From the NCBI GenBank assembly GCA_029858305.1, contig JAOUFI010000003.1, positions 1 to 64,000 of the forward strand: a stretch of DNA of 64,000 nt, given 5' to 3'. The notes beneath the pieces are model-generated. The model saw only the letters and a program-made list of their open reading frames with translations. It did not search any database and was not told the origin of the DNA. The DNA comes from Candidatus Thorarchaeota archaeon. Lineage in GTDB: Archaea > Asgardarchaeota > Thorarchaeia > Thorarchaeales > Thorarchaeaceae. The first letter of the stretch is position 1. Every line of letters starts with the position of its first letter. This document shows, piece after piece, positions 1 to 64,000 of the stretch. The translations under genes and the position numbers were made by a program.

Positions 1-378
1 GAAGAATCCTAGCTCTGCATTGAACTGACCCCACCAAAATTGGATACTGTGGAGACGAGACATTTCCATCATGATGGTTCTCATGATTTTAGCACGCTCT
101 GGTACCTCGAGTTCAGCTATTTTCTCAACTGCAGCGACATAGGGATATTCAGCTAAAAACGCCTCGAGCATGCACATCCGTTCAAGTACAAGTGCTCCCT
201 GCCTGAAGTTCTTGTATTCTAGAACCTTCTCAGCAGAACGATGGAAGTACCCAGCATTCGGATCACATTCAACTACATAGTCACCAACCAGCGTCAGTTT
301 TGTTGCCCATCCATGTGCGCTGACATGCTGTGGTCCGAACCAGATTTCCATTGCTTCATCAAGTATGTCAGGACTCAC
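1..378 (-). CDS. nuoD: Complex I/MBS-like catalytic subunit D (NuoD/MbxL family), N-terminal part; runs off window start
   Basis: Not in the ORF track. Manual translation from GTG at 378, overlapping the nuoC stop: MSPDILDEAMEIWFGPQHVSAHGW...NAGYFHRSAEKVLEY...LERMCMLEAF...EVPERAKIMRTIMMEMSRLHS. The GPQH, G-x-x-HR-x-x-EK and VPERA motifs are typical of NuoD. Confidence 0.9.
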   Translation of the reverse strand, partial: MSPDILDEAMEIWFGPQHVSAHGWATKLTLVGDYVVECDPNAGYFHRSAEKVLEYKNFRQGALVLERMCMLEAFLAEYPYVAAVEKIAELEVPERAKIMRTIMMEMSRLHSIQFWWGQFNAELGFF

Positions 379-902
379 TCGCTTTCGCCTCCTGTCTTTG
401 GTCTCGCTTTTGGTGGAGTGATACCTGCTTCATCCAGCCTGCTTTGGTCAGTCTGGAATCTTTTGCGGAGAGGAAACACACCTGCAAGCTCATCTGGGAG
501 AAGCAATAATCGAGGGTCGGGATGATTCTTGAAGTCGATTCCAAACATCTCACGAGTTTCTCGTTCATGCCATTCAAAACCTGGAAAGATGTCACAAGTA
601 CTATCAATCTCAGGTCGCTCTCCTTCCAGAGAAACTCTCAACTGCAGTAACATTCGATTGGAGTGAGACCAAAAGATGTAGATTAGTTCGTATTTGTCAT
701 TTTCAAGATCGATACCAAAGATTGACTCGGGCAAAGCGTCATGAACATTCTCATCAATCATGGTCACGATATCACGAATTATGTTGGAAGGCACTGCAAG
801 CTCGATCTCATTCGCTCCCAAAGGTCTTGATGCAACCTCAGGATGCTTATTGATGATCTGTCTTGCGAGAGTTGAAGCTGTGATGCTGGTTGTTTCTGAC
901 AA
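375..902 (-). CDS. nuoC: NADH-quinone oxidoreductase subunit C-like
   Basis: C-terminal motif WHERETREMFGIDFKNHPDPRLLLLP...FPLRK. Start placed at TTG 902, just after the nuoK stop; the ORF track extends it to 950. Confidence 0.9.
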   Translation of the reverse strand: MSETTSITASTLARQIINKHPEVASRPLGANEIELAVPSNIIRDIVTMIDENVHDALPESIFGIDLENDKYELIYIFWSHSNRMLLQLRVSLEGERPEIDSTCDIFPGFEWHERETREMFGIDFKNHPDPRLLLLPDELAGVFPLRKRFQTDQSRLDEAGITPPKARPKTGGESE

Positions 903-903
903 T

Positions 904-1215
904 TTATTGACCCTCCATCTCCACTGATGTACCGAGGTCAACTGAGCCATATCGGCGGTTGTACATCAACATCAGGACCATTGCTAGAGCAGTATGTGCT
1001 GCAGCAACAGAGATTACAAGGATGATAAGTCCCTGACCAGTGAATGAAAACGCGGGATTAAACAGAGCAATAGCAACAATTGCAATCATGACTCCATTAC
1101 CCATTATTTCAGCTCCAATCAGGATTCTGATGAGGTTTCTTTTCACCATCATCCCATATCCACCTAAACCAATTAGCATGAACGCTAGTACTAGATACCA
1201 AGAAAGAGGAACCAT
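904..1215 (-). CDS. nuoK: NADH-quinone oxidoreductase subunit K-like
   Basis: 103 aa, 3 TM helices, KRNLIRILIGAEIM motif. Confidence 0.88.
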   Translation of the reverse strand: MVPLSWYLVLAFMLIGLGGYGMMVKRNLIRILIGAEIMGNGVMIAIVAIALFNPAFSFTGQGLIILVISVAAAHTALAMVLMLMYNRRYGSVDLGTSVEMEGQ

Positions 1216-1862
1216 TATTCATCAACCTCCTTCGGTTCAGGGACAGACTGCCCATCTTCAGCGCTTTGCAAGTCATCAATTAATACTGGTTTAGCTTCTA
1301 CTCCGAACTCTCCTGTGATGGCACCGAGCTGCTCGGCTTTGTCCATTCTCAACAGCGATATAGCACCAACTAATGATGTAATCATAATCAATGCAATCAT
1401 CTGCACATAGATGCCATTCTCAAACCATAGCCACTGTGCAAGACCATTCAAATCTTGAGAGATACTGACAAAGGCCTCATTGAAGGATTCTGCCCAAGGA
1501 AAGAGAACTGCAAGAAATCCGGTCATCACGGTTACTACGACAGCAATAACAAGGCTGATCTGACGAGCTCTGGGTGTGGCGAACTTTTCAAGAGTTGAGT
1601 CTTGTGCTCTTGGTAGTAGTAGAACTGCAAAGATAATCAGAGTACTGATGCCTCCAGTATACACTGCGATTTGCATACCTGCAATGAAAGGTGCTTCAAG
1701 AAGGAGAAAGAATCCTGCCACAAATGATGCCATAAAACCAAAGAAAAATGCGGCGTAAACAATCTCCTTGTGCTCTAGAGCAAGATATGCGAGCACTAGC
1801 ACAATGCCTGCCAAGAGTAGGAACTCTATCTGTTCAAAGAGTGCTGGATCAAATCCTTGCAT
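1215..1862 (-). CDS. nuoJ: NADH-quinone oxidoreductase subunit J-like
   Basis: 5 TM helices, LEAPFIAGMQIAVYTGGI motif, adjacent to nuoK. Confidence 0.88.
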   Translation of the reverse strand: MQGFDPALFEQIEFLLLAGIVLVLAYLALEHKEIVYAAFFFGFMASFVAGFFLLLEAPFIAGMQIAVYTGGISTLIIFAVLLLPRAQDSTLEKFATPRARQISLVIAVVVTVMTGFLAVLFPWAESFNEAFVSISQDLNGLAQWLWFENGIYVQMIALIMITSLVGAISLLRMDKAEQLGAITGEFGVEAKPVLIDDLQSAEDGQSVPEPKEVDE

Positions 1863-1864
1863 GA

Positions 1865-2332
1865 TTAATGACCTCCTGTAGGATATTGTTCTTTTTCTCG
1901 TTCAGCTTTAGCTCTCCTGTATACATCTAGAGTTTCTTTTCCATCAAGGAATGAGCGTGGAATCATTTTCATGACAAAACCAACTCCACCCATTACTATG
2001 AGAATAAACACAACAACCTGCCAAACAACCTCATACTTGGTTGCATTAGCCCACAAAAGGGTAGAAGAGGATAGCAGCCAAAGGAACGCTCCCATTACGT
2101 CAATGACGACAAACAGTACGGTGTAAACGAAATAATTGTACGGATACGATATGCGTGCAGGACCTACTGGTTCCTCACCACATTCGTATGTTGAAGTCTT
2201 CTCGGAGTTTTGAAGCACATGCGGTCTCAACACCCATGAGGCTAGTAGCATTATAATGACAAGAGCCATCGCAAGTAGCGCCCAAATTATAACCGGAATG
2301 AAATCTAGAAACAATCTACTAGTTTGCATCAT
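1865..2332 (-). CDS. nuoA: NADH-quinone oxidoreductase subunit A-like
   Basis: KTSTYECGEEP loop and 3 TM helices. Confidence 0.9.
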   Translation of the reverse strand: MMQTSRLFLDFIPVIIWALLAMALVIIMLLASWVLRPHVLQNSEKTSTYECGEEPVGPARISYPYNYFVYTVLFVVIDVMGAFLWLLSSSTLLWANATKYEVVWQVVVFILIVMGGVGFVMKMIPRSFLDGKETLDVYRRAKAEREKEQYPTGGH

Positions 2333-2684
2333 AGTTTGAAACCATCCTCTGAAAAGATTCCTATTGTTCTAACGCTTGCGCAGGACCTTACACGGTGATT
2401 ATTGAAGATACCTGTGGAATAGGCCATATCGAGTAGATTCCTGTTTTCAGTCATAGGATTCATCCTGCGCTAGCTGTGTCTCCGTCATTCCAGACCGTAT
2501 CCGCCAGATGATAAATCTTCATGATTCTTAACTTAGCATCATCACAGATTTTGGCCTACAATGTACATTGAAACTTACCGGCTTAGAAAAGTTGCATGAT
2601 AAAAACACTTCGGGAAACCGCTCAAAGAAGTTATATACTACAAGGTTTCGAAGAACAACTCGATACATGTATCCACGATTGTAG

Positions 2685-3050
2685 GTGATTTATTTGACCC
2701 GTGGTGAAGAAGGAACATTCTTCTATTATCTGGCGCTCTTACTAGGGATGGCTCTATTAGGAGCCTACTTATGGAATATTTTGACAACGACATTGGCTCC
2801 TCAATACATGTTCTTCCACTGGATCCTTGTCATGAGTTGCATACTACTCATCACAACTGCTTTTGGATTCGTTGCAGCCAACACACGATCAAGTAGGATA
2901 TCTCTAACAATGATATCTGGAGTAGTAGGTGGTATTCATGCCTATCTCATCTTTGTGCTATTTGATTTGATAATGGGAATTATTCTGTTCGCATGGATGG
3001 CTTTAGGACTTCTGGTTGCATTCGCTGCATTTAACTGGATTTACGAATAA
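2685..3050 (+). CDS. Hypothetical 4-TM membrane protein
   Basis: 121 aa hydrophobic ORF with a GTAGGTGA SD-like sequence at its start, between the nuo operon and the NuoB-fusion operon. Confidence 0.65.
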   Translation: MIYLTRGEEGTFFYYLALLLGMALLGAYLWNILTTTLAPQYMFFHWILVMSCILLITTAFGFVAANTRSSRISLTMISGVVGGIHAYLIFVLFDLIMGIILFAWMALGLLVAFAAFNWIYE

Positions 3051-3060
3051 GTCATTACGT

Positions 3061-3603
3061 CTATTCGTTCGAAGACTCAGATGGAGTATCAGCGGATTCA
3101 CTGGACTCCTCAGATTTTACCTCGGCTTCAGGCGCAGCTTCCACAATTGGCTCAGGCTCGGGCTCAGGCTCAGGACCATAGTGTAGCTTACTAGTATCCA
3201 AGATACCGGGTGAGTAGCTCTCTTCACTAGTATGCATTATTGCAAAGCCTGCAGCAGTAAGGATTGATCCTCCAAGACCCCATGCAGATAGATAGAGTGT
3301 GGTTCCAGCTGCTGGAAGAGCTGTCACAAACTGGTCAATGAAGACGACGAAGAAAAAGCCAGCCAGAACAGATAGGGACATCATTAGGTTTTTTCCTTTT
3401 CCTTTCTCGGGTCTGAAGTACCCAATCAATAGGAAGACCATAAGAATGGAAACGCCACCCAGAAGAGTGAAGGCACTTCCAATTACAATTGCTGAAGCTG
3501 GCATCATGAACCCGAGATATACAAAGTTGAAGATGAATGATGTCAGAATAATGAGACCGAGCCAAAGCAGACAATATGGATCACTATCTTGCCGGATTGC
3601 CAT
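3061..3603 (-). CDS. Hypothetical 4-TM membrane protein with Pro/Glu-rich acidic tail
   Basis: Start overlaps the stop of the 3603..5543 gene; four hydrophobic segments; PEPEPEPEP tail. Confidence 0.7.
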   Translation of the reverse strand: MAIRQDSDPYCLLWLGLIILTSFIFNFVYLGFMMPASAIVIGSAFTLLGGVSILMVFLLIGYFRPEKGKGKNLMMSLSVLAGFFFVVFIDQFVTALPAAGTTLYLSAWGLGGSILTAAGFAIMHTSEESYSPGILDTSKLHYGPEPEPEPEPIVEAAPEAEVKSEESSESADTPSESSNE

Positions 3604-5543
3604 TACTGCATCATCCCCATCGCATCTTGATTCTCATATCTTTGTTGCCAGTGAGTCGTCCCAGCTCGTATCTTGTTCTGCAAAATCAGGTGTGCTCGGA
3701 TAAAGTCCGCGGGTTTGGGAGGACATCCGGGGAGATAGACATCGACTGGTACAATTTTGTCAGGAGGTGTTGCCAAGCTGTATCCTTCCCAGAAGAGCCC
3801 CCCGGAGGCAACACATTGACCGAAGGCAATGACATACTTGGGCTCTGGCATCTGTTCATAGATTCTCCTGAGTCGTGGTGCCATCTTCTTTGTGAGAGAG
3901 CCTGAGATCCATAGGACATCAGTCTGTCTTGGGCCAAACAGAGGTAGCATTCCGAACCTCTCAAAGTCCCATCGAGGGGCGATTCCTGCGGCACCATCCA
4001 CCATGCAGCATCCTATTCCATACTGCATTGGCCAAGGACTATGTGCCCTTCCCCATCTAAGCACCCATTTCAGCGGGGGTACATTCTGCAGCCATTTCAA
4101 GAGGATTGGCGCAATTCGGCCCCAACCATTCCTGAATAGGTCGAAGAAGACCCACATGAAGTACTTGCCGATTCTTAATATGAAAGGAAGCCAGTAAGCA
4201 AATATCTTTCCAGGATTCGAAATCTCCTTCTTATCCCATTCTAGCTTCGCAGCTCGAATTCGAGATAAACGCTGCTTTCCAAAGTACTGATTTGCGTAGT
4301 TTGCAAACCAGATTCCTGTTGAGTGCACATGGCCCCCGTGACGTTGTGCAATTTTGAATATGACAAAGCTCTGTGACCAGGAGAGCATGAAGAAGTGCCG
4401 TCGCTCATCCTCCAGAAAGTATCCCATCATCGTCACGCCAGTCTTCGAGTTAACATAGCCATCAATTCCAGCTCTTGCAGAGGCTTGTTCAAATTGAAAG
4501 TCGTCAAGGATTGCGGCAAGGTTCTCTAGAGGTGCAAATGCCTGACCGACAACTAGTGTTGGACCTTTCTTTTTGATCTTCATGGGATAGTATCGCTCAT
4601 GCCATTCATGATCTGCAACTTCATCATCGTAAACGCGTCCACGATACATCTCAGTGACTTCGCGTACGACTCTCAGTCCCTCTTCAATCTCTTCCTCATT
4701 ACCTTCATATGCAACCATCAATGAACAATGGTGAGCAGGAATCGGGAATGGCTTCTTGCCCTCCCAGATAGCCTTCTTGAGGTCTGTGTATTTTGATTCT
4801 TCGAATTTTATCGTGTAGGGAATTGGTCCATCTTCAAGGATCTTCTCAATCGCAAGGACCATCTGATAATTCTCTTCAAAGCTGGAAACTATGACTTTCA
4901 TCGGCGTTAGAGTTTTGATCTTAATAGTAGCCTTAGTGATTATACCCAAAATTCCCTCAGTATCGCAAAAGAGGTCGAGATCTTTCGTCTTGACTATTTT
5001 TCCAGTTGGCAAAACAACTTCTAATTTAACGACGTTCTTATTGATGTTCCCGTATTTCAAAGAACCAATGCCATCGCCACCTTGGGCAATCCAACCACCC
5101 ACAGTTGCCGATACACCAGATGAGGGATAACATCGTACATCAAGACCTTGCCTATTCAACTCGAATTGAAGATTAGCCCATGATATCCCGGGCTCAACTG
5201 TGACAGTCAAATTCTCACTATCAACTTCGAGTATCTTATTCATACTGCGCAAATCAACGATGATTCCACCCTTGCGCGGAATGGCACCACCATAACCAGA
5301 TGTCCCAGCTGCTCGGGGAACAAGAGGAATCTTGTACTTGCGCGCAATTTCGTAGAGTGTCTGTATCTCCTCAGGAGTCAGAGGCTGTGCTATGGCATCA
5401 GCCTTCGTGTTCATGAGCCAACCAACCTGCTTTGGGAGAGAACCAACATCTTGTCCAAACAAAATCAGTTCATGCTTCGCAGTAATCAGGCGGTCTCCAA
5501 AAACCTTCTCGAGTTCATTTTGTGCTATTTGCTTAAGGACCAT
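3603..5543 (-). CDS. Fusion: FAD-linked oxidase (GlcD/Dld-type) + NuoB Fe-S subunit
   Basis: N-terminal PRAAGTSGYGG, PSSGVSATVGGWIA and EGILGIITKA (FAD_binding_4 type). C-terminal GCCMVD, FERFG...PRQTD, SGSLTKKMAP, GQCVASGG and VDVYLPGCPP (NuoB). Confidence 0.92.
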   Translation of the reverse strand: MVLKQIAQNELEKVFGDRLITAKHELILFGQDVGSLPKQVGWLMNTKADAIAQPLTPEEIQTLYEIARKYKIPLVPRAAGTSGYGGAIPRKGGIIVDLRSMNKILEVDSENLTVTVEPGISWANLQFELNRQGLDVRCYPSSGVSATVGGWIAQGGDGIGSLKYGNINKNVVKLEVVLPTGKIVKTKDLDLFCDTEGILGIITKATIKIKTLTPMKVIVSSFEENYQMVLAIEKILEDGPIPYTIKFEESKYTDLKKAIWEGKKPFPIPAHHCSLMVAYEGNEEEIEEGLRVVREVTEMYRGRVYDDEVADHEWHERYYPMKIKKKGPTLVVGQAFAPLENLAAILDDFQFEQASARAGIDGYVNSKTGVTMMGYFLEDERRHFFMLSWSQSFVIFKIAQRHGGHVHSTGIWFANYANQYFGKQRLSRIRAAKLEWDKKEISNPGKIFAYWLPFILRIGKYFMWVFFDLFRNGWGRIAPILLKWLQNVPPLKWVLRWGRAHSPWPMQYGIGCCMVDGAAGIAPRWDFERFGMLPLFGPRQTDVLWISGSLTKKMAPRLRRIYEQMPEPKYVIAFGQCVASGGLFWEGYSLATPPDKIVPVDVYLPGCPPKPADFIRAHLILQNKIRAGTTHWQQRYENQDAMGMMQ

Positions 5544-6119
5544 GAGTCCACTCTCCAGCTCATGAACAGAGCCGCTAGTATTCTGAGGCTGGGAAAGTAG
5601 TAAGATAAAAACCTAACGAGGCAGTGAAAATACTTCTGAGATTTCATTATGTTGAAAGAACAGCACTTTATCTTCGAAATATCTGAGAGCTCTATGGAGT
5701 TATTTACAAAATGAGATGATGTATAGAATGTCATGAAGATGATAAGCTACACTCATACTCACTGTTGAGATGTTGTGGTTACGTCTTGAAACTTACTAAA
5801 TTTTTCAAAATATCTTTAAAAAGGCCTCAAAAGTGGTCAACCCCCTAGTCCTGCATTTGTTACACCAGTTACACATGTTGTAGGTACATGGGCAGTCATC
5901 ATAGTTGTTGGTATTCTAATTTCAGAGATTCTTGTCAGGAAAGGAAAATGGTAACACTGTTCAACCGATATCAAAAATGGTTTTAGTCTGTTATAGCATG
6001 TAGCTATATTAATTTCAGAGTATAGCAATTCATTACTTACTGAGATATAAGCAGTGTATTTTCGTTTCATTTTGTAATTTAGATGATTCAATATTCGAGT
6101 GCGATCTGGTGATTGAAAT

Positions 6120-9100
6120 ATGAAGACCTCTAATAAACTAACAATTACCATTGTTCTTTCTGTTTTCATCATTTTAATTGCTGGAGCCTACTCAGCGGCA
6201 GGCCAACCGAGTCGAACCAGTGAATGTGCACCATGTCATACCCTCGACCTGGTTCATATGACGATTTCATCGAACGCAACCGGAACAGTCGATGCCAAAG
6301 TGGGAAACCAATTCTCGTTAATCATTAATGCGGCATCACTTGATACAAATCCACAAACAGGAAGTATGGCTGTTAAAGTCTATAGTGGATGGGCTGATAA
6401 CAGTCAGTTCTCATTCACAGACCCGTTGCTAGTAATCGATAATGGAGCTGGAGATTCAAACTCGAATAGCGTTCAGATAACTACCACGTTCACATTTACG
6501 CCCCTGGCAGTTGGTACATGGACACTTAGAATCTGGACAGCCGCGTCCCAAGGTGATTCAGGAAGAATATCTCAAAAGCTTGATGTAACAGTATCGGTCA
6601 CACTCTCAGATTCTACTCCACCAACAATCGACAGTCCAATAGACATGATAATCGATGAAGGAGATAATACAAAGAACATTACCTGGAGCCCGTCTGATGC
6701 AAATCCAAGCAGCTATCAAGTTTTTGATGATTCTGTGTCATGGCAGAGTGGGCCCTGGGATGGATCGACTATAACTGTACAGCTTGGTTCACTCGGATTA
6801 GGGACCCACAACATCACTCTTGCTGTGTGGGATGCAGCTGGAAACTCGGCATCAGATCAAGTAGATGTGACAGTTCTCGATGGAACGTCACCTAGCATTA
6901 ACAGTCCAGCAAATGTGACTTACAGCGAGGGTTCCTCCGGATACTCAATAACATGGGATCCAACTGATACCCATCCATCAAGTTACGTAATCTATCGAGA
7001 TGGAGTGTCTGTCAAATCAGGGACTTGGAATGCTAGTATCGAAACAATTTCTGTTTCAGTTGATAGCCTCGCAGTTGGCACGTACAACTACACAATTGTT
7101 GTATCAGACGTAGGAACGAACACCATTGCTGACACAGTGTATGTCATAGTATATGATGGGACATTCCCCACAATCGATAATCCTGCAGATGTAACCTATG
7201 ATGAAGGTGATACAGGATACAGCATCACTTGGAACCCCGCCGACTTGAATCCGGTTAGTTATATCATTTACAAAGACGCAGTACCAGTGAAATCAGGTTC
7301 CTGGAACTCGAGTGCAGAATCCATCAGCATCATAGTTGATGGCCTTGCTGTTGGAAACTACAGTTATGTATTGGAGGTGACTGATATCGGATCTCTTACT
7401 GCGTCGGACCTAGTTTTGGTCATTGTTTCTGATGGGACTCTACCGACAATTAATAGTCCAATCGATATAACATTAAACGAAGGAGTAATAGGATACTCTA
7501 TTACTTGGAACCCGACAGATCTGAATCCACAAAACTACACAATCTACAGAGATGGAGTTCCTGTAAAATCAGGCCTTTGGAACTCTAGTGGTGAGTCAAT
7601 CTCAATTTCAGTTGATGGTCTCGCAATGGGTTCATATACATACCTGATTATTGTTGAGGATGTTGGACATAATCCAGCAACAGATTCAGTTCTTGTCACT
7701 GTAGTTGACGCAACAGATCCTACAATTGATACTCCAATTGACCAAAATGTAGTTGAGGGATCAAGTGGTAATCAAATCACCTGGAGTCCTTATGACCTTC
7801 ACCCATCATCTTATCAAATCTATCGTGAACATGTACTTGTCAAATCTGGAACATGGAATAGCAGTTCAGAAACAATCACATTCTCGGTTGATGGACTCAC
7901 ATTGGGAGTCTACAATGTTACAATAGTTGTATTTGACACAACATCAAGAAAAGCTATTGATACTGTTTTTATCACGGTCTATGATGGAACACCACCAATT
8001 GTTGATCATCCAGCTGACATTGACTATCCAGATGGTGACATAGGATATTCAATCACCTGGTCCCCTACAGACCTGCATCCAGTAAGCTATCAGATTTTGC
8101 GAGAGGGCGTGCAGGTGAAATCGGGTATGTGGAACTCTTCGAGTGAAACAATATTCATATCTGTTGACTGGCTTTCTATTGGATCTTACAACTACACGAT
8201 TGTTCTCGTTGACATCGGTGGCAACATAGTACTTGATGAAGTCATTGTTACGGTGTATAACGCAGACTTACCAACTATTAATCATCCCACCAACCAGACC
8301 ATTTCTGAAGGAGCTGCTGGTCTTTTAGTGATTTGGAAGCCATTAGACCTCAATCCCTCTTCATATGCAATATACAAAGACGGAGTTCTCGTCAAGTCTG
8401 GAGCGTGGAACTCAAGTGCTGAAACAATCAGCATTTCACTCGATGGATTATCTCTGGGCGAGTATAACTTTACTGCCTTGGTTACTGACCTAGACAGCAA
8501 TACAGCGAGTGATACAGTGTGGGTCACTGTCGTTGATGGTACACCTCCTGTTCTTAATCATCCAAACGACATCACGTACGATGAAGGAAGTCCTGGAGGA
8601 ACCCTAACTTGGATTCCAACAGACTTGCATCCTGTGAGTTATACGATCTACTTCGAAGGGTCTCCAGTGAAATCCGGTCTCTGGAACTCTAGTGGTGAAT
8701 CTATCTCGATATCAGTCGATGGACACCTAGTTGGAGGTTATAATTACACAATAAGAGTCGTGGATGTTGATGGAAACATTGACACTGATACAGTGTTCGT
8801 CTATGTGATGGATGGCACACTTCCAACAATCGATACTCCAAGTGATATTAATTATAATGAGGGTGAAGCAGGAGGAACAATCACTTGGGATCCTGCAGAC
8901 TCATATCCAGCGAGCTATGAAATCTTTAGAAATGATGTTCTTGTGAAATCTGGCTTATGGAACCTAACATCAGAAACTATCTCAATATCTGTGACTGGAC
9001 TATCTGTTGGATCTTACAATTTCACAATATTAGTATACGACGTGGGAAGTAATTCTGTTCTAGACACGGTATGGGTCACAGTATCCGATGCAACACTTCC

Positions 9101-10364
9101 AACGATTGATACACCAGTCGATAGACAAATCGACGAAGGTCAGACTGGAGAAATAATTACATGGGATCCATCTGATTTGAATCCGATAAGTTACGAAATC
9201 TACAGAAATCAAGTCATTTTCAGAAACGGTTTATGGAATTCAACTTCGGAAATGATCTCAGTTTCACTTGATGGACTTGGTCTAGGTGTTCACAACTTCA
9301 CATTGGTTGTATTCGACATCGGCTTGAACTCTGCGAATGATACTGTGCTGGTAACTGTCATTGATGGTACATCACCAACTATTGATAGTCCATCCGATGT
9401 CTTCTATGCTGAAGGAGTGATAGGTTATTCTATAACATGGAATCCATCAGACCTTCACCCAGTAAGTTATGAAATACTCAGAGAAGGGGTCCAACTAAAG
9501 ACGGGTCCATGGAACTCATCATCTGAATCCATCACTGTCAATGTGGATAGCCTGACCCTTGGATCATACAACTTCACAATCTATGTCACTGATGTTGGTG
9601 GAAACATTGCAAGCGACACCGTATTTGTTATCGTTTCTGACGGTAATGCACCGACAATTGATAGCCCTCCAGATGTGACATACGATGAAGGAGATACTGG
9701 CTTCTCTATTCAATGGAATCCAGCTGATGCACATCCATCAGGGTATGAGATATACAGAGAGGATGTCCTGATATTCTCTGGACTATGGAACTCATCTTCG
9801 GAAACAATCACAGTATCAGTTGATAGCCATCAAGTAGGAACATACAACTATACGATACGTGTCTTTGATATTGGCGCTAGCAGTGTATCTGATACGGTGA
9901 TGGTCATTGTTCAAGACGGGACATTACCCATGATCGATAGTCCAGCTGATATTGTCTACAATCAAGGCGATACTGGAAACTCAATTACTTGGAATCCCTC
10001 AGATTTGCATCCGATGAGCTATGAGATATTTCGAGATGGAGTGTCGATTAAATCAGGATTGTGGAATTCAAGCAGTGAATCAATTGTTATTATAGTGGAC
10101 GGGCTCACTCTTGGCGTTCATAATTATACGCTTGTTGTTATCGATATTGGTACTAATTCAGCACTTGATCAAGTGAATGTACTAGTCCAAGCCTCAACAT
10201 CTCCAACGACACCCACAACAAGTACACAGACAACAACTCCCGAGAATCCCAATGTACCGCAAATACCCTTGGAGCCAATTTTGATGATACTTGTCACCTG
10301 GATTGGCGTTGGTGTACTTGCGTTTGTCATTGCCGATTTTCTAGTTAGACGATATAGAGGATAG
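6120..10364 (+). CDS. Large surface protein: signal peptide, mono-heme c (CxxCH) beta-domain, 13 Ig-like repeats, C-terminal TM anchor
   Basis: ECAPCH near the N-terminus; repeats of ~92 aa; Thr/Pro-rich linker; TM helix followed by RRYRG. Confidence 0.9.
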   Translation: MKTSNKLTITIVLSVFIILIAGAYSAAGQPSRTSECAPCHTLDLVHMTISSNATGTVDAKVGNQFSLIINAASLDTNPQTGSMAVKVYSGWADNSQFSFTDPLLVIDNGAGDSNSNSVQITTTFTFTPLAVGTWTLRIWTAASQGDSGRISQKLDVTVSVTLSDSTPPTIDSPIDMIIDEGDNTKNITWSPSDANPSSYQVFDDSVSWQSGPWDGSTITVQLGSLGLGTHNITLAVWDAAGNSASDQVDVTVLDGTSPSINSPANVTYSEGSSGYSITWDPTDTHPSSYVIYRDGVSVKSGTWNASIETISVSVDSLAVGTYNYTIVVSDVGTNTIADTVYVIVYDGTFPTIDNPADVTYDEGDTGYSITWNPADLNPVSYIIYKDAVPVKSGSWNSSAESISIIVDGLAVGNYSYVLEVTDIGSLTASDLVLVIVSDGTLPTINSPIDITLNEGVIGYSITWNPTDLNPQNYTIYRDGVPVKSGLWNSSGESISISVDGLAMGSYTYLIIVEDVGHNPATDSVLVTVVDATDPTIDTPIDQNVVEGSSGNQITWSPYDLHPSSYQIYREHVLVKSGTWNSSSETITFSVDGLTLGVYNVTIVVFDTTSRKAIDTVFITVYDGTPPIVDHPADIDYPDGDIGYSITWSPTDLHPVSYQILREGVQVKSGMWNSSSETIFISVDWLSIGSYNYTIVLVDIGGNIVLDEVIVTVYNADLPTINHPTNQTISEGAAGLLVIWKPLDLNPSSYAIYKDGVLVKSGAWNSSAETISISLDGLSLGEYNFTALVTDLDSNTASDTVWVTVVDGTPPVLNHPNDITYDEGSPGGTLTWIPTDLHPVSYTIYFEGSPVKSGLWNSSGESISISVDGHLVGGYNYTIRVVDVDGNIDTDTVFVYVMDGTLPTIDTPSDINYNEGEAGGTITWDPADSYPASYEIFRNDVLVKSGLWNLTSETISISVTGLSVGSYNFTILVYDVGSNSVLDTVWVTVSDATLPTIDTPVDRQIDEGQTGEIITWDPSDLNPISYEIYRNQVIFRNGLWNSTSEMISVSLDGLGLGVHNFTLVVFDIGLNSANDTVLVTVIDGTSPTIDSPSDVFYAEGVIGYSITWNPSDLHPVSYEILREGVQLKTGPWNSSSESITVNVDSLTLGSYNFTIYVTDVGGNIASDTVFVIVSDGNAPTIDSPPDVTYDEGDTGFSIQWNPADAHPSGYEIYREDVLIFSGLWNSSSETITVSVDSHQVGTYNYTIRVFDIGASSVSDTVMVIVQDGTLPMIDSPADIVYNQGDTGNSITWNPSDLHPMSYEIFRDGVSIKSGLWNSSSESIVIIVDGLTLGVHNYTLVVIDIGTNSALDQVNVLVQASTSPTTPTTSTQTTTPENPNVPQIPLEPILMILVTWIGVGVLAFVIADFLVRRYRG
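6609..10190 (+). repeat. 13 diverged tandem intragenic repeats (~276 bp / ~92 aa, Ig-like beta-sandwich)
   Basis: Consensus DGTxPTIDxPxDxxYxEGxxGxSITWxPxDLxPxSYxIYRDGVxVKSGxWNSSxExISISVDGLxxGxYNYTIxVxDxGxNxAxDTVxVxV. Unit starts at 6879 and 7155 are 276 nt apart. Confidence 0.9.
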
Positions 10365-10457
10365 GGGCATTGACATTTTGTGAGACAAAGTGGAAAGATT
10401 TTAAGGCGCCCTGCAAAGGTCCACTCTAATCATTCACTAGTTTCGGAGACCTAAACC

Positions 10458-11684
10458 ATGGATTTTCCAGCTCTGAAAGAACATGAACTCCAAGATTACG
10501 CCTTTACTTGTGCCCAATGCAGTTTTTGTCAGGTAGGTCATGGTGCGTGTCCAACCTACAAGGTAAAACGACGAGATACATATTCAGGAAAGGGCAAGAT
10601 GCTATTGACCCGTGCTTTGATTCAAGGTCGGCTAAAACCATCTGAAGGACTCGAAGGTCTTAGAGATGGAATCTTTGGTTGCACACTCTGTGGAGGCTGC
10701 GAGGAAGTCTGCCAAGTAGATATCCCCTTTGTTAAAATCTACCAAGTAATGCGCTCTGAATTCAAAAGGCGCAACATGTGGCCAGAACAGCTCCAGATGG
10801 CTAAAGACACTGTCTTGAAGAGCTTCAATATTCAAGGTCAAGCACAAATGGATAGAATCGAGGGCTGGTCGTACTGGACTCCAAATGAGGATGAATTACT
10901 GGATAGACAGGGAACCAAAGCAAAGACTGCATTCTTCTTCGGATGTGCATCATCATTCCGAGGTGTTTCCATTCAGGCTACAATTGCTACAACACTAATC
11001 TTCGATAAAATTCAAGAAGAGTATACCGTGCTGGGAGAAGAAGAGTACTGCTGCGGTGCTCCTCTCATAATGACAGGAGACTTCGAAGGGGCGAGAGTTC
11101 TTGCTGAACACAATATTCAGAAGTACAGAGAGCTTGGTGTTGAGAGGATAGTGACCAACTGCCCAGGTTGCTATAAAATGTGGGCTCATGAATATCATGA
11201 GTTCTTGGGCATAGATCATGGTTTTGAAATAGTCTATGGTTATCAGTATCTTGCTGATCTCCTTGATAAAGGCAAATTGACAGGCTTCAATACGCCACTC
11301 GATGTCACAGTGACCTACCATGATGGTTGCGATGCTGGCCGAAATGCCGGATTCTATGAAGAACCTAGAAAGGTACTTGAGTATCTTCCAGGAGTTACTT
11401 TTGAAGAACTACCCCATAATAAGGCCAATTGCTATTGTTGTGGCTCTGGTGGAGTCCTAAGAGCAATCGATGCAGACTTTGCAAATCAAATCAATAGACT
11501 CAAAGTAGAAGATATCGAGGCAACAAATGCAAGTATTGTGTCGTCTGGATGTCCCTCCTGTGTTGACTTTATGCATGATCAACTTCCTCAAGCTGGTTCT
11601 AATAAGACCGTGAAGGACCTAGTTGTTCTTACTGCACAGGCGCTCGGTCTCTCTTGGGATGGACTTGACGAGATTTATGGTTGA
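10458..11684 (+). CDS. Fe-S oxidoreductase, GlcF/GlpC/HdrD family (2x[4Fe-4S] + 2 CCG domains)
   Basis: CAQCSFC...CP, CTLCGGCEEVC, YCCGAP, NCPGC, YHDGC, YCCGSGG, GCPSC. Confidence 0.9.
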   Translation: MDFPALKEHELQDYAFTCAQCSFCQVGHGACPTYKVKRRDTYSGKGKMLLTRALIQGRLKPSEGLEGLRDGIFGCTLCGGCEEVCQVDIPFVKIYQVMRSEFKRRNMWPEQLQMAKDTVLKSFNIQGQAQMDRIEGWSYWTPNEDELLDRQGTKAKTAFFFGCASSFRGVSIQATIATTLIFDKIQEEYTVLGEEEYCCGAPLIMTGDFEGARVLAEHNIQKYRELGVERIVTNCPGCYKMWAHEYHEFLGIDHGFEIVYGYQYLADLLDKGKLTGFNTPLDVTVTYHDGCDAGRNAGFYEEPRKVLEYLPGVTFEELPHNKANCYCCGSGGVLRAIDADFANQINRLKVEDIEATNASIVSSGCPSCVDFMHDQLPQAGSNKTVKDLVVLTAQALGLSWDGLDEIYG

Positions 11685-11739
11685 GCTACAAACAACCAAT
11701 TCGACAAGCTATTAACAGAAAAAGAATACACAATTTCTA

Positions 11740-13002
11740 ATGAACAGGAAGTCGACGGTTCAAAGTAGGTATCAAAGGAAATGGATCTATGAGGAGATTG
11801 TAGACCGAATACCGCCATTTAGATGGATCCCACGGACATATGATGTCATCGCACAATTGCTTCTTGTAGAAACTGTCGGTGTCTTTGCATTCATTTACTT
11901 TCAGATGCCGTATGAAGCCGCAGTATTTGGTTCGCTAGCAATAATCTATACTGTAGTTTGGTCTTCTGGATGTCTCTATATCGTTCCATGGCTAAGAAGA
12001 CTTCGTGATCCAACGAATGAGATTGAATTTGAAGTCCTTAGAGATTACAAGAGTCGTATTCTTTTGGATCGAAGGCTAGAACTCATTGGGGGCATAATTT
12101 GCTTTGGCGCAGTCATGTCGTATCTTTGGATTGATACTGATTATCTCAGATATTTTCTAGGAAACGGATTCGGAAATCCACTATTGATTATATTGATTAT
12201 AGTGTTAGCTTGGGATATTAGTTACCGTCTTGGACTATCATTAGTGACCACGTTCTTCGCAGCGATAAGATCCATATCATTAAGCCAAGCGGCTAGAAAA
12301 CGAAGGGGTCTAGCTTATACTGCTTATTCAGAGGTTAGAACACTCAAATACCTCGATTTGATCAATCTGTATTGGGGAATCAGCGCAGTTCTACTCTTGC
12401 CCTTGACTCTACGATCCTATTTCTTATTGCTGGGGCTTGCAGGATTTCTTGCAGGCATAATTGGACTTTCTACCTTGAGTCTGCTAGCAATGGAAACCGT
12501 CCCTTGGTTTCCTCCCGATGTTGAGAGTATTTTGCATAACGAAGGATTCGCGTATGTAAGTGTGTGTTCAAAGAAACAACCGCATGTAACACCTGTAATC
12601 TTCGTATATGATGGAAAATACCTGTATTTTGCCATATCAGTTGCCTCGGCTAAATACAGAATAATAAAGAAGAATCCCAAGATTGCAGTCTTGGTTGATA
12701 TGCGCGATAGTAAGTTTCCGATGAAGAATAGGGCTGTGCTTCTGAGAGGAAAAGGGATGATTCTTGGAGACCTATCGATTATGGGATTTTTCAAGCTTTT
12801 CTTGCACGGCCTTTGGCTAATTCGAGTGAGAAACATGTTTGCTAAGAAATATCCTATGTACATGAAATTTTATGAAGATCAGGCTCAGGAACTTCCACCT
12901 GCTTGGCGAAACAAACCGTTCCTCTCCAGGGTAATCGTACGTCTAGAGCCTGAAAAGATAACATACTGGCGTGAGGCCAGACCAACAACCCTACGAGCGT
13001 GA
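11740..13002 (+). CDS. Multi-TM membrane protein fused to a flavin/F420-binding split-barrel (PNPOx-like) domain
   Basis: ~6 TM helices in the N-terminal part; C-terminal QPHVTPVIFVYDG...SAKYRIIKKNPKIAVLVD...AVLLRGK. Confidence 0.75.
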   Translation: MNRKSTVQSRYQRKWIYEEIVDRIPPFRWIPRTYDVIAQLLLVETVGVFAFIYFQMPYEAAVFGSLAIIYTVVWSSGCLYIVPWLRRLRDPTNEIEFEVLRDYKSRILLDRRLELIGGIICFGAVMSYLWIDTDYLRYFLGNGFGNPLLIILIIVLAWDISYRLGLSLVTTFFAAIRSISLSQAARKRRGLAYTAYSEVRTLKYLDLINLYWGISAVLLLPLTLRSYFLLLGLAGFLAGIIGLSTLSLLAMETVPWFPPDVESILHNEGFAYVSVCSKKQPHVTPVIFVYDGKYLYFAISVASAKYRIIKKNPKIAVLVDMRDSKFPMKNRAVLLRGKGMILGDLSIMGFFKLFLHGLWLIRVRNMFAKKYPMYMKFYEDQAQELPPAWRNKPFLSRVIVRLEPEKITYWREARPTTLRA

Positions 13003-13006
13003 AACC

Positions 13007-13492
13007 ATGACACTAAGATTGCCTCATTATGATAGCACCAAGAAGACAACTAAGATTCCAGATGATGCCTTGAACATCCTTCGAGATGGATTCTTTGCGT
13101 ATTTAGGTACGGCTGACCTAGTCTGCGAACCTCATGTAACGGCTATGTTCTATATTTGGGATGATGATTCTAAGACAATCCATCTTATTACTTCAAAAGA
13201 AAGTAAAAAGGTGCTAAATATCAGACGAAATACAAGAGTGAGTGTTACTATCGATCAAAGAGACCCTAAATCACCAGCTCGTAACTCAGGTGTAATGGTA
13301 AAGGGAAGAGCGCTCCTTGTAGAGATGGAGCTTATTGATGATGAACTGACAGTGAAATATCTTGAGAAGTATGTTGAATTTCTAGGAACTGGATATCCTT
13401 TGGGGCTCAGGATTGCGATTCGAGTAGTTCCACAGACAATCTCCTATTGGAAGGGAACTAATTTCTACCGATGGAAGAATCGGAGCTCCTAA
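13007..13492 (+). CDS. Pyridoxamine 5'-phosphate oxidase-like split-barrel protein
   Basis: FAYLGT...PHVTAMFY...SKKVLNIRRNTRVSVTID...GVMVKGRA; paralogous to the C-terminal domain of the upstream gene. ATG at 13007 preferred as start. Confidence 0.8.
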   Translation: MTLRLPHYDSTKKTTKIPDDALNILRDGFFAYLGTADLVCEPHVTAMFYIWDDDSKTIHLITSKESKKVLNIRRNTRVSVTIDQRDPKSPARNSGVMVKGRALLVEMELIDDELTVKYLEKYVEFLGTGYPLGLRIAIRVVPQTISYWKGTNFYRWKNRSS

Positions 13493-13496
13493 ATTC

Positions 13497-14600
13497 TCAA
13501 TTGCTTGAAGATGCAGCACTTGCTGCTTTTCTTGCCTGGCGCTCTGTTTGATAATAAAAGGCAAGAGATATTGCAAGACACAAAACACTCAAAATAACAA
13601 CGAACCATGGAGGCGTTGATAGACCAATTAACAGGTACGACAGAGAGAGGAAGAGACCTGTAAACAAGTGATTTGCTACAGTTGAGGCGTAGGCGGGAAT
13701 CAATGGTTGCGAGTATTCATAGTATTTCAATGCATACTTGCATCCAAGCGCTGCAGCAGGCACAGTTGCTAGTCCTAGAAATGTATACCAGTCTGTAAGA
13801 TTGAGAATGATTGGAATTAATATTGACAAATATAGTGAAGCCATCAGAACAACATAGCCCTTAGCCGCTCGTTCGCGTCCAAGCCGCACGACCACTGTTA
13901 GCTTTCCAACTGCTTTATCGGCTTCATAGTCAGGAAACTCATTGATGTATAGAACCGCTGTAATTAGTATGGCAATTGGAATTGAAGGAAAAACAGCCTC
14001 CCAAGCAAGAACTTGTGTTTGAACGAAATAAGCACCAAGAGTCATGAGAACACCAAAGTTGAGACCAATAAAGATCTCTCCAATCCCTCTGTTCACCAAT
14101 CTCAGGGGTGGAGCAGTATAGAAGAAGCCAGAACCTACACCAATGATTCCTAGAATCAGAACTTCAATGCCCCTTGTGTAAGCAAGATATAGACCAATCC
14201 CACCTCCAATTGAGAAGAACACGATTGATTCTGCAAAGACCTCACGGGGAGACATCCAACCTCTCTGTATCATCCTGCTCCCCCCAGTGAATGGACGAAC
14301 ATACTCCACGTTGATATCGTCCGTCCCACTCTTGTGGTCGAAGTAGTCATTGGCCACATTAGATCCAATGTGCACGCAAATTCCAGCTATGAGTGTCAGC
14401 AGGAAAACATCCAGAAGGAACACTCCTGTCGAAGCCCATCCAACACAGGTTCCTAGAATTACTGGAACAATCGCTCCGGTTAGAAAAGGAGCACGCATCT
14501 CAGCCATCCAGATTCGTATTCTCGAAGGTTTTTCTACGCTCACGACTATCACAACATACAGGATTGAAACCATTGCACATTGCACAAAAGACTTACTCAA
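13497..14600 (-). CDS. menA: 1,4-dihydroxy-2-naphthoate polyprenyltransferase (UbiA family)
   Basis: RAPFL, NVANDYFDHKSGTD, FTGGSRMIQ, YTAPP...GIGE, INEFPDYEADKAVGKLT. Confidence 0.88.
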   Translation of the reverse strand: MSKSFVQCAMVSILYVVIVVSVEKPSRIRIWMAEMRAPFLTGAIVPVILGTCVGWASTGVFLLDVFLLTLIAGICVHIGSNVANDYFDHKSGTDDINVEYVRPFTGGSRMIQRGWMSPREVFAESIVFFSIGGGIGLYLAYTRGIEVLILGIIGVGSGFFYTAPPLRLVNRGIGEIFIGLNFGVLMTLGAYFVQTQVLAWEAVFPSIPIAILITAVLYINEFPDYEADKAVGKLTVVVRLGRERAAKGYVVLMASLYLSILIPIILNLTDWYTFLGLATVPAAALGCKYALKYYEYSQPLIPAYASTVANHLFTGLFLSLSYLLIGLSTPPWFVVILSVLCLAISLAFYYQTERQARKAASAASSSN

Positions 14601-14682
14601 TGGATTCAGAAAATAAGTATCTATAAGACAACTGCTTTAAGGCACAAACGAATTAACATGAGAGATTCTAGGAGCACTTCTA

Positions 14683-15723
14683 ATGACAGAACGACCAACT
14701 GTTAATCTTGATGCCGACAACCAAATAGAAGAAAGCACAAGTCCAATATATTCATCTGACCTGTTAGAGAATGAAAAAATACACACTAGAATAAATCTCA
14801 TAAATGAGGAGATTAAACGTTGTCTTCTGGATGAGGATGGTGAACCAGCACTCCTCTATGAAACAGCACGACATTTAATTCTTGCAGGTGGCAAGAGACT
14901 GAGGTCATTATTATTGGTACTCTCCTGTGAAGCTGTAGGCGGAACAGTGATTGATGCTCTACCATTTGCTGTTGCTACTGAGTTCGTGCAAACTGCTAGT
15001 CTTATCCATGATGATGTCGTTGATGAGGATAATATGCGTCGGGGAGTAGAAACCACTCATAAGAAATTTGGTGGGAAGATGGCAATTATCGCTGGAGACT
15101 TATTGGTCGCATTAGCGATCAAATTGATAGGAGAGAGATCAACTCCTCAGCTTCTTACATACGTTGCGGCTGGAGGCATTAGAATGTGTGAAGGTGAGGC
15201 CGCTGATCTTCTTATGAGTCAAAAGAAGGACCATTCCTACACGACAAAAGCTGCACTTGAAATCATAAGAATGAAAACAGTCTCGTTTATGGTTTCTGCT
15301 GCAAAGGTAGGAGCTATGTTAGGTCACGCGAATGAAAAACAAATGGAAGCGTTGGTCAGGTATGCAGAGATGTTGGGATATTCATTTCAAATCCGTGATG
15401 ATATTCTAGACATAGTTGCGACGCAGAATGGAACTGGTAAGACAGTATTATCCGATTTAAAAGGAAGCAGAAGCAATTTCGTTCTAGCTCACGCGATTGA
15501 AAACTGCTCACCTGATCAGAGAAAAGATTTCGCGAAGAAACTAAGCGATGGTGATGTTGATTTTATTCTTGAACGAATAAAGGAAGGCAGGTCTGTTGAA
15601 TATTCAACTGAGATCGCAAGGGAATACTTAGAATCAGCAAAACGTGCAATTCAAGGACTTAATTTTGCCAATGAAGAATTATTGACGCTTCTTGCAGACT
15701 TTGCAATGAACCGCCTCTACTAA
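14683..15723 (+). CDS. Polyprenyl diphosphate synthase (GGPP synthase/IspA family)
   Basis: GGKRLR; FARM SLIHDDVVDEDNMRRG; SARM FQIRDDILD. Confidence 0.92.
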   Translation: MTERPTVNLDADNQIEESTSPIYSSDLLENEKIHTRINLINEEIKRCLLDEDGEPALLYETARHLILAGGKRLRSLLLVLSCEAVGGTVIDALPFAVATEFVQTASLIHDDVVDEDNMRRGVETTHKKFGGKMAIIAGDLLVALAIKLIGERSTPQLLTYVAAGGIRMCEGEAADLLMSQKKDHSYTTKAALEIIRMKTVSFMVSAAKVGAMLGHANEKQMEALVRYAEMLGYSFQIRDDILDIVATQNGTGKTVLSDLKGSRSNFVLAHAIENCSPDQRKDFAKKLSDGDVDFILERIKEGRSVEYSTEIAREYLESAKRAIQGLNFANEELLTLLADFAMNRLY

Positions 15724-15734
15724 TTTTGTAGGAA

Positions 15735-16925
15735 CTAAAGGAACCAATTCAAAGCTTTAACAAGCGTTTTTGATGCGAGAGATATTGGAAGAGGAAGTCG
15801 ACATCGAATAAGCGGTTCGAGAAATCTAACTCCAGCAAGATTCATACAGATATCAGTTAATGTATCCGAGGGCATGACTGTATCAGCGACTCTAAGAACT
15901 TGAAGTGCAGTTTCCAGCTCAAGACCATATTCAGATCTCCACTTTCGTTCATAAAGGGACAAAGAAGCATTTTTTGTCAAATGGTTTACAACGTTCTCTC
16001 CGGCTATCTGACCACCGCATAATGCAGTCGGAATTCCACCTCCATTCGAAGCCATCACATGACCAGCTGCATCTCCGACTAGTATCACATTGTTTGACCA
16101 AGTTGTTTTAAGTGGGCCACCAACAGGGATAATCGCGCCTACTCTTTGCAGTATCTTTGCGTTTTTCGTTTTTTGAGCCAAAGTATTGAATGCAAACCGT
16201 TCAATATACCTCTTCAGTGGAGTCATATCGCCTCCGATGCTTCGTCGCATCCCGAAACCAATATTGGCTATGCCCTCACCCTTAGGTATGACCCATGCAT
16301 ATCCTCCTGGTGCAATCGAACTGCCAAAATACATCTCAACAATAGTTGGATCAATATCAACATCGCTCATGACATATTGTAGTGCTGGGCTTAGATCTGA
16401 TTCAGGCTGGATGAATCTAGGACCAAGGGAACGAGCCACAACTGACTTTGACCCATCAGCTCCAATAACTAACCTTGAGTTTATTGTTTGTACTGAATTC
16501 TTTGTTTTGACTTTCAATTCGTTCGTTATGGAGCGATTAATTACCGTAGAATCTAACTGAATCTCAGCACCAACATTTTCAGCTGAATCTGCAAGATATT
16601 GATCATATCGAGATCTATCAACAATGTTCGCTTCGAAAGGAAACTCGAAAGATTTTCCGTTTGGAGAAATCAGTCTTATGACTTGGGTCTGGTTTGTTAT
16701 AAACTCCGCTGGTACATTAACAGCTTTGGACATCCTCGTCGAGTTAGGAAAAAGTCTTCGTGCCTCTGATGGTGTAGGAATGAGCTCTCCACATTGCACT
16801 GGCGCACCAACTTTGCGGCGACGATCAAGAACGAGAGTATGCAGATCATTTCTTGCTGTCACTTCTGCTGCAGATGTCCCAGCTGGTCCAGCGCCAATCA
16901 CTGCGACATCATATATGATCTTCAT
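15735..16925 (-). CDS. Geranylgeranyl reductase family FAD oxidoreductase
   Basis: GAGPAG, VQCGE, DRSRYDQ, IGADG, APGGYAWVIPKG, GDAAG...NGGGI. Confidence 0.88.
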   Translation of the reverse strand: MKIIYDVAVIGAGPAGTSAAEVTARNDLHTLVLDRRRKVGAPVQCGELIPTPSEARRLFPNSTRMSKAVNVPAEFITNQTQVIRLISPNGKSFEFPFEANIVDRSRYDQYLADSAENVGAEIQLDSTVINRSITNELKVKTKNSVQTINSRLVIGADGSKSVVARSLGPRFIQPESDLSPALQYVMSDVDIDPTIVEMYFGSSIAPGGYAWVIPKGEGIANIGFGMRRSIGGDMTPLKRYIERFAFNTLAQKTKNAKILQRVGAIIPVGGPLKTTWSNNVILVGDAAGHVMASNGGGIPTALCGGQIAGENVVNHLTKNASLSLYERKWRSEYGLELETALQVLRVADTVMPSDTLTDICMNLAGVRFLEPLIRCRLPLPISLASKTLVKALNWFL

Positions 16926-16990
16926 ACTAGAGTATACTCCATGGATTCAACTAAGAAATCGATGGGCACAGGTATAAACCCTTCTTGCTA

Positions 16991-17029
16991 GAAAAAAAGA
17001 AAGTTGGTCAGACATTCAATCCGACCAAC
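16991..17029 (-). terminator. Hairpin + U-tract downstream of ccmF
   Basis: GTTGGTC...GACCAAC stem followed on the minus strand by TTTCTTTTTTTC. Confidence 0.45.
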
Positions 17030-17048
17030 ATCGACTTTTTCAAGAACT

Positions 17049-19121
17049 TTAATTTTCAACAGCTAGTTCCTCAGAGTCTTCAGGAATGTCTTCATAGAGA
17101 TCCTTCTCTTTTCCCTTAAAAGCCCTAAGAAGGGCCTGAGTTTCAATTCCAAACATTGGAAGCATTGCTGAGATCATCAAGAATGCACCCAGCCAAACGA
17201 AAGACACGAGAGGAAGTATTTTTGTATGAACTGTCACTTGGTATATGTTTGGTGCAACGAGTGTAAAACCAGTGACTGCGATGAATATATCTCGAAATGC
17301 GTTTGTCTGCAGGTATACTTGGTGAGTTATCATGTTCCAATCAGGATTGCCCGTGATTACAGCATAGCCTATTCCTACTATTATACTATTATTTGAACTA
17401 TCTATTTCAATAACCTGTAATGTCACAACCATATTGAAATCTCTCTCATTCACCCAGTATTGTAAATTGATGTCAGTCACTTGAATGTAGGTGCCTGGCG
17501 CAATCTCTTGAACACTGTTTTCTACAAAACCAGCATTACTTTCATACACGACGTGCTCGCTCATGAAGACACCTAGAAGTAGTATGATAAGTCCAAGGTG
17601 AAGCATTAGACGACCTATTTCACGAGTACTCACAATCTTGTCCTTTCCTATCATCTGCCTGACGAATGCAATTACAAGAAATGCAATTGCTCCGACCGCA
17701 GGCAACACAAGTAGGTTAGCTGGCCAGAAGTTCGTGGGCAAAGGTCCAGCTCCACCAAACACTGAAAGACCTGCCATTATGCCACCAATGGTGAATAGAG
17801 AAAGCATAATGATTAGTCGTACACGGTTGTTCAGAAATCTAGATTTCAAGCAGAAGAATGCTGAACCTACAAGAAACACACATGCAGCATAGAATCCATA
17901 TTGAAAGAACTCAATTCCTATTCCAATTTGATTGTCTGCTAGATTGGCAGGATCAAGAATTGCCATGCCCAAATTGAAAACCGCTGGATATGCGACACCA
18001 ACTGTGGATGTTGCTGCTACTATGAGCAGACCGATGAAAGCTGTTTTGATTGAGAGTAATCGAATATCTTTCTCCTTGAAAAAGCCAAATACTTCTTCAG
18101 TTTCATCATCAGACATATCACGATAACCAGAATATGTAGTTACAAGCGATCCAAGTATCAAGGTGAAAAGAAGCGTCGCAAGCATGGTCCAGCTCACGAT
18201 GGAAATTCCAAAACCATGGACAGAATTCAGAATTCCACTCCTTGTAACCCATGTTGCGAAAATAACGGTGACATAAGCCATGACAAGAAATGAGTCACGT
18301 AAGACATCATTCTTCCTGAAAATAGGTCTTGCATGATAATATGCAGTTAATAGTAGCCATGGTATTAGTGATGTTGTTTCGACCGGGTCCCATGCCCAAT
18401 AGCCACCCCATCCCAAGACAATATAAGCCCAATACCCACCAATCGCGATACCAGCTGAGAGCATCAACCAAGCAAAGACTGTTGTGAAGCGCACATAGGC
18501 ATTGATCACTGGAATTGGCTCCTTATTACGCTCCTCGCTGCGAAGGGTGAATCCCGCAATCTTTATTGAAAAAGGCACTAAAATCAATGCATATGCAATG
18601 AATATAATCGGTGGATGAATCACGTTCCAGATAGTGGAAAGTAGTGGATTTAGCCCATGTCCATCCGACGGAACTATTCCTTCGATTAATCTAAAGGGAT
18701 CAGCTGCTAATGCATTCACAGCAACAAGGACAGATGAGACCACCATGATAATAGCTGCTCGGTATACGAGCTTATCATCTTCGTATCCTCGACTTAGTAG
18801 TCTAAATCCAAAGTACAGAATGAATGATAGAAATGTCCAAAAGATGAGCGACCCTGATTGTCCAGCCCACAAAGCCGAGATTTTCAACAAAAGACTTGCC
18901 TCGATATTTGTTACTTGGGTAACATATTCGTATTGAAACTGATTTAGGAAAATCATTGTGCCCATCCATAGCAGAGTTCCTGTTGCAGCTATAAAACCAA
19001 TAAAGGAAGCAATGATTGAATACCGTTCATAGTTCTCAATTTTTGGACCCACCACCAGAATGAGGGCATCCAAAATTCCTGCTACAATCGTAGCAATTAG
19101 TAATATTGTACCAATATCCAT
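17049..19121 (-). CDS. ccmF: Cytochrome c biogenesis heme lyase CcmF
   Basis: WAGQSGSL, GLNPLL...HPP, WGGYWAWDPVE (WWD domain), TRSG...SVH, MLHLG. Confidence 0.95.
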   Translation of the reverse strand: MDIGTILLIATIVAGILDALILVVGPKIENYERYSIIASFIGFIAATGTLLWMGTMIFLNQFQYEYVTQVTNIEASLLLKISALWAGQSGSLIFWTFLSFILYFGFRLLSRGYEDDKLVYRAAIIMVVSSVLVAVNALAADPFRLIEGIVPSDGHGLNPLLSTIWNVIHPPIIFIAYALILVPFSIKIAGFTLRSEERNKEPIPVINAYVRFTTVFAWLMLSAGIAIGGYWAYIVLGWGGYWAWDPVETTSLIPWLLLTAYYHARPIFRKNDVLRDSFLVMAYVTVIFATWVTRSGILNSVHGFGISIVSWTMLATLLFTLILGSLVTTYSGYRDMSDDETEEVFGFFKEKDIRLLSIKTAFIGLLIVAATSTVGVAYPAVFNLGMAILDPANLADNQIGIGIEFFQYGFYAACVFLVGSAFFCLKSRFLNNRVRLIIMLSLFTIGGIMAGLSVFGGAGPLPTNFWPANLLVLPAVGAIAFLVIAFVRQMIGKDKIVSTREIGRLMLHLGLIILLLGVFMSEHVVYESNAGFVENSVQEIAPGTYIQVTDINLQYWVNERDFNMVVTLQVIEIDSSNNSIIVGIGYAVITGNPDWNMITHQVYLQTNAFRDIFIAVTGFTLVAPNIYQVTVHTKILPLVSFVWLGAFLMISAMLPMFGIETQALLRAFKGKEKDLYEDIPEDSEELAVEN

Positions 19122-19142
19122 AGTAGTTTCACCTGAGCAATC

Positions 19143-21317
19143 TTATCTCGTTCTACTTGATCCTCGCCGCCTCGCTCTTCTTTTTGCGTCTTTCTTTCCT
19201 TCGCGTTGGGCTTCTCTATATCTTCCCCTCTTCCTCTGAACATAGATATAGCCCACACCCGGTGCAGATACGAGCCCTAGTGTTGTAACAATCTGAAAAG
19301 CTGTCCATGGTGATATATAGAAAACGGGTCCAATTACTGTGAGTATATAGAGCCTGCTTTCACCGACATTACCAGACTCATCCATCACCAGAAAGAAGAA
19401 TGCTATTTGATCATTTGCGTTGAATTGTCCAAGTCCAGTGCGCCATATTATTATCTCATCTTCAATCCCTATTGGCGTCATATTTTTGACTATATATGAG
19501 CCTCCATTCAGTTTCCACCAAATCTCACAAGAATTCGTATGGCTTTGTACTGGAAACTCGTAGGTTTCTATGTCTATTATAATATCATCACCTGCTCGGA
19601 CATCACCAGTAGGATAGATGGCGCGAAGCTCGACTGTAGGGGGAAATGTGTCAGTACGTACAATGAAATAGTAAATCCCAGCAATGAAAACACGACCTGT
19701 TGTATCATTGGCAAAGACCTCGAAATTCACTTGAGTGCTATCCTCGAAAGATTCAATCGAATTGTTGTAGACTCCTCCAATCTGTGGATTTGCCAATAAA
19801 GGAAGAATTCCTCGCGTCTCAACACCACCTAAGTTCATTGTATAATTGACAAATACAGTGTCTATGCCATCAGCATCAAGTGCACTTACAGAAAAATCAA
19901 CATTATCCTGAGGCCGAGGATTTGTTGGCGATATCCTGACACGACTGACAATGGGTAGCCCGTAGCCCCATATGCGTTCCAAACCAACTATAGCTTGGGC
20001 TTGCACCGCAGTATAATGAATTTCCCATTCGGGAGAAAAGACCTGCCATTCCTGGTTACTATTAGCTAGAAAACCCTCATGGTCATAGTCCCACAGCCAA
20101 TTCAAAACAAGCTCTAGAGTATCAACAATCAGTCTAATAACATAGATTGAATCGCTTACTTCATACAAATCCTCAAGTGCCGTTGTCATCTGGAACTGAA
20201 TCTCAGTATACTTGTAGTACTTCACATCTTCATCTTCGAGGGGATCATACGGAACACCATCAACCGTTTCTGTATACCAACCACCATTCGGGCCGTCCCA
20301 GTTATTGGTGAGGAGCACTTCAAAGATCTGGTTAGCCGCAGCAAGATATGTCGCGTTTCCGGTTACATTGTATCCATTTACTAGTGCTCTAATCGCCATC
20401 GCATTAAGGTCAGTTACGATTGAATGCCCGACGCTAGCTCCAGCAGGCACAACAACAGTCCCGCCGCTACGATCTACTACCAGCTTTATGCCCATTAACT
20501 CCATTTCATAGTAGTACTTCATATGAAGTAACATGAATGACATTGCGCTATCTGCCATATCAACAAGTGTTGCATTTCCTAACGAAAAACCAGCATCATA
20601 GAGGACCGCGGCTCCAAGAGCAAGGTGATCAAGTCTTTTTCCGTCATTTGGATATGCTTCATCAAAGGATGAAGACACATTCAATGAACCATTTCTCATT
20701 GTATAGTAAAAGAAACCTCCGTAGATTGGATCATAGAGCATATCGGCAAGACAACTCACAGCACTCGCCTTTTCATCTGTGAAATCAAGAGACGAGTTTG
20801 TAGACTCTGCAATTTCAAGAGCCCAATAGGCATATGCTTGGACTCCTGGTCTCTTTGTTTGCCTTACTTCAATTCCTGAGAATTCATTGACATAATAACC
20901 GGAATATATAGGATCCATGAAGGTGCTGACCATTCTATTTGCTGCCCTACTCATCGCAATTCGGTAGGTTTCATTGTTTAAGACTTGGTACGCTTTTGAT
21001 AGAGCGGATATTGCCCAGTAGTAGCTGGCAAGACTAGTCTCCTCAAGAGGACCTATCGTTTGATTGGCACCGCCATCATGAAAGACTCTTCCTGTTGTCA
21101 CATTCATGTGATGATTAATCATAATATCGGCAGTAACCTCTAAATAATCACGGTATGAAGATATGTTGTACTCTGGTTCTTGCGATAATACTATTGACCT
21201 TGCGCTTTGATTGATATCCAATCTATACTCAGGAGTATCAGCTAGATTTGCACCCTGAGCTGGTGCGTTCAACATTAAAGTGGCTAATATTATCGTGACG
21301 ATGATTATTTTCTTCAT
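19143..21317 (-). CDS. Secreted/membrane-anchored (alpha/alpha)6-barrel protein (AGE/YyaL/glycoside hydrolase-like) with Ig-like domains
   Basis: Signal peptide MKKIIIV; recurring DPIYSGYY / DPIYGGFF / WDGPNGGWY / WDYDHEGF motifs; C-terminal TM helix and basic tail. Confidence 0.6.
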   Translation of the reverse strand: MKKIIIVTIILATLMLNAPAQGANLADTPEYRLDINQSARSIVLSQEPEYNISSYRDYLEVTADIMINHHMNVTTGRVFHDGGANQTIGPLEETSLASYYWAISALSKAYQVLNNETYRIAMSRAANRMVSTFMDPIYSGYYVNEFSGIEVRQTKRPGVQAYAYWALEIAESTNSSLDFTDEKASAVSCLADMLYDPIYGGFFYYTMRNGSLNVSSSFDEAYPNDGKRLDHLALGAAVLYDAGFSLGNATLVDMADSAMSFMLLHMKYYYEMELMGIKLVVDRSGGTVVVPAGASVGHSIVTDLNAMAIRALVNGYNVTGNATYLAAANQIFEVLLTNNWDGPNGGWYTETVDGVPYDPLEDEDVKYYKYTEIQFQMTTALEDLYEVSDSIYVIRLIVDTLELVLNWLWDYDHEGFLANSNQEWQVFSPEWEIHYTAVQAQAIVGLERIWGYGLPIVSRVRISPTNPRPQDNVDFSVSALDADGIDTVFVNYTMNLGGVETRGILPLLANPQIGGVYNNSIESFEDSTQVNFEVFANDTTGRVFIAGIYYFIVRTDTFPPTVELRAIYPTGDVRAGDDIIIDIETYEFPVQSHTNSCEIWWKLNGGSYIVKNMTPIGIEDEIIIWRTGLGQFNANDQIAFFFLVMDESGNVGESRLYILTVIGPVFYISPWTAFQIVTTLGLVSAPGVGYIYVQRKRGRYREAQREGKKDAKRRARRRGSSRTR

Positions 21318-21403
21318 TCTTTTTCTTTCCTTGTGAAATGTTTCGCGCAATTGCGATGTGCTTTTAAAATTCGGGTTGTGGCTGTATCGGATTGCCTAGA
21401 GCT

Positions 21404-21447
21404 GAAAGAAAAAGGGGTTCCAGATGCCGAAGCATCTGGTATTGCCC
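21404..21447 (-). terminator. cUUCGg hairpin + U-tract after the multiheme cytochrome gene
   Basis: Minus strand CCAGATGC-TTCG-GCATCTGG (21420-21439) followed by AACCCCTTTTTCTTTC. Confidence 0.7.
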
Positions 21448-21473
21448 GTACGTGTGTTTGTTTCTCGCAGCGT

Positions 21474-22847
21474 CTATCGACGTCTGCCAACCAATACTCC
21501 TAGGAGCAAGCCAACAAGAATACCACCAGCGGCTCCACCAACAATAATCAGAGTGTCTGCGCTAAATCCAGCAGGTGCTGGTAGATTCTCATAGTAGTAT
21601 GCCTTAGCATCTAGGAGATCTCTAAACGCAGAATTGATCGCATCAAATGTCTCCATTGGATCGTGGAAACCAGATGAACCATCATAGCCGTAATAGCCAA
21701 CAGTGGTTGAAGCAGCGTCAATCTCATCTTGCACATAGTTGGCAAGAGTGATATTTGCGCCAGCTGTCGCATTGTAAGCTGCTACTGCTGTTTCGAGGGC
21801 TGATGCTTCAGCTTCGAAATCTGCTACGAGGGCATCGTATGATGACATAATCTCTTCTAGTTGGTTGATAGCCCACGCTTCTTGTCCTTCATGGCACTCA
21901 GGTGCCTGACCACAGGCGTCTTCTGGGAGAACAGCAAAGGTATGGTTCATTTCAGGTCCATGTGAACCTTGTACAAAACCATGACAATCTGTACACTCAA
22001 CAATGCCGGTCAAGTCATGTGCGCCACCCGTCCATACATTGATGGTCGTGTGACGGGCTGAATTACCGTGGCAGAGACCACAGAGTTCTGTGGAATTCTC
22101 AGCCCATATCTGAGCTGGGTTCACTACCTGTGCGTCATGGATAGCGTGACATGCGGGACAAGTGATAGCGTTGTAGTTGCCTTCGGGATCAAGGTCATCG
22201 TCTTCACCGAAGAAGCCGTTGTAACCGAGGAATCCCTCAGCTGACATGCAGTGCATACAGTCTGATCCTGCATGGCTACTTGTTCTTAGATCTGTAAGTG
22301 AGTTGGCATGAGCCGATTCGGTGTAACCTTCGAGGCCACCGTGCCCTTCATGGATGTGACAAGAGGCACAAACACTACCATTTACTGAGTAGTATGGTGT
22401 GGATGTGTCATGACATGTCAGACAGTTGGTTCCAAATCCATCATGTGTATATGGATAGTCCGTGGCGTTACGCTCCGGAGTCCAACCAATTGCATGACAC
22501 TGAGCACATGTCGCGTTCCAAGCCAAATAGGTTCGTTCGCGAGCACCATTGACCGTGACGTTGCCTGATGTTTCATTATAGTATATTAGGTAACCTGAGT
22601 GGGTGGTCATATTCCAATATTCCCATGTCTGGTTATGACATTCACCTGTCAGGCATGAAACACCATTTTCTTGGTCAGGGGTTGCGAGTTCATGCGCCTC
22701 ACGTACTCTGTCAACGGATAATGTGACAGGTATTCCAGATCCCGTTGGTCCTAGGAGAATGGCGAAACCGATTAGGCAGAGGAACAGGTAATAACCCGCT
22801 ACCATCCGCTTATTGACCCCAGGGGTCTCTTCAGTGTAGTACACCAT
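21474..22847 (-). CDS. Membrane-anchored multiheme c-type cytochrome (NrfA/ONR/HAO-like superfamily)
   Basis: Six CxxCH (CAQCH, CLTCH, CASCH, CPACH, CGLCH, CTDCH), plus CLTGECH, CGQAPECH and CMHCM. Helical C-terminus with DGSSGFHDP; N-terminal signal/TM and C-terminal TM followed by RRR. Confidence 0.88.
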   Translation of the reverse strand: MVYYTEETPGVNKRMVAGYYLFLCLIGFAILLGPTGSGIPVTLSVDRVREAHELATPDQENGVSCLTGECHNQTWEYWNMTTHSGYLIYYNETSGNVTVNGARERTYLAWNATCAQCHAIGWTPERNATDYPYTHDGFGTNCLTCHDTSTPYYSVNGSVCASCHIHEGHGGLEGYTESAHANSLTDLRTSSHAGSDCMHCMSAEGFLGYNGFFGEDDDLDPEGNYNAITCPACHAIHDAQVVNPAQIWAENSTELCGLCHGNSARHTTINVWTGGAHDLTGIVECTDCHGFVQGSHGPEMNHTFAVLPEDACGQAPECHEGQEAWAINQLEEIMSSYDALVADFEAEASALETAVAAYNATAGANITLANYVQDEIDAASTTVGYYGYDGSSGFHDPMETFDAINSAFRDLLDAKAYYYENLPAPAGFSADTLIIVGGAAGGILVGLLLGVLVGRRR

Positions 22848-23162
22848 TGGTTTTCACCAAACTCTAAGTTTAGGGTTTGTAACTTCCCGACGTATCGCAA
22901 TAAAAAGATGTTCCTTCTAAGGGTATATTAACTATAGATTTTCTTACAAGTTGTAATATTTTGGTTTCAAAATGGTATATAAATTATTATCACGCAAAAT
23001 AAAAAATGCGACTTTAGATATTCTCAGTTACAAAAATGACTGTATTTTGCTTATTATAACAGTCAAATTGAAATCATTTAGTGTTTCAGTAGGATATATA
23101 GATGTATGTTCCGTAACATTTTAAGCAGGGTCGATTACTGACGGAACCCAATAACAAGGAGA

Positions 23163-23187
23163 TATTTCTCGGATAAAACCGAGAATA
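23163..23187. promoter_or_regulatory. Inverted repeat in the divergent promoter region
   Basis: TATTTCTCGG-ATAAAA-CCGAGAATA, ~20 bp upstream of the 23208 start, in an AT-rich divergent intergenic region. Confidence 0.35.
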
Positions 23188-23207
23188 TACGATTCGGTGG
23201 CCACCAT

Positions 23208-24404
23208 ATGAAACGTAAAGTCAGAATTGGACTTGTTCTAGTTGCGGCAATAGTCATTATTATGCTTGCAGCAGGCAATGCCTTTGCTCATAGCGAATAC
23301 GAAGTAGACTGTTCAACATGCCACGATGTTTCATCAGGCATGTCAATAACCACAGTATCGACAATAAACACAGGCCCAGGAGAAACTTTTCAGGTTGACG
23401 TTGTTGCGACTGGGTTGGCTCAAGATGTCTTTGTGCTACGCATACCGACTGATGTGGCCGATAATGACCAATTCACAATAAATGTGCCAGCGAACACAGA
23501 GAATCCAGGACTTGTTGAAGACAATGATGCACTAGACTTGGATTCGAACAACAATGGAATTCATGCAATCTACAATATTACAGCTCCCGCATTTTCTGGA
23601 ACATACACACTAATCATCTGGGCAGCTCAACATACTGACAATGGAATCAGTAGATCAATAACTGTAAATGTGATTGAGGGAGGTCCAGGTCCGTCAATTG
23701 GAGCACCATCAACAACGCCACAAGTTCCACTTGCGAACGAAGAATTCACTGTCACGGTTACTATTTCATCCTCAGATACTATAACCTATGTCAGACTGCA
23801 GTATAGTATTGATGGTGGGATTAATTGGCTGAATGTTACAATGTCTGAGTCAGGTGGTTTATATTCTGGTACAATACCCGGATTACCGAATAATCAGGAA
23901 GTGCACTGGCGAATCGTGGCAGCTGATTCTTCTGGAGAGAGAGTTAGTGCTACCTTAACATTCACTGTCGGCGTAATTCCGATAGAGCCTATAGAGATTC
24001 CCCAATTTCATTATGGATGGTTGCTAGGGGCGCCAGCTTTGGTTATTGCCTACATTGGCACGGCTCTCGAGTATTATGATGAAGAGCGATTCACGAGAAT
24101 CCATGGTATGATGCTAGGCATCGCTTATGTATTAACATCCATTAACGTTGTAAGTCTAGTAATGGAACCTGCAGGCGTTTGGGCCGCGATGAATCCTGTC
24201 TATCTGTTCGATCTGAGTAACATGCTCATATTCATGCATGCTTGGCATATCTGGCTTGGCATAATCAGCATGGTTCTGGGCACTCTTGCACTCATAACAC
24301 ATCTTGGAGGGTGGAAGACATGCAATCTTGGATTACCAGCAGTTGTGCTATGGACTATTCTGGGAATAATGGGCTTCTATCTAGGAGAGGTATTTGTTCC
24401 GTGA
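23208..24404 (+). CDS. Mono-heme c beta-domain + Ig-like domain + His-rich multi-TM (cytochrome b561-like) membrane domain
   Basis: Signal peptide, DCSTCH; C-terminal TM helices carrying RIHGMML, FMHAWHIWLG and LITHLGG. Confidence 0.75.
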   Translation: MKRKVRIGLVLVAAIVIIMLAAGNAFAHSEYEVDCSTCHDVSSGMSITTVSTINTGPGETFQVDVVATGLAQDVFVLRIPTDVADNDQFTINVPANTENPGLVEDNDALDLDSNNNGIHAIYNITAPAFSGTYTLIIWAAQHTDNGISRSITVNVIEGGPGPSIGAPSTTPQVPLANEEFTVTVTISSSDTITYVRLQYSIDGGINWLNVTMSESGGLYSGTIPGLPNNQEVHWRIVAADSSGERVSATLTFTVGVIPIEPIEIPQFHYGWLLGAPALVIAYIGTALEYYDEERFTRIHGMMLGIAYVLTSINVVSLVMEPAGVWAAMNPVYLFDLSNMLIFMHAWHIWLGIISMVLGTLALITHLGGWKTCNLGLPAVVLWTILGIMGFYLGEVFVP

Positions 24405-24414
24405 GGTGATTGAA

Positions 24415-25875
24415 ATGTCAAATACTGATATAGAAACTACAATCACACAAACTCCCGAGAAAGCAACAATAATAGAGATGCTGAAGGGAGTAGTGGGAGA
24501 AGAGAGAGTTTCAGACTCTGAGTTAGAAAGAGTGGTCTATAGTGGAGATCCTGCAGTACTACCTCAGTATCACTACAGATGGAAGAGAAAATACCTTGCT
24601 GATTACGCTGTCCGAGTTGAAAGTGAAGAAGAGATAGAAGGTATTCTGAAAATCGCACGTGAACATAACATACCTGTTGTCCCCAGAGGTGGAGCCTCAA
24701 GCTGTATGAGTTCTTCAAGCCCTAGCCGTGGAGGAATATCTCTCGATCTCAAGCCAATGAACAAGATACTAGAGATTAACAAAAAGGGTATGTTCGTAAG
24801 AGTCGAACCCGGAGTCACGTTCGAAGGACTTGCAAATAGCTTAGATAAAGAAAATCTCACTTTAGGTATCTATCCATCCAGTGCAAAGTCTGCAGTTATC
24901 GGAGGCTGGATTGCATGTGGAGGCAGAGGTGGAATCGGCACTCCATTCTATGGTGGACTTAAGGACCATATCTTGTCATTATCCGTCATAGGAGGAGATG
25001 GCGAAGTCAAGTTGTTAGAGGGAGATGATATCGACATCCTTCTACATTCCTATGGAATATTGGGTGTCATCTTTGAAATCAAACTGAAGGTACATGAGAA
25101 CGTTCGTGAATACAAGTCATTTAGTTATGGATTTAGAACAACCGATGAACTCTGCAATGCAATGGTGGAAATCACTAAGCTTGAGGTCAAGCCAATTTAT
25201 CTAAAAATTGCAGATGACGAGCTGCAGAAATTCAGCAATCCACTCGAAATCGGTAAGTACGTTCTATCAGTGACTTATGTCGATACACCATCAGATATCC
25301 CGCTCGAGGACTTGAAGTCGATCACTGGAAAATATGATGGCGTGTATATCAGCGATGAATTCTCCAAGAAGGAGTGGGATTTGAGGTATGATGCAGAATT
25401 CAATCCCAAAGAACATACAGAGACCTTGATGTTTCAAGAATTCTGGATGCCTGTTGAAAAAGTATCTAAGATGCTTTCAAAATATGAATCATATCGACGT
25501 TCGCACAGGATTCCAGCCCTATGGTTTGGGATGCTTGGTTCTCATAACGAAATGAGACTAGAACTCATGGCAATGATAGATGCAGCTCAGTACCTCAAAT
25601 TCATCTCAAGTAAGGGAATCTTGCACAAGATGATGAAGAGAGCAATCAAATTGGGAGGAGGACCATATACGATCGGTCTTCAGAATTCAATATACATGTC
25701 TCGTGCCTATCCAGCACGATTGACAGAGATGCAAGAGGCGAAGAAGAAGTGGGACCCTAACGGAATCATGAATCCGGATAGAGTCACAAGTTGTTTGACA
25801 TCATTCAGAAGAATAGATGTGCTCTTCTTGCTTGCTACTGCGTTTCGAAGACTCTCAAAATATGTAGGTGGGTGA
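24415..25875 (+). CDS. FAD-linked oxidoreductase (GlcD/Dld-like)
   Basis: VVPRGGASS, YPSSAKSAVIGGWIA, YGILGVI, WDPNGIMNP; GAGGTG SD before ATG 24415. Confidence 0.88.
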   Translation: MSNTDIETTITQTPEKATIIEMLKGVVGEERVSDSELERVVYSGDPAVLPQYHYRWKRKYLADYAVRVESEEEIEGILKIAREHNIPVVPRGGASSCMSSSSPSRGGISLDLKPMNKILEINKKGMFVRVEPGVTFEGLANSLDKENLTLGIYPSSAKSAVIGGWIACGGRGGIGTPFYGGLKDHILSLSVIGGDGEVKLLEGDDIDILLHSYGILGVIFEIKLKVHENVREYKSFSYGFRTTDELCNAMVEITKLEVKPIYLKIADDELQKFSNPLEIGKYVLSVTYVDTPSDIPLEDLKSITGKYDGVYISDEFSKKEWDLRYDAEFNPKEHTETLMFQEFWMPVEKVSKMLSKYESYRRSHRIPALWFGMLGSHNEMRLELMAMIDAAQYLKFISSKGILHKMMKRAIKLGGGPYTIGLQNSIYMSRAYPARLTEMQEAKKKWDPNGIMNPDRVTSCLTSFRRIDVLFLLATAFRRLSKYVGG

Positions 25876-25884
25876 ATCGTTACA

Positions 25885-27009
25885 ATGAATATCGATAATC
25901 TTTCAGAAATACTACGGAATTGTGGTTCATGTAATTATTGTAGAGACACATGTCCTATGTATATCGAGCTAAAATCGGAGCTTGACAGTCCAGGAGGAAA
26001 ACTACGAGCTCTACGAGCATATGCCACTAAAATGAGGAATCCACCAATCGAGCTCCTACAGAGACTCTACTGTGCAGACTGTCGTCGTTGTGAAGCAATA
26101 TGTCCTGCTGGAGTCCCTGTCACAACCATCTGGCATGATGCCAAGAAACAACTACTAAAAACAGGAGCAGAGATGACAGAGTCACTTCAGAAAGTCCTCG
26201 ATTGGATAGAGAAAGAAGGGACACCCTTCATCGGATATGAATCTGATGATAGAACTTTATGGGCTGAAGATCTAAAGCTTCCTCCAGAATCAAATACAGC
26301 GATATTTTCAGGTTGCATGGGTTCATTCTGGTATCCAGATCAACCTGAAACAGTAGTCGACATGTTGCATAAATTAAATGTCAATGCAGGCTATGTGCCC
26401 AGCGAAGTCTGTTGTGGTCTATTCAACTACTGGGCAGGTGATGATGAGGGATTCGAAAAAGTAGTTCGCAAGAATTACGAGATGTTCAAGAAAGCAGGAG
26501 TCGACCATATTGTCACCGGTTGCGGTGGTTGCTATGGCACACTGGCAGAACATTATCCCCACATAATTCCCGACTTTGATATCAAGATTCTGCATACAGT
26601 AGAAGTCTTGGCGGATATGGTTCGCAACGGAGTTCTCACGTTCGAAGAGTTGGAAGGGAGCTATACTTATCACGATAGTTGTCATCTCGGAAGAGCTTTG
26701 GGTATCTATGAACCCCCAAGAGAGATCATAAAGGCGATTCCCGGACTTGAGTTCGTTGAGATGAAAAACAGCAGAGAAAGTTCGAACTGTTGTGGTGGTT
26801 TCCTTTCAGTTCTCGATCCAGATTTAGCTGAATCTGTAGGAAGACGGAGAGTTGCAGAAGCAGAAGAACTAGGAGTTGATGGGATTATCACGACATGCGT
26901 GTCGTGTTATAAGAACCTCAGCTATAATGCAAGGGAAACAAAGCTGAAAGTCATTCAGCTTGATGAACTAATACTAGATAAAGCTAGATCCTCTCAAGTA
27001 GGGGGGTAG
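25885..27009 (+). CDS. Fe-S oxidoreductase, GlcF/HdrD family (CCG domains)
   Basis: CGSCNYCRDTCP, CADCRRCEAICP, VCCG, YHDSCHLGR, NCCGG. Confidence 0.9.
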   Translation: MNIDNLSEILRNCGSCNYCRDTCPMYIELKSELDSPGGKLRALRAYATKMRNPPIELLQRLYCADCRRCEAICPAGVPVTTIWHDAKKQLLKTGAEMTESLQKVLDWIEKEGTPFIGYESDDRTLWAEDLKLPPESNTAIFSGCMGSFWYPDQPETVVDMLHKLNVNAGYVPSEVCCGLFNYWAGDDEGFEKVVRKNYEMFKKAGVDHIVTGCGGCYGTLAEHYPHIIPDFDIKILHTVEVLADMVRNGVLTFEELEGSYTYHDSCHLGRALGIYEPPREIIKAIPGLEFVEMKNSRESSNCCGGFLSVLDPDLAESVGRRRVAEAEELGVDGIITTCVSCYKNLSYNARETKLKVIQLDELILDKARSSQVGG

Positions 27010-27028
27010 GAAGAGTTACATAGAAACA

Positions 27029-28372
27029 ATGGAGATGTTAGTTATGAGCAAAGAAAAAGGCACACGAGTTGTTGTCGTAGGTGGCGGAATTTCAGGATTC
27101 AGTTGTGCACTAGAATTGAAAGGTCTGAAGGCACGTTGTACGATTCTTGAAAAAGAGAAGACTGTCGGTGGTCGAGCAAGATCCTACACAGAATCGGGAT
27201 ATGTATTTGACCAAGGTCTGCACTTTTTCGTAGGTGGCTTCAAATCACTTATCCCAATTCTTGAGAGAAGTGGAGTAAAAATGACCACTGTCGGTGAGGG
27301 TGCAGTATGGTTGAAGGATGGGAATAGGCATCTCATCCGTAGATCAGCTGTTGAGCTCGCAAAATTCGGACTTCTTCCTACAGCCGATAGGGCTAAACTA
27401 GGATTACTAGTTCAGGAGAATATAAAGCGAAAGGAAGCCGAGTTCAAAGAACTTGACAAAATGACCTTTTCTGAATATGCCGAGGATAAGAAGATTCCAG
27501 AGTCTATTCAGAATGATTTCTATGAACCTCTTATTAAAACAGTCACCTTCATGCATCCAGATGAGGTTTCTGCAGGACAATATCTATACTCAGAACACTT
27601 GAGATTTGCATATGAGGATGGCTTTAGTGCTATGTATCCAGAACGTGGAGGATTAGGGAGTGTAGCATATACCCTGATGCTTCAAGCACGCAACTTTGGA
27701 GTAGAGCCACAAGTCAACTGTGCTGTCAAGCAAGTAATAATCGAGGATAGTAAAGTCGTTGGTGTTGATTATGAACAGGATGGGGAGAGCAAACACCTCG
27801 ATACCGATGCTGTTGTGATAACTGTTCCAATTGACCTCTTGCCCAACTTTGTGAAAATGAGTGATTTGCCAAAAGAGTTTACACAGAAGATTTCAAAATT
27901 CGAATATACTCCCTCTACTGTTGCTTACTTCGGTCTGAAGTCAAGAGTTTTGGATTTCAATGTTGGAGCCTTTGTACCAGGAAGAAAAATCAACATTGTT
28001 GCTGAAGCAAAGAGAGTATCAGGAGTTTTGGCACCAATTGGTGAGTCCCTCTTAACAGTAACCGGTATTGATAAAGAACTTCTCAAAATGAGTGATGAGG
28101 AAGCTACTCAAGAAATACTTGATGAGCTAGAGATTCTTATTCCCGGAGTAAAAGATAAGGTCACATGGAAGAAGAGTTGGAAAATCTGGAAATCAGTTCT
28201 TAAGCAGCCACCAGGAATCATGGATGACCGCTTGAAGTCTAACCGAACAGGTATACAAGGACTCTATGTTGCTGGTTCATATGCGAACTGCGGCATGTAT
28301 TATGCCTCTATGGAAGCAGCTTCTAGATCCGGTATTGCTTGCGCGGGCGAGATGATTGAGGATCTTAAGTGA
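27029..28372 (+). CDS. FAD-dependent oxidoreductase, phytoene desaturase/HpnE/protoporphyrinogen oxidase superfamily
   Basis: VVVVGGGISG...LEKEKTVGGRARS...FDQGLH; GLYVAGSY...SMEAASRSG. Confidence 0.8.
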   Translation: MEMLVMSKEKGTRVVVVGGGISGFSCALELKGLKARCTILEKEKTVGGRARSYTESGYVFDQGLHFFVGGFKSLIPILERSGVKMTTVGEGAVWLKDGNRHLIRRSAVELAKFGLLPTADRAKLGLLVQENIKRKEAEFKELDKMTFSEYAEDKKIPESIQNDFYEPLIKTVTFMHPDEVSAGQYLYSEHLRFAYEDGFSAMYPERGGLGSVAYTLMLQARNFGVEPQVNCAVKQVIIEDSKVVGVDYEQDGESKHLDTDAVVITVPIDLLPNFVKMSDLPKEFTQKISKFEYTPSTVAYFGLKSRVLDFNVGAFVPGRKINIVAEAKRVSGVLAPIGESLLTVTGIDKELLKMSDEEATQEILDELEILIPGVKDKVTWKKSWKIWKSVLKQPPGIMDDRLKSNRTGIQGLYVAGSYANCGMYYASMEAASRSGIACAGEMIEDLK

Positions 28373-28463
28373 CTCTAAGTTCAAATTGATATAGCCAAGG
28401 GTGAGACTACCCTTGGCATAACTATATACTGCAAGTATGAAATTCAGGACTAGATAGATTCCT

Positions 28464-29672
28464 GTGGTGTACTTTGAGATGACCAAACTGGACTTCATTG
28501 AGAGATACGGGCAAGAAAACGAACCGTATATCTGCGCATCATGTGGGAACTGCACTCTTGTGTGTCCAGTTTACAGCGAATTGAAATGGGAATCCTACGG
28601 TCCCAGAGGAAAGCTCCATGTCGTTAAATCGATAATCGAAGGAGAAGGTGAATTTGGAAAGGATTTCGCTCACAAAATATTCCTCTGCAATCTTTGTGAG
28701 CATTGTACTTCTGTTTGCACAACTGGTATTAGTCTTGACAGATTTTGGGAAGTAGCTAGAGCAGAGGTCAGAGAGAGGGGTCTCTTGCCAGCACCAGCAC
28801 AATTCGTTCTAAAGTCGGTCAAAGAACGTGGCGACATCATGTGGATGGGTTCTGCGGATAGACTCCTTTGGATGGAAGGTATTGATGAGCTGGTCAAAGA
28901 TCGCATCCTGAAAAAAGCCAAAGTTGCGTATTTTCTTGGTTGCAATGTTTCATTAAAATCGCAGCTACATGATGTTGCACAATCAATGGTTAAAATCATG
29001 GACTATGCTGGTATCGACTTTACCCTACTAGGTGAGAAAGAAGTATGTTGTGGTGCTCCTCTGAGTTGGGCTGGAAATCTTAAAGACATCAATGAAATGG
29101 CTGAGAAGAATCTGTCACTGATTCGTGAACTAGGTGTTGAAACTGTAGTTTTTAGCTGCCCCTCCTGTATTCAGACATGGTCGGAATACAGCAAATCTGT
29201 AAAAGAAGACAAGAGTATTGAGCTGTTGACAGCATCTCAATTCATCAACCGTCTAATTCGAGAGAAACGACTTCATTTCGAAGAACAACCTATGATTACG
29301 ACAACATTTCATGATCCATGCATATCTGCGAGGGTCTTGAAAGCGACTGAGGAACCGAGAGAGATAATGGATGAGATTCCCGGAGTATATCATGTCGAAA
29401 TGAATCCATCCCGACAAAACACGAGGTGCTGTGGCGCTCATGGTTTACTTGATGTTGTTGATCCAGTTCTTTCATCAAGAATTGCTGAAAGACGCCTTAG
29501 AGATGTTACTGTTACCCCGGCCACTCGAATTGTCACTGAGTGTCCGCGATGCATTCTAGCATTTGACCTAGCAAAATTTACAACTGGTTATGAGATGTTG
29601 GTACAAGATATTACACAACTTGTAGAAGGTGCTTTGTCGCCAAAAGAACAGGGAGGTGGCAAAGACCACTGA
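28464..29672 (+). CDS. Fe-S oxidoreductase, GlcF/HdrD family (CCG domains)
   Basis: CASCGNCTLVCP, CNLCEHCTSVC, VCCGAP, FHDPC, RCCGAHG. Confidence 0.9.
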   Translation: MVYFEMTKLDFIERYGQENEPYICASCGNCTLVCPVYSELKWESYGPRGKLHVVKSIIEGEGEFGKDFAHKIFLCNLCEHCTSVCTTGISLDRFWEVARAEVRERGLLPAPAQFVLKSVKERGDIMWMGSADRLLWMEGIDELVKDRILKKAKVAYFLGCNVSLKSQLHDVAQSMVKIMDYAGIDFTLLGEKEVCCGAPLSWAGNLKDINEMAEKNLSLIRELGVETVVFSCPSCIQTWSEYSKSVKEDKSIELLTASQFINRLIREKRLHFEEQPMITTTFHDPCISARVLKATEEPREIMDEIPGVYHVEMNPSRQNTRCCGAHGLLDVVDPVLSSRIAERRLRDVTVTPATRIVTECPRCILAFDLAKFTTGYEMLVQDITQLVEGALSPKEQGGGKDH

Positions 29673-31390
29673 AAATCAATGAACTCCAAATTGGTGACAT
29701 CGTTGGGGCTGACAATGTATCCACGACTCCAGAAACTTGCATGATATATTCAAAAGATGTGACAAGTCTGCCTGATCTAGCTCATCAAATTGTGAGTCCG
29801 AGATTTGATGTGGTGACTCAGCCTGTGGATGTGCTATCACTTCAAAATCTAATCATCTATGCCATAGAGAACGGGATACCTATTGTACCTCGGGGGAATG
29901 GCACCTCTGGCTGGGGTGGGGCAATTCCCACCAGAGGAGGTCTTTGTATCTCTCTTTCAGCAATGTCGGGAATTTTGTATTTTAACGAATTTGAGTCTGC
30001 TGTGACAGTGGAAACTGGAATTACTTGGAGAGATCTGTTGGCATTCTTGGAACGACTTGGGTTTACATTGCCGGTTTACCCATCAAGTGCCACTGCAGCT
30101 ACAGTAGGGGGTTTTGTCGCCAGTGGAGGTCTTGGAATAGGCTCAACTCGTAATGGAGACATTCTGAAGCAGGTTATTGGAATCGAAGCCATCTTACCAA
30201 ATGGGAAAATTGTCAGATTAGGTAGATTATTGTTGGATTCGAAAACTGATCCACTCAGGGAGAAAGTTGAGGAAGGCAACTCCTGGTTAAGTGAGAAGCT
30301 ATCTGATGCTGGACTTGGCTCTCCAGAACAAGAAACCAAGCTTTTCACTGGGACATATGGCACACTTGGCATCATAACTAAAGTTACACTCAAGACAATA
30401 CCCAACCTCCAGCTCATCCCCTTTTCATGCTCATTTGATCGTATGACTGACCTAGTAAGAGCAGCTGATAGAATACTCTCTGAGGTCAAACCATACTACA
30501 TGAGATTTCTTGCAGATAATTACACTTCTAAATTAAGAGCCTTGAGTGAATATGAAAATGAGAGTGGAAAGTATATTCTCACAGGAGCTCTTCTTGATAC
30601 TATCTACCAAAATGAGGATAACATTGAGATAATCAAGACTGTAACAAACGAGGAAAAAGGATATGTACTAGATGATAAGCGATCATGGTTTTATTGGTCT
30701 GAAAGGCTCTATCCTTTGAGAATCAAGCGACATGGACCAAGCCTTGTTCCTGCAGAAATGCTCGCGCCTATGAACATGCTTCCAGAAATACTTGAAAAGA
30801 CAAAGGCAGAACTTCGAAATTCAAAGGTAGCAATTGAGGGGACACTAAGCAACGATGGCACAACATCATTCATGGTCTGGATTTTGGATGATGAGAGAAA
30901 AAAAGTTTCATTCACCATTGGCTGGTACAGATCTTTTCAGATTGCATCACTCGCTGAAAGGTTCGGAGGGCTCCCATATGCAGTAGGGCTTTGGAACGGG
31001 AGGCATGCAAGAAAATTCTATGGAAATGACTCTTATAAAAATCTCAAAGTAATGAAGAAGAAACTTGATCCATCTAACATAATGAATCCGCTGAAGGTCT
31101 TTGGAGGTAGAGTTACGATTGGTCGTGAATCAATGCTCCTCGGATTTCTATTGGGATTTATTGTAACAATGATTGGAGGATGGTTATTGCCAGGATTACT
31201 TAATCTTGATTGGCTGAATCAATTTCTAAGCTTGAGTCTGGTACAGTTCTTATATTTCCCTAATCTGTGGCTTCTTGGACTAGCTGGAGGTTTGATAGCA
31301 GTCATGATAATCCGATTCATGAGATTAAGCCAGGCACTCGCAATTGGAATTCCAATTCTTAGGATTCTGAGTAAACTGCTTCGACGATAG
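29669..31390 (+). CDS. FAD-linked oxidoreductase with C-terminal TM helices (probable CTG start at 29669; first ATG at 29741)
   Basis: PRGNGTSGWGG, YPSSATAATVGG, YGTLGIITKV, LDPSNIMNP. The upstream in-frame extension KINELQIGDIVGADNVS matches paralog N-termini. Confidence 0.85.
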   Translation: MKINELQIGDIVGADNVSTTPETCMIYSKDVTSLPDLAHQIVSPRFDVVTQPVDVLSLQNLIIYAIENGIPIVPRGNGTSGWGGAIPTRGGLCISLSAMSGILYFNEFESAVTVETGITWRDLLAFLERLGFTLPVYPSSATAATVGGFVASGGLGIGSTRNGDILKQVIGIEAILPNGKIVRLGRLLLDSKTDPLREKVEEGNSWLSEKLSDAGLGSPEQETKLFTGTYGTLGIITKVTLKTIPNLQLIPFSCSFDRMTDLVRAADRILSEVKPYYMRFLADNYTSKLRALSEYENESGKYILTGALLDTIYQNEDNIEIIKTVTNEEKGYVLDDKRSWFYWSERLYPLRIKRHGPSLVPAEMLAPMNMLPEILEKTKAELRNSKVAIEGTLSNDGTTSFMVWILDDERKKVSFTIGWYRSFQIASLAERFGGLPYAVGLWNGRHARKFYGNDSYKNLKVMKKKLDPSNIMNPLKVFGGRVTIGRESMLLGFLLGFIVTMIGGWLLPGLLNLDWLNQFLSLSLVQFLYFPNLWLLGLAGGLIAVMIIRFMRLSQALAIGIPILRILSKLLRR

Positions 31391-31613
31391 ATTCAAACCA
31401 TCATGTTTGCCTTAGCAAAAGATTGAAGTAAACAATGTAGTTTGCATCTCTAATCCTAGATGTATATTTGTATATTGAAGTTTCAAATGATATCCAAGAA
31501 TGTAGTTTAACCAATATGCTCAAATATGAGACATATGTTCCAAAACGAAACTTAGCCAAGGTATTTCAACTAGGTAAAGGTACAAAAAGAAACCAAAATA
31601 GGGTGCAAATGGA

Positions 31614-32210
31614 ATGAAACGAAACCGTGTATCGAGAGTCGCCGTCGCCATTGGCTTCTTGCTATTATTAGTTGCTACTGCTGCGGGATCAGTCGGAGCT
31701 TTTCCAAGCCAGACAAACGAATGTGGAACAACTGGCTGTCATGATACGCTCGGAACTTTGACTATTGCCTCTAATTCGACGAGCATGAGTGCAACAACAG
31801 GAGAACCTTTTGCTCTTCTTCTAGATGCAGGAAATGGTGCGGATTGGATAGCTATCAGGAATGGGTGGGCGGATAATTCTCAATTCTTGATTTCTGTAGA
31901 GGAGGTAGAGGATGGTTCTGCGAATGACACAAATACAGCCTCAGGAGCAATATCTGTCGAGGTAACATTCACACCATTATCCTCTGGTGATTTGACAATT
32001 CGTATTTGGACAGCTGCTGGAGGCGATTTAGCATCTTCATTAGATATCACTGTCACAGTGACAGGTGAATCAATAACAACAACAACACCACCGCCCAACA
32101 ATGAAGCAGATTTACTTTGGACCTGGAGAATAATGATGATAATACTACCTGTTTCAGTAGGTGTAGTTCTTCTGATTCTAGGTTTTACTGTATTCAAGAG
32201 GAGATCATGA
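31614..32210 (+). CDS. Small membrane-anchored mono-heme c (CX4CH) beta-domain protein
   Basis: Signal peptide, ECGTTGCH, GWADNSQF and IRIWTAA shared with the 6120 protein; C-terminal TM. Confidence 0.8.
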   Translation: MKRNRVSRVAVAIGFLLLLVATAAGSVGAFPSQTNECGTTGCHDTLGTLTIASNSTSMSATTGEPFALLLDAGNGADWIAIRNGWADNSQFLISVEEVEDGSANDTNTASGAISVEVTFTPLSSGDLTIRIWTAAGGDLASSLDITVTVTGESITTTTPPPNNEADLLWTWRIMMIILPVSVGVVLLILGFTVFKRRS

Positions 32211-32224
32211 AGTAGGTGATATGA

Positions 32225-32728
32225 ATGGCATTACATCCAGTTTTTGTTCACTTCCACACTGGAATCCTAGCAGCTGCGGCCGCTCTAGCATTGATCAGTC
32301 TAATCTTGCGATTCTTGTTTCGGGATAACATTCGCACTCCTGGGACACGGCTAGCTCGACTGTTTCATTATATTGATGTGTTTATCTTCATAGGTAGCAT
32401 AATCGGCTTCATCGGATTAATTGCAGGTATGATGACAGGATTCATGGAACCAGATTATTCTCTAGCAACACTTGAAGCATTACCGGCTATGAGGTTCAAA
32501 ATTCTCTGGTCCATAGTATGTGTTGAAATATACCTCTTCCTAATGGTTGTCCGAGCTAGACTAGGAGATCGGGTTTGGGTAGGCACGGCTAGCTCCCTAA
32601 TCTACGGTATTCTTGTTATAGTCGGTGGTCTGCTCATAATCATTATTGCTGCACTTGGAGGAATTGCAGTATATGGAGAATCCATACTATCACCCATCCT
32701 TGATTGGTTGGGACTACCATGGCCATGA
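32225..32728 (+). CDS. 4-TM membrane protein, DUF2231-like (possible heme b binding)
   Basis: N-terminal LHPVFVHFH motif, four hydrophobic helices, LGGIAVYG. Confidence 0.65.
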   Translation: MALHPVFVHFHTGILAAAAALALISLILRFLFRDNIRTPGTRLARLFHYIDVFIFIGSIIGFIGLIAGMMTGFMEPDYSLATLEALPAMRFKILWSIVCVEIYLFLMVVRARLGDRVWVGTASSLIYGILVIVGGLLIIIIAALGGIAVYGESILSPILDWLGLPWP

Positions 32729-32743
32729 TAAGGAGATTCAGTC

Positions 32744-33922
32744 ATGACAAAACCCTATGAACCTCTCAAAATTGAGGGACTTGATATTGAACCAACAGTG
32801 TGTGCGAGATGTGGTTTCTGCACCTTCGTGTGCCCAGCATATCTTGACACACTTTGGGATTCTCAATCACCGAGAGGAAAGCTATACCAACTGAGAGACC
32901 TTATTAAAAATAAGAAGAAAATCCCTGCTGACTTTGCAGCCAGGATATTCAATTGTACCTTGTGTGGAGCATGCCAGGAAATTTGTCAGACAAACATACC
33001 TCTTTTGAGATTCTGGCAACTTACGAGAGAAGAGATTGGCAATCTTGAAGAATGGCCAGAAATCGTGAATTATATCGATACCGCCTTACAAGAGACCCAA
33101 AACATCATGGAAATGGACCAGGATGACAGAACTCTCTGGACCGATATGGTTGATGACCTTGTAGAAAAGAGAACTGGAATCAAAGCTGAAGTTGCGTATT
33201 TTGCAGGCTGCAACATTTCATTCAAAGGCACCCTCGCTCATCTTGGTGAGAATACGATAAAAGTAATGGATGCAGCAGGTGTCGATTTCACAATACTTGG
33301 CAGCGAGGAGTTCTGCTGCGGCAATCCATATTTTGTAGCTGGTGGCTTCGATAAAGCTCGAGAGCTTGCAATGCATAATCTAGCAGCGCTCAAGGAATTA
33401 GGCGTGAAGACGGTTGTATTCAACTGCCCTGGATGTCATCGAGCCTTTGCAGAGGAATATCCCCATCTACTCGGAAAGGATTCGGTAGAGGGATTAGAGT
33501 TTCTGCCTTTCTCCGAGTTTACCCTAAGACTTCTCAAAGAAGGAAAAATCAAGTTCACAAAGAATTACCCTCACACAGTCGCATGGCATGATCCATGTGA
33601 ACTTGGACGTCATCAGAATATCTACAATCCTGCTCGAGAAGTCCTTAATGCAATTCCCGGACTCAAACTGCGGGAGATGAAGCATGCAAGAAACAAGGCA
33701 AGATGCTGTGGCGGTGGAGGACTGCTGAAGGGGACTAATCCAATGATGTCGGTGAGAATATCGGGTCGGAGAGTTGAAGAAGCGGAAAAGACCGGAGCAG
33801 AATTCATAGCTAGCGAATGTCCATCGTGTACGATGTCATTCAATGACGGAATTGAGCACAAGAATTCCAAAATGAAATTCAAGGATTTGTCACAGATTGT
33901 CGTGGAAGCTCTTGGATTATAG
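32744..33922 (+). CDS. Fe-S oxidoreductase, GlcF/HdrD family (CCG domains)
   Basis: CARCGFCTFVCP, CTLCGACQEIC, FCCGNP, WHDPCELGR, RCCGGGG. Confidence 0.9.
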   Translation: MTKPYEPLKIEGLDIEPTVCARCGFCTFVCPAYLDTLWDSQSPRGKLYQLRDLIKNKKKIPADFAARIFNCTLCGACQEICQTNIPLLRFWQLTREEIGNLEEWPEIVNYIDTALQETQNIMEMDQDDRTLWTDMVDDLVEKRTGIKAEVAYFAGCNISFKGTLAHLGENTIKVMDAAGVDFTILGSEEFCCGNPYFVAGGFDKARELAMHNLAALKELGVKTVVFNCPGCHRAFAEEYPHLLGKDSVEGLEFLPFSEFTLRLLKEGKIKFTKNYPHTVAWHDPCELGRHQNIYNPAREVLNAIPGLKLREMKHARNKARCCGGGGLLKGTNPMMSVRISGRRVEEAEKTGAEFIASECPSCTMSFNDGIEHKNSKMKFKDLSQIVVEALGL

Positions 33923-33933
33923 GTGGTGAAGAG

Positions 33934-35655
33934 ATGTTACGAAAACAACATTTCCAGAAACTTGCAGATATTGTGGGTGAAGATTATTTCTCTGCTGAAG
34001 GATATATGACTCACCTCTACTCACACGACATAGCAGCGCTCCCAGGAATTGTAAACGATGTTCTCAATCCCCATGCGGAAGCAATAGCGCAACCAACTAC
34101 CTCTGAAGTTGTATCAAATCTGCTGAAATACTGTAAAGAGAATAATATCCAGGTTGTCCCGCGAGGACATGGTACATCTGGATATGGTGGAGCGTTGCCT
34201 ACCAAGGGTGGCCTGGTTGTTGAAATGACCAGGATGAATGAGATATACAATATTGACAAAGGTAGCATGACAATTGAGGTAGGTGCCGGTATCATTTGGG
34301 GGAAACTGCTAGAACTCCTCGAGGATGAAGGCCTCTCTGCGGCTGCGTATCCATCAAGTGCACCTTCTAGTACTGTAGGCGGCTGGATTGCAGCTGGGGG
34401 CTCAGGCATCGGCAGTACAAAATACGGGGGAATCAGGGAGCAAGTAGTAGAATTGGAAGTTGTCTTGCCTGATGGAGAGATCATAAGGACAAGTCAATCA
34501 GAAGATTCTGTATTCAATGAAGGAAAAACAAAACCATTCTTTGGTGGTGATGACTCATTCTATTGGGAATCTGAAGAAAGCTCTGCCCCCAATAAAGAGT
34601 CTACTTCATTATTTGTAGATAGCAATGGCACCTTGGGAATAATAACGAAGGTGGTAATGAAGGTCATTCCGCTTCGCAAAATTAAGCCTTTAACAATATC
34701 ATTCCCGAATAAAGAACAGACAATGGGTGCAATGCAGGCTATTCTTCGCATCACACAGCCTTTCTACCTTCACTTCATAACAGACGAATTCTTTGGTATG
34801 TTGAAGGAGGTAGGAAAAGCCCCTGATGTGGCGGGTGAATGGTTAGTTCTCTGTGCTTTAGAGGGAACAGATGAAGAGAATGACGAGGTTGCAGGAAAAA
34901 TCGCTGAAGCAATGGCGATGTATCATGGGACAGTTGAGTCAGACGAGATAGGACATCATGAATGGGATGAACGGTTCTATCCCATGAGAATTAAAAGACT
35001 GGGTCCAAGTCTTGCACCTTCCGAGGTCTATGTACCCTTGGAGAGAATGGTCGATTTCATCGACCACTGCTACAAGCACTTCAAGGGGGAGAGAATGGCG
35101 ATGGAAGGAGCTGTCAATCACCGAAATGAAGTTGCGGTACTCACTTGGTTCTTGGATGATGAACGCCGGAGAATTCCATTTTTGTTTGGATGGTATCGTT
35201 CTCTAGATGTCATCAACATTGGCATAAAGAATGGAGGACGTGCCTATTCCATAGGTATGTGGAATGTAGCTCATTCACGCAAGTTCTACGGAAAAGAAGA
35301 CTACACAAAGATGGCAAAACTCAAACAGAGAACAGATTCTAAGAATTACCTCAATTCGCATAAAGTATTCCCAGGACCGCTATATCTGAGTACAAGAATA
35401 GGATTACTAATCATGTTTGCAGCCGCATTCGTGGTGCCTATCGTAATCATGTTTGCATGGTGGTTAGCTCCAAGTGTAGTTGCGGCTTATGTTCCATGGG
35501 TCGTTGTCAATGACATTGCTAGCTTCTTGCTATGGTTCATAGTCGGACTGGGAGTCGGATTTGTGGTCCAAGAATTTGCCAATCTCATACCGATATCGGT
35601 CGTACTTTCGATTGGATTACCATTCCTCAGATTGGGAAGGAAGATATTTCACTAA
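33934..35655 (+). CDS. FAD-linked oxidoreductase with C-terminal TM helices
   Basis: PRGHGTSGYGG, YPSSAPSSTVGGWIA, NGTLGIITKV; hydrophobic C-terminus. Confidence 0.88.
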   Translation: MLRKQHFQKLADIVGEDYFSAEGYMTHLYSHDIAALPGIVNDVLNPHAEAIAQPTTSEVVSNLLKYCKENNIQVVPRGHGTSGYGGALPTKGGLVVEMTRMNEIYNIDKGSMTIEVGAGIIWGKLLELLEDEGLSAAAYPSSAPSSTVGGWIAAGGSGIGSTKYGGIREQVVELEVVLPDGEIIRTSQSEDSVFNEGKTKPFFGGDDSFYWESEESSAPNKESTSLFVDSNGTLGIITKVVMKVIPLRKIKPLTISFPNKEQTMGAMQAILRITQPFYLHFITDEFFGMLKEVGKAPDVAGEWLVLCALEGTDEENDEVAGKIAEAMAMYHGTVESDEIGHHEWDERFYPMRIKRLGPSLAPSEVYVPLERMVDFIDHCYKHFKGERMAMEGAVNHRNEVAVLTWFLDDERRRIPFLFGWYRSLDVINIGIKNGGRAYSIGMWNVAHSRKFYGKEDYTKMAKLKQRTDSKNYLNSHKVFPGPLYLSTRIGLLIMFAAAFVVPIVIMFAWWLAPSVVAAYVPWVVVNDIASFLLWFIVGLGVGFVVQEFANLIPISVVLSIGLPFLRLGRKIFH

Positions 35656-35733
35656 TACATATCTGATGAATCCGAATCATGTAGACAGACTAAAAAGATA
35701 GTCAGTGGGACATCAGAACAGAAGATGATGTAG

Positions 35734-36414
35734 ATGTCGGCAAAAGCAGTCGTTGTGAGAAATCTCACTCGAAGATACGGTTACAGAGTGGCATTAAAAG
35801 ATATATCACTAGATTTCTCAGAGAATGGGATTCAAGGATTATTTGGAGCTAATGGAGCAGGAAAAACAACACTAATGCGAATCATATCAACGCTGCTACG
35901 CCCTCATAGTGGAACAATCTCCGTTATGGGATTTGATCCGCAAGAAGAACCAGAAGAAGTGAAGAAGTATCTTGGTTTGGTGGGTGACAAAACGCTTCTA
36001 TACGATGAACTATCAGGCATTGAAAATCTTCGATTCTATTCCAAGCTCTATGGATTGCATCGCGACTTCTTTGAAACTCAAGTTGAGGAATTATCTCAAC
36101 GTTTTGCCATCAAAACCTGGCTTGAGGAACCTGTGAAGAATTTATCAACAGGGCTCAAGAAAAGACTGGATATTGTTCGAAGCTTGATTCACAATCCTAT
36201 GCTACTACTTCTGGATGAGCCATTCAGCGGACTAGATAAAGATACTACTGAGGATTTTTGGGACTACCTCAATGAACATAGAAACACAAGAACAACAATT
36301 GTGACAACTCACAATTTAGCCCTTGGTGCTAATTTGTGCGACGAATTTGTCACTCTCAGGAAAGGAGTAGTAATTAATCAAGGTCCAATTTCTCAGTTTG
36401 ATCAGACACTCTGA
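35734..36414 (+). CDS. ccmA: Heme exporter ATP-binding subunit CcmA
   Basis: Walker A GANGAGKT, LSTG, LLDEPFSGLD; first gene of the ccm cluster. Confidence 0.85.
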   Translation: MSAKAVVVRNLTRRYGYRVALKDISLDFSENGIQGLFGANGAGKTTLMRIISTLLRPHSGTISVMGFDPQEEPEEVKKYLGLVGDKTLLYDELSGIENLRFYSKLYGLHRDFFETQVEELSQRFAIKTWLEEPVKNLSTGLKKRLDIVRSLIHNPMLLLLDEPFSGLDKDTTEDFWDYLNEHRNTRTTIVTTHNLALGANLCDEFVTLRKGVVINQGPISQFDQTL

Positions 36415-36423
36415 GGTGATATT

Positions 36424-37104
36424 ATGACGTCAGGCCTAGGCGCAGCATTAGCAATCGCAAAGAAAGACATCATCATTCAGTTACGTAAGAAGTTTGAAGC
36501 ATTCTCAATGTTCCTATTTGCCCTCATCGCAGTCCTCGCATATTCCTTTGCGTTGGTTTCACAAGGATCTATACCAGCAGATGTAGGTAGTGCAATGCTG
36601 TGGGTCATCATTTTCTTCATGGGGATGTTTGGCTTCGCTCCCATTTTCCTCTCCGAGTCAGAAACTGGCACATTACGCGGTCTCGCTACTGCGCCGATTC
36701 CCGCATGGGCGGTCTATGTTGGTAAGGTGATCTATGGTTTTGTTCTGATGGGAATAGTTGAGGTCTTTCTGGTACCGATTATTTCTATACTGTTTGGTTT
36801 TTCTTTTCTAAATGATATTCCACTTACTGTTGCTGTACTCGTAGTTGGAACACTAGATTTGTCAGCAGTTGGTTCAATGGCCTCGGCTCTAGTAATGCCT
36901 TCAGAGGCAAAAGCAACAGTATTCCCCCTTGTCTATTTCCCTACTGCAACGTCAGGTCTAATTCTCCTCATTGAAATCACCAAGATCATTGTATTGGGTC
37001 CAGGCGTTGTGCCGATTATGTTACTATTTGAAATACTTCTTGCTCATCTGATTGCAATGCTGACACTATCGGCTTCTGTGTTTCACTTTGCACTTTCACC
37101 TTGA
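36424..37104 (+). CDS. ccmB: Heme exporter permease CcmB
   Basis: 6 TM helices, FLSESETGTLRGL...VGK; lies between ccmA and ccmC. Confidence 0.85.
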   Translation: MTSGLGAALAIAKKDIIIQLRKKFEAFSMFLFALIAVLAYSFALVSQGSIPADVGSAMLWVIIFFMGMFGFAPIFLSESETGTLRGLATAPIPAWAVYVGKVIYGFVLMGIVEVFLVPIISILFGFSFLNDIPLTVAVLVVGTLDLSAVGSMASALVMPSEAKATVFPLVYFPTATSGLILLIEITKIIVLGPGVVPIMLLFEILLAHLIAMLTLSASVFHFALSP

Positions 37105-37172
37105 ATGCGTGTCTTCAGCAAAACGTTCATATTGCAAGTAGTAGGGGAATCAGCAGTTCGAGTTGAAAAGCC

Positions 37173-37841
37173 GTGAGCAATACCAGACTGATATTTCTCG
37201 CAGTAGCAGCAGTGATATCATTACTCTATGTCTACATGACATGGATCTTTTCCCCGCCAGATGCGATACTTGGAGAAAACGTTCGCATTTTCTTCCAGCA
37301 CATTGCACCCGCTCTTGTCGCATACGGATTATTTGGAGGGACGTTACTGTGCGGAGTGATGTATCTGTGGAAGGGAGATCTAAAATATGACATCATCGGA
37401 GCAGTATCAATCAAACTTGGACTGTTGTTCACTACGATTACCCTATTGAGTGGAATGTTGTGGGCTAATGCAGCATGGCATTCACCTTGGAATTGGGATC
37501 CCCGCGAAACGACCACTCTCATCTTATGGATTGCATATGCATGTATTCTGGCATATCGAGCTTCTGTAACCGATAGGGAAGCGAGAGCTCAATTTGGTTC
37601 CATTTTCGGAATTGTCGCGTTCCCGATGGTGTTATTGAGCTATCTTTCAATTCGAATATGGAATACTCTTCATCCAATCGTAATTGATGAATCTGGATTC
37701 CATATGGGAATCGAACACATGATGACTCTGTTCGTAGCTATGATTGCTGTCACAATGATTGCACTGATTATGGTCGAGCTAGCGTACAAAGTTGATTCAG
37801 CATATGAAAAGTTGATGAGAATAAGAATGTCAAGGAGTTAA
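37173..37841 (+). CDS. ccmC: Heme chaperone/exporter CcmC
   Basis: RIFFQHI, GMLWANAAWHSPWNWDPRET (WWD), TLHP. Confidence 0.92.
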   Translation: MSNTRLIFLAVAAVISLLYVYMTWIFSPPDAILGENVRIFFQHIAPALVAYGLFGGTLLCGVMYLWKGDLKYDIIGAVSIKLGLLFTTITLLSGMLWANAAWHSPWNWDPRETTTLILWIAYACILAYRASVTDREARAQFGSIFGIVAFPMVLLSYLSIRIWNTLHPIVIDESGFHMGIEHMMTLFVAMIAVTMIALIMVELAYKVDSAYEKLMRIRMSRS

Positions 37842-37845
37842 GAAT

Positions 37846-37986
37846 ATGCAACAGTTTGAACTATTCATCGTAGCCACAATATTTTGGGGTGGTATTTTCA
37901 TTTTCCTATTATACCTTCTAATGAGAATGGCTGGAATCGAGAAACAACTCAAAGTTGTAGAAGCACAGATCGATGGAGAACAATAG
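37846..37986 (+). CDS. ccmD: CcmD-like small membrane protein (46 aa; below the ORF-track cutoff)
   Basis: MQQFELFIVATIFWGGIFIFLLYLLMRMAGIEKQLKVVEAQIDGEQ: one TM helix plus a charged tail, exactly between ccmC and ccmE, preceded by AAGGAG. Confidence 0.7.
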   Translation: MQQFELFIVATIFWGGIFIFLLYLLMRMAGIEKQLKVVEAQIDGEQ

Positions 37987-37988
37987 AA

Positions 37989-38375
37989 ATGAGAAAGAAA
38001 ACTCGGATGGCACTTGTTGCAGTCATCTTGGTAGTTACTATTAGTATTGTCGGATATCAAATGTTGAATCTTTATGTCGACCCCTACCTGAGTGTAGATG
38101 CCGTAGTCGAGCATCCTGAATCATTTATGGGTCGTACAATACAGGTCAAAGGAGAGCTTCAGGCAGGATCTCTGACCATTGGTCAAGATAATGTGACATT
38201 AGTATTAGTGGGAGATAATCACACGATCATAGTGCTGTTGCTAGGTGAAGTTCCTGATATGGTGGATGGTCAAGATATTGTTGCGATTGGTACGCTAGAA
38301 TCAGCCACTCTCATAAGAGCAACTCAGATTCTAACTTCATGCCCAAGTAAGTACGAAGCCCCAACTACAACATAG
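37989..38375 (+). CDS. ccmE: Heme chaperone CcmE, CxxxY variant (system I*)
   Basis: N-terminal TM, OB-fold-like body, C-terminal TSCPSKYE. The true start is ATG 37989. Confidence 0.9.
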   Translation: MRKKTRMALVAVILVVTISIVGYQMLNLYVDPYLSVDAVVEHPESFMGRTIQVKGELQAGSLTIGQDNVTLVLVGDNHTIIVLLLGEVPDMVDGQDIVAIGTLESATLIRATQILTSCPSKYEAPTTT

Positions 38376-38380
38376 AGAGT

Positions 38381-39007
38381 CTATTTCCATTCATCCCCAA
38401 AACGAGCCTTATGACCAGGAGGTCTCGGCTCATGCAACCAAGGAACTGGTTCTTTCACTAATATTGATGCCAACTGTGCAACACGTTTTCCCATCTGTGA
38501 TGCCATGGCCATCGCCTCAGTGTCTGCCCTGATATCACCAGGATTCAATGCGAATCCAATTGGCCAATAGACGCCGCCAGGTAGAATCATTTCTTTCACC
38601 ATCATATAGAAGATAATTGTAGATAGAGAATGATCCACACCAGACCTCCGACCTACGGCAAACCCACAGCCTACTTTTCCTTCTAAATGAAGAAATCTAC
38701 CTGTTCGGTCTATTAAATTCTTCAAAGGTGTAGCTACAGAAGCGAAATGGTCTGGAGAACCAAAAATAATACCATCAGCAATTGCCATTCTTTCTGCAAC
38801 CTGATTCAGATCATCATCTTGGACACATTTGCCGAGTGGAGTGCATTCGTTGCAATGTTTGCATTCTCTGATATCAAGGCTTGCAAGGCCGATGAATTCA
38901 ATCAATGCATCTTCCTTTCTTGCAGATTCAAGAGCAGTTTCAATGAGTGTTGATGTATTGCTATTTGTTCTAGGGCTGCCAGAGATTCCAAGAATTCGTG
39001 TTTTCAA
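38381..39007 (-). CDS. Iron-sulfur flavoprotein / flavodoxin-like (NADPH-dependent FMN reductase family)
   Basis: GISGSPR...NT, CKHCNEC....CVQDDD, ADGIIFGSP. Confidence 0.88.
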   Translation of the reverse strand: MKTRILGISGSPRTNSNTSTLIETALESARKEDALIEFIGLASLDIRECKHCNECTPLGKCVQDDDLNQVAERMAIADGIIFGSPDHFASVATPLKNLIDRTGRFLHLEGKVGCGFAVGRRSGVDHSLSTIIFYMMVKEMILPGGVYWPIGFALNPGDIRADTEAMAMASQMGKRVAQLASILVKEPVPWLHEPRPPGHKARFGDEWK

Positions 39008-39376
39008 ATCAGGTACCTCGATGTTAAAGAATTCGGTTCAAAGGCGTACTTAATTGTTGTTTTTTAATCCGTATATTGTTATTGAGTACGAAAAGTAACT
39101 ATAGCAGGTTCTATGTGCAAAAAAAATTACATTCTGTAAAGAAATCATGAATGAAAACAGCCATTATTGAAAGAAATGTGAAAATCGCCTTTTTGACCTT
39201 TGAGCGCTTCCGACTTTTAGTGGAAACTAAAAAATCAACCTTTGGAATAAGAGAAAGCTTCTGGTTTCTTGGGATGGGGGAAATTGCCCATCTCGTCCTA
39301 ATAAGGAGGTGCAAATTGACTTGGCGATGCTATTATTAGAGAGTCAGATAAATCTAAAAGAAGTAGGGAAGCCACT

Positions 39377-41977
39377 TTGACCAAGCAAACTCCTATGCAG
39401 CGGCAGTATCTTCAGCTGAAGAGACAATACCCAGACTGCATACTAATGTTCCGTCTTGGCGATTTTTATGAGATGTTCAATGAAGATGCAAAAGTGGCTA
39501 GTAAAGCACTTGACATTGTTCTCACTGCACGAGGAGAAGGAGTCAATCGTTGGCCTTTATGTGGAGTTCCCTATCATGCTGTAGATGGATACGTTGCCAA
39601 ACTACTGCAACAAGGCTTTACCGTAGCCGTTGCAGAGCAGGTTGAAGATCCCTCACAGGCCAAGGGTCTTGTAAAAAGGGATGTTGTAAGAGTAATAACT
39701 CCAGGCACTGTTCTTGAGAGCTCTATGCTTGAAGATTCATCAAATAACTATCTGACAGCAATGATCGAGGAGGGTGGTATCACAGGAGTTGCATCTGTCG
39801 ATGTTTCCACCGGGGAATTCCTTGCAGCACAAATAGAAGGTTCTCTAGACAGCGAAGCAGTGATGAATGAGATTGGGAGGCTGGGGCCTTCTGAAATTTT
39901 GCTGCCTGATGGATTGGCGAAGTCAAGTATTTGCAAAGTTTTGCAAGAAACTGGGATTCATATAACATTAAGAAATGCTCTAGATTTCTCAGCATCGAAT
40001 GCTGAAGATTTGCTTAAAGAGCAATATGGAGTTTCCATAATCGATGGCTTTGGAATTGCTGACAAACAGATAGCTCTTGGAGCTGTTGGAGCTGTGCTTG
40101 TGTATCTACAAGACGTTCACAGAACAAGTAAGATCTCTCTCTCAGGACTCAGGACTTATACTGTCGAAACCCACATGGTCGTAGATAGCCAGACCCAGAG
40201 AAATCTAGAGCTTATCAAAAACGCTAGAGATGGAACTCCGCGCGGCACACTTCTCAGTATATTGTCAAAGACAGTCACACCTATGGGAAAACGCAAATTA
40301 AAACAATGGATTCTACAGCCACTAAGAGATGTTGCAGCAATTGAGATGAGATTGGATGCTGTTGAGGAGTTGGCACGAAACGCGCTTATTCGGCAAGGGA
40401 TTGCAAGCAGCCTCAGAGATGTTGGAGACCTTGAGAGAGCAACAAGTAGAATTGTCTTTGGAACATCTAGTGCAAGAGATCTCCTCGGACTGAGAAATTC
40501 TCTATCCAGACTACCAGCGTCTAAAGAAGCTCTTGCATCATGTTCGAGTAAGATGATGAGGGATTCCGCGAATTCTATTGATCCCTTAACTGAGCTTCAT
40601 CTCACGCTCAAAGAAGCCATTCTGGATGATCCTCCTGTCTCAGTTAGAGATGGTGGGATGATTAAGAAAGGATTCAGTCGGGACCTTGATTCTTTGAAGG
40701 AAACAATTTCATCTGATAAAAAATGGATAGCATCGCTTCAAGAAACTGAGAGAAGAAGAACAGGTATTAAATCGTTGAAGGTCGGATTCAATAAGGTCTT
40801 TGGTTACTACATTGAGATCACTCGTTCGAACCTCAACATGGTGCCTGAAGAATATGAGAGAAAACAGACGCTTGCCAATGCGGAGAGATTCATTACACCT
40901 GAGCTCAAGGAGAAGGAATCTGCAGTTCTCGCAGGAGAGGAGCGTATCAATAAACTCGAGTTTGAAATCTATGAGGAACTACGAGAAAGGGTTCGAGAGG
41001 CATCAGCTAAATTACGTCAGAATTCCAATGCAATAGCTATTACTGATGTCTTGGTATCTCTATCTGAAGTTGCTGTAACGAGAAGATATTGCCGACCATC
41101 TCTTAAGACAGACACTCGGATTAAGATTGTAGATGGCAGGCATGCCTCACTAGAGGTGATGCTTGGTCCGAATGAGTTTGTGCCAAATAGTATTGAGATT
41201 GGTGATGGTGGTACTACGCTAATTATCATCACAGGTCCAAATATGGCTGGAAAATCAACTTGGATGAGGCAATGTGCCATCATCGTGCTCCTTGCACAGA
41301 TGGGTTCCTTCGTACCCGCTAAGAGTGCTGAGGTAGGTCTCGTCGATAGGATTTTCACTCGAGTCGGAGCGTTCGATGACCTCACAGCGCGTCAGAGTAC
41401 TTTCATGGTTGAAATGATAGAAACAGCGAATATACTCAATAATGCCACTGAGAAAAGCCTAGTCATCCTTGATGAGATAGGTCGAGGGACATCGACTTTT
41501 GATGGAATGGCTCTGGCTTGGGCAGTCGCTGAACGCATTATTCAAATGAGAACACGTACCCTCTTTGCTACTCACTTCCATCAACTCACCGATATGGCAG
41601 CACAGTTTCATGGTGTAAAGAATGTGCATACCTTAGCGAAAGAGTCAGGGGACACAATAATATTCATACATAGAGTTGTGGACGGTGGAACGGACAAGAG
41701 CTATGGAGTCCATGTTGCCGCTCTAGCAGGAGTTCCTGAATCGGTCGTGAAACGAGCTAGTCAAATCCTCCAGAAGATTGAGAAGGAGAACAGGCTCACT
41801 GTGAGAGATACTATCCCTGATTTTAAATCGACAGAACAGACTAGCTTAGAGTCCTTAGTTATAGAGGACCCTCTTGTTGATAGAATAAGGCACATAGATC
41901 TTGATAGAACTACTCCAATCGATGCACTTATGCAATTGAGGGAGATACAAGAGGAAGCAAAGAAAAGAAAGGACTGA
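39377..41977 (+). CDS. mutS: DNA mismatch repair protein MutS
   Basis: TPMQRQY, FRLGDFYEMF, TGPNMAGKST, STFMVEM, DEIGRGTST. Confidence 0.97.
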   Translation: MTKQTPMQRQYLQLKRQYPDCILMFRLGDFYEMFNEDAKVASKALDIVLTARGEGVNRWPLCGVPYHAVDGYVAKLLQQGFTVAVAEQVEDPSQAKGLVKRDVVRVITPGTVLESSMLEDSSNNYLTAMIEEGGITGVASVDVSTGEFLAAQIEGSLDSEAVMNEIGRLGPSEILLPDGLAKSSICKVLQETGIHITLRNALDFSASNAEDLLKEQYGVSIIDGFGIADKQIALGAVGAVLVYLQDVHRTSKISLSGLRTYTVETHMVVDSQTQRNLELIKNARDGTPRGTLLSILSKTVTPMGKRKLKQWILQPLRDVAAIEMRLDAVEELARNALIRQGIASSLRDVGDLERATSRIVFGTSSARDLLGLRNSLSRLPASKEALASCSSKMMRDSANSIDPLTELHLTLKEAILDDPPVSVRDGGMIKKGFSRDLDSLKETISSDKKWIASLQETERRRTGIKSLKVGFNKVFGYYIEITRSNLNMVPEEYERKQTLANAERFITPELKEKESAVLAGEERINKLEFEIYEELRERVREASAKLRQNSNAIAITDVLVSLSEVAVTRRYCRPSLKTDTRIKIVDGRHASLEVMLGPNEFVPNSIEIGDGGTTLIIITGPNMAGKSTWMRQCAIIVLLAQMGSFVPAKSAEVGLVDRIFTRVGAFDDLTARQSTFMVEMIETANILNNATEKSLVILDEIGRGTSTFDGMALAWAVAERIIQMRTRTLFATHFHQLTDMAAQFHGVKNVHTLAKESGDTIIFIHRVVDGGTDKSYGVHVAALAGVPESVVKRASQILQKIEKENRLTVRDTIPDFKSTEQTSLESLVIEDPLVDRIRHIDLDRTTPIDALMQLREIQEEAKKRKD

Positions 41978-42015
41978 TTACTGTCTTTAATTGTAAATCA
42001 CAAACCCATAATCCA

Positions 42016-43419
42016 TCAGCCAGTTTCTATGGCTTTCTTTGGAGCCCTTAGCTCTGCTTCAAGTTCTTCAATGTTCACTCTTGGTTCTATGCTCTTGGTC
42101 GCGAGTATTCCAAGTATAACAAAGTTGAGAATAATAGCTCCAAGTATTAGCGGGATACCTTCGTAATATGTATAGATGAAACCTGAAAAGATAGGTGCAA
42201 TTGTACCAACAAGCAGGACTAGAAGCGTTGACAGCCCCAGCATCTTCCCTAAGTCTGCTCGCGGCAGGGATTTCTGGATATAGGCACCCATAGTGGTTGC
42301 CCAGAGATTGTCATTTGTCGATTTCATCGCCGTGGCAATGAACGCAAGCGAGAGAATTACTCCGAGACCGGGATAGATGCTATCAAGCGTGGCAACCCAT
42401 TCCACTGGTGCAACATATTTTACATATTGTGCAATGATCAAGAGACCAAGTGCAAGAGGCATCACAGAATACACTGCAATTGTAATTCTCTTTCCACCTT
42501 TCTTATCAAATGAACGTCCGAGTAGAAGTGTTAATGGTACAGACAATGCAAGGGTGATCAGCATCATGAGGAAAATCTGACCAATATTAAACTCCAGAGT
42601 TTCATTAACATAGAATAAGCTTGAGAAACCATACATGTTATCACTCAGGGCATCTATCATCATAACTGCAACAAAGATAGGAAACACTCTAATCAGTAGT
42701 TTCAGGCCTCGCTTACTCTCTGAAATAAAATCCCTGATGATTGATGCGTTTCGATCCCTCTCTGGTATTGGGGTTGATTCCAACCATATCAACCGAATAA
42801 TGGTAGTAGCTAGGAATCCAACTGCACCGATAAAAAAGATCGTTCGCATTATCTGAATAAATGCCCATCCATTGTTGAACATTATACCCATGGCTAAGAG
42901 AGGACCTAGACCGAATAGAGCTCCCAGAGTGAAAAGACTGACCGCGACCCCTCCATATTTTCTATCGATGACTTGATAGATGTAAGCAGTACCCCCTTGA
43001 CCTGTAAAGTTTGACGTTGCAAGTGTAAGGAGCCCCATTGCAACAATCTCGATTCGATCAGCAAATGAGAGAATGAGAAAACCAATCCCGTTTATCACCA
43101 TGGTAATGATCGCGAGGTTTCTACGATTGTAGTTATCTGCAAGATAACTTGCAACCAGTGTCCCTATGAGCGTCACTATGGTCATTGAAGAAAAGAGAAT
43201 ACCTAGAATGAGGTAGGGGATTCCCAAGTCTCGAAGAAAGAGACTCAGGAAGTTCCAAACAACATTTAGACTTGCCATTATCCAGTTTGTTATTATGAAG
43301 ACTCTGAAGTTCTTGTTTGCCATCAGACTCCTGACTGAGTGACTCCAAGAATCATCGGCAACTTGCTCAAGAGGTACTTGGGGAGTTACTGTAGTCACAT
43401 CAATCGGGTCTTCGCTCAA
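42016..43419 (-). CDS. MFS transporter
   Basis: ~12 TM helices, YLADNYNRR and GRSFDKKGGK motif-A-like loops. Confidence 0.85.
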   Translation of the reverse strand: MSEDPIDVTTVTPQVPLEQVADDSWSHSVRSLMANKNFRVFIITNWIMASLNVVWNFLSLFLRDLGIPYLILGILFSSMTIVTLIGTLVASYLADNYNRRNLAIITMVINGIGFLILSFADRIEIVAMGLLTLATSNFTGQGGTAYIYQVIDRKYGGVAVSLFTLGALFGLGPLLAMGIMFNNGWAFIQIMRTIFFIGAVGFLATTIIRLIWLESTPIPERDRNASIIRDFISESKRGLKLLIRVFPIFVAVMMIDALSDNMYGFSSLFYVNETLEFNIGQIFLMMLITLALSVPLTLLLGRSFDKKGGKRITIAVYSVMPLALGLLIIAQYVKYVAPVEWVATLDSIYPGLGVILSLAFIATAMKSTNDNLWATTMGAYIQKSLPRADLGKMLGLSTLLVLLVGTIAPIFSGFIYTYYEGIPLILGAIILNFVILGILATKSIEPRVNIEELEAELRAPKKAIETG

Positions 43420-43537
43420 AAGATTTCATTCTTCCATGGTGGCTGTTTTCTTGCTTAAGATAATCAAATTGACTTATGCAAGTTTAATGAATATGATGAT
43501 GAAGGCATCGAGATGAGTGCGAAATACACAGAATCGT

Positions 43538-44680
43538 TTATTTTGCCGAAAGAATTTCATGTGCTTTCTTTAGTTGCTCTATAATGTCAATACCTTGTGG
43601 ACACTTCTCTAAGCACTCTCCACATTCTTCACACGCAGAAGCATCCTTTCCTTGAGCCCATGGAGTTTTGCCAATCGTTGAATAATAGGATTTTGCCTTT
43701 GCCTGATCCCCATAGATCTGATAGCGTTGCAACGATTCAAAAATGAAGTTGATATTGACTTCATTTGGACAAGGTTGACAATACTTGCATTGAGTACAGA
43801 CAAGGTCACACAACTCTTTGAATCTCTTTGCAATACCGTCAATTGATTTCTTTTCTGTCTTAGTTAGTACATTATAATCAGCACTCGAAGTGATGCTTAG
43901 GTTATCATTCAGCATATCGCCAGAGCCCATTCCTGATAGTGCAACTGAAACATTCGGATTACTCAGAACAAACTTGAACGCCAAATCCACGTAATTCTCG
44001 CGTCCGGGTGTCAGCCACTCCTTCATTTCTTCTGGCAGATTTTTTCCTGCAAGACGCCCACCACCTACAGATCCCATAGTCGCTACAGCTAGACCTTTTC
44101 TACCTGCATAATTGATCATCTCATGATTGACTTGGTCCACTATATTGTATTGCACAAGCATTAGCTCAAAATACCCAGAGTCAATAATTTCTTTTAGAAC
44201 TTCAGGCGTATCATGGAAGGAGAATCCTAGATGCTTTATTTTTCCATCCTCTTTTGCCTTCATGGCGCGTTCCAGTAAATTGAGTCCCAGCACCTTCTCT
44301 TCAAACGTCTTTTTATTTAAGGCATGAAACAAATAGAAATCCACGCTCTCTTCATCTAATCGTTGAAGCTGTTCATCCAGATACTGATCAAAGTGCTCCT
44401 GCTTTGTGAACTCCTGCCGACCTACAGGGCATTTAGTTACCAGCGTGACACGTTCGCGATACCCATCTTTTAATGCCATTCCCAAGACTACTTCGCTTTC
44501 ACCACCGTGATAGGTCCAAGCAGTATCCACATACGTAATACCATTGTCAATTCCTTTTCGAATTAGCTTAATAGCTTCTAGTCTATTGATTTTACCATCT
44601 TCAGTTATTGGAAGACGCATACAACCAAATCCAAGTGCTGATACTTTAGTTCCTAGTTTTCCCAGCATTCTATATTGCAT
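43538..44680 (-). CDS. Aldo/keto reductase with C-terminal 4Fe-4S domain
   Basis: LGFGCMRLP, DTAWTY, GFSFH; CTQCKYCQPCP and CEECGECLEKCPQ. Confidence 0.92.
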   Translation of the reverse strand: MQYRMLGKLGTKVSALGFGCMRLPITEDGKINRLEAIKLIRKGIDNGITYVDTAWTYHGGESEVVLGMALKDGYRERVTLVTKCPVGRQEFTKQEHFDQYLDEQLQRLDEESVDFYLFHALNKKTFEEKVLGLNLLERAMKAKEDGKIKHLGFSFHDTPEVLKEIIDSGYFELMLVQYNIVDQVNHEMINYAGRKGLAVATMGSVGGGRLAGKNLPEEMKEWLTPGRENYVDLAFKFVLSNPNVSVALSGMGSGDMLNDNLSITSSADYNVLTKTEKKSIDGIAKRFKELCDLVCTQCKYCQPCPNEVNINFIFESLQRYQIYGDQAKAKSYYSTIGKTPWAQGKDASACEECGECLEKCPQGIDIIEQLKKAHEILSAK

Positions 44681-44939
44681 GTTTTTTCAACTCGCGAGAT
44701 GTTTTTGCTATGCAACTTGCGCTTGTTAAATTCACGGTTTCTCGTGAGAGTTCATAATAAACCCATCAAGATGTGAATTGAATTCAATTGCAAAAGAAGT
44801 CATTATCCAAACATCGAGCACCTCTTTTTAATTCTTGCCTGGACTGTTTCACAATACACAATAAATGAAAACCAACAGATTTTATTTAGAGTAGGATATG
44901 AGTTGGATACCAAATCATCTGAGAAACACCTAATTTGGA

Positions 44940-45539
44940 ATGAGCTGCTTAGAATGGTTTGGTCATTGGAGGATTGAAAACGTGAGTCCTATAGAGATTC
45001 TTAGTGTGTTAGGCGCCTCTTTTCTCCTCTTCCGAATCTGGCTTGTTGAAATGAAGTTGCCTGATGAACTCCAATTTAGACGTAGATACTTCAGTCGTTT
45101 TTTCTCATATTATACAGGTTTCGCTCTCGTTTTTGGGCTTAGTTTCTATCCGTTTAATGTGATGGTAATGATCGCCTTCCCAATTATACTTGTGACATCT
45201 ATTTGGGACATCAACTTCTACCGCAGGTTCAAGACTCAGACATATTGGACCAAAAACCGTGCTTGGGTGTTAATTGAAAGACTCACTTTACACCCTCCTG
45301 TAGTCATAGTAGCTTTATTCATGATTTTTAATGATGCAAGAAATTACATCCAGCCCCCCAATCTCCTCATGATGATAGTAAGTGCTCTTATCCTCTTTCT
45401 TCCATTCTTCCTACTTGATGCACGGTGGACACGACGTTACAAATGGCCTGAGGCTGTAATTGTAATTGGACTAATGGTCGCATCTGGTGCATCGTTACTA
45501 CTTGCAGAAGCAATTCTTTGGGGTGTTCCATTTTGGTAG
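44940..45539 (+). CDS. Hypothetical membrane protein
   Basis: ~6 hydrophobic segments; overlaps the downstream GT87 gene. Confidence 0.7.
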   Translation: MSCLEWFGHWRIENVSPIEILSVLGASFLLFRIWLVEMKLPDELQFRRRYFSRFFSYYTGFALVFGLSFYPFNVMVMIAFPIILVTSIWDINFYRRFKTQTYWTKNRAWVLIERLTLHPPVVIVALFMIFNDARNYIQPPNLLMMIVSALILFLPFFLLDARWTRRYKWPEAVIVIGLMVASGASLLLAEAILWGVPFW

Positions 45540-46819
45540 CTGAAAGCCAAAAGACATCTGATTCATTCTTGGAATACTTCAAGAAATCTCGGCTACTCAA
45601 AATTGGCCTTGCTTTCAATCTCATTTACTTTGTTGGTGCAATTTTTGGTTTGATTTACTTTTTCTTTGAGGGAACAGTTCTTGAAACTGTCTATACTGTA
45701 GACTTTCGTGTTTTCTATGAGGCTGGCCAAGTATTCATAAGCTCTCCAAGCGAAATCTACTCCGTTAATCCAAATGGATTGCCATTCAGATACTTCCCCT
45801 CATTTGCCGCATATATGGCTATATTCACAGGTATTCCATTACTAACACTCTACTTGATCAACATCACGCTGATGATGATTTGTAATCTGGGCATAGTCTA
45901 TTTTGTATATCAAGTGAGCCAACAAAAGGGAGTATCCACTTCCACAAAGAATTTTGAAAGAACACTTCTCTTTGTTTTCATTGCACCTCAGCACATTGTC
46001 AATATCATGTTTGGACAAATCACACAGCTGGCTATACTTCTAGCATTGATCGTGCTGTTTCTATTGCAGTCTTCAAATCATGACTCGCTGGGGTGGTTTT
46101 TTGTTACAGGTATACTAATCGGACTAGCAGCAACCCTCAAACCTTTCTTTCTAGTATTCATTCCTTTTATGGTTCCAATAACTGCAATGGACAGGGTACG
46201 TTTCAGTGTAGCTTTTAGACAATTAGTTGGAGTAGCTCTTGGATTCATGCTAGTAATGCTTCCAAATATTGTGTATTTCTTCACATACCCTTCCGCATTG
46301 GATGGTTTCATCAGAGTGAATCTTTTTGAAGATCTAACTGGTCAACACAGCACAAGCATTACCAAACTAGTAATAGCCTTTGTACCATTCTCTGACACGA
46401 ATCTATTACAAATTATTATTATTCTAATTTTAGGTGGGTTCCTATTCTTCAGAAGTTATGTCCGGTTTGTCAAGACTCCTCCCAATCAGAAAGATTATCT
46501 AAGACACTTTGTAGAGATGACATTTCTCATTCTTCTTGTCTATCCCGATTCATGGTTTCTCTTTCTTGCTATTTGGTATGCATTCTTGGCGCCATCAATG
46601 CTTCATCTATATAATTCTGATTCAGTTTCAGAAATGAATTTGCGGAAACTAGATTATCTATGGTCAGGTGCAAACAATTTACTAGCTTTCTTTTCTATTG
46701 GGATTATTCTACATTACCTAATACTCGGATTTGACCCAATTATCCCAATATGGCTGACAATCCTATTCATTCTATATGACCGTATCTCACAATTAGATAC
46801 TATTTCTACAACTTCATAA
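45518..46819 (+). CDS. GT-C glycosyltransferase family 87 (DUF2029-like)
   Basis: VDFRVFYEAG, FRYFP, GQIT, LAATLKPF; multi-TM. Confidence 0.8.
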   Translation: MGCSILVAESQKTSDSFLEYFKKSRLLKIGLAFNLIYFVGAIFGLIYFFFEGTVLETVYTVDFRVFYEAGQVFISSPSEIYSVNPNGLPFRYFPSFAAYMAIFTGIPLLTLYLINITLMMICNLGIVYFVYQVSQQKGVSTSTKNFERTLLFVFIAPQHIVNIMFGQITQLAILLALIVLFLLQSSNHDSLGWFFVTGILIGLAATLKPFFLVFIPFMVPITAMDRVRFSVAFRQLVGVALGFMLVMLPNIVYFFTYPSALDGFIRVNLFEDLTGQHSTSITKLVIAFVPFSDTNLLQIIIILILGGFLFFRSYVRFVKTPPNQKDYLRHFVEMTFLILLVYPDSWFLFLAIWYAFLAPSMLHLYNSDSVSEMNLRKLDYLWSGANNLLAFFSIGIILHYLILGFDPIIPIWLTILFILYDRISQLDTISTTS

Positions 46820-46871
46820 TTGGCATACCGTATGATTCTTATCAAAGAATAGCGGATAATCTACGATTGTT

Positions 46872-47693
46872 ATGACCGAAGACATAAGCTTGGAGAACTC
46901 GTCTGGCTCACCGATTTCTTTTTCATATTTGAAAAAATTCAATATCTATGCCGGTGTTCTTCATCTAATAACTGGAATACTCATGCTATTCTTGGGTTTA
47001 AATTTGGAGTGGGAGCAGGATGTTTATGCCTTCTATCTCGATTTTCAAATACTTCCTGTTGATCCATTCTTCGTAGTGCAACCGACACCTGTTGTCATAT
47101 TCACACTTTCATACATCGGAGTGATTCTGGCATCATTCCCGTTAATGTCAGCTCTAGCTCATTTCTTAATCGCGTTTCCACTGAAAGACAAGTATGTGGC
47201 AAATCTCCAGAAAGGTATGAACCCATACAGATGGTATGAGTATGCAGTATCAAGCTCAGTGATGATTTTCCTGATCACATTCCTCTTGGGAATTTGGGAT
47301 ATATGGTCACTTGTGATGATTGTTGTTCTGAATGCTATGATGATTATGTTCGGATATCTAATGGAGTATGTTAATCAGTATACAGAGAAAACTACCTGGA
47401 AACCTTTCATATTAGGATGCATTTCTGGTGGAACACCTTGGGTTGTCTTATTCGGATATTTCGCGGCCGCAATTAGTGCTGCAGAAACCAATCCTCCAAC
47501 CTTTGTGTACATTATCATATTCATGTACCTAATCCTCTTCAACATCTTTGCACTGAATCAATTCCTGCAATACAAACGAGTCAGTAAATGGAAAGACTAT
47601 CTCTATGGAGAACGAATGTACATTATTCTAAGCTTGATTGCGAAAACTCTACTTGCATGGATTGTTTTTGCTGGAATATTTGCACCATTCTAA
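46872..47693 (+). CDS. Heliorhodopsin
   Basis: NIYAGVLH, SALAH, NPYRWYEYAVSSSVM, GYLME, YLYGERMYIILSLIAKTLLAW (retinal-binding Lys in SxxxK). Confidence 0.93.
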   Translation: MTEDISLENSSGSPISFSYLKKFNIYAGVLHLITGILMLFLGLNLEWEQDVYAFYLDFQILPVDPFFVVQPTPVVIFTLSYIGVILASFPLMSALAHFLIAFPLKDKYVANLQKGMNPYRWYEYAVSSSVMIFLITFLLGIWDIWSLVMIVVLNAMMIMFGYLMEYVNQYTEKTTWKPFILGCISGGTPWVVLFGYFAAAISAAETNPPTFVYIIIFMYLILFNIFALNQFLQYKRVSKWKDYLYGERMYIILSLIAKTLLAWIVFAGIFAPF

Positions 47694-47709
47694 TAAGATT
47701 AAACCAAAA

Positions 47710-47762
47710 GAGAGTATAATTGATTGAATCAGCAGCATTATACTCTCATTCCATTTCTTATT
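47710..47762 (+). terminator. Hairpin after heliorhodopsin
   Basis: GAGAGTATAAT...ATTATACTCTC 11-bp stem followed by a T-rich tail. Confidence 0.5.
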
Positions 47763-47948
47763 TGACTGATTACGATTTGACTTGCTTACATTTTAGTATA
47801 TTGAACTCATTATTCCTATCGAACATATTTGAAGTATTTTGAACCTTTAAATTACAAATAGAGCGTTATGAGCAGATATTAAAATTTAGATTTTTATGTT
47901 ACGAAATCTTGCTTATTAATAATAAAATATTGTTAATTTTGTGATTCA

Positions 47949-49004
47949 ATGATGAAGTACGCTATTCTTAACAAAGCGCTTCTTGGAATGGTACTACTAT
48001 TGCTGGTATCATCCATAGTGGTTGTCAGTGCAACAACAACAACTGAGGATGAAACCACAGAGACTGAAACCACGACAGAAGACGAAACTACAACCTCTAT
48101 CAACGATGATGATTCCAATGACCGTGAAGTGACCGTCATGACGACATCTACACATGCTGAAATTGAATCAAAGCTTGAATCAGGAGGTACTGAAGACTCC
48201 TTCAAGATCGAAGTCGATGTTGGTGTTAACGGCGTTGAGTTCAAAATCGCATTTGAAGCTGAAACGGCAACAAATGAAACCGAAAGAGAGTTTGAGGTCG
48301 ATTTCAGCCAGCTAGTTGAGTTCATTGATGAGAACAGCAATGGTGTCTATGATGATTCAGTAGATACTGATGTTCAGACACTAGAGCTGAATAGTTTTGA
48401 ACCAATCGCATACACGACTGAGAACATTTCAGGGATCACCGTACATGTGTTTGATGTTTCAACTACCGATGGCATCTTTGGTGCAAGGATTTATGCGACT
48501 GGAGATTTCACCAATATCAACGGCAGTCTCATTGCTCCTACTCAGGTGAAGATTGATGTGTTCATTCACGACTTCAATTTCACAGACGTGGATTCACAGC
48601 TCGCCTTGAAGGTGGAACTCAGTAGTGAGTTGGAAACCTCTTTCAATGACCAGACCGAGGATGAAGAGGATGGGAGAGCCACCGATGAAGCAGCAGTTGA
48701 CATTCTCATGACAGACACCAATGGTTTCTTCTCTTGGAAGGAATCTGCTGAAATCGATGGAATCGCCCATCAGGTCAACTCTAGCATTCATGAAGTCTCA
48801 GCAACAGAACAAGAAATCTATCTGAACTACCCACAGGGTAGCGAGATAGTTCATGATCCTAAGATTGGTTTTGAGAATCTCCTTATCATGGGGGGGAATC
48901 CCTTGCCAATTGCGGACTTCATTGCTGACAACTTGCTTCCTATCTCCATTGGCCTTGCTATTGTCGTTATTGGATTAGTTGTAGTGGCTAAGCGAAGGTC
49001 GTAG
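47949..49004 (+). CDS. Acidic secreted/surface protein with C-terminal TM anchor
   Basis: Signal peptide, T/E-rich N-terminus, beta-rich body, TM helix followed by KRRS. Confidence 0.8.
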   Translation: MMKYAILNKALLGMVLLLLVSSIVVVSATTTTEDETTETETTTEDETTTSINDDDSNDREVTVMTTSTHAEIESKLESGGTEDSFKIEVDVGVNGVEFKIAFEAETATNETEREFEVDFSQLVEFIDENSNGVYDDSVDTDVQTLELNSFEPIAYTTENISGITVHVFDVSTTDGIFGARIYATGDFTNINGSLIAPTQVKIDVFIHDFNFTDVDSQLALKVELSSELETSFNDQTEDEEDGRATDEAAVDILMTDTNGFFSWKESAEIDGIAHQVNSSIHEVSATEQEIYLNYPQGSEIVHDPKIGFENLLIMGGNPLPIADFIADNLLPISIGLAIVVIGLVVVAKRRS

Positions 49005-49022
49005 TTTAATCATCGTGGATAT

Positions 49023-49056
49023 GGAGAAGAGATAGAATCTCTTCTCCTAATTTTTT
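49023..49056 (+). terminator. Hairpin + U-tract between convergent genes
   Basis: GGAGAAGAGAT-AGA-ATCTCTTCTCC followed by TAATTTTTT. Confidence 0.65.
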
Positions 49057-49065
49057 CTATAAAGC

Positions 49066-50964
49066 CTAGATGATGCCGAAGTCATCCAATTCCGTGGTGG
49101 AATCCTGCTTCAGAGCCAATTGATATGCTGGTTGCATCATCTCAGCAGTACTCTTCTTTGTGAGCCTAAATGGCGCCTCCGTCTGCCGAATCAAGCCTCT
49201 CTCCACGAACTCCCTCATATCTATTGGTAGCCAGATTTCACTGAAGTGATCCTTTAGATCGTAGTGTGTAATCTCATCCTCTTTTTCGAGTAATCTCTTG
49301 ACTGGTTCGATAAAGGTCTTCAAGTGTTCATCTAGGTAGCATTCCATCTTCTCCAAAACAGTTTCAACGAGGTCAAATGTTTTCTTTGGAGCATGAACAA
49401 ACTCAGTGAATATTGAATTGAAGAATTCTGGATTGAACTCCAATGCTTGAGCAGTAGACTCTCGTAACGGAATTGCCCTATTCAGAAGAACCTCAATGTT
49501 TGCCATGCGACGTATTCCAGAGGTCATGAAGTTGAGTGCGAAGTGAGGGTCATCTTTTACATCGAGCGCTTTGTATGCCTTGTTGATCAGGTCCTTGCAA
49601 AAGACATAGTTGAGCAATAACAAGTTCTCAAGGTCTCTGGAGCCTATGTTCTGGAGGTCTTCATAGAGATCATGAATCGTGTCATCTCTAGTGAACAGTA
49701 ACGTACTCTTTGAGAAGTACGAATGGAAAATGCTTCCATCTCTTACTCTGTGAACCAATTTTCGAAAGGCATCTCGTGTGAAGAGATAGGTATCAACATA
49801 GACATCCTTCTCAACTAGCGCCTTGTAATGCTGATAGATGTCGTCTCTTGTAACAATAAGTACATCGAGGTCTGACTTTTCCCAGACTGTATCGTAGGAT
49901 AGACTTCCCGCGAGCATGAGTGAAAGGACATATTCATCAGTCTTCACCTTCTGCACTAATTCTTCAGCTGCCACTCTATAATCATCCTGTACTTGCTTGC
50001 GTTCCACCTTCGAAGGTCCAACTAGAGTTGGTATAACCTCATCAGGAAGGAACGACTTCCAATTGAAGTGATACTGAGCCTCATTATACTCAACCACTCC
50101 TTTCTTGGTGATTTTAACTGGATTGATAGTCCGACGGAGAATTCGACGCCTGTGCAAGTGCTCAAGGTCTATGGTTTCCCAGCCACCCTGAGCGAATCTA
50201 TCGTTTATCTCTGTCTGCGTAGCCGTACCTTCATTCTCGGAGATGAAGTCTAGTACAGGCTTGTAAATGTCAAGGTCAAGTGTATCAAGAAACTCATACG
50301 ATTTCCTTAACGTTCGTTCAAGAGATTCGTGCGTCACTTTTGTATCAATGAAACCATCAAAAAGCTCGGGAAAGAGGTCTGGTTTGAGCTCCCTTCCTCG
50401 AAGGATGACTTCTCTGGGGGGGTAGATATCATTCAAGTAGCACAACAAGTATCCTAATTCGCTTAGGGCATGTATAAGAAAATGAAAACTGTGCGGGAGG
50501 TCTCTCTTGATATAGAGATACTTCTCTGACTTTGAGAGGTCGTATCGCACGGCAAGGTCGTATCCCATCTGTTGTAGCTGACGGTCTCGTGTACCAACAT
50601 TCTTGTTCAGGTTTTTGTAGAAATCAGTCAGTGAGCAATCTCGTGAGAAGACCAATTTACTATATGTCAAGAATTGCAGCAGTCCAAGACCTCTTGGTGA
50701 TTGAACATGTCGCATAAAGTCATCACGACTATAGATTTGCACGTCGATTGGAACTCCAAATTCGACAAGTCTTGCTGTGCGGTGCTTTCCATCATCTGTT
50801 ATGACGAAAGCATTTATGTTAGACCGCTCGGTGACCTCATCGTAAGCCATACTTCCGTAGACGATGATTCCCAGGACGTGTGTGTCCTTCTTCGCTCGGG
50901 CGATGAAGCTTGACAAAGCATCATCGAACTGCTTCCGTACTTGCGGATCTTCCATCTGCAACAA
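49066..50964 (-). CDS. Internally duplicated nucleotidyltransferase-fold protein
   Basis: Two homologous halves, GSMAYDEVTERSNIN and GSLSYDTVWEKSDLD, each ending in a ...KITKKG/RLTKKS...Y segment. Confidence 0.72.
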   Translation of the reverse strand: MLQMEDPQVRKQFDDALSSFIARAKKDTHVLGIIVYGSMAYDEVTERSNINAFVITDDGKHRTARLVEFGVPIDVQIYSRDDFMRHVQSPRGLGLLQFLTYSKLVFSRDCSLTDFYKNLNKNVGTRDRQLQQMGYDLAVRYDLSKSEKYLYIKRDLPHSFHFLIHALSELGYLLCYLNDIYPPREVILRGRELKPDLFPELFDGFIDTKVTHESLERTLRKSYEFLDTLDLDIYKPVLDFISENEGTATQTEINDRFAQGGWETIDLEHLHRRRILRRTINPVKITKKGVVEYNEAQYHFNWKSFLPDEVIPTLVGPSKVERKQVQDDYRVAAEELVQKVKTDEYVLSLMLAGSLSYDTVWEKSDLDVLIVTRDDIYQHYKALVEKDVYVDTYLFTRDAFRKLVHRVRDGSIFHSYFSKSTLLFTRDDTIHDLYEDLQNIGSRDLENLLLLNYVFCKDLINKAYKALDVKDDPHFALNFMTSGIRRMANIEVLLNRAIPLRESTAQALEFNPEFFNSIFTEFVHAPKKTFDLVETVLEKMECYLDEHLKTFIEPVKRLLEKEDEITHYDLKDHFSEIWLPIDMREFVERGLIRQTEAPFRLTKKSTAEMMQPAYQLALKQDSTTELDDFGII

Positions 50965-50973
50965 CTCCTACTC

Positions 50974-53805
50974 TCAGGAAGATACCACAACACTTTGGAG
51001 GAACTTGCCAGTGTAAGACTTCTCACACTTGATTATGTCTTCTACGGTGCCCTCCGCGATGACCTCTCCACCTTCGGCTCCACCTTCAGGGCCAAGATCT
51101 ATCACCCAGTCCGCGGACTTGATGATATCGAGGTGGTGTTCAATGACGATAACAGTGTTTCCCGCGTCCACAAGCCTATTGATGGTCTTCAGAAGCATCT
51201 GGATGTCCTGCATATGAAGACCCACACTGGGTTCATCCATAATGTACAGATTATCCTTCAGCTTCTTCAGTTTTCCAAGCTCCTTTGCAAGCTTGATTCT
51301 CTGGCTTTCGCCTCCTGACAAAGTTGGCGCAGGTTGTCCAAGTTTGAGGTATCCCAGCCCAAGCTCCATCATGGTCTTTGTCTTGTGTCGGATGAGTCGT
51401 ACATCCTTGAAGAACTCGCAAGCCTCCTCAACACTCATGTTTAGGACATCTCCAATGTTCTTCCCATTGTACTTGATTTCAAGTACTTCTTCAGAGAAGC
51501 GAGCCCCCTTACACACGGGGCAGACAGTCTGTATATCGGGCATGTACTGCAATTCTATGCGAACAAGTCCCTCGCCGTTACACTCCACACATCGCCCTTC
51601 AGTAGAGTTATAGCTGAATCGCCCAATGCTGTATCCACGTTCCTGTGCCATCTTGGTGTGAGTATAGAGACTCCGTATCTTGTCAAAAAATCCAACATAC
51701 GTTGCTGGCGTCGACCTTGAATGCCTTCCAATGGGTGACTGGTCCACAATCCTGACATCAGAGATATTCTCAATTCCTTCGAGTCTCTCGAGTTTTCCAG
51801 GGAGGATACGAGGGTCATTCATATCATGAAGGAGCTTGTTCCCAAGGACATCCTCGATCAAGGTGCTCTTGCCCGAACCGCTCACTCCGGTGATACAAAT
51901 GAAGACACCGAGGGGGAACTCCACTGAGATATTCTTCAAGTTGTTCTCCGTGGCTCCAACAACCTTCAGAGTCTTTCCATTCGGCGCTCGTGCTTTGCCG
52001 AGGTACGGAATGCTCTTCGTCCCAACGATATACTTTCCAGTCAAGAACTTGGGATTGTTGAGAATCTCTTCCAGCTGACCCTGAGCGACAATCTTCCCTC
52101 CGTGCAGACCAGGTCCAGGTCCTATCTCTATGATATTATCAGCCTGTTTGATAGTTGCAAGATCGTGTTCAATAACTATCACAGTATTGCCCGTGTCCCT
52201 TAGGCGTTTCAGAATGTCCACTATTCGGTTACTATCTCTCATGTGGAGACCTATACTAGGTTCATCAAGCACGTACAGCATTCCCATTAGTTCAGAACCC
52301 AGTTGAGTCGAGAGCTTGATTCTCTGAGCCTCGCCCGCGCTTAGAGTCCTTGCTCGCCTGTTGAGTCGGAGGTAATAGAGACCAATGTCTATGAGGAGTT
52401 GGATACGTTTCCGCAACTCACCAATGACCTGATTCCCTGCCTTCTCTACATCTTTGGGGACTTTTATGGAATCTGCAAACTCCAGTAACTGATTGATAAA
52501 CAGCTCACCAAGTTCGTCGATATTCCTCCCATCCACAGTGACAAGGATTCTCTGCTTGATGAGCTTCTGTCCCTTACAGTCTGGACAGAGATGCTCTGCC
52601 ATTATCTTCCTATACCACTCATAGTGTTCACCCTTCTTCCGGTCATGCTTGTAGAACCTGTCAATATAATTGCAGACACCCATGTACCGGACCTTCTTTC
52701 CCACATCACGATGCCTGTATTTGTTAGGCCAATCCGGAGGCTCTTGAAGTATGAACTCCTCCTTGATACCCCATAGTATCTGATGCTGAATATCCTCTGG
52801 AAGTTCTCCAAACGGAGTGTCCATATCGAACCCCAAATGCTGGCTAACGCTGTACATCCAATACTTGGCATACCACGCAAGAGCCCCGTGTTTCAGGCTC
52901 TTCTTTGGGTCAACGATGATAAGCCTAGACTCCGCCTTCAGGAGTGTACCAACACCAAGACAAGTGGGACAGGCATTCTCTGGCAAGTTTGCTGAGAATG
53001 CTCCAGGAAGAAGTTTGTGCATAATGATATGATGGTCTTTACACCCAAAGCCCTTGTAGAACTTCTCCAATACATCATCAGTGACATTTTCATCTAGTTC
53101 GAACCGGATGAATCCGCTACCAACATTCTTAGCGTTCTCTATAGAAATCGCAAATTGATGATACAAGTCTTGCTTAATGATGATTCTATCGACAAGAACC
53201 TCAATCCGATAGTCTTTGTCCTCATCCAGCTCTATCTTGTCATTGATGCTGAATGGTTCACCATCGATTCGAATCCGTTTGTACCCTTTTTGTCGTATCT
53301 CATCGAACAGGTAAGGATAGTCCTCATCATAGAACTTGTTCACTGGAGCAAGAATCTCAACACTTGTCCCCTCAGGTAAAGTCATGAGGTGATCAACAAT
53401 TTGGTTTGCATTACGTGTGTGGACCTTCCTATTGCAGTAAGGACAATGAGCTTGCCCTAGAACTGAGAAGAGAATTCTCATGTAGCTTGAGATATCAGTC
53501 ATTGTCGATACAGTAGACCTTGGATTAAGAGTCCCAGTCTTTTGTTCGATTGCGACGACTGGTGACAATCCAATGATGGAGTCTACATCAGCACGCTCTA
53601 GCATGGGCAACATGGTTCGAGAAGTTGCTGACATTGATTCGAAGAACCTGCGCTGCGCTTCACTGAAAATAACGTCAAAAGCTAGCGAAGTTTTTCCCGA
53701 CCCCGATAAACCCGTGATGACGGTCAGTTTATCGCGGGGGATATCCACATCGATATTTTGTAGATTATTTGTCCTAGCACCCTTTACACTAATGTATTCT
53801 CTCAT
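50974..53805 (-). CDS. uvrA: Excinuclease ABC subunit A
   Basis: Two ABC ATPase modules ([33 protein letters not shown]), zinc fingers, UvrB-binding insertion. Confidence 0.93.
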
Positions 53806-53993
53806 TCATTCATGCCTCCCTACATCAGTTCAACCCAGTGCCTCCCTATGACAGGTTACAACGACCCTATGAGAGTTATCGGGCCTGATGATAGCTTGAG
53901 GTTTCTCACGATATGAGAAAGTGTTCTGAGCGGGACTCGAATCGTATTTAGAAGGTTCGATTTCAGCAGGATATTCGAATAATTAAAAGGAGG

Positions 53994-54022
53994 AAGTCAA
54001 TGAGTGTTGACTTATTGGTCAA
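53994..54022. promoter_or_regulatory. Overlapping inverted repeats, candidate operator
   Basis: AAGTCAA-N6-TTGACTT and TTGAC-N6-GTCAA, ~50-75 bp upstream of the wHTH regulator gene. Confidence 0.4.
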
Positions 54023-54069
54023 GTACCGTAGGATTATATCTCTCTAAAACAAGTCATTCCTGATGAACA

Positions 54070-54522
54070 ATGACTTCTGATGAAGTGTTTGAAGCAATAT
54101 CGCACCCGATGAGAATTGCTATTCTGAAGGAATTGGCTAAGAAACCAATTCGATTTGCTGATCTCAAACGGAAATTAAGAATCAAGAGTGGCGGACTCTT
54201 GGACTTTCATCTCAAGAAAATGGAGGCAGTAATAATCACTGATAAGGACGGGCTCTACACACTGAATAATCGAGGATTCGCTGCTCTTCGTGCAGTTCAC
54301 ATTGTTACAAATTATGGCTGGCAGAGAAGATCATGGTGGCTTAATGTATTGATGATGTTTATGCTTAACATCTACTTCTTCTTTACAGCGTTTGAATTTT
54401 ACATCTTTGTAGCAATTCCGACATTTGGTTGGCTTCTTTTCTATAGTTACTGGACCTTTGTGAAGCGAAGAGTTAGTCTAAGAAGTAATGGTGCAGACCA
54501 AGAAAATGTGGAGGTATCATGA
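54070..54522 (+). CDS. ArsR-like winged-HTH regulator with 2 C-terminal TM helices
   Basis: VFEAISHPMRIAIL...FADLKRKL...LDFHLKKM...GLYTL; hydrophobic C-terminus. Confidence 0.8.
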   Translation: MTSDEVFEAISHPMRIAILKELAKKPIRFADLKRKLRIKSGGLLDFHLKKMEAVIITDKDGLYTLNNRGFAALRAVHIVTNYGWQRRSWWLNVLMMFMLNIYFFFTAFEFYIFVAIPTFGWLLFYSYWTFVKRRVSLRSNGADQENVEVS

Positions 54523-54593
54523 TTTGAAATTTTGGCGTTGTTGTGAAATAATATATTCATTCTGTCGAAAAAATTTGTACTCGAAGGAGAATC

Positions 54594-55379
54594 TTGAATT
54601 TGGTAGCTGTCAGTGTTGAGAGACTTGTAAAATCGTTTGGAAGTCTGGTAGCAGTAAATAATGTCACGTTCGAAGTACGCGAGGGTGAAATCTATGGATT
54701 ACTTGGACCTAATGGGGCAGGCAAAACGACGACAATAAAGTGCCTAATGGGACTCTTGGATCCTGATAGTGGTTCAACCCATATTTACCATGTGAATTCT
54801 CTAGAGAATCCAATTGAGGCCAAGAAACTTGTAGGCTATGTGCCCGAAGAGCACCAGCTCTATGACTCACTGACTCCGCGTGAACTGTTCGAATTCATTG
54901 CTTCAATTAGACAACTTCCTAAAGATAAAACTAACAAACGCATTGGAGAGATGGTGAAAGCACTCGATTTCGAGAAGTATTATGATTCAATGATTGTGAC
55001 ACTCTCGCAGGGGAACAAACAGAAGACAATGCTAATCTCTGCTTTACTTCATGCGCCAAAGCTCCTTATTCTTGACGAACCATTCTCGGGACTTGATGTA
55101 AGGACATCTAAGATAATCAAAGACATCATCCAGATTCATGTGGACAATGGAGGCTCCGTTCTTCTGTCTACGCATGTCATGGAAGTCGCTCAGGGACTTT
55201 GTGATCGAGTAGGGATTATTGACGATGGCGTATTGGTAGGTGAGGGAACACTATCTGAACTCAGAGCTCAGGCAAAAGAAGAGAGTGCTACTCTTGAGAA
55301 ATTATTCCTCCGCCTTACAGAGCAGGAAGAGGAGGTCCAGGTCGGTGTCGATGCTCTTCGGGAGGCACTCTCAGAATGA
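54594..55379 (+). CDS. ABC transporter ATP-binding protein
   Basis: GPNGAGKTT, LSQGNKQK, LDEPFSGLD. Confidence 0.92.
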   Translation: MNLVAVSVERLVKSFGSLVAVNNVTFEVREGEIYGLLGPNGAGKTTTIKCLMGLLDPDSGSTHIYHVNSLENPIEAKKLVGYVPEEHQLYDSLTPRELFEFIASIRQLPKDKTNKRIGEMVKALDFEKYYDSMIVTLSQGNKQKTMLISALLHAPKLLILDEPFSGLDVRTSKIIKDIIQIHVDNGGSVLLSTHVMEVAQGLCDRVGIIDDGVLVGEGTLSELRAQAKEESATLEKLFLRLTEQEEEVQVGVDALREALSE

Positions 55380-57019
55380 ACTTCAGAGAGCGCTGGAGAT
55401 TAGCAGGCATCATTGCACTACAGATGAGATTCGATGGGTTTCTCAAGAACAATCCTGGAAATATGGCTCGGATAAAGGAAAATCCTGAGAAAATCTCGAG
55501 AAGTATTCGATCTTCAAGCAGGGTGAACAGCATTCTGAGTGTCTTCATGATTATCATGTTGGCAGCACTCACTATTGGTGTCACTGGTTTCGATGCCTCA
55601 ATTGGAGACCTCAATGTCCGACTTGCTGTAGGATTTTCATTCTTCATGGTTCTTGCCTTTGTCTTAATTTTCCTCCTAAATCTCACAACTACAACTGGAT
55701 TCTTTACATCCGGGGCTATGAAATTGCCAAGTATTTTACCTCTTAGTAGAAAGGAACTTGAGAGCCTTGCAGTACTTGCATTTACACGCGTCTTCATTGC
55801 TCCAGCTATCCTCACCGTTACATTGTTCCCAGCGGCGTGTTTTGTTCTATTTGGGCCATTAGCAGGTTTTGTTGCGCTTATTGGATGTCTTGCCACGGTC
55901 TCAGTATCTCTACGTTCGTTGATTGGGTTCTCACGATGGTTCGAAACCAAGATGCTCTCATCAGATGAGTCGAAGATTGGGACTATAGTGAGGATAGCAG
56001 CCACTATAGGGCTTGTTGTTGGAATCATGAGTGTCTATATGCTGTCCAGCTACATCCCGTATATTGTTCAAGGAGTTATCATGTTCGCAGAATCTTTCAA
56101 TGGAACATACTTGGTGCTCTCAGTCCTTTTTCCATTCTCATTTGGTTTCTTAGCCTCAGCTGTGACGCCAGGAGTAACTTTTCAAGATTTGATGATTCCT
56201 TTGGTTTCAGGGGGTATGTCCCTCCTATATGGTTTGATTGCATTAGTATTCTATAGACAAAGCGGAAAATTGCTAAGGGGTCTTGCTATTGGAGGAGTTT
56301 CAACAGGAAGAACTGGGCCACTGAGAGAAATTAGCATCGAAACGCGAACGCCCATAATAGCAGTAATTCGAAAAGATTTGAAGATGGCTACAAAGAGTGT
56401 TGGATCAGCAATCGTCTATGCAATTCCAATCTTTCTGATGATCATGTTGTATCCAATGATAAGAGGGATGTCACAAGACGGGCCGCTCCACAGCATCACT
56501 GCAATGACTGCGATAGCATATGCTAATCTCTTTGGGGGACTAACCGTGGTCTCAGTGATGATGTTTGATACACAAGGGGCGTCTATTCATGAGGGATTGC
56601 CCCTGAGTTCAAGACTAGTCCTTAAAGGAAAAACTGCAATCTCTATCATTCCATACACCATGACAATGCTGTTTATCGCCCTCTTGCTCTCTTTGTTTAA
56701 TCCAATTACACCACTTGTCATCCTTATACCAATTTTAGCTATACCACTCGGATATGCAGTACCGATGTCTGTCGGAGCAGCCATGTATCGCTACAAGGGA
56801 GGTGGTCGTGCTGTAGCTATCAATCTAGCTGCTGACCAAAAAATGGCGTTGATCGCAGGATTTGTAGGAGCAGTTGTAGGACTTGGGCCTCTTCTCGGAT
56901 TTGGGATTGTCATGATAATGACAGGTTCACAGATTTTCAGTTTAGCAACTCAAGCACTTGTCACATTTGGCATCGTTTTAATGGCACATTTCCAGATTCC
57001 AAAGCTCCTCAAGGATTGA
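55376..57019 (+). CDS. ABC-2 type exporter permease
   Basis: Polytopic membrane protein overlapping the ATPase stop (ATGA); LPLS and RKDLK motifs. Confidence 0.8.
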   Translation: MNFRERWRLAGIIALQMRFDGFLKNNPGNMARIKENPEKISRSIRSSSRVNSILSVFMIIMLAALTIGVTGFDASIGDLNVRLAVGFSFFMVLAFVLIFLLNLTTTTGFFTSGAMKLPSILPLSRKELESLAVLAFTRVFIAPAILTVTLFPAACFVLFGPLAGFVALIGCLATVSVSLRSLIGFSRWFETKMLSSDESKIGTIVRIAATIGLVVGIMSVYMLSSYIPYIVQGVIMFAESFNGTYLVLSVLFPFSFGFLASAVTPGVTFQDLMIPLVSGGMSLLYGLIALVFYRQSGKLLRGLAIGGVSTGRTGPLREISIETRTPIIAVIRKDLKMATKSVGSAIVYAIPIFLMIMLYPMIRGMSQDGPLHSITAMTAIAYANLFGGLTVVSVMMFDTQGASIHEGLPLSSRLVLKGKTAISIIPYTMTMLFIALLLSLFNPITPLVILIPILAIPLGYAVPMSVGAAMYRYKGGGRAVAINLAADQKMALIAGFVGAVVGLGPLLGFGIVMIMTGSQIFSLATQALVTFGIVLMAHFQIPKLLKD

Positions 57020-57079
57020 AAGCGCGATTGAGTCCCTTGAGCGAAGATTAAAATCGAGCATCTGTAATCAAAACACAAG

Positions 57080-57736
57080 ATGAAGCCATTACTTACTCCA
57101 TCAATACTAGCAGCAAACTTCGCAAATCTTGAGGAAGACATCAGAGCAGCTGAGAGAGGTGGTGCGGACTATTTTCATCTGGACATAATGGACGGTCATT
57201 TTGTCCCAAACATATCTTTTGGACCGTGGATAGCCAAACAGATGAAGAAGATTACGGATAGACCTCTTGACGCACATCTGATGATAACAAATCCCAGAGA
57301 GTACATTCCAAAGTTTATTGACGCTGGCGTAGAGCTGATCTATCCTCATGTAGAGGCATCATATGATGTCTACAGAACCGTACAGATGATTACGGACTAT
57401 GGAGCAAGAGCAGGCATTACACTCAATCCAGCCACACCGGTTTCTTCTTTGGAGGGCGTAATCGACCTTATCGACTCGGTTTTAATTATGTCAGTTTGTC
57501 CAGGTTTCGGGGGGCAGAAATTCATCCCCTCATCGATGAAGAAAATAACCGATCTTCGAGCTCTTCTCGATGAAATCAAACCGAGTGTTCGCATTGCAGT
57601 TGATGGTGGTGTGACTCTTGAGAACATTCGAGACCTTCGCAAAGCTGGAGCTGATTTCTTCATTGCAGGTTCAGCAGTGTTCAAAGCACCTGATATCGAA
57701 GAGAGAGTACGTGCAATGAAGAAGGCCATGGAATAG
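57080..57736 (+). CDS. rpe: Ribulose-phosphate 3-epimerase
   Basis: PSILAANF, HLDIMDGHFVPNISFG, DAHLMI, MSVCPGFGGQKF, VDGGV. Confidence 0.96.
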   Translation: MKPLLTPSILAANFANLEEDIRAAERGGADYFHLDIMDGHFVPNISFGPWIAKQMKKITDRPLDAHLMITNPREYIPKFIDAGVELIYPHVEASYDVYRTVQMITDYGARAGITLNPATPVSSLEGVIDLIDSVLIMSVCPGFGGQKFIPSSMKKITDLRALLDEIKPSVRIAVDGGVTLENIRDLRKAGADFFIAGSAVFKAPDIEERVRAMKKAME

Positions 57737-57843
57737 AATTTTATATACACGATTTTTCTCCCAACCCTACGTTTTAAATCATGAATGAATGTTAGACAAC
57801 CTAGTAACAACTTAATCTAGGTCGAAATAGGAGAGAACTATAA

Positions 57844-58494
57844 TTGAAATTCTTCATAGATACTGCCAATGTTGATGAGATTCGAAAGGCTCATGAGAGA
57901 GGAATGGTTGATGGTGTTACCACAAACCCATCACTGGTTGCAAAGGAAGGAAGAGATTTTCGCAAGATTATTGATGAGATTGCATCGTTTGTAGAAGGAC
58001 CGATCAGTCTTGAGGTCATCAGCGAAGATTCAGAAGGAATGATGAAAGAAGCCAGAGAGCTAAACAGCTGGATTGACAATGCAGCCATTAAGATACCCAT
58101 GACCTGGGAAGGTCTGAAGGCAGTCAAGCAGTGCGCAGATGAGGGTATCCAGACAAACGTCACACTATGCTTCAGCGCAAATCAGGCACTTCTTGCAGCC
58201 AAAGCAGGAGCAACCTTCGTTTCTCCATTCATTGGTAGACTTGATGATGTTGGGCAAACAGGGATGGACTTGATTGAGAGCATTGGTCAAATCTATGCGA
58301 ATTATGGAATTGATACAGAGATTATTGTTGCCAGTATCAGGCATCCGATCCATGTCTATGAAGCAGCACTTATTGGAGCAGATATTGCTACAATTCCTCC
58401 TGCAGTTCTTGATAAAATGGTGAACCATCCACTCACAGATGTTGGTATCAAGAAGTTCCTAGAAGATTGGGAAAAGGTAAAGAAAGCAAAGTGA
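57844..58494 (+). CDS. tal: Transaldolase / fructose-6-phosphate aldolase family
   Basis: [41 protein letters not shown]. Confidence 0.93.
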
Positions 58495-58540
58495 TTGCTA
58501 TCTGTGTTTAATTAAGAACATTAAAGGTAAAGAAGTGGAA

Positions 58541-58569
58541 AGAGGGGATGAAGAGCTCCTCTTTATTTT
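58541..58569 (+). terminator. Weak hairpin + U-tract after tal
   Basis: AGAGGGG...CTCCTCT followed by TTATTTT. Confidence 0.4.
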
Positions 58570-58680
58570 GATTACAGCGCCTTGCCAATTGCTATTAAGA
58601 TGAGAGGAATTATACCGTAAAGATTAATGACAAGAATGATATGCCGTTGCGTTGTCTATCAACACTCTGTGGGAAGGCCT

Positions 58681-60234
58681 ATGAAGATCGAAGCTGACCT
58701 TGTTATCTTTAATGGGAACATCATCACTATGGATCCTCAAAAACCGAATGCCTCAGCTATGGCGGTGAAGAGCTATAAGGTCCTTGCAGTCGGTGAAGAA
58801 GATGCGGTAATCGATCTTGTTCCGGATGCAAAGCGGGTCATCGATCTTGGAGGTAAAACAGTCGTTCCAGGTTTCATTGATTCACACACTCATCTAACTA
58901 GTAGTGGCGTTAAAGAAGCCCATATCAAATTGAACGAGGCCAAATCAATTGATGAGGCTTTACAAAAAATTAGAGAAGAATTGCATCGTTACTCCAATGA
59001 AGAGTGGATACTAGGGTATGGTTGGGATGAAAGCGAGTGGCCGATTAAACGGTATATTGACGGTAAGGATTTAGATAATGTTAGTATGACCCAACCAATT
59101 ATGGTAACAAGAGTAGATGGCCATCTTGCAGCGGTGAATATGATAGGACTGAAGAAACTCGGGATACCATTGAATCAAGAAGGAGTTCAGAAAGACAAGA
59201 AAGGAAAACCAACTGGCATTTTGAAGGATATTGAGGAAGTCTGGGAGAAGGTGAGACCAAGTCCAGAGAAGATACAAAAAGGTGTCAAAGCAGGGAATAA
59301 AATTGCTAATGGGCTAGGTATCACCACTGCTGTTGATAATGCAAGCAGTGGAACTTTGAAGTATATTCGTGAAGTGGAAACTATGGATAAACTCACTACA
59401 CGGATGATAGTGAATTTCCCTGTTGAGCAGATTGACCATCTTATCGCCCTTGGCATGACCTCAGGAATGGGCAGTCCACTCGTAAAAATTGGGGGCGTCA
59501 AGATATTTACTGATGGGTCCATTGGTGCAATGACCGCAGCAGTATCGAGAGGATACAAAACAGATCCCAAGAACAAAGGGATGCTACTCTTTTCAAAAGC
59601 CAAATACAGCAAAATCGTGCGAAAAGCTGTTGAGAATAATATTCAGACTGTTACGCATGCTATTGGAGATGAGGCCATTGAGATGGTCATAACAACCTTC
59701 GAAGACATTGAAGACAAAAGCATACTACGCGACCAACGCCATCGAATTGAACATGCTGAGCTGATAAATGAGTACCAAATTCGGAGAGCTGTAAGTCTTG
59801 GCCTTATCCTTTCGATGCAGCCCAACTTCGTAGGGCGTTGGCAACATGAGGGAGGTCTTTATGATTCGAGGCTGGACGAAGAAACTGTTCGTGGAATGAA
59901 CATGTTCAGGGTTGCACTAGATAATGGTGCCAGATTGTGTTTTGGTTCTGACGGAATGCCGTACGGACCTCTCTATGGCATCTGGTCAGCAACAACTCAC
60001 CCCAACGAGAGAGTTAAACTCACAGTTGAAGAAGCATTACGATGCTATACAATGGAGAGTGCGTATTCTGTTTTCCAAGAGAGCACACTAGGCAGTTTGA
60101 CTGTCGGTAAGAGAGCTGACTTTGTTGTACTATCAGAGAATATTCTGGAGATACCACCAGATAGAATCAAAGATGTAGATATTGATATGACAGTTGTTGG
60201 AGGTATCGTCGAATATTCCGCAGCGAAACTCTGA
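58681..60234 (+). CDS. Metal-dependent amidohydrolase (YtcJ/Amidohydro_3)
   Basis: PGFIDSHTH, KIFTDGSIG, HAIGD, HRIEHAE, FGSD; start probably ATG 58681. Confidence 0.92.
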   Translation: MKIEADLVIFNGNIITMDPQKPNASAMAVKSYKVLAVGEEDAVIDLVPDAKRVIDLGGKTVVPGFIDSHTHLTSSGVKEAHIKLNEAKSIDEALQKIREELHRYSNEEWILGYGWDESEWPIKRYIDGKDLDNVSMTQPIMVTRVDGHLAAVNMIGLKKLGIPLNQEGVQKDKKGKPTGILKDIEEVWEKVRPSPEKIQKGVKAGNKIANGLGITTAVDNASSGTLKYIREVETMDKLTTRMIVNFPVEQIDHLIALGMTSGMGSPLVKIGGVKIFTDGSIGAMTAAVSRGYKTDPKNKGMLLFSKAKYSKIVRKAVENNIQTVTHAIGDEAIEMVITTFEDIEDKSILRDQRHRIEHAELINEYQIRRAVSLGLILSMQPNFVGRWQHEGGLYDSRLDEETVRGMNMFRVALDNGARLCFGSDGMPYGPLYGIWSATTHPNERVKLTVEEALRCYTMESAYSVFQESTLGSLTVGKRADFVVLSENILEIPPDRIKDVDIDMTVVGGIVEYSAAKL

Positions 60235-60245
60235 GGTGTGATAAT

Positions 60246-62060
60246 ATGGGGAAGGTCAGAGTACTGACCGAGGATCTTGTGTCCTTGATTTCAGCTGGAG
60301 AGGTCATCGAGAATCCTTCTTCTATCGTAAAGGAATTGATTGAGAATTCATTGGATGCAGGAGCAGACATGGTAGATGTAATGATCGAAGGAGGAGGAAT
60401 AAAGACAATCTCGGTTTCAGATAATGGAAGTGGTATCCTCAAGGAGGATTGTCGAATCTGTCTCCAACGTTATTCGACAAGTAAAATCAGTACGAGAGCT
60501 GATCTTGATAGGATAGTTACTTATGGATTCAGAGGGGAAGCGCTTGCAAGCATCGCTTCCGTTGCTGATATAAAGATTGTAACGCGAACAGAGGAAGAAG
60601 AAACAGGAACACTCATTCAGTCTAGGTTTGGAAAAAAACCAACCTACAGCGAGATATCACGTCCAAGAGGGACAACTGTAGAGGTCAGGGATCTGTTCAG
60701 AAATATTGCAGCTCGCCGAAAGCATCTAGCTGATGCAAAGGTAGAATCACAGAGAATCCAGGAGGTTGTGATGAAACATGCAGCTATTCGTCCGGAGATC
60801 GGTTTTCGTCTAATTAGAGATGGAGAAACCATCATCGACAGCCCCCCTAGTCAGACAGCAACAGATAGGATTGCATCTTTATGGGGCAGTGAAATTGCGA
60901 AGGCTCTAATCGATGTCGACTTCGCTGTGGATAATGTAAGAATCCATGGTTTTGTTGCAAGACCTCCCGTATCTCGAGGTAATAGGTCTCGCGAATATTT
61001 CTCAGTGGTCAAGAGACCGGTAACTGATGAGAAGATGAGCCAAGCTCTTGAGTCTGTTTTTTCTACAACCTTGATGAAAGGACAATATCCAATATGCGCG
61101 CTAGATGTTTCAATCGATCTCTCGAAAGTTGATGTCAATGTACATCCAACAAAGAGGGAAGTAAGGATTCTTGACATCAATGAAGTTTGCACAATTTTGA
61201 AAAAAGCGGTTCGTTATTCTTTCGGAGAGCGCGATTTACCGGAAGAGGTAACATCCTTAGAAGATACGATTGGTGAATCTCTTCAGGCAATCTCAACCGA
61301 TATTGTACAAAGTACTACGCCGAGCATGAGCCCAATCTCCCATGAGGATCAGATAGCAGCAGTGCCACTAGTTGAGCAAATGCTACTCAAGCCGATATCT
61401 GATGATGAGCATGAATCTCTCGATGTTGCCATATTAGGCGGAGTCTTCAGAATAATCGGACAGATTCACAATCTCTACATCCTTCTTGAATTCGATGATG
61501 GGCTCTTGATTGTGGATCAGCATGCTGCTCATGAGAGAGTTCTTTATGAGCAACTGCGAAAAGAAATGAATGATGGAACAATAGCCATTCAAGAACTACT
61601 CCAACCCTTTGTACTTAGCTTGAGTCGAAAAGATGCAGAACAGATACTAGGAATCTCAGATATTCTCGATGATATTGGATATACAGTGAGTAGCTTTGGT
61701 GGAAATGATATTTCAATCTCTACACTCCCGGAAATCTTTGGCAGAATAGCATCCGAAAAGGAGCTAATGGCTCTAGTAGACAGGATTATTGATCTTGGGC
61801 AGCATACTGCACGAGAAACCTTCATGGATGAATTAGTCAAAGTAACAGCCTGTCATTCTGCTATACGCTCCGGTCAGCCACTCAATACTGAAGAGATTCG
61901 TAATCTTCTTGTAGATTTGTCAAAGACGAAAAGTAAGTACAATTGTTGTCATGGCAGACCTTCCATGCTCAAGATACTAAAAGATGATATCGATCGCAGT
62001 GTTGGTAGGATGGGACCTGATGCTATTAGTAGATATAGAGCAAGGCATGGTTTGAAATAG
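60246..62060 (+). CDS. mutL: DNA mismatch repair endonuclease MutL
   Basis: ISAGEVIENP, ENSLDAGA, GFRGEALASI, DVNVHPTK, DQHAAHER, ACHSA, CCHGRP. Confidence 0.97.
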   Translation: MGKVRVLTEDLVSLISAGEVIENPSSIVKELIENSLDAGADMVDVMIEGGGIKTISVSDNGSGILKEDCRICLQRYSTSKISTRADLDRIVTYGFRGEALASIASVADIKIVTRTEEEETGTLIQSRFGKKPTYSEISRPRGTTVEVRDLFRNIAARRKHLADAKVESQRIQEVVMKHAAIRPEIGFRLIRDGETIIDSPPSQTATDRIASLWGSEIAKALIDVDFAVDNVRIHGFVARPPVSRGNRSREYFSVVKRPVTDEKMSQALESVFSTTLMKGQYPICALDVSIDLSKVDVNVHPTKREVRILDINEVCTILKKAVRYSFGERDLPEEVTSLEDTIGESLQAISTDIVQSTTPSMSPISHEDQIAAVPLVEQMLLKPISDDEHESLDVAILGGVFRIIGQIHNLYILLEFDDGLLIVDQHAAHERVLYEQLRKEMNDGTIAIQELLQPFVLSLSRKDAEQILGISDILDDIGYTVSSFGGNDISISTLPEIFGRIASEKELMALVDRIIDLGQHTARETFMDELVKVTACHSAIRSGQPLNTEEIRNLLVDLSKTKSKYNCCHGRPSMLKILKDDIDRSVGRMGPDAISRYRARHGLK

Positions 62061-62125
62061 CTCTGAGTACTTTCCATAGATTGACGAAGGTGCATACTGA
62101 TAAGAGAATCTAACCATAGAAAGAA

Positions 62126-62199
62126 TGGCAGTCGATGAGGCTAACAATACTGTCAGAGCCTTGAGCGATGATGAAACGGTGAGCAGCTGAGACTTGCCA
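62126..62199 (+). ncRNA. Candidate archaeal C/D-box sRNA
   Basis: Terminal stem TGGCA/TGCCA; box C-like TCGATGA (62132-38); D' TTGA (62161-64); perfect C' ATGATGA (62168-74); 12-nt spacer; box D CTGA (62187-90). Intergenic between convergent genes. Confidence 0.5.
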
Positions 62200-62211
62200 C
62201 CCTATACACTC

Positions 62212-63249
62212 TCATCTGAGCAATTCATCAACAAGTAAGTCGATTTTGGGAATAATAATCCCTGTTAAATCTTCGAGTCTATCGCGTACACCTTTTATGT
62301 GGTCCACTCTTGACTTAATCATCTCTATGGCATCTGGTCGCATTCCCAACTCATCAGCGCCCAGACTCAATGACGTAGAAATATCAAAAAGACGTCTAAG
62401 AATTGCTGTTACTTCAAAGAATTCAATTTGTTCAACCGGTTTCTGCGCAGCTTTTTCATAGTTTTTGAGAATATCTTCACGCAACTTCATACTACCAAAG
62501 GTCCCAGATAATAGTAAAGTCCAAGCGAGATCCTTACGATAGTCATCAATGCTTGAAGCTCCCCAATCTATTACGTACGGCTTATCACTACTATCAAGAA
62601 GAATGTTGAATGGATGATAATCTCCGTGTGTAATGGATGGTGTAACACTAGAAATACCATCAACTCGTTTCATTAGCCACTCATATATTGGAGTCAATTC
62701 TTTCTTTTGATACTCCTTGAGTGCAATCTTATACCGAGTAAGACGGGAGAAAACTAGACCACGCGTATCGGACAAGGATTGCTTCTCTGAGTCAGTTGCA
62801 AAAGATGTCCAATCTAATCGATGCAAATTCACAAAGAGTCTACAGAAAATTTCCATCCACCTTTTATATTCAAATTCAGAGGCACCTAGTTTTTCATCAA
62901 GAAGCAATCCATCAATTCGCTCCATGAGTATGAATGGATTACCAATAACGCCAGCATCTTTCTCAACGAGATAAACCTCTGGAACAGGATATCCCAAATT
63001 GTAAAGTTGCTTCATCTTTGAAAATTCGGCTAGCGCCTTTGCAGTTGCACCTTTACCAGGGAATATTCGAGCGATAATGCCTTGATCGTGCGATTCGCCA
63101 TTAGATTGCCAATTAAGGTCGAGAGAGATGATTTCTGTTTCCCACCCACTGGTAATATTACGAAGATTGTTGACTTGGAGATTGTTTCTATCTGAATAGT
63201 ATTGGCGAATGTAGTTAATTAACGGTGCAGATTCCATGAAAATACACAT
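62212..63249 (-). CDS. Aminoglycoside phosphotransferase-like (APH/choline kinase family) protein
   Basis: GYPVPEV, ILMERIDG, THGDYHPFNIL, VIDW. Confidence 0.85.
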   Translation of the reverse strand: MCIFMESAPLINYIRQYYSDRNNLQVNNLRNITSGWETEIISLDLNWQSNGESHDQGIIARIFPGKGATAKALAEFSKMKQLYNLGYPVPEVYLVEKDAGVIGNPFILMERIDGLLLDEKLGASEFEYKRWMEIFCRLFVNLHRLDWTSFATDSEKQSLSDTRGLVFSRLTRYKIALKEYQKKELTPIYEWLMKRVDGISSVTPSITHGDYHPFNILLDSSDKPYVIDWGASSIDDYRKDLAWTLLLSGTFGSMKLREDILKNYEKAAQKPVEQIEFFEVTAILRRLFDISTSLSLGADELGMRPDAIEMIKSRVDHIKGVRDRLEDLTGIIIPKIDLLVDELLR

Positions 63250-63280
63250 ATTATTACACTAAATTAGTTATTCCTATCGA

Positions 63281-63328
63281 CAACAAAAAAGAAAGGAAGA
63301 GAGAGGGCTTTCCAAGAAGACCTCTCTA
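63281..63328 (-). terminator. Hairpin + U-tract
   Basis: AGAGAGG...CCTCTCT stem followed on the minus strand by CTTCCTTTCTTTTTTGTTG. Confidence 0.5.
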
Positions 63329-63333
63329 TAGGT

Positions 63334-63999
63334 TTACTTTTTCTTGGTCGACTTCTTCTTTGGCTTAGGTGCAGGTGCTGAAGATCGTCGCCTCATGACT
63401 AATGCGATGATAACTATCAATGCGATAGCTGCACCGCCAATTATGAGTAGAGTCGTTAAATCAAGTGGGAATCCGCCTCCACCTGGAGCTAGCATGTATG
63501 TAATCTCATTTTGCCAGAGCTCAACTCTATCCTCATAGGTTGAATCATCCTCATCAGTTCCGAAGTTATCGATTAGAAAACCATTGAAGAGAGTCTGTTT
63601 GACGTTGCTTACCACAATAGCTGCATTTCCATCTTGGACATCCACAGATATGCCTGCGAGTGCAGTAAAACCGGGTCGAACTGTCATAGCATCTCCATCA
63701 TCACCGAAAAGCACTACGGATGTGTAATTATGCCCTCCATGATCATTTGGTTCTGTGAAGATAGGATGAGAGGCATCCCAAATATACATTGATGGAGTCC
63801 CAGAAAGCGAGGAGGAGTATTCTACGCCTAACTTTGACCAGAGTGGATGTGTTGGATTGTCATCCAAGTTCCAGTAGGTCATGATCAACTTTCCGCCGTC
63901 ATCTGCGTATGCATAGAGTTCATCCAGAATGATAAGTTCCTGCAAATGGTTCACTGCATTGTAGATTATGAGATCCCATGTCTTAGAATCAATGAAGTC
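63334..63999 (-). CDS. Hypothetical surface protein, C-terminal part (TM anchor + Lys-rich tail); 5' end outside window
   Basis: Frame is open to the window end; C-terminus LLIIGGAAIALIVIIALVMRRR...KKKSTKKK. Confidence 0.75.
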   Translation of the reverse strand, partial: DFIDSKTWDLIIYNAVNHLQELIILDELYAYADDGGKLIMTYWNLDDNPTHPLWSKLGVEYSSSLSGTPSMYIWDASHPIFTEPNDHGGHNYTSVVLFGDDGDAMTVRPGFTALAGISVDVQDGNAAIVVSNVKQTLFNGFLIDNFGTDEDDSTYEDRVELWQNEITYMLAPGGGGFPLDLTTLLIIGGAAIALIVIIALVMRRRSSAPAPKPKKKSTKKK

Positions 64000-64000
64000 A

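Follow-up and report, generated by a model that had tools for sequence, protein, structure and literature searches.

What binds the iron when methionine takes the place of histidine in a haem c attachment motif, and does such a site hold haem at all? A 2024 survey lists CX2CH, CXCK, CX2CK, CX3CH, CX4CH, CX11CH, CX15CH and CX17CH as natural haem c motifs, in all of which the second Cys is followed by His or Lys (PMC11492766). The canonical Ccm system is reported to require the motif His, engineered CXXCM variants not being matured by the E. coli system (PMC4158909). The question is raised by a gene at 21474..22847 on the minus strand of a 64,000-nt window, the whole stretch of DNA analysed here, from contig JAOUFI010000003.1 of a Candidatus Thorarchaeota assembly (GCA_029858305.1); all coordinates refer to the forward strand of this window. 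The ORF and its PDB match (6i5b_A) identify the product as a 457-aa, OcwA-like c cytochrome of the nonaheme type, the fifth motif of which reads CMHCM. Literature searches for CXXCM returned only papers on chromatin CxxC and one on engineered variants, and searches on Asgard or Thorarchaeota multiheme cytochromes, nrfA, EET and CcmF returned nothing on this cytochrome family, which supplementary tables might mention. No printed report of the C-x-H-C-M haem-site variant was found in these searches.

An OcwA-like cytochrome with nine haem-site motifs

The original prediction had counted six CxxCH, one CX4CH, one CX5CH and a CMHCM, and a regular-expression search of the translation, checked against the coordinates, reproduced all nine. 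On the minus strand, these are site 1, CLTGECH (CX4CH; residues 65-71, 22635..22655), which aligns with the first OcwA motif, CKTCH; site 2, CAQCH (residue 114, 22494..22508), canonical and, by alignment, at the position of the open haem 2 of OcwA; site 3, CLTCH (residue 142, 22410..22424); site 4, CASCH (residue 160, 22356..22370); site 5, CMHCM (residues 197-201, 22245..22259), aligned with OcwA haem 5 and NrfA haem 1; site 6, CPACH (residue 230, 22146..22160), followed by His237, which is invariant in the family; site 7, CGLCH (residue 256, 22068..22082); site 8, CTDCH (residue 285, 21981..21995); and site 9, CGQAPECH (CX5CH; residues 312-319, 21891..21914), at the last-haem position.

The best PDB sequence match is OcwA (6i5b_A), with E-values of 5.3e-9 for the single sequence and 3.2e-40 for the family profile, and each of the nine sites has its counterpart among the nine motifs of 6I5B. 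The modules are those of OcwA too, c554-like at the N-terminus and NrfA-like at the C-terminus. A cofactor-free AlphaFold2 model (mean pLDDT 85.1), with long helices over residues 323-420, also places 6i5b_A first in Foldseek (E 8.4e-11, TM 0.57); the structural comparison that had been proposed ends at OcwA rather than at NrfA. Only PF14522 and PF13435 rise above their Pfam cut-offs for the query, and no NrfA model is among its NCBIfam matches at E <= 0.01. The segment DGSSGFHDP in the C-terminal helical bundle (residues 389-397, 21657..21683, minus strand) aligns with the C-terminal-helix segments of NrfA and OcwA, bearing out the remark that DGSxGFHxP recalls NrfA, and its His395, present in 119/119 rows with a residue there, is likely a distal haem ligand. 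The protein is a Thorarchaeota-type member of the Asgard-archaeal branch of the OcwA/NrfA multihaem superfamily. Its earlier placement in an NrfA/octaheme family holds at the level of the superfamily, the nearest relative being the nonaheme OcwA and not NrfA.

OcwA of Thermincola potens (PDB 6I5B) shares about 17-30% identity with the cytochrome. The two have in common nine colinear motifs, a bundle of three helices at the C-terminus and a pocket at haem 5 (His-His in OcwA, Arg-His here), and both have a proposed setting at the cell surface of an organism that lacks an outer membrane, a Gram-positive bacterium for OcwA and an archaeon here. OcwA is described as an extracellular iron-oxide reductase with in vitro side activities on nitrite and hydroxylamine (PMC6703420). 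The second-best profile and fold match is OmhA, the undecahaem S-layer cytochrome of Carboxydothermus ferrireducens (PDB 6QVM), likewise located at the cell surface; it has two more haems at the N-terminus, and its site aligned with CMHCM is a canonical CLECH.

The topology signals agree with an exported, membrane-held protein. An N-terminal hydrophobic helix (residues 14-33, 22749..22808, minus strand; helix 13-32 in the model) has the character of a signal anchor, and residues 1-40 are unusually conserved, many positions reaching at least 90%. A C-terminal transmembrane helix ending in RRR (21477..21557, minus strand; helix 431-455 in the model), found by hydropathy like the first, would serve as a membrane anchor; it is absent from the crystallised OcwA construct. 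The PGF-, Heimdall- and Loki-CTERM sorting models match distant relatives, though below threshold. The protein contains 11 N-x-S/T sequons, where shuffled sequences have 3.6 +/- 1.7 and only 2/2000 of them reach 11, and it is probably glycosylated. It looks surface-exposed.

The fifth site and its conservation

The reverse complement of plus-strand 22245-22259 reads TGT ATG CAC TGC ATG, as had been stated, and the step from His (CAY) to Met (ATG) indeed takes more than one base change. Conservation was assessed in 121 rows, the query and 120 homologues listed at 42-92% identity, the named ones being Thor-, Prometh- or Odinarchaeota. Orthologs that all read CxxCH had been considered as one outcome; none of the 120 homologues listed has His after the second Cys. 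The residue there is Met in 108 of the 121 rows, Gln in 11 and Leu in two, the motifs being CMHCM (101), CMHCQ (11), CMHCL (1), CLHCM (1) and CSHCM (1), with six rows truncated at the N-terminus. The Cys pair is invariant (C197 in 115/115 and C200 in 120/120 rows with a residue there), as are the loop histidine His199 at X2 (120/120) and, upstream, Asp186 and Arg188 (each 115/115 rows with a residue there), the latter in an LTDLR segment at 22284..22298 on the minus strand. Since the Cys pair is invariant and 107/109 full-length family members have nine motifs, CMHCM is real and neither a chance motif nor an assembly error; family-wide conservation rules out a sequencing error too.

Each of the six other CxxC sites keeps its His: wherever a row has a residue after the second Cys, it is His, and at X2 His lies outside the six commonest residues at every one of these sites. 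The first reading of the fifth motif, CxxCM, was a real one that overlooked the invariant His at X2; with Gln in 11 and Leu in two of the 121 rows, C-x-H-C-[M/Q/L] describes the motif more closely. The expectation that relatives read CxxCHSxEGF at such a position fits loosely, OcwA having CLKCHSAEAY at the aligned place. Site 5 has the CxxC spacing, the exported topology and, within the window, the System I genes (ccmABCE, CcmF) by which a c-haem site is generally recognized; the His or Lys that should come straight after the second Cys is missing.

More distant relatives vary further. The residue after the second Cys of site 5 is Val, Asn, Lys or Gln, and one relative reads CMPCV. Site 2 in distant Hod/Heimdall-type relatives reads CGHCM, CSHCM, CAGCM, CFMCK, CASCR or CYACF, so that CxHCM/CxxCM recurs at the position of the other open haem of OcwA, a recurrence that, like the one in repeat cytochromes, we count in favour of a Met-ligated reactive haem at site 5. 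Giant repeat cytochromes (P0159, P0177 and P0183) carry a C-x-[H/K]-C-M unit in three to eight copies, a motif of the CxHCM/CxxCM type being present in every unit, and repeat proteins also have Lys or Arg at X2 (CAKCM, CARCV). A PDB search with P0177 for a solved structure of this unit gave a weak HAO-like match outside the unit only.

A candidate distal pocket and precedents for the proximal ligand

In alignments, Arg265-His266 (22050..22055, minus strand), a candidate for the distal pocket of site 5, pairs with the Gln-His of NrfA, in the proteins of D. vulgaris and D. desulfuricans, and with His-His 351/352 of the 6I5B construct, which are H380/H381 in the numbering of the papers. The His of the Gln-His-Pro segment of NrfA we take to be the catalytic His; PDB titles list Q263E and H264N variants. 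In that same published numbering, OcwA is described as having a non-bonding distal His beside each of haems 2 and 5, H282 and H381. Position 266 is His in 100 of 121 rows, Tyr in 11, Gln in three and a gap in seven, and 90/121 rows combine His266 with Met at position 201. In the two Leu rows Gln replaces His266, and several Hod/Heimdall-type relatives lack the pocket segment entirely. Around haem 2, positions 166 and 169 are His in 28/121 and 50/121 rows, and no conserved His-His pair was found, so that the HH pocket at haem 2 of OcwA appears not to be conserved in the Asgard cytochrome.

In OcwA, the distal site of the five-coordinate haem 5 is open and its proximal ligand is His; haems 5-9 superimpose on the haem core of NrfA, with haem 5, the second active site, over NrfA haem 1 (PMC6703420). 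The haem 5 motif there is the canonical CLKCH, which supplies the proximal His, whereas it is CMHCM here. The idea that CxxCM may mark a catalytic haem is thus upheld in part, by the position of the motif and by a distal His in 100/121 rows; Met itself is not invariant. NrfA offers a further likeness, in that its C-terminal five-haem module, GFH helical bundle and distal segment (Gln-His there, Arg-His here) align and a non-His residue, Lys, follows the second Cys of its catalytic haem, but it has five haems with CXXCK or CXXCH at this position in place of nine sites and C-x-H-C-M. The NrfA region that precedes haem 1 gave no reliable alignment, and neither the Ca site nor the active-site Tyr of NrfA was identified in the cytochrome. 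According to the title of a work referenced in PMC8840924, the catalytic haem of E. coli NrfA depends on a dedicated lyase, NrfEFG.

A five-coordinate c-haem with a Met ligand is not as unprecedented as the original prediction implied, since the quinol-site haem of NrfH is five-coordinate and ligated by the Met of CXXCHXM (PMC8840924). By analogy, a Met near the attachment motif of NrfH haem 1 may serve as a precedent for a proximal Met; NrfH, however, is an unrelated small membrane tetrahaem protein that keeps the canonical His, whereas the cytochrome has a loop His and no His after the second Cys. The octahaem sulfite reductase MccA belongs to the OcwA clade and is a far weaker fold and sequence match than OcwA. 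It is reported to lack the haem-5 position, with its active site at haem 2, whereas the Cys pair of site 5 is kept here.

Gene neighbourhood

The cytochrome heads a cassette of three genes on the minus strand. Between it and CcmF lies the gene of a 735-aa surface protein (19143..21350; the start is probably 21317, and the Atlas record begins at residue 12), with a signal peptide, an (alpha/alpha)6-like domain, Ig-like domains and a C-terminal anchor. This gene is present in 29/32 loci with at least 1.5 kb downstream of the cytochrome. Pfam, NCBIfam and the PDB give at most weak cellobiose-2-epimerase-like matches for the protein, and the Atlas no usable match; the notion that it is a CcmH-like thiol reductant is unsupported, there being no conserved Cys. 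The third gene (17049..19121) encodes a haem lyase of the CcmF/NrfE family (PF01578 at 7.6e-28), which scores far under the cut-offs of both TIGR03145 (197 bits) and TIGR00353 (184 bits). The order cytochrome, 735-aa gene, CcmF is kept in 25/27 loci with at least 4 kb downstream, in Thor-, Hod- and Heimdallarchaeota.

A dedicated NrfE-like lyase for CMHCM is not supported, as this CcmF falls under both the NrfE and the CcmF cut-offs and lies beside ccmABCE in many loci, as a general lyase might. Because it is indistinguishable from a general CcmF, the cassette may be a plain cytochrome c kit, and it may be the sole one of the organism. The genes for System I haem delivery, ccmA, ccmB, ccmC and ccmE, recognized by Pfam and NCBIfam, lie at 35734..38375 on the plus strand, CcmE carrying a Cys-x-x-x-Tyr motif at its C-terminal end; all four are within 10 kb of the cassette in 8/39 loci.

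On the other side of the cytochrome, an ORF at 23208..24404 (plus strand) is divergently transcribed and encodes a 398-aa membrane protein with a signal peptide, one CxxCH, two beta-sandwich domains and four C-terminal helices that carry five invariant His. In tblastn searches its gene adjoins the cytochrome in 10/39 loci, all of the Thor type. The four-helix membrane part is modelled at pLDDT < 55, and a PDB sequence search returned nothing relevant. The protein is a candidate electron-input partner, a role that we infer. The genes seen around the cytochrome include none that is nrfH-like.

A proposed Met-ligated reactive haem and its alternatives

What is observed for the cytochrome is its homology, the position and conservation of the motif, its synteny and its topology signals. 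Beyond these we infer haem attachment at site 5, Met ligation, an open distal face, the direction of electron flow and a substrate, and interpret the protein as an outward-facing terminal oxidoreductase with a Met-ligated fifth haem. This is the most likely account, if one that we place a little short of an even chance. The cytochrome would be exported through its N-terminal hydrophobic segment and held by its C-terminal helix on the outside of the cytoplasmic membrane. Eight sites would carry ordinary His-ligated haems, the first and last with lengthened Cys-Cys loops, while the haem at site 5 would be thioether-bound to both Cys, with Met201 as proximal ligand in the manner of Lys in NrfA and of the motif-adjacent Met in NrfH haem 1. 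Its distal face would open on a pocket formed by Arg265-His266 and Arg188, and this pocket opposite Met201 would make site 5 the exit by which electrons pass from the nine-haem chain to a substrate or acceptor. His199 might meet a need of the haem lyase, which normally demands a motif His, or tune the haem. Electrons would be supplied by the quinone pool or by membrane dehydrogenases, the neighbouring 398-aa c/b-type membrane protein being a possible intermediate.

Several observations count against this interpretation. Gln, Leu, Val, Asn and Lys occur in place of Met, and Leu and Val cannot ligate iron. It is His199, not Met, that is invariant, and it is explained only indirectly; His266 is absent in 21/121 rows, among them the two Leu rows, and with its whole segment in several Hod/Heimdall-type relatives. 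The cassette, moreover, may be no more than a general cytochrome c kit. The reported rejection of engineered CXXCM by E. coli Ccm (PMC4158909) weighs in the same direction.

The same pair of residues could close the site instead. A six-coordinate Met201/His266 haem of raised potential would make site 5 an electron-transfer end-point and the protein a pure surface conduit, extracellular or interspecies, as proposed for OcwA. Met and His266 do co-occur in 90/121 rows, the three to eight copies of C-x-[H/K]-C-M in the giant repeat cytochromes look wire-like rather than enzyme-like, topology and sequons point to surface exposure, and the role proposed for OcwA is iron-oxide reduction at the cell surface (PMC6703420). 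However, the homologous His is reported not to bind iron in OcwA and NrfA, a Met/His pair is impossible in rows with Gln, Leu or Val and in those that lack His266, and the invariance of His199 is left unexplained; we hold a closed site to be unlikely, if a serious contender. That invariance is what an axial ligand shifted into the loop would account for, with His199 binding the iron and residue 201 reduced to a hydrophobic pocket residue. His199 is constant (120/120) while residue 201 varies, X2 His is uncommon at the six other CxxC sites, and P0121, which branches inside the Thor family, has CMYCH, the His being back after the Cys and gone from X2. Across the 77 tree rows with both positions, 55 have only the X2 His, 18 only the post-Cys His, four neither and none both. 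Yet few independent events lie behind this exclusion, and an independent-pairs test of the covariation is not significant (four pairs, opposite in two or three; p 0.25-0.5). Residues 195-201 are predicted by the AlphaFold2 model to form an ordinary helix, and in CXXCH helix geometry X2 faces away from the haem. This position is also Lys or Arg in the repeats, Lys in OcwA (CLKCH) and Pro in CMPCV, and we know of no precedent for a loop His as c-haem iron ligand. A shifted His thus seems to us rather improbable.

Site 5 may alternatively hold no haem, leaving a chain of eight, with Cys197, His199, Cys200 and perhaps Met201 binding a metal such as copper or the Cys pair acting as a redox-active dithiol. 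Soft metals are typically bound by Cys, His and Met, and the catalytic Cys of MccA hold a copper ion. These residues of MccA, a member of the same superfamily clade, are given as C399 and C495; MccA also shows that the haem-5 position can disappear in evolution (PMC6703420), and the need of canonical Ccm for the motif His (PMC4158909) suits an empty site as well. By contrast, the exact C-x-x-C spacing, the flanking segments S-x-E-G-F and H-A-x-S-L-x-D-L-R and the distal Arg-His are all retained relative to the haem-binding OcwA, a like motif recurs at the other open-haem site, and the loss of haem 5 would leave an empty pocket in a fold that the model predicts well. None of these points is decisive, and we consider a haem-free site distinctly improbable. 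Far less credible is an ordinary ammonia-forming NrfA. Several database records give homologues that name, precomputed PF02335 assignments are attached to many of them, and the C-terminal likeness extends to the Gln-His and GFH segments. But nine motifs instead of five, neither CXXCK nor CXXCH at the catalytic position, the far better scores of OcwA and OmhA, the missing NCBIfam NrfA match (E <= 0.01) and the lack of an nrfH-like gene among the neighbours seen contradict it at the level of the family, which leaves nitrite reduction as a possible activity. The name "ammonia-forming nitrite reductase" is likely to mislead nitrogen-cycle inferences from metagenomes.

Implications of a natural C-x-H-C-M family

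Returning to the proposed reactive haem with a Met ligand, we suggest, more tentatively, a generalization. C-x-H-C-[M] could be a new natural class of c-haem motif that Asgard archaea use specifically at the open, reactive positions of the OcwA/NrfA scaffold, at site 5 everywhere and at site 2 too in Hod/Heimdall-type relatives. The axial His would have been given up, with Met or the loop His holding the haem, and the loop His would let a CcmH-less archaeal System I, perhaps together with the 735-aa protein, attach it. If this is true, the catalytic or exit haem would differ in redox behaviour and ligand binding from His- or Lys-ligated haems, and would sit on the main, possibly the only, surface cytochrome of the Asgard archaea concerned. 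More than 100 natural proteins with C-x-H-C-M at the reactive-haem position of NrfA and OcwA would offer a test of what haem lyases need, because such a motif is missing from the survey list and E. coli Ccm rejects engineered CXXCM; the family would also test how a Met or shifted-His ligand affects a catalytic haem.

The Asgard archaea concerned are mostly fermentative and prone to syntrophy. The cytochrome travels with maturation genes in Thor-, Hermod-, Hod- and Heimdallarchaeota, and since it looks surface-exposed and has its own such genes beside it, it is a concrete candidate route by which Asgard electrons could reach minerals, soluble acceptors or partner cells.

Variation at the first and last sites

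The extended motifs occupy the first and last haem positions, and both spacings vary across the family. Among the 109 full-length rows, site 1 is CX2 in 42, CX3 in three, CX4 in 56, CX5 in five and CX6 in three. Site 9 is CX2 in a single row, CX4 in 18, CX5 in 69 and CX6 in five, with longer spacings of CX8 (seven rows), CX9 (one), CX10 (seven) and CX11 (one). A lengthened loop at the last haem is likewise described for MccA, with CX15CH there against CX2 to CX11 in the present family.

A nine-motif cytochrome of the OcwA/NrfA superfamily

The ORF at 21474-22847 (minus strand) encodes 457 residues, and its translation agrees with the original prediction in carrying six CxxCH motifs, one CX4CH, one CX5CH and one CxxCM. 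The series opens with CLTGECH (CX4CH, residues 65-71) and runs through CAQCH (residue 114), CLTCH (142), CASCH (160), CMHCM (CxxCM, 197-201), CPACH (230), CGLCH (256) and CTDCH (285) to CGQAPECH (CX5CH, 312-319); the lengthened motifs occupy the first and last haem positions. Motif 5 is encoded by TGT ATG CAC TGC ATG (coding strand, 22245-22259). A hydrophobic helix lies at the N-terminus (residues about 14-33) and a second at the C-terminus, followed by RRR. The protein holds 11 N-x-S/T sequons versus 3.6 +/- 1.7 in composition-matched shuffles, 2 of 2000 of which reach 11. Both terminal helices and the sequon excess fit an exported, membrane-tethered archaeal glycoprotein, and the cytochrome is probably both exported and glycosylated.

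Pfam matches only generic multihaem models (PF14522 and PF13435); in NCBIfam nothing scored over cut-off and no NrfA model matched. The best solved relative is OcwA, the surface cytochrome of Thermincola potens (6i5b_A; E 5.3e-9 with the single sequence, 3.2e-40 with a family profile of 83 relatives), followed in the profile ranking by OmhA (6qvm_A) and then by NrfA and octahaem nitrite reductases, which align to the C-terminal part only. An AlphaFold2 model built from the alignment with these 83 relatives (mean pLDDT 85.1) retrieved 6i5b_A/B first in a Foldseek search of the PDB (E about 9e-11, TM 0.57), then 6qvm_A, then NrfA chains. The gene is a conserved Asgard branch within the OcwA/NrfA superfamily; assignment as a plain NrfA was rejected on membership. 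In a literature search of main texts, neither the family nor a natural haem motif of the form CxxCM or CxHCM was found described, and neither motif stands in a 2024 list of known haem c motifs (PMC11492766).

Conservation of the fifth site

A word-indexed search found 131 proteins, of which 120 were listed, at 42-92% identity; those named among the matches listed are from Thor-, Prometh- or Odinarchaeota. With the query they form an alignment of 121 rows. Cys197 and Cys200 are kept in all rows bearing a residue there (115/115 and 120/120), as is His199 (120/120), and residue 201 is Met in 108 rows, Gln in 11 and Leu in 2. The motif thus reads CMHCM in 101 rows, CMHCQ in 11, and CMHCL, CLHCM and CSHCM in one each, six rows being truncated N-terminally. 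Not one of the 121 rows has His after the second Cys, so the outcome that would have spoken against the original prediction, close orthologues all reading CxxCH, is clearly not what is found. At the six other CxxC sites, His follows the second Cys in every row bearing a residue, and at X2, the second residue inside the Cys-Cys loop, His falls outside the six commonest residues. Position 266 is His in 100 rows, Tyr in 11, Gln in 3 and a gap in 7. Both Leu201 rows carry Gln266; His266 accompanies Gln201 in 10 of 11 rows, the eleventh having a gap there and a His just before. Nine motifs are present in 107 of 109 full-length rows. Site 5 lacks the canonical His, while both Cys and the local sequence frame are kept, together with the distal His in most members.

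Searching 50%-identity representatives exhaustively with HMMER yielded 74 hits. The near-full-length hits most similar to OcwA have CxxCH at site 5, and CxxCK occurs in the nonaheme-like P0147 and in P0189, an NrfA. A clade matching Hod- and Heimdallarchaeota MAG proteins at up to 100% identity reads CLHCM, with single instances of CLHCV, CTHCM, CMPCV and CMHCM; fragments show CLHCK, CVHCM and CMHCN. Within the small clade nearest a Bathyarchaeia MAG protein, CLHCM (P0129, P0133) is mixed with CVRCH/CMSCH (P0128, P0150), and P0121, on a long branch within the Thor family, reads CMYCH. Site 2, at the position of OcwA's other open haem, is also non-canonical in several Hod/Heimdall-type proteins (CGHCM, CSHCM, CAGCM, CFMCK, CASCR or CYACF). 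In four cytochromes of 973-1622 aa (P0159, P0177, P0183 and P0188) a three-motif unit of ~95 residues, homologous to query residues about 174-266, is repeated in tandem up to nine times; CAHCM, CAKCM or CARCV serves as the unit's first motif, and no solved structure matching the unit was found.

We built a FastTree of 78 rows: the query, 40 distant hits (380-700 aa) and 37 Thor-family rows, comprising every third full-length row and the full-length ones among 12 listed variant-motif rows. Both positions are occupied in 77 rows, of which 55 have His at X2 without the canonical His, 18 the reverse and 4 neither; a sign test on this pattern is not significant (p 0.25-0.5), because it comprises only 4 independent pairs.

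Position and possible chemistry of site 5

OcwA is a nonaheme surface cytochrome: six of its haems (1, 3, 4, 6, 7 and 8) have two His ligands, haem 9 pairs His with Met, and haems 2 and 5 are ligated by His on the proximal side, the distal site being open beneath a His-His motif (PMC6703420, PMC9250108). The NrfA core superimposes on haems 5-9, with haem 5 as an active site, and MccA on haems 1-4 and 6-9 (PMC6703420, PMC9250108). OcwA can reduce nitrite and hydroxylamine as well as iron oxides (PMC6703420). The last haem of MccA is bound by CX15CH (PMC6703420, PMC9250108); the matching position in the query has the lengthened CX5CH.

Every alignment puts CMHCM on the fifth OcwA motif, CLKCH followed by SAEAY, so that site 5 matches haem 5 of OcwA and haem 1 of NrfA. 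The downstream pair Arg265-His266 aligns with His-His 351/352 of the 6I5B construct, numbered H380/H381 in the papers; the other pair (252/253 against 281/282) gives this offset of 29. The same residues align with Gln-His of Desulfovibrio NrfA, whose His we take to be the distal catalytic one; the PDB titles of the E. coli NrfA variants Q263E and H264N fit this. The query descends with OcwA and putatively works like it, but lacks one of its defining features, ligation of haem 5 by His, and no conserved counterpart of the haem-2 pocket was found in the query family; on these grounds we class it beside the OcwA-type cytochromes and not among them.

As the likeliest reading, we propose that a haem would still be attached at site 5, with Met201 in the proximal position much as Lys is in NrfA. 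A precedent for Met is found in NrfH, where that of CXXCHXM binds a five-coordinate haem (PMC8840924). Site 5 could then form the end of a nine-haem chain, from which electrons would pass to an extracellular substrate or acceptor. Alternatively, Met201 and His266 might close the haem on both sides, leaving the protein a pure electron conduit. The repeat proteins favour such an arrangement, but non-ligating variants occur at residue 201 and the distal His is non-bonded in the OcwA/NrfA precedent, and we consider it unlikely.

The main loose end of the Met201-ligand reading is the invariant His199. The E. coli Ccm system failed with CXXCK, CXXCM and CXXCR variants alike, non-His motifs being accepted only by special variants of Systems I and II (PMC4158909); the loop His199 could therefore be the feature that the archaeal lyase uses. 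It could instead be the real iron ligand, as its invariance and the lack of any tree row (0/77) with both X2-His and canonical His would suggest; a helix is predicted there, however, and Lys, Arg and Pro occur at X2 elsewhere, which makes this quite improbable. Less probable still is a haem-free site 5, at which Cys-His-Cys(-Met) would instead make up a metal or dithiol site: the chemistry and the Ccm rule would permit it, but the haem-site frame and pocket are retained.

Genomic context

On the same strand, the cytochrome is followed by a 735-aa protein (19143-21350, minus strand) and a CcmF/NrfE-family haem lyase; the region at 35.7-38.4 kb carries ccmA, ccmB, ccmC and the gene of a CcmE with a terminal Cys-x-x-x-Tyr. 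Archaea are described as having CcmB, C, E and F and, except for Ferroglobus placidus, no CcmH (PMC4429474). When one genome was scanned for each GTDB species, 39 loci emerged, from MAGs of Thor-, Hermod-, Hod- and Heimdallarchaeota and from a single Bathyarchaeia MAG; they cannot serve to measure motif conservation since the scan pattern was the motif itself. Of 32 loci that extend at least 1.5 kb downstream, 29 have the 735-aa gene after the cytochrome; of 27 that extend at least 4 kb, 25 have both it and CcmF. The two exceptions to the latter, L024 and L029, are additional copies, whose MAGs each have another copy in a cassette (L026, L036). In 8 loci ccmA, B, C and E all lie within 10 kb. 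The cytochrome is inherited together with the haem lyase. The 735-aa protein is exported, with Ig-like domains, a C-terminal anchor, a weak (alpha/alpha)6 cellobiose-2-epimerase-like region and no conserved Cys; it keeps its place between cytochrome and CcmF even in Hod/Heimdall loci where its identity has dropped to 24-26%.

Upstream and divergent, a 398-aa protein (23208-24404, plus strand) combines a signal peptide with a single CxxCH, two beta-sandwich domains and, at the C-terminus, a four-helix membrane domain that is very conserved and in which five His are invariant (H268, H299, H344, H347, H365); the fold predicted for this membrane part is of low confidence. The protein matches no Pfam family and may be a new c/b-type membrane cytochrome; by tblastn, 10 of the 39 loci, all of them Thor-type, have it beside the cytochrome. 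It is followed by genes for a GlcD-like flavoprotein, an iron-sulfur protein of the CCG (HdrD-like) type and a flavoprotein resembling amine oxidases; on the opposite side are genes for prenyltransferase, polyprenyl synthase and geranylgeranyl reductase. GlcD-like and CCG/HdrD-like genes recur at 10458-11684, 24394-27009, 28464-31390 and 32744-35655 (+), as three adjacent pairs and one lone CCG gene within 25 kb around the cytochrome. Conservation is very uneven inside this neighbourhood: in loci L002-L012 the CCG protein and amine-oxidase/HpnE-like flavoprotein (25885-28372, plus strand) are 87-92% identical (tblastn; 77% for the L009 CCG fragment), the cytochrome only 50-69%.

Elsewhere in the window, a 646-aa protein (3603-5543, minus strand; with 375-2332, minus strand) is a fusion of a FAD oxidase of GlcD-like type (PF01565/PF02913) with a NuoB subunit, which scores 175.9 bits with NF005012 (cut-off 116), and adjoins NuoA-, NuoJ- and NuoC-like ORFs; a hydroxy-acid dehydrogenase may here be wired directly into a complex-I-like module. 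A PKD/Ig-rich surface protein of 1414 aa (6120-10364, plus strand) has a single CAPCH. The window also holds full-length MutS, MutL and UvrA genes (39377-41977, 60246-62060 (+) and 50974-53805 (-)) and a heliorhodopsin gene (46872-47693, plus strand; PF18761, 301.6 bits).
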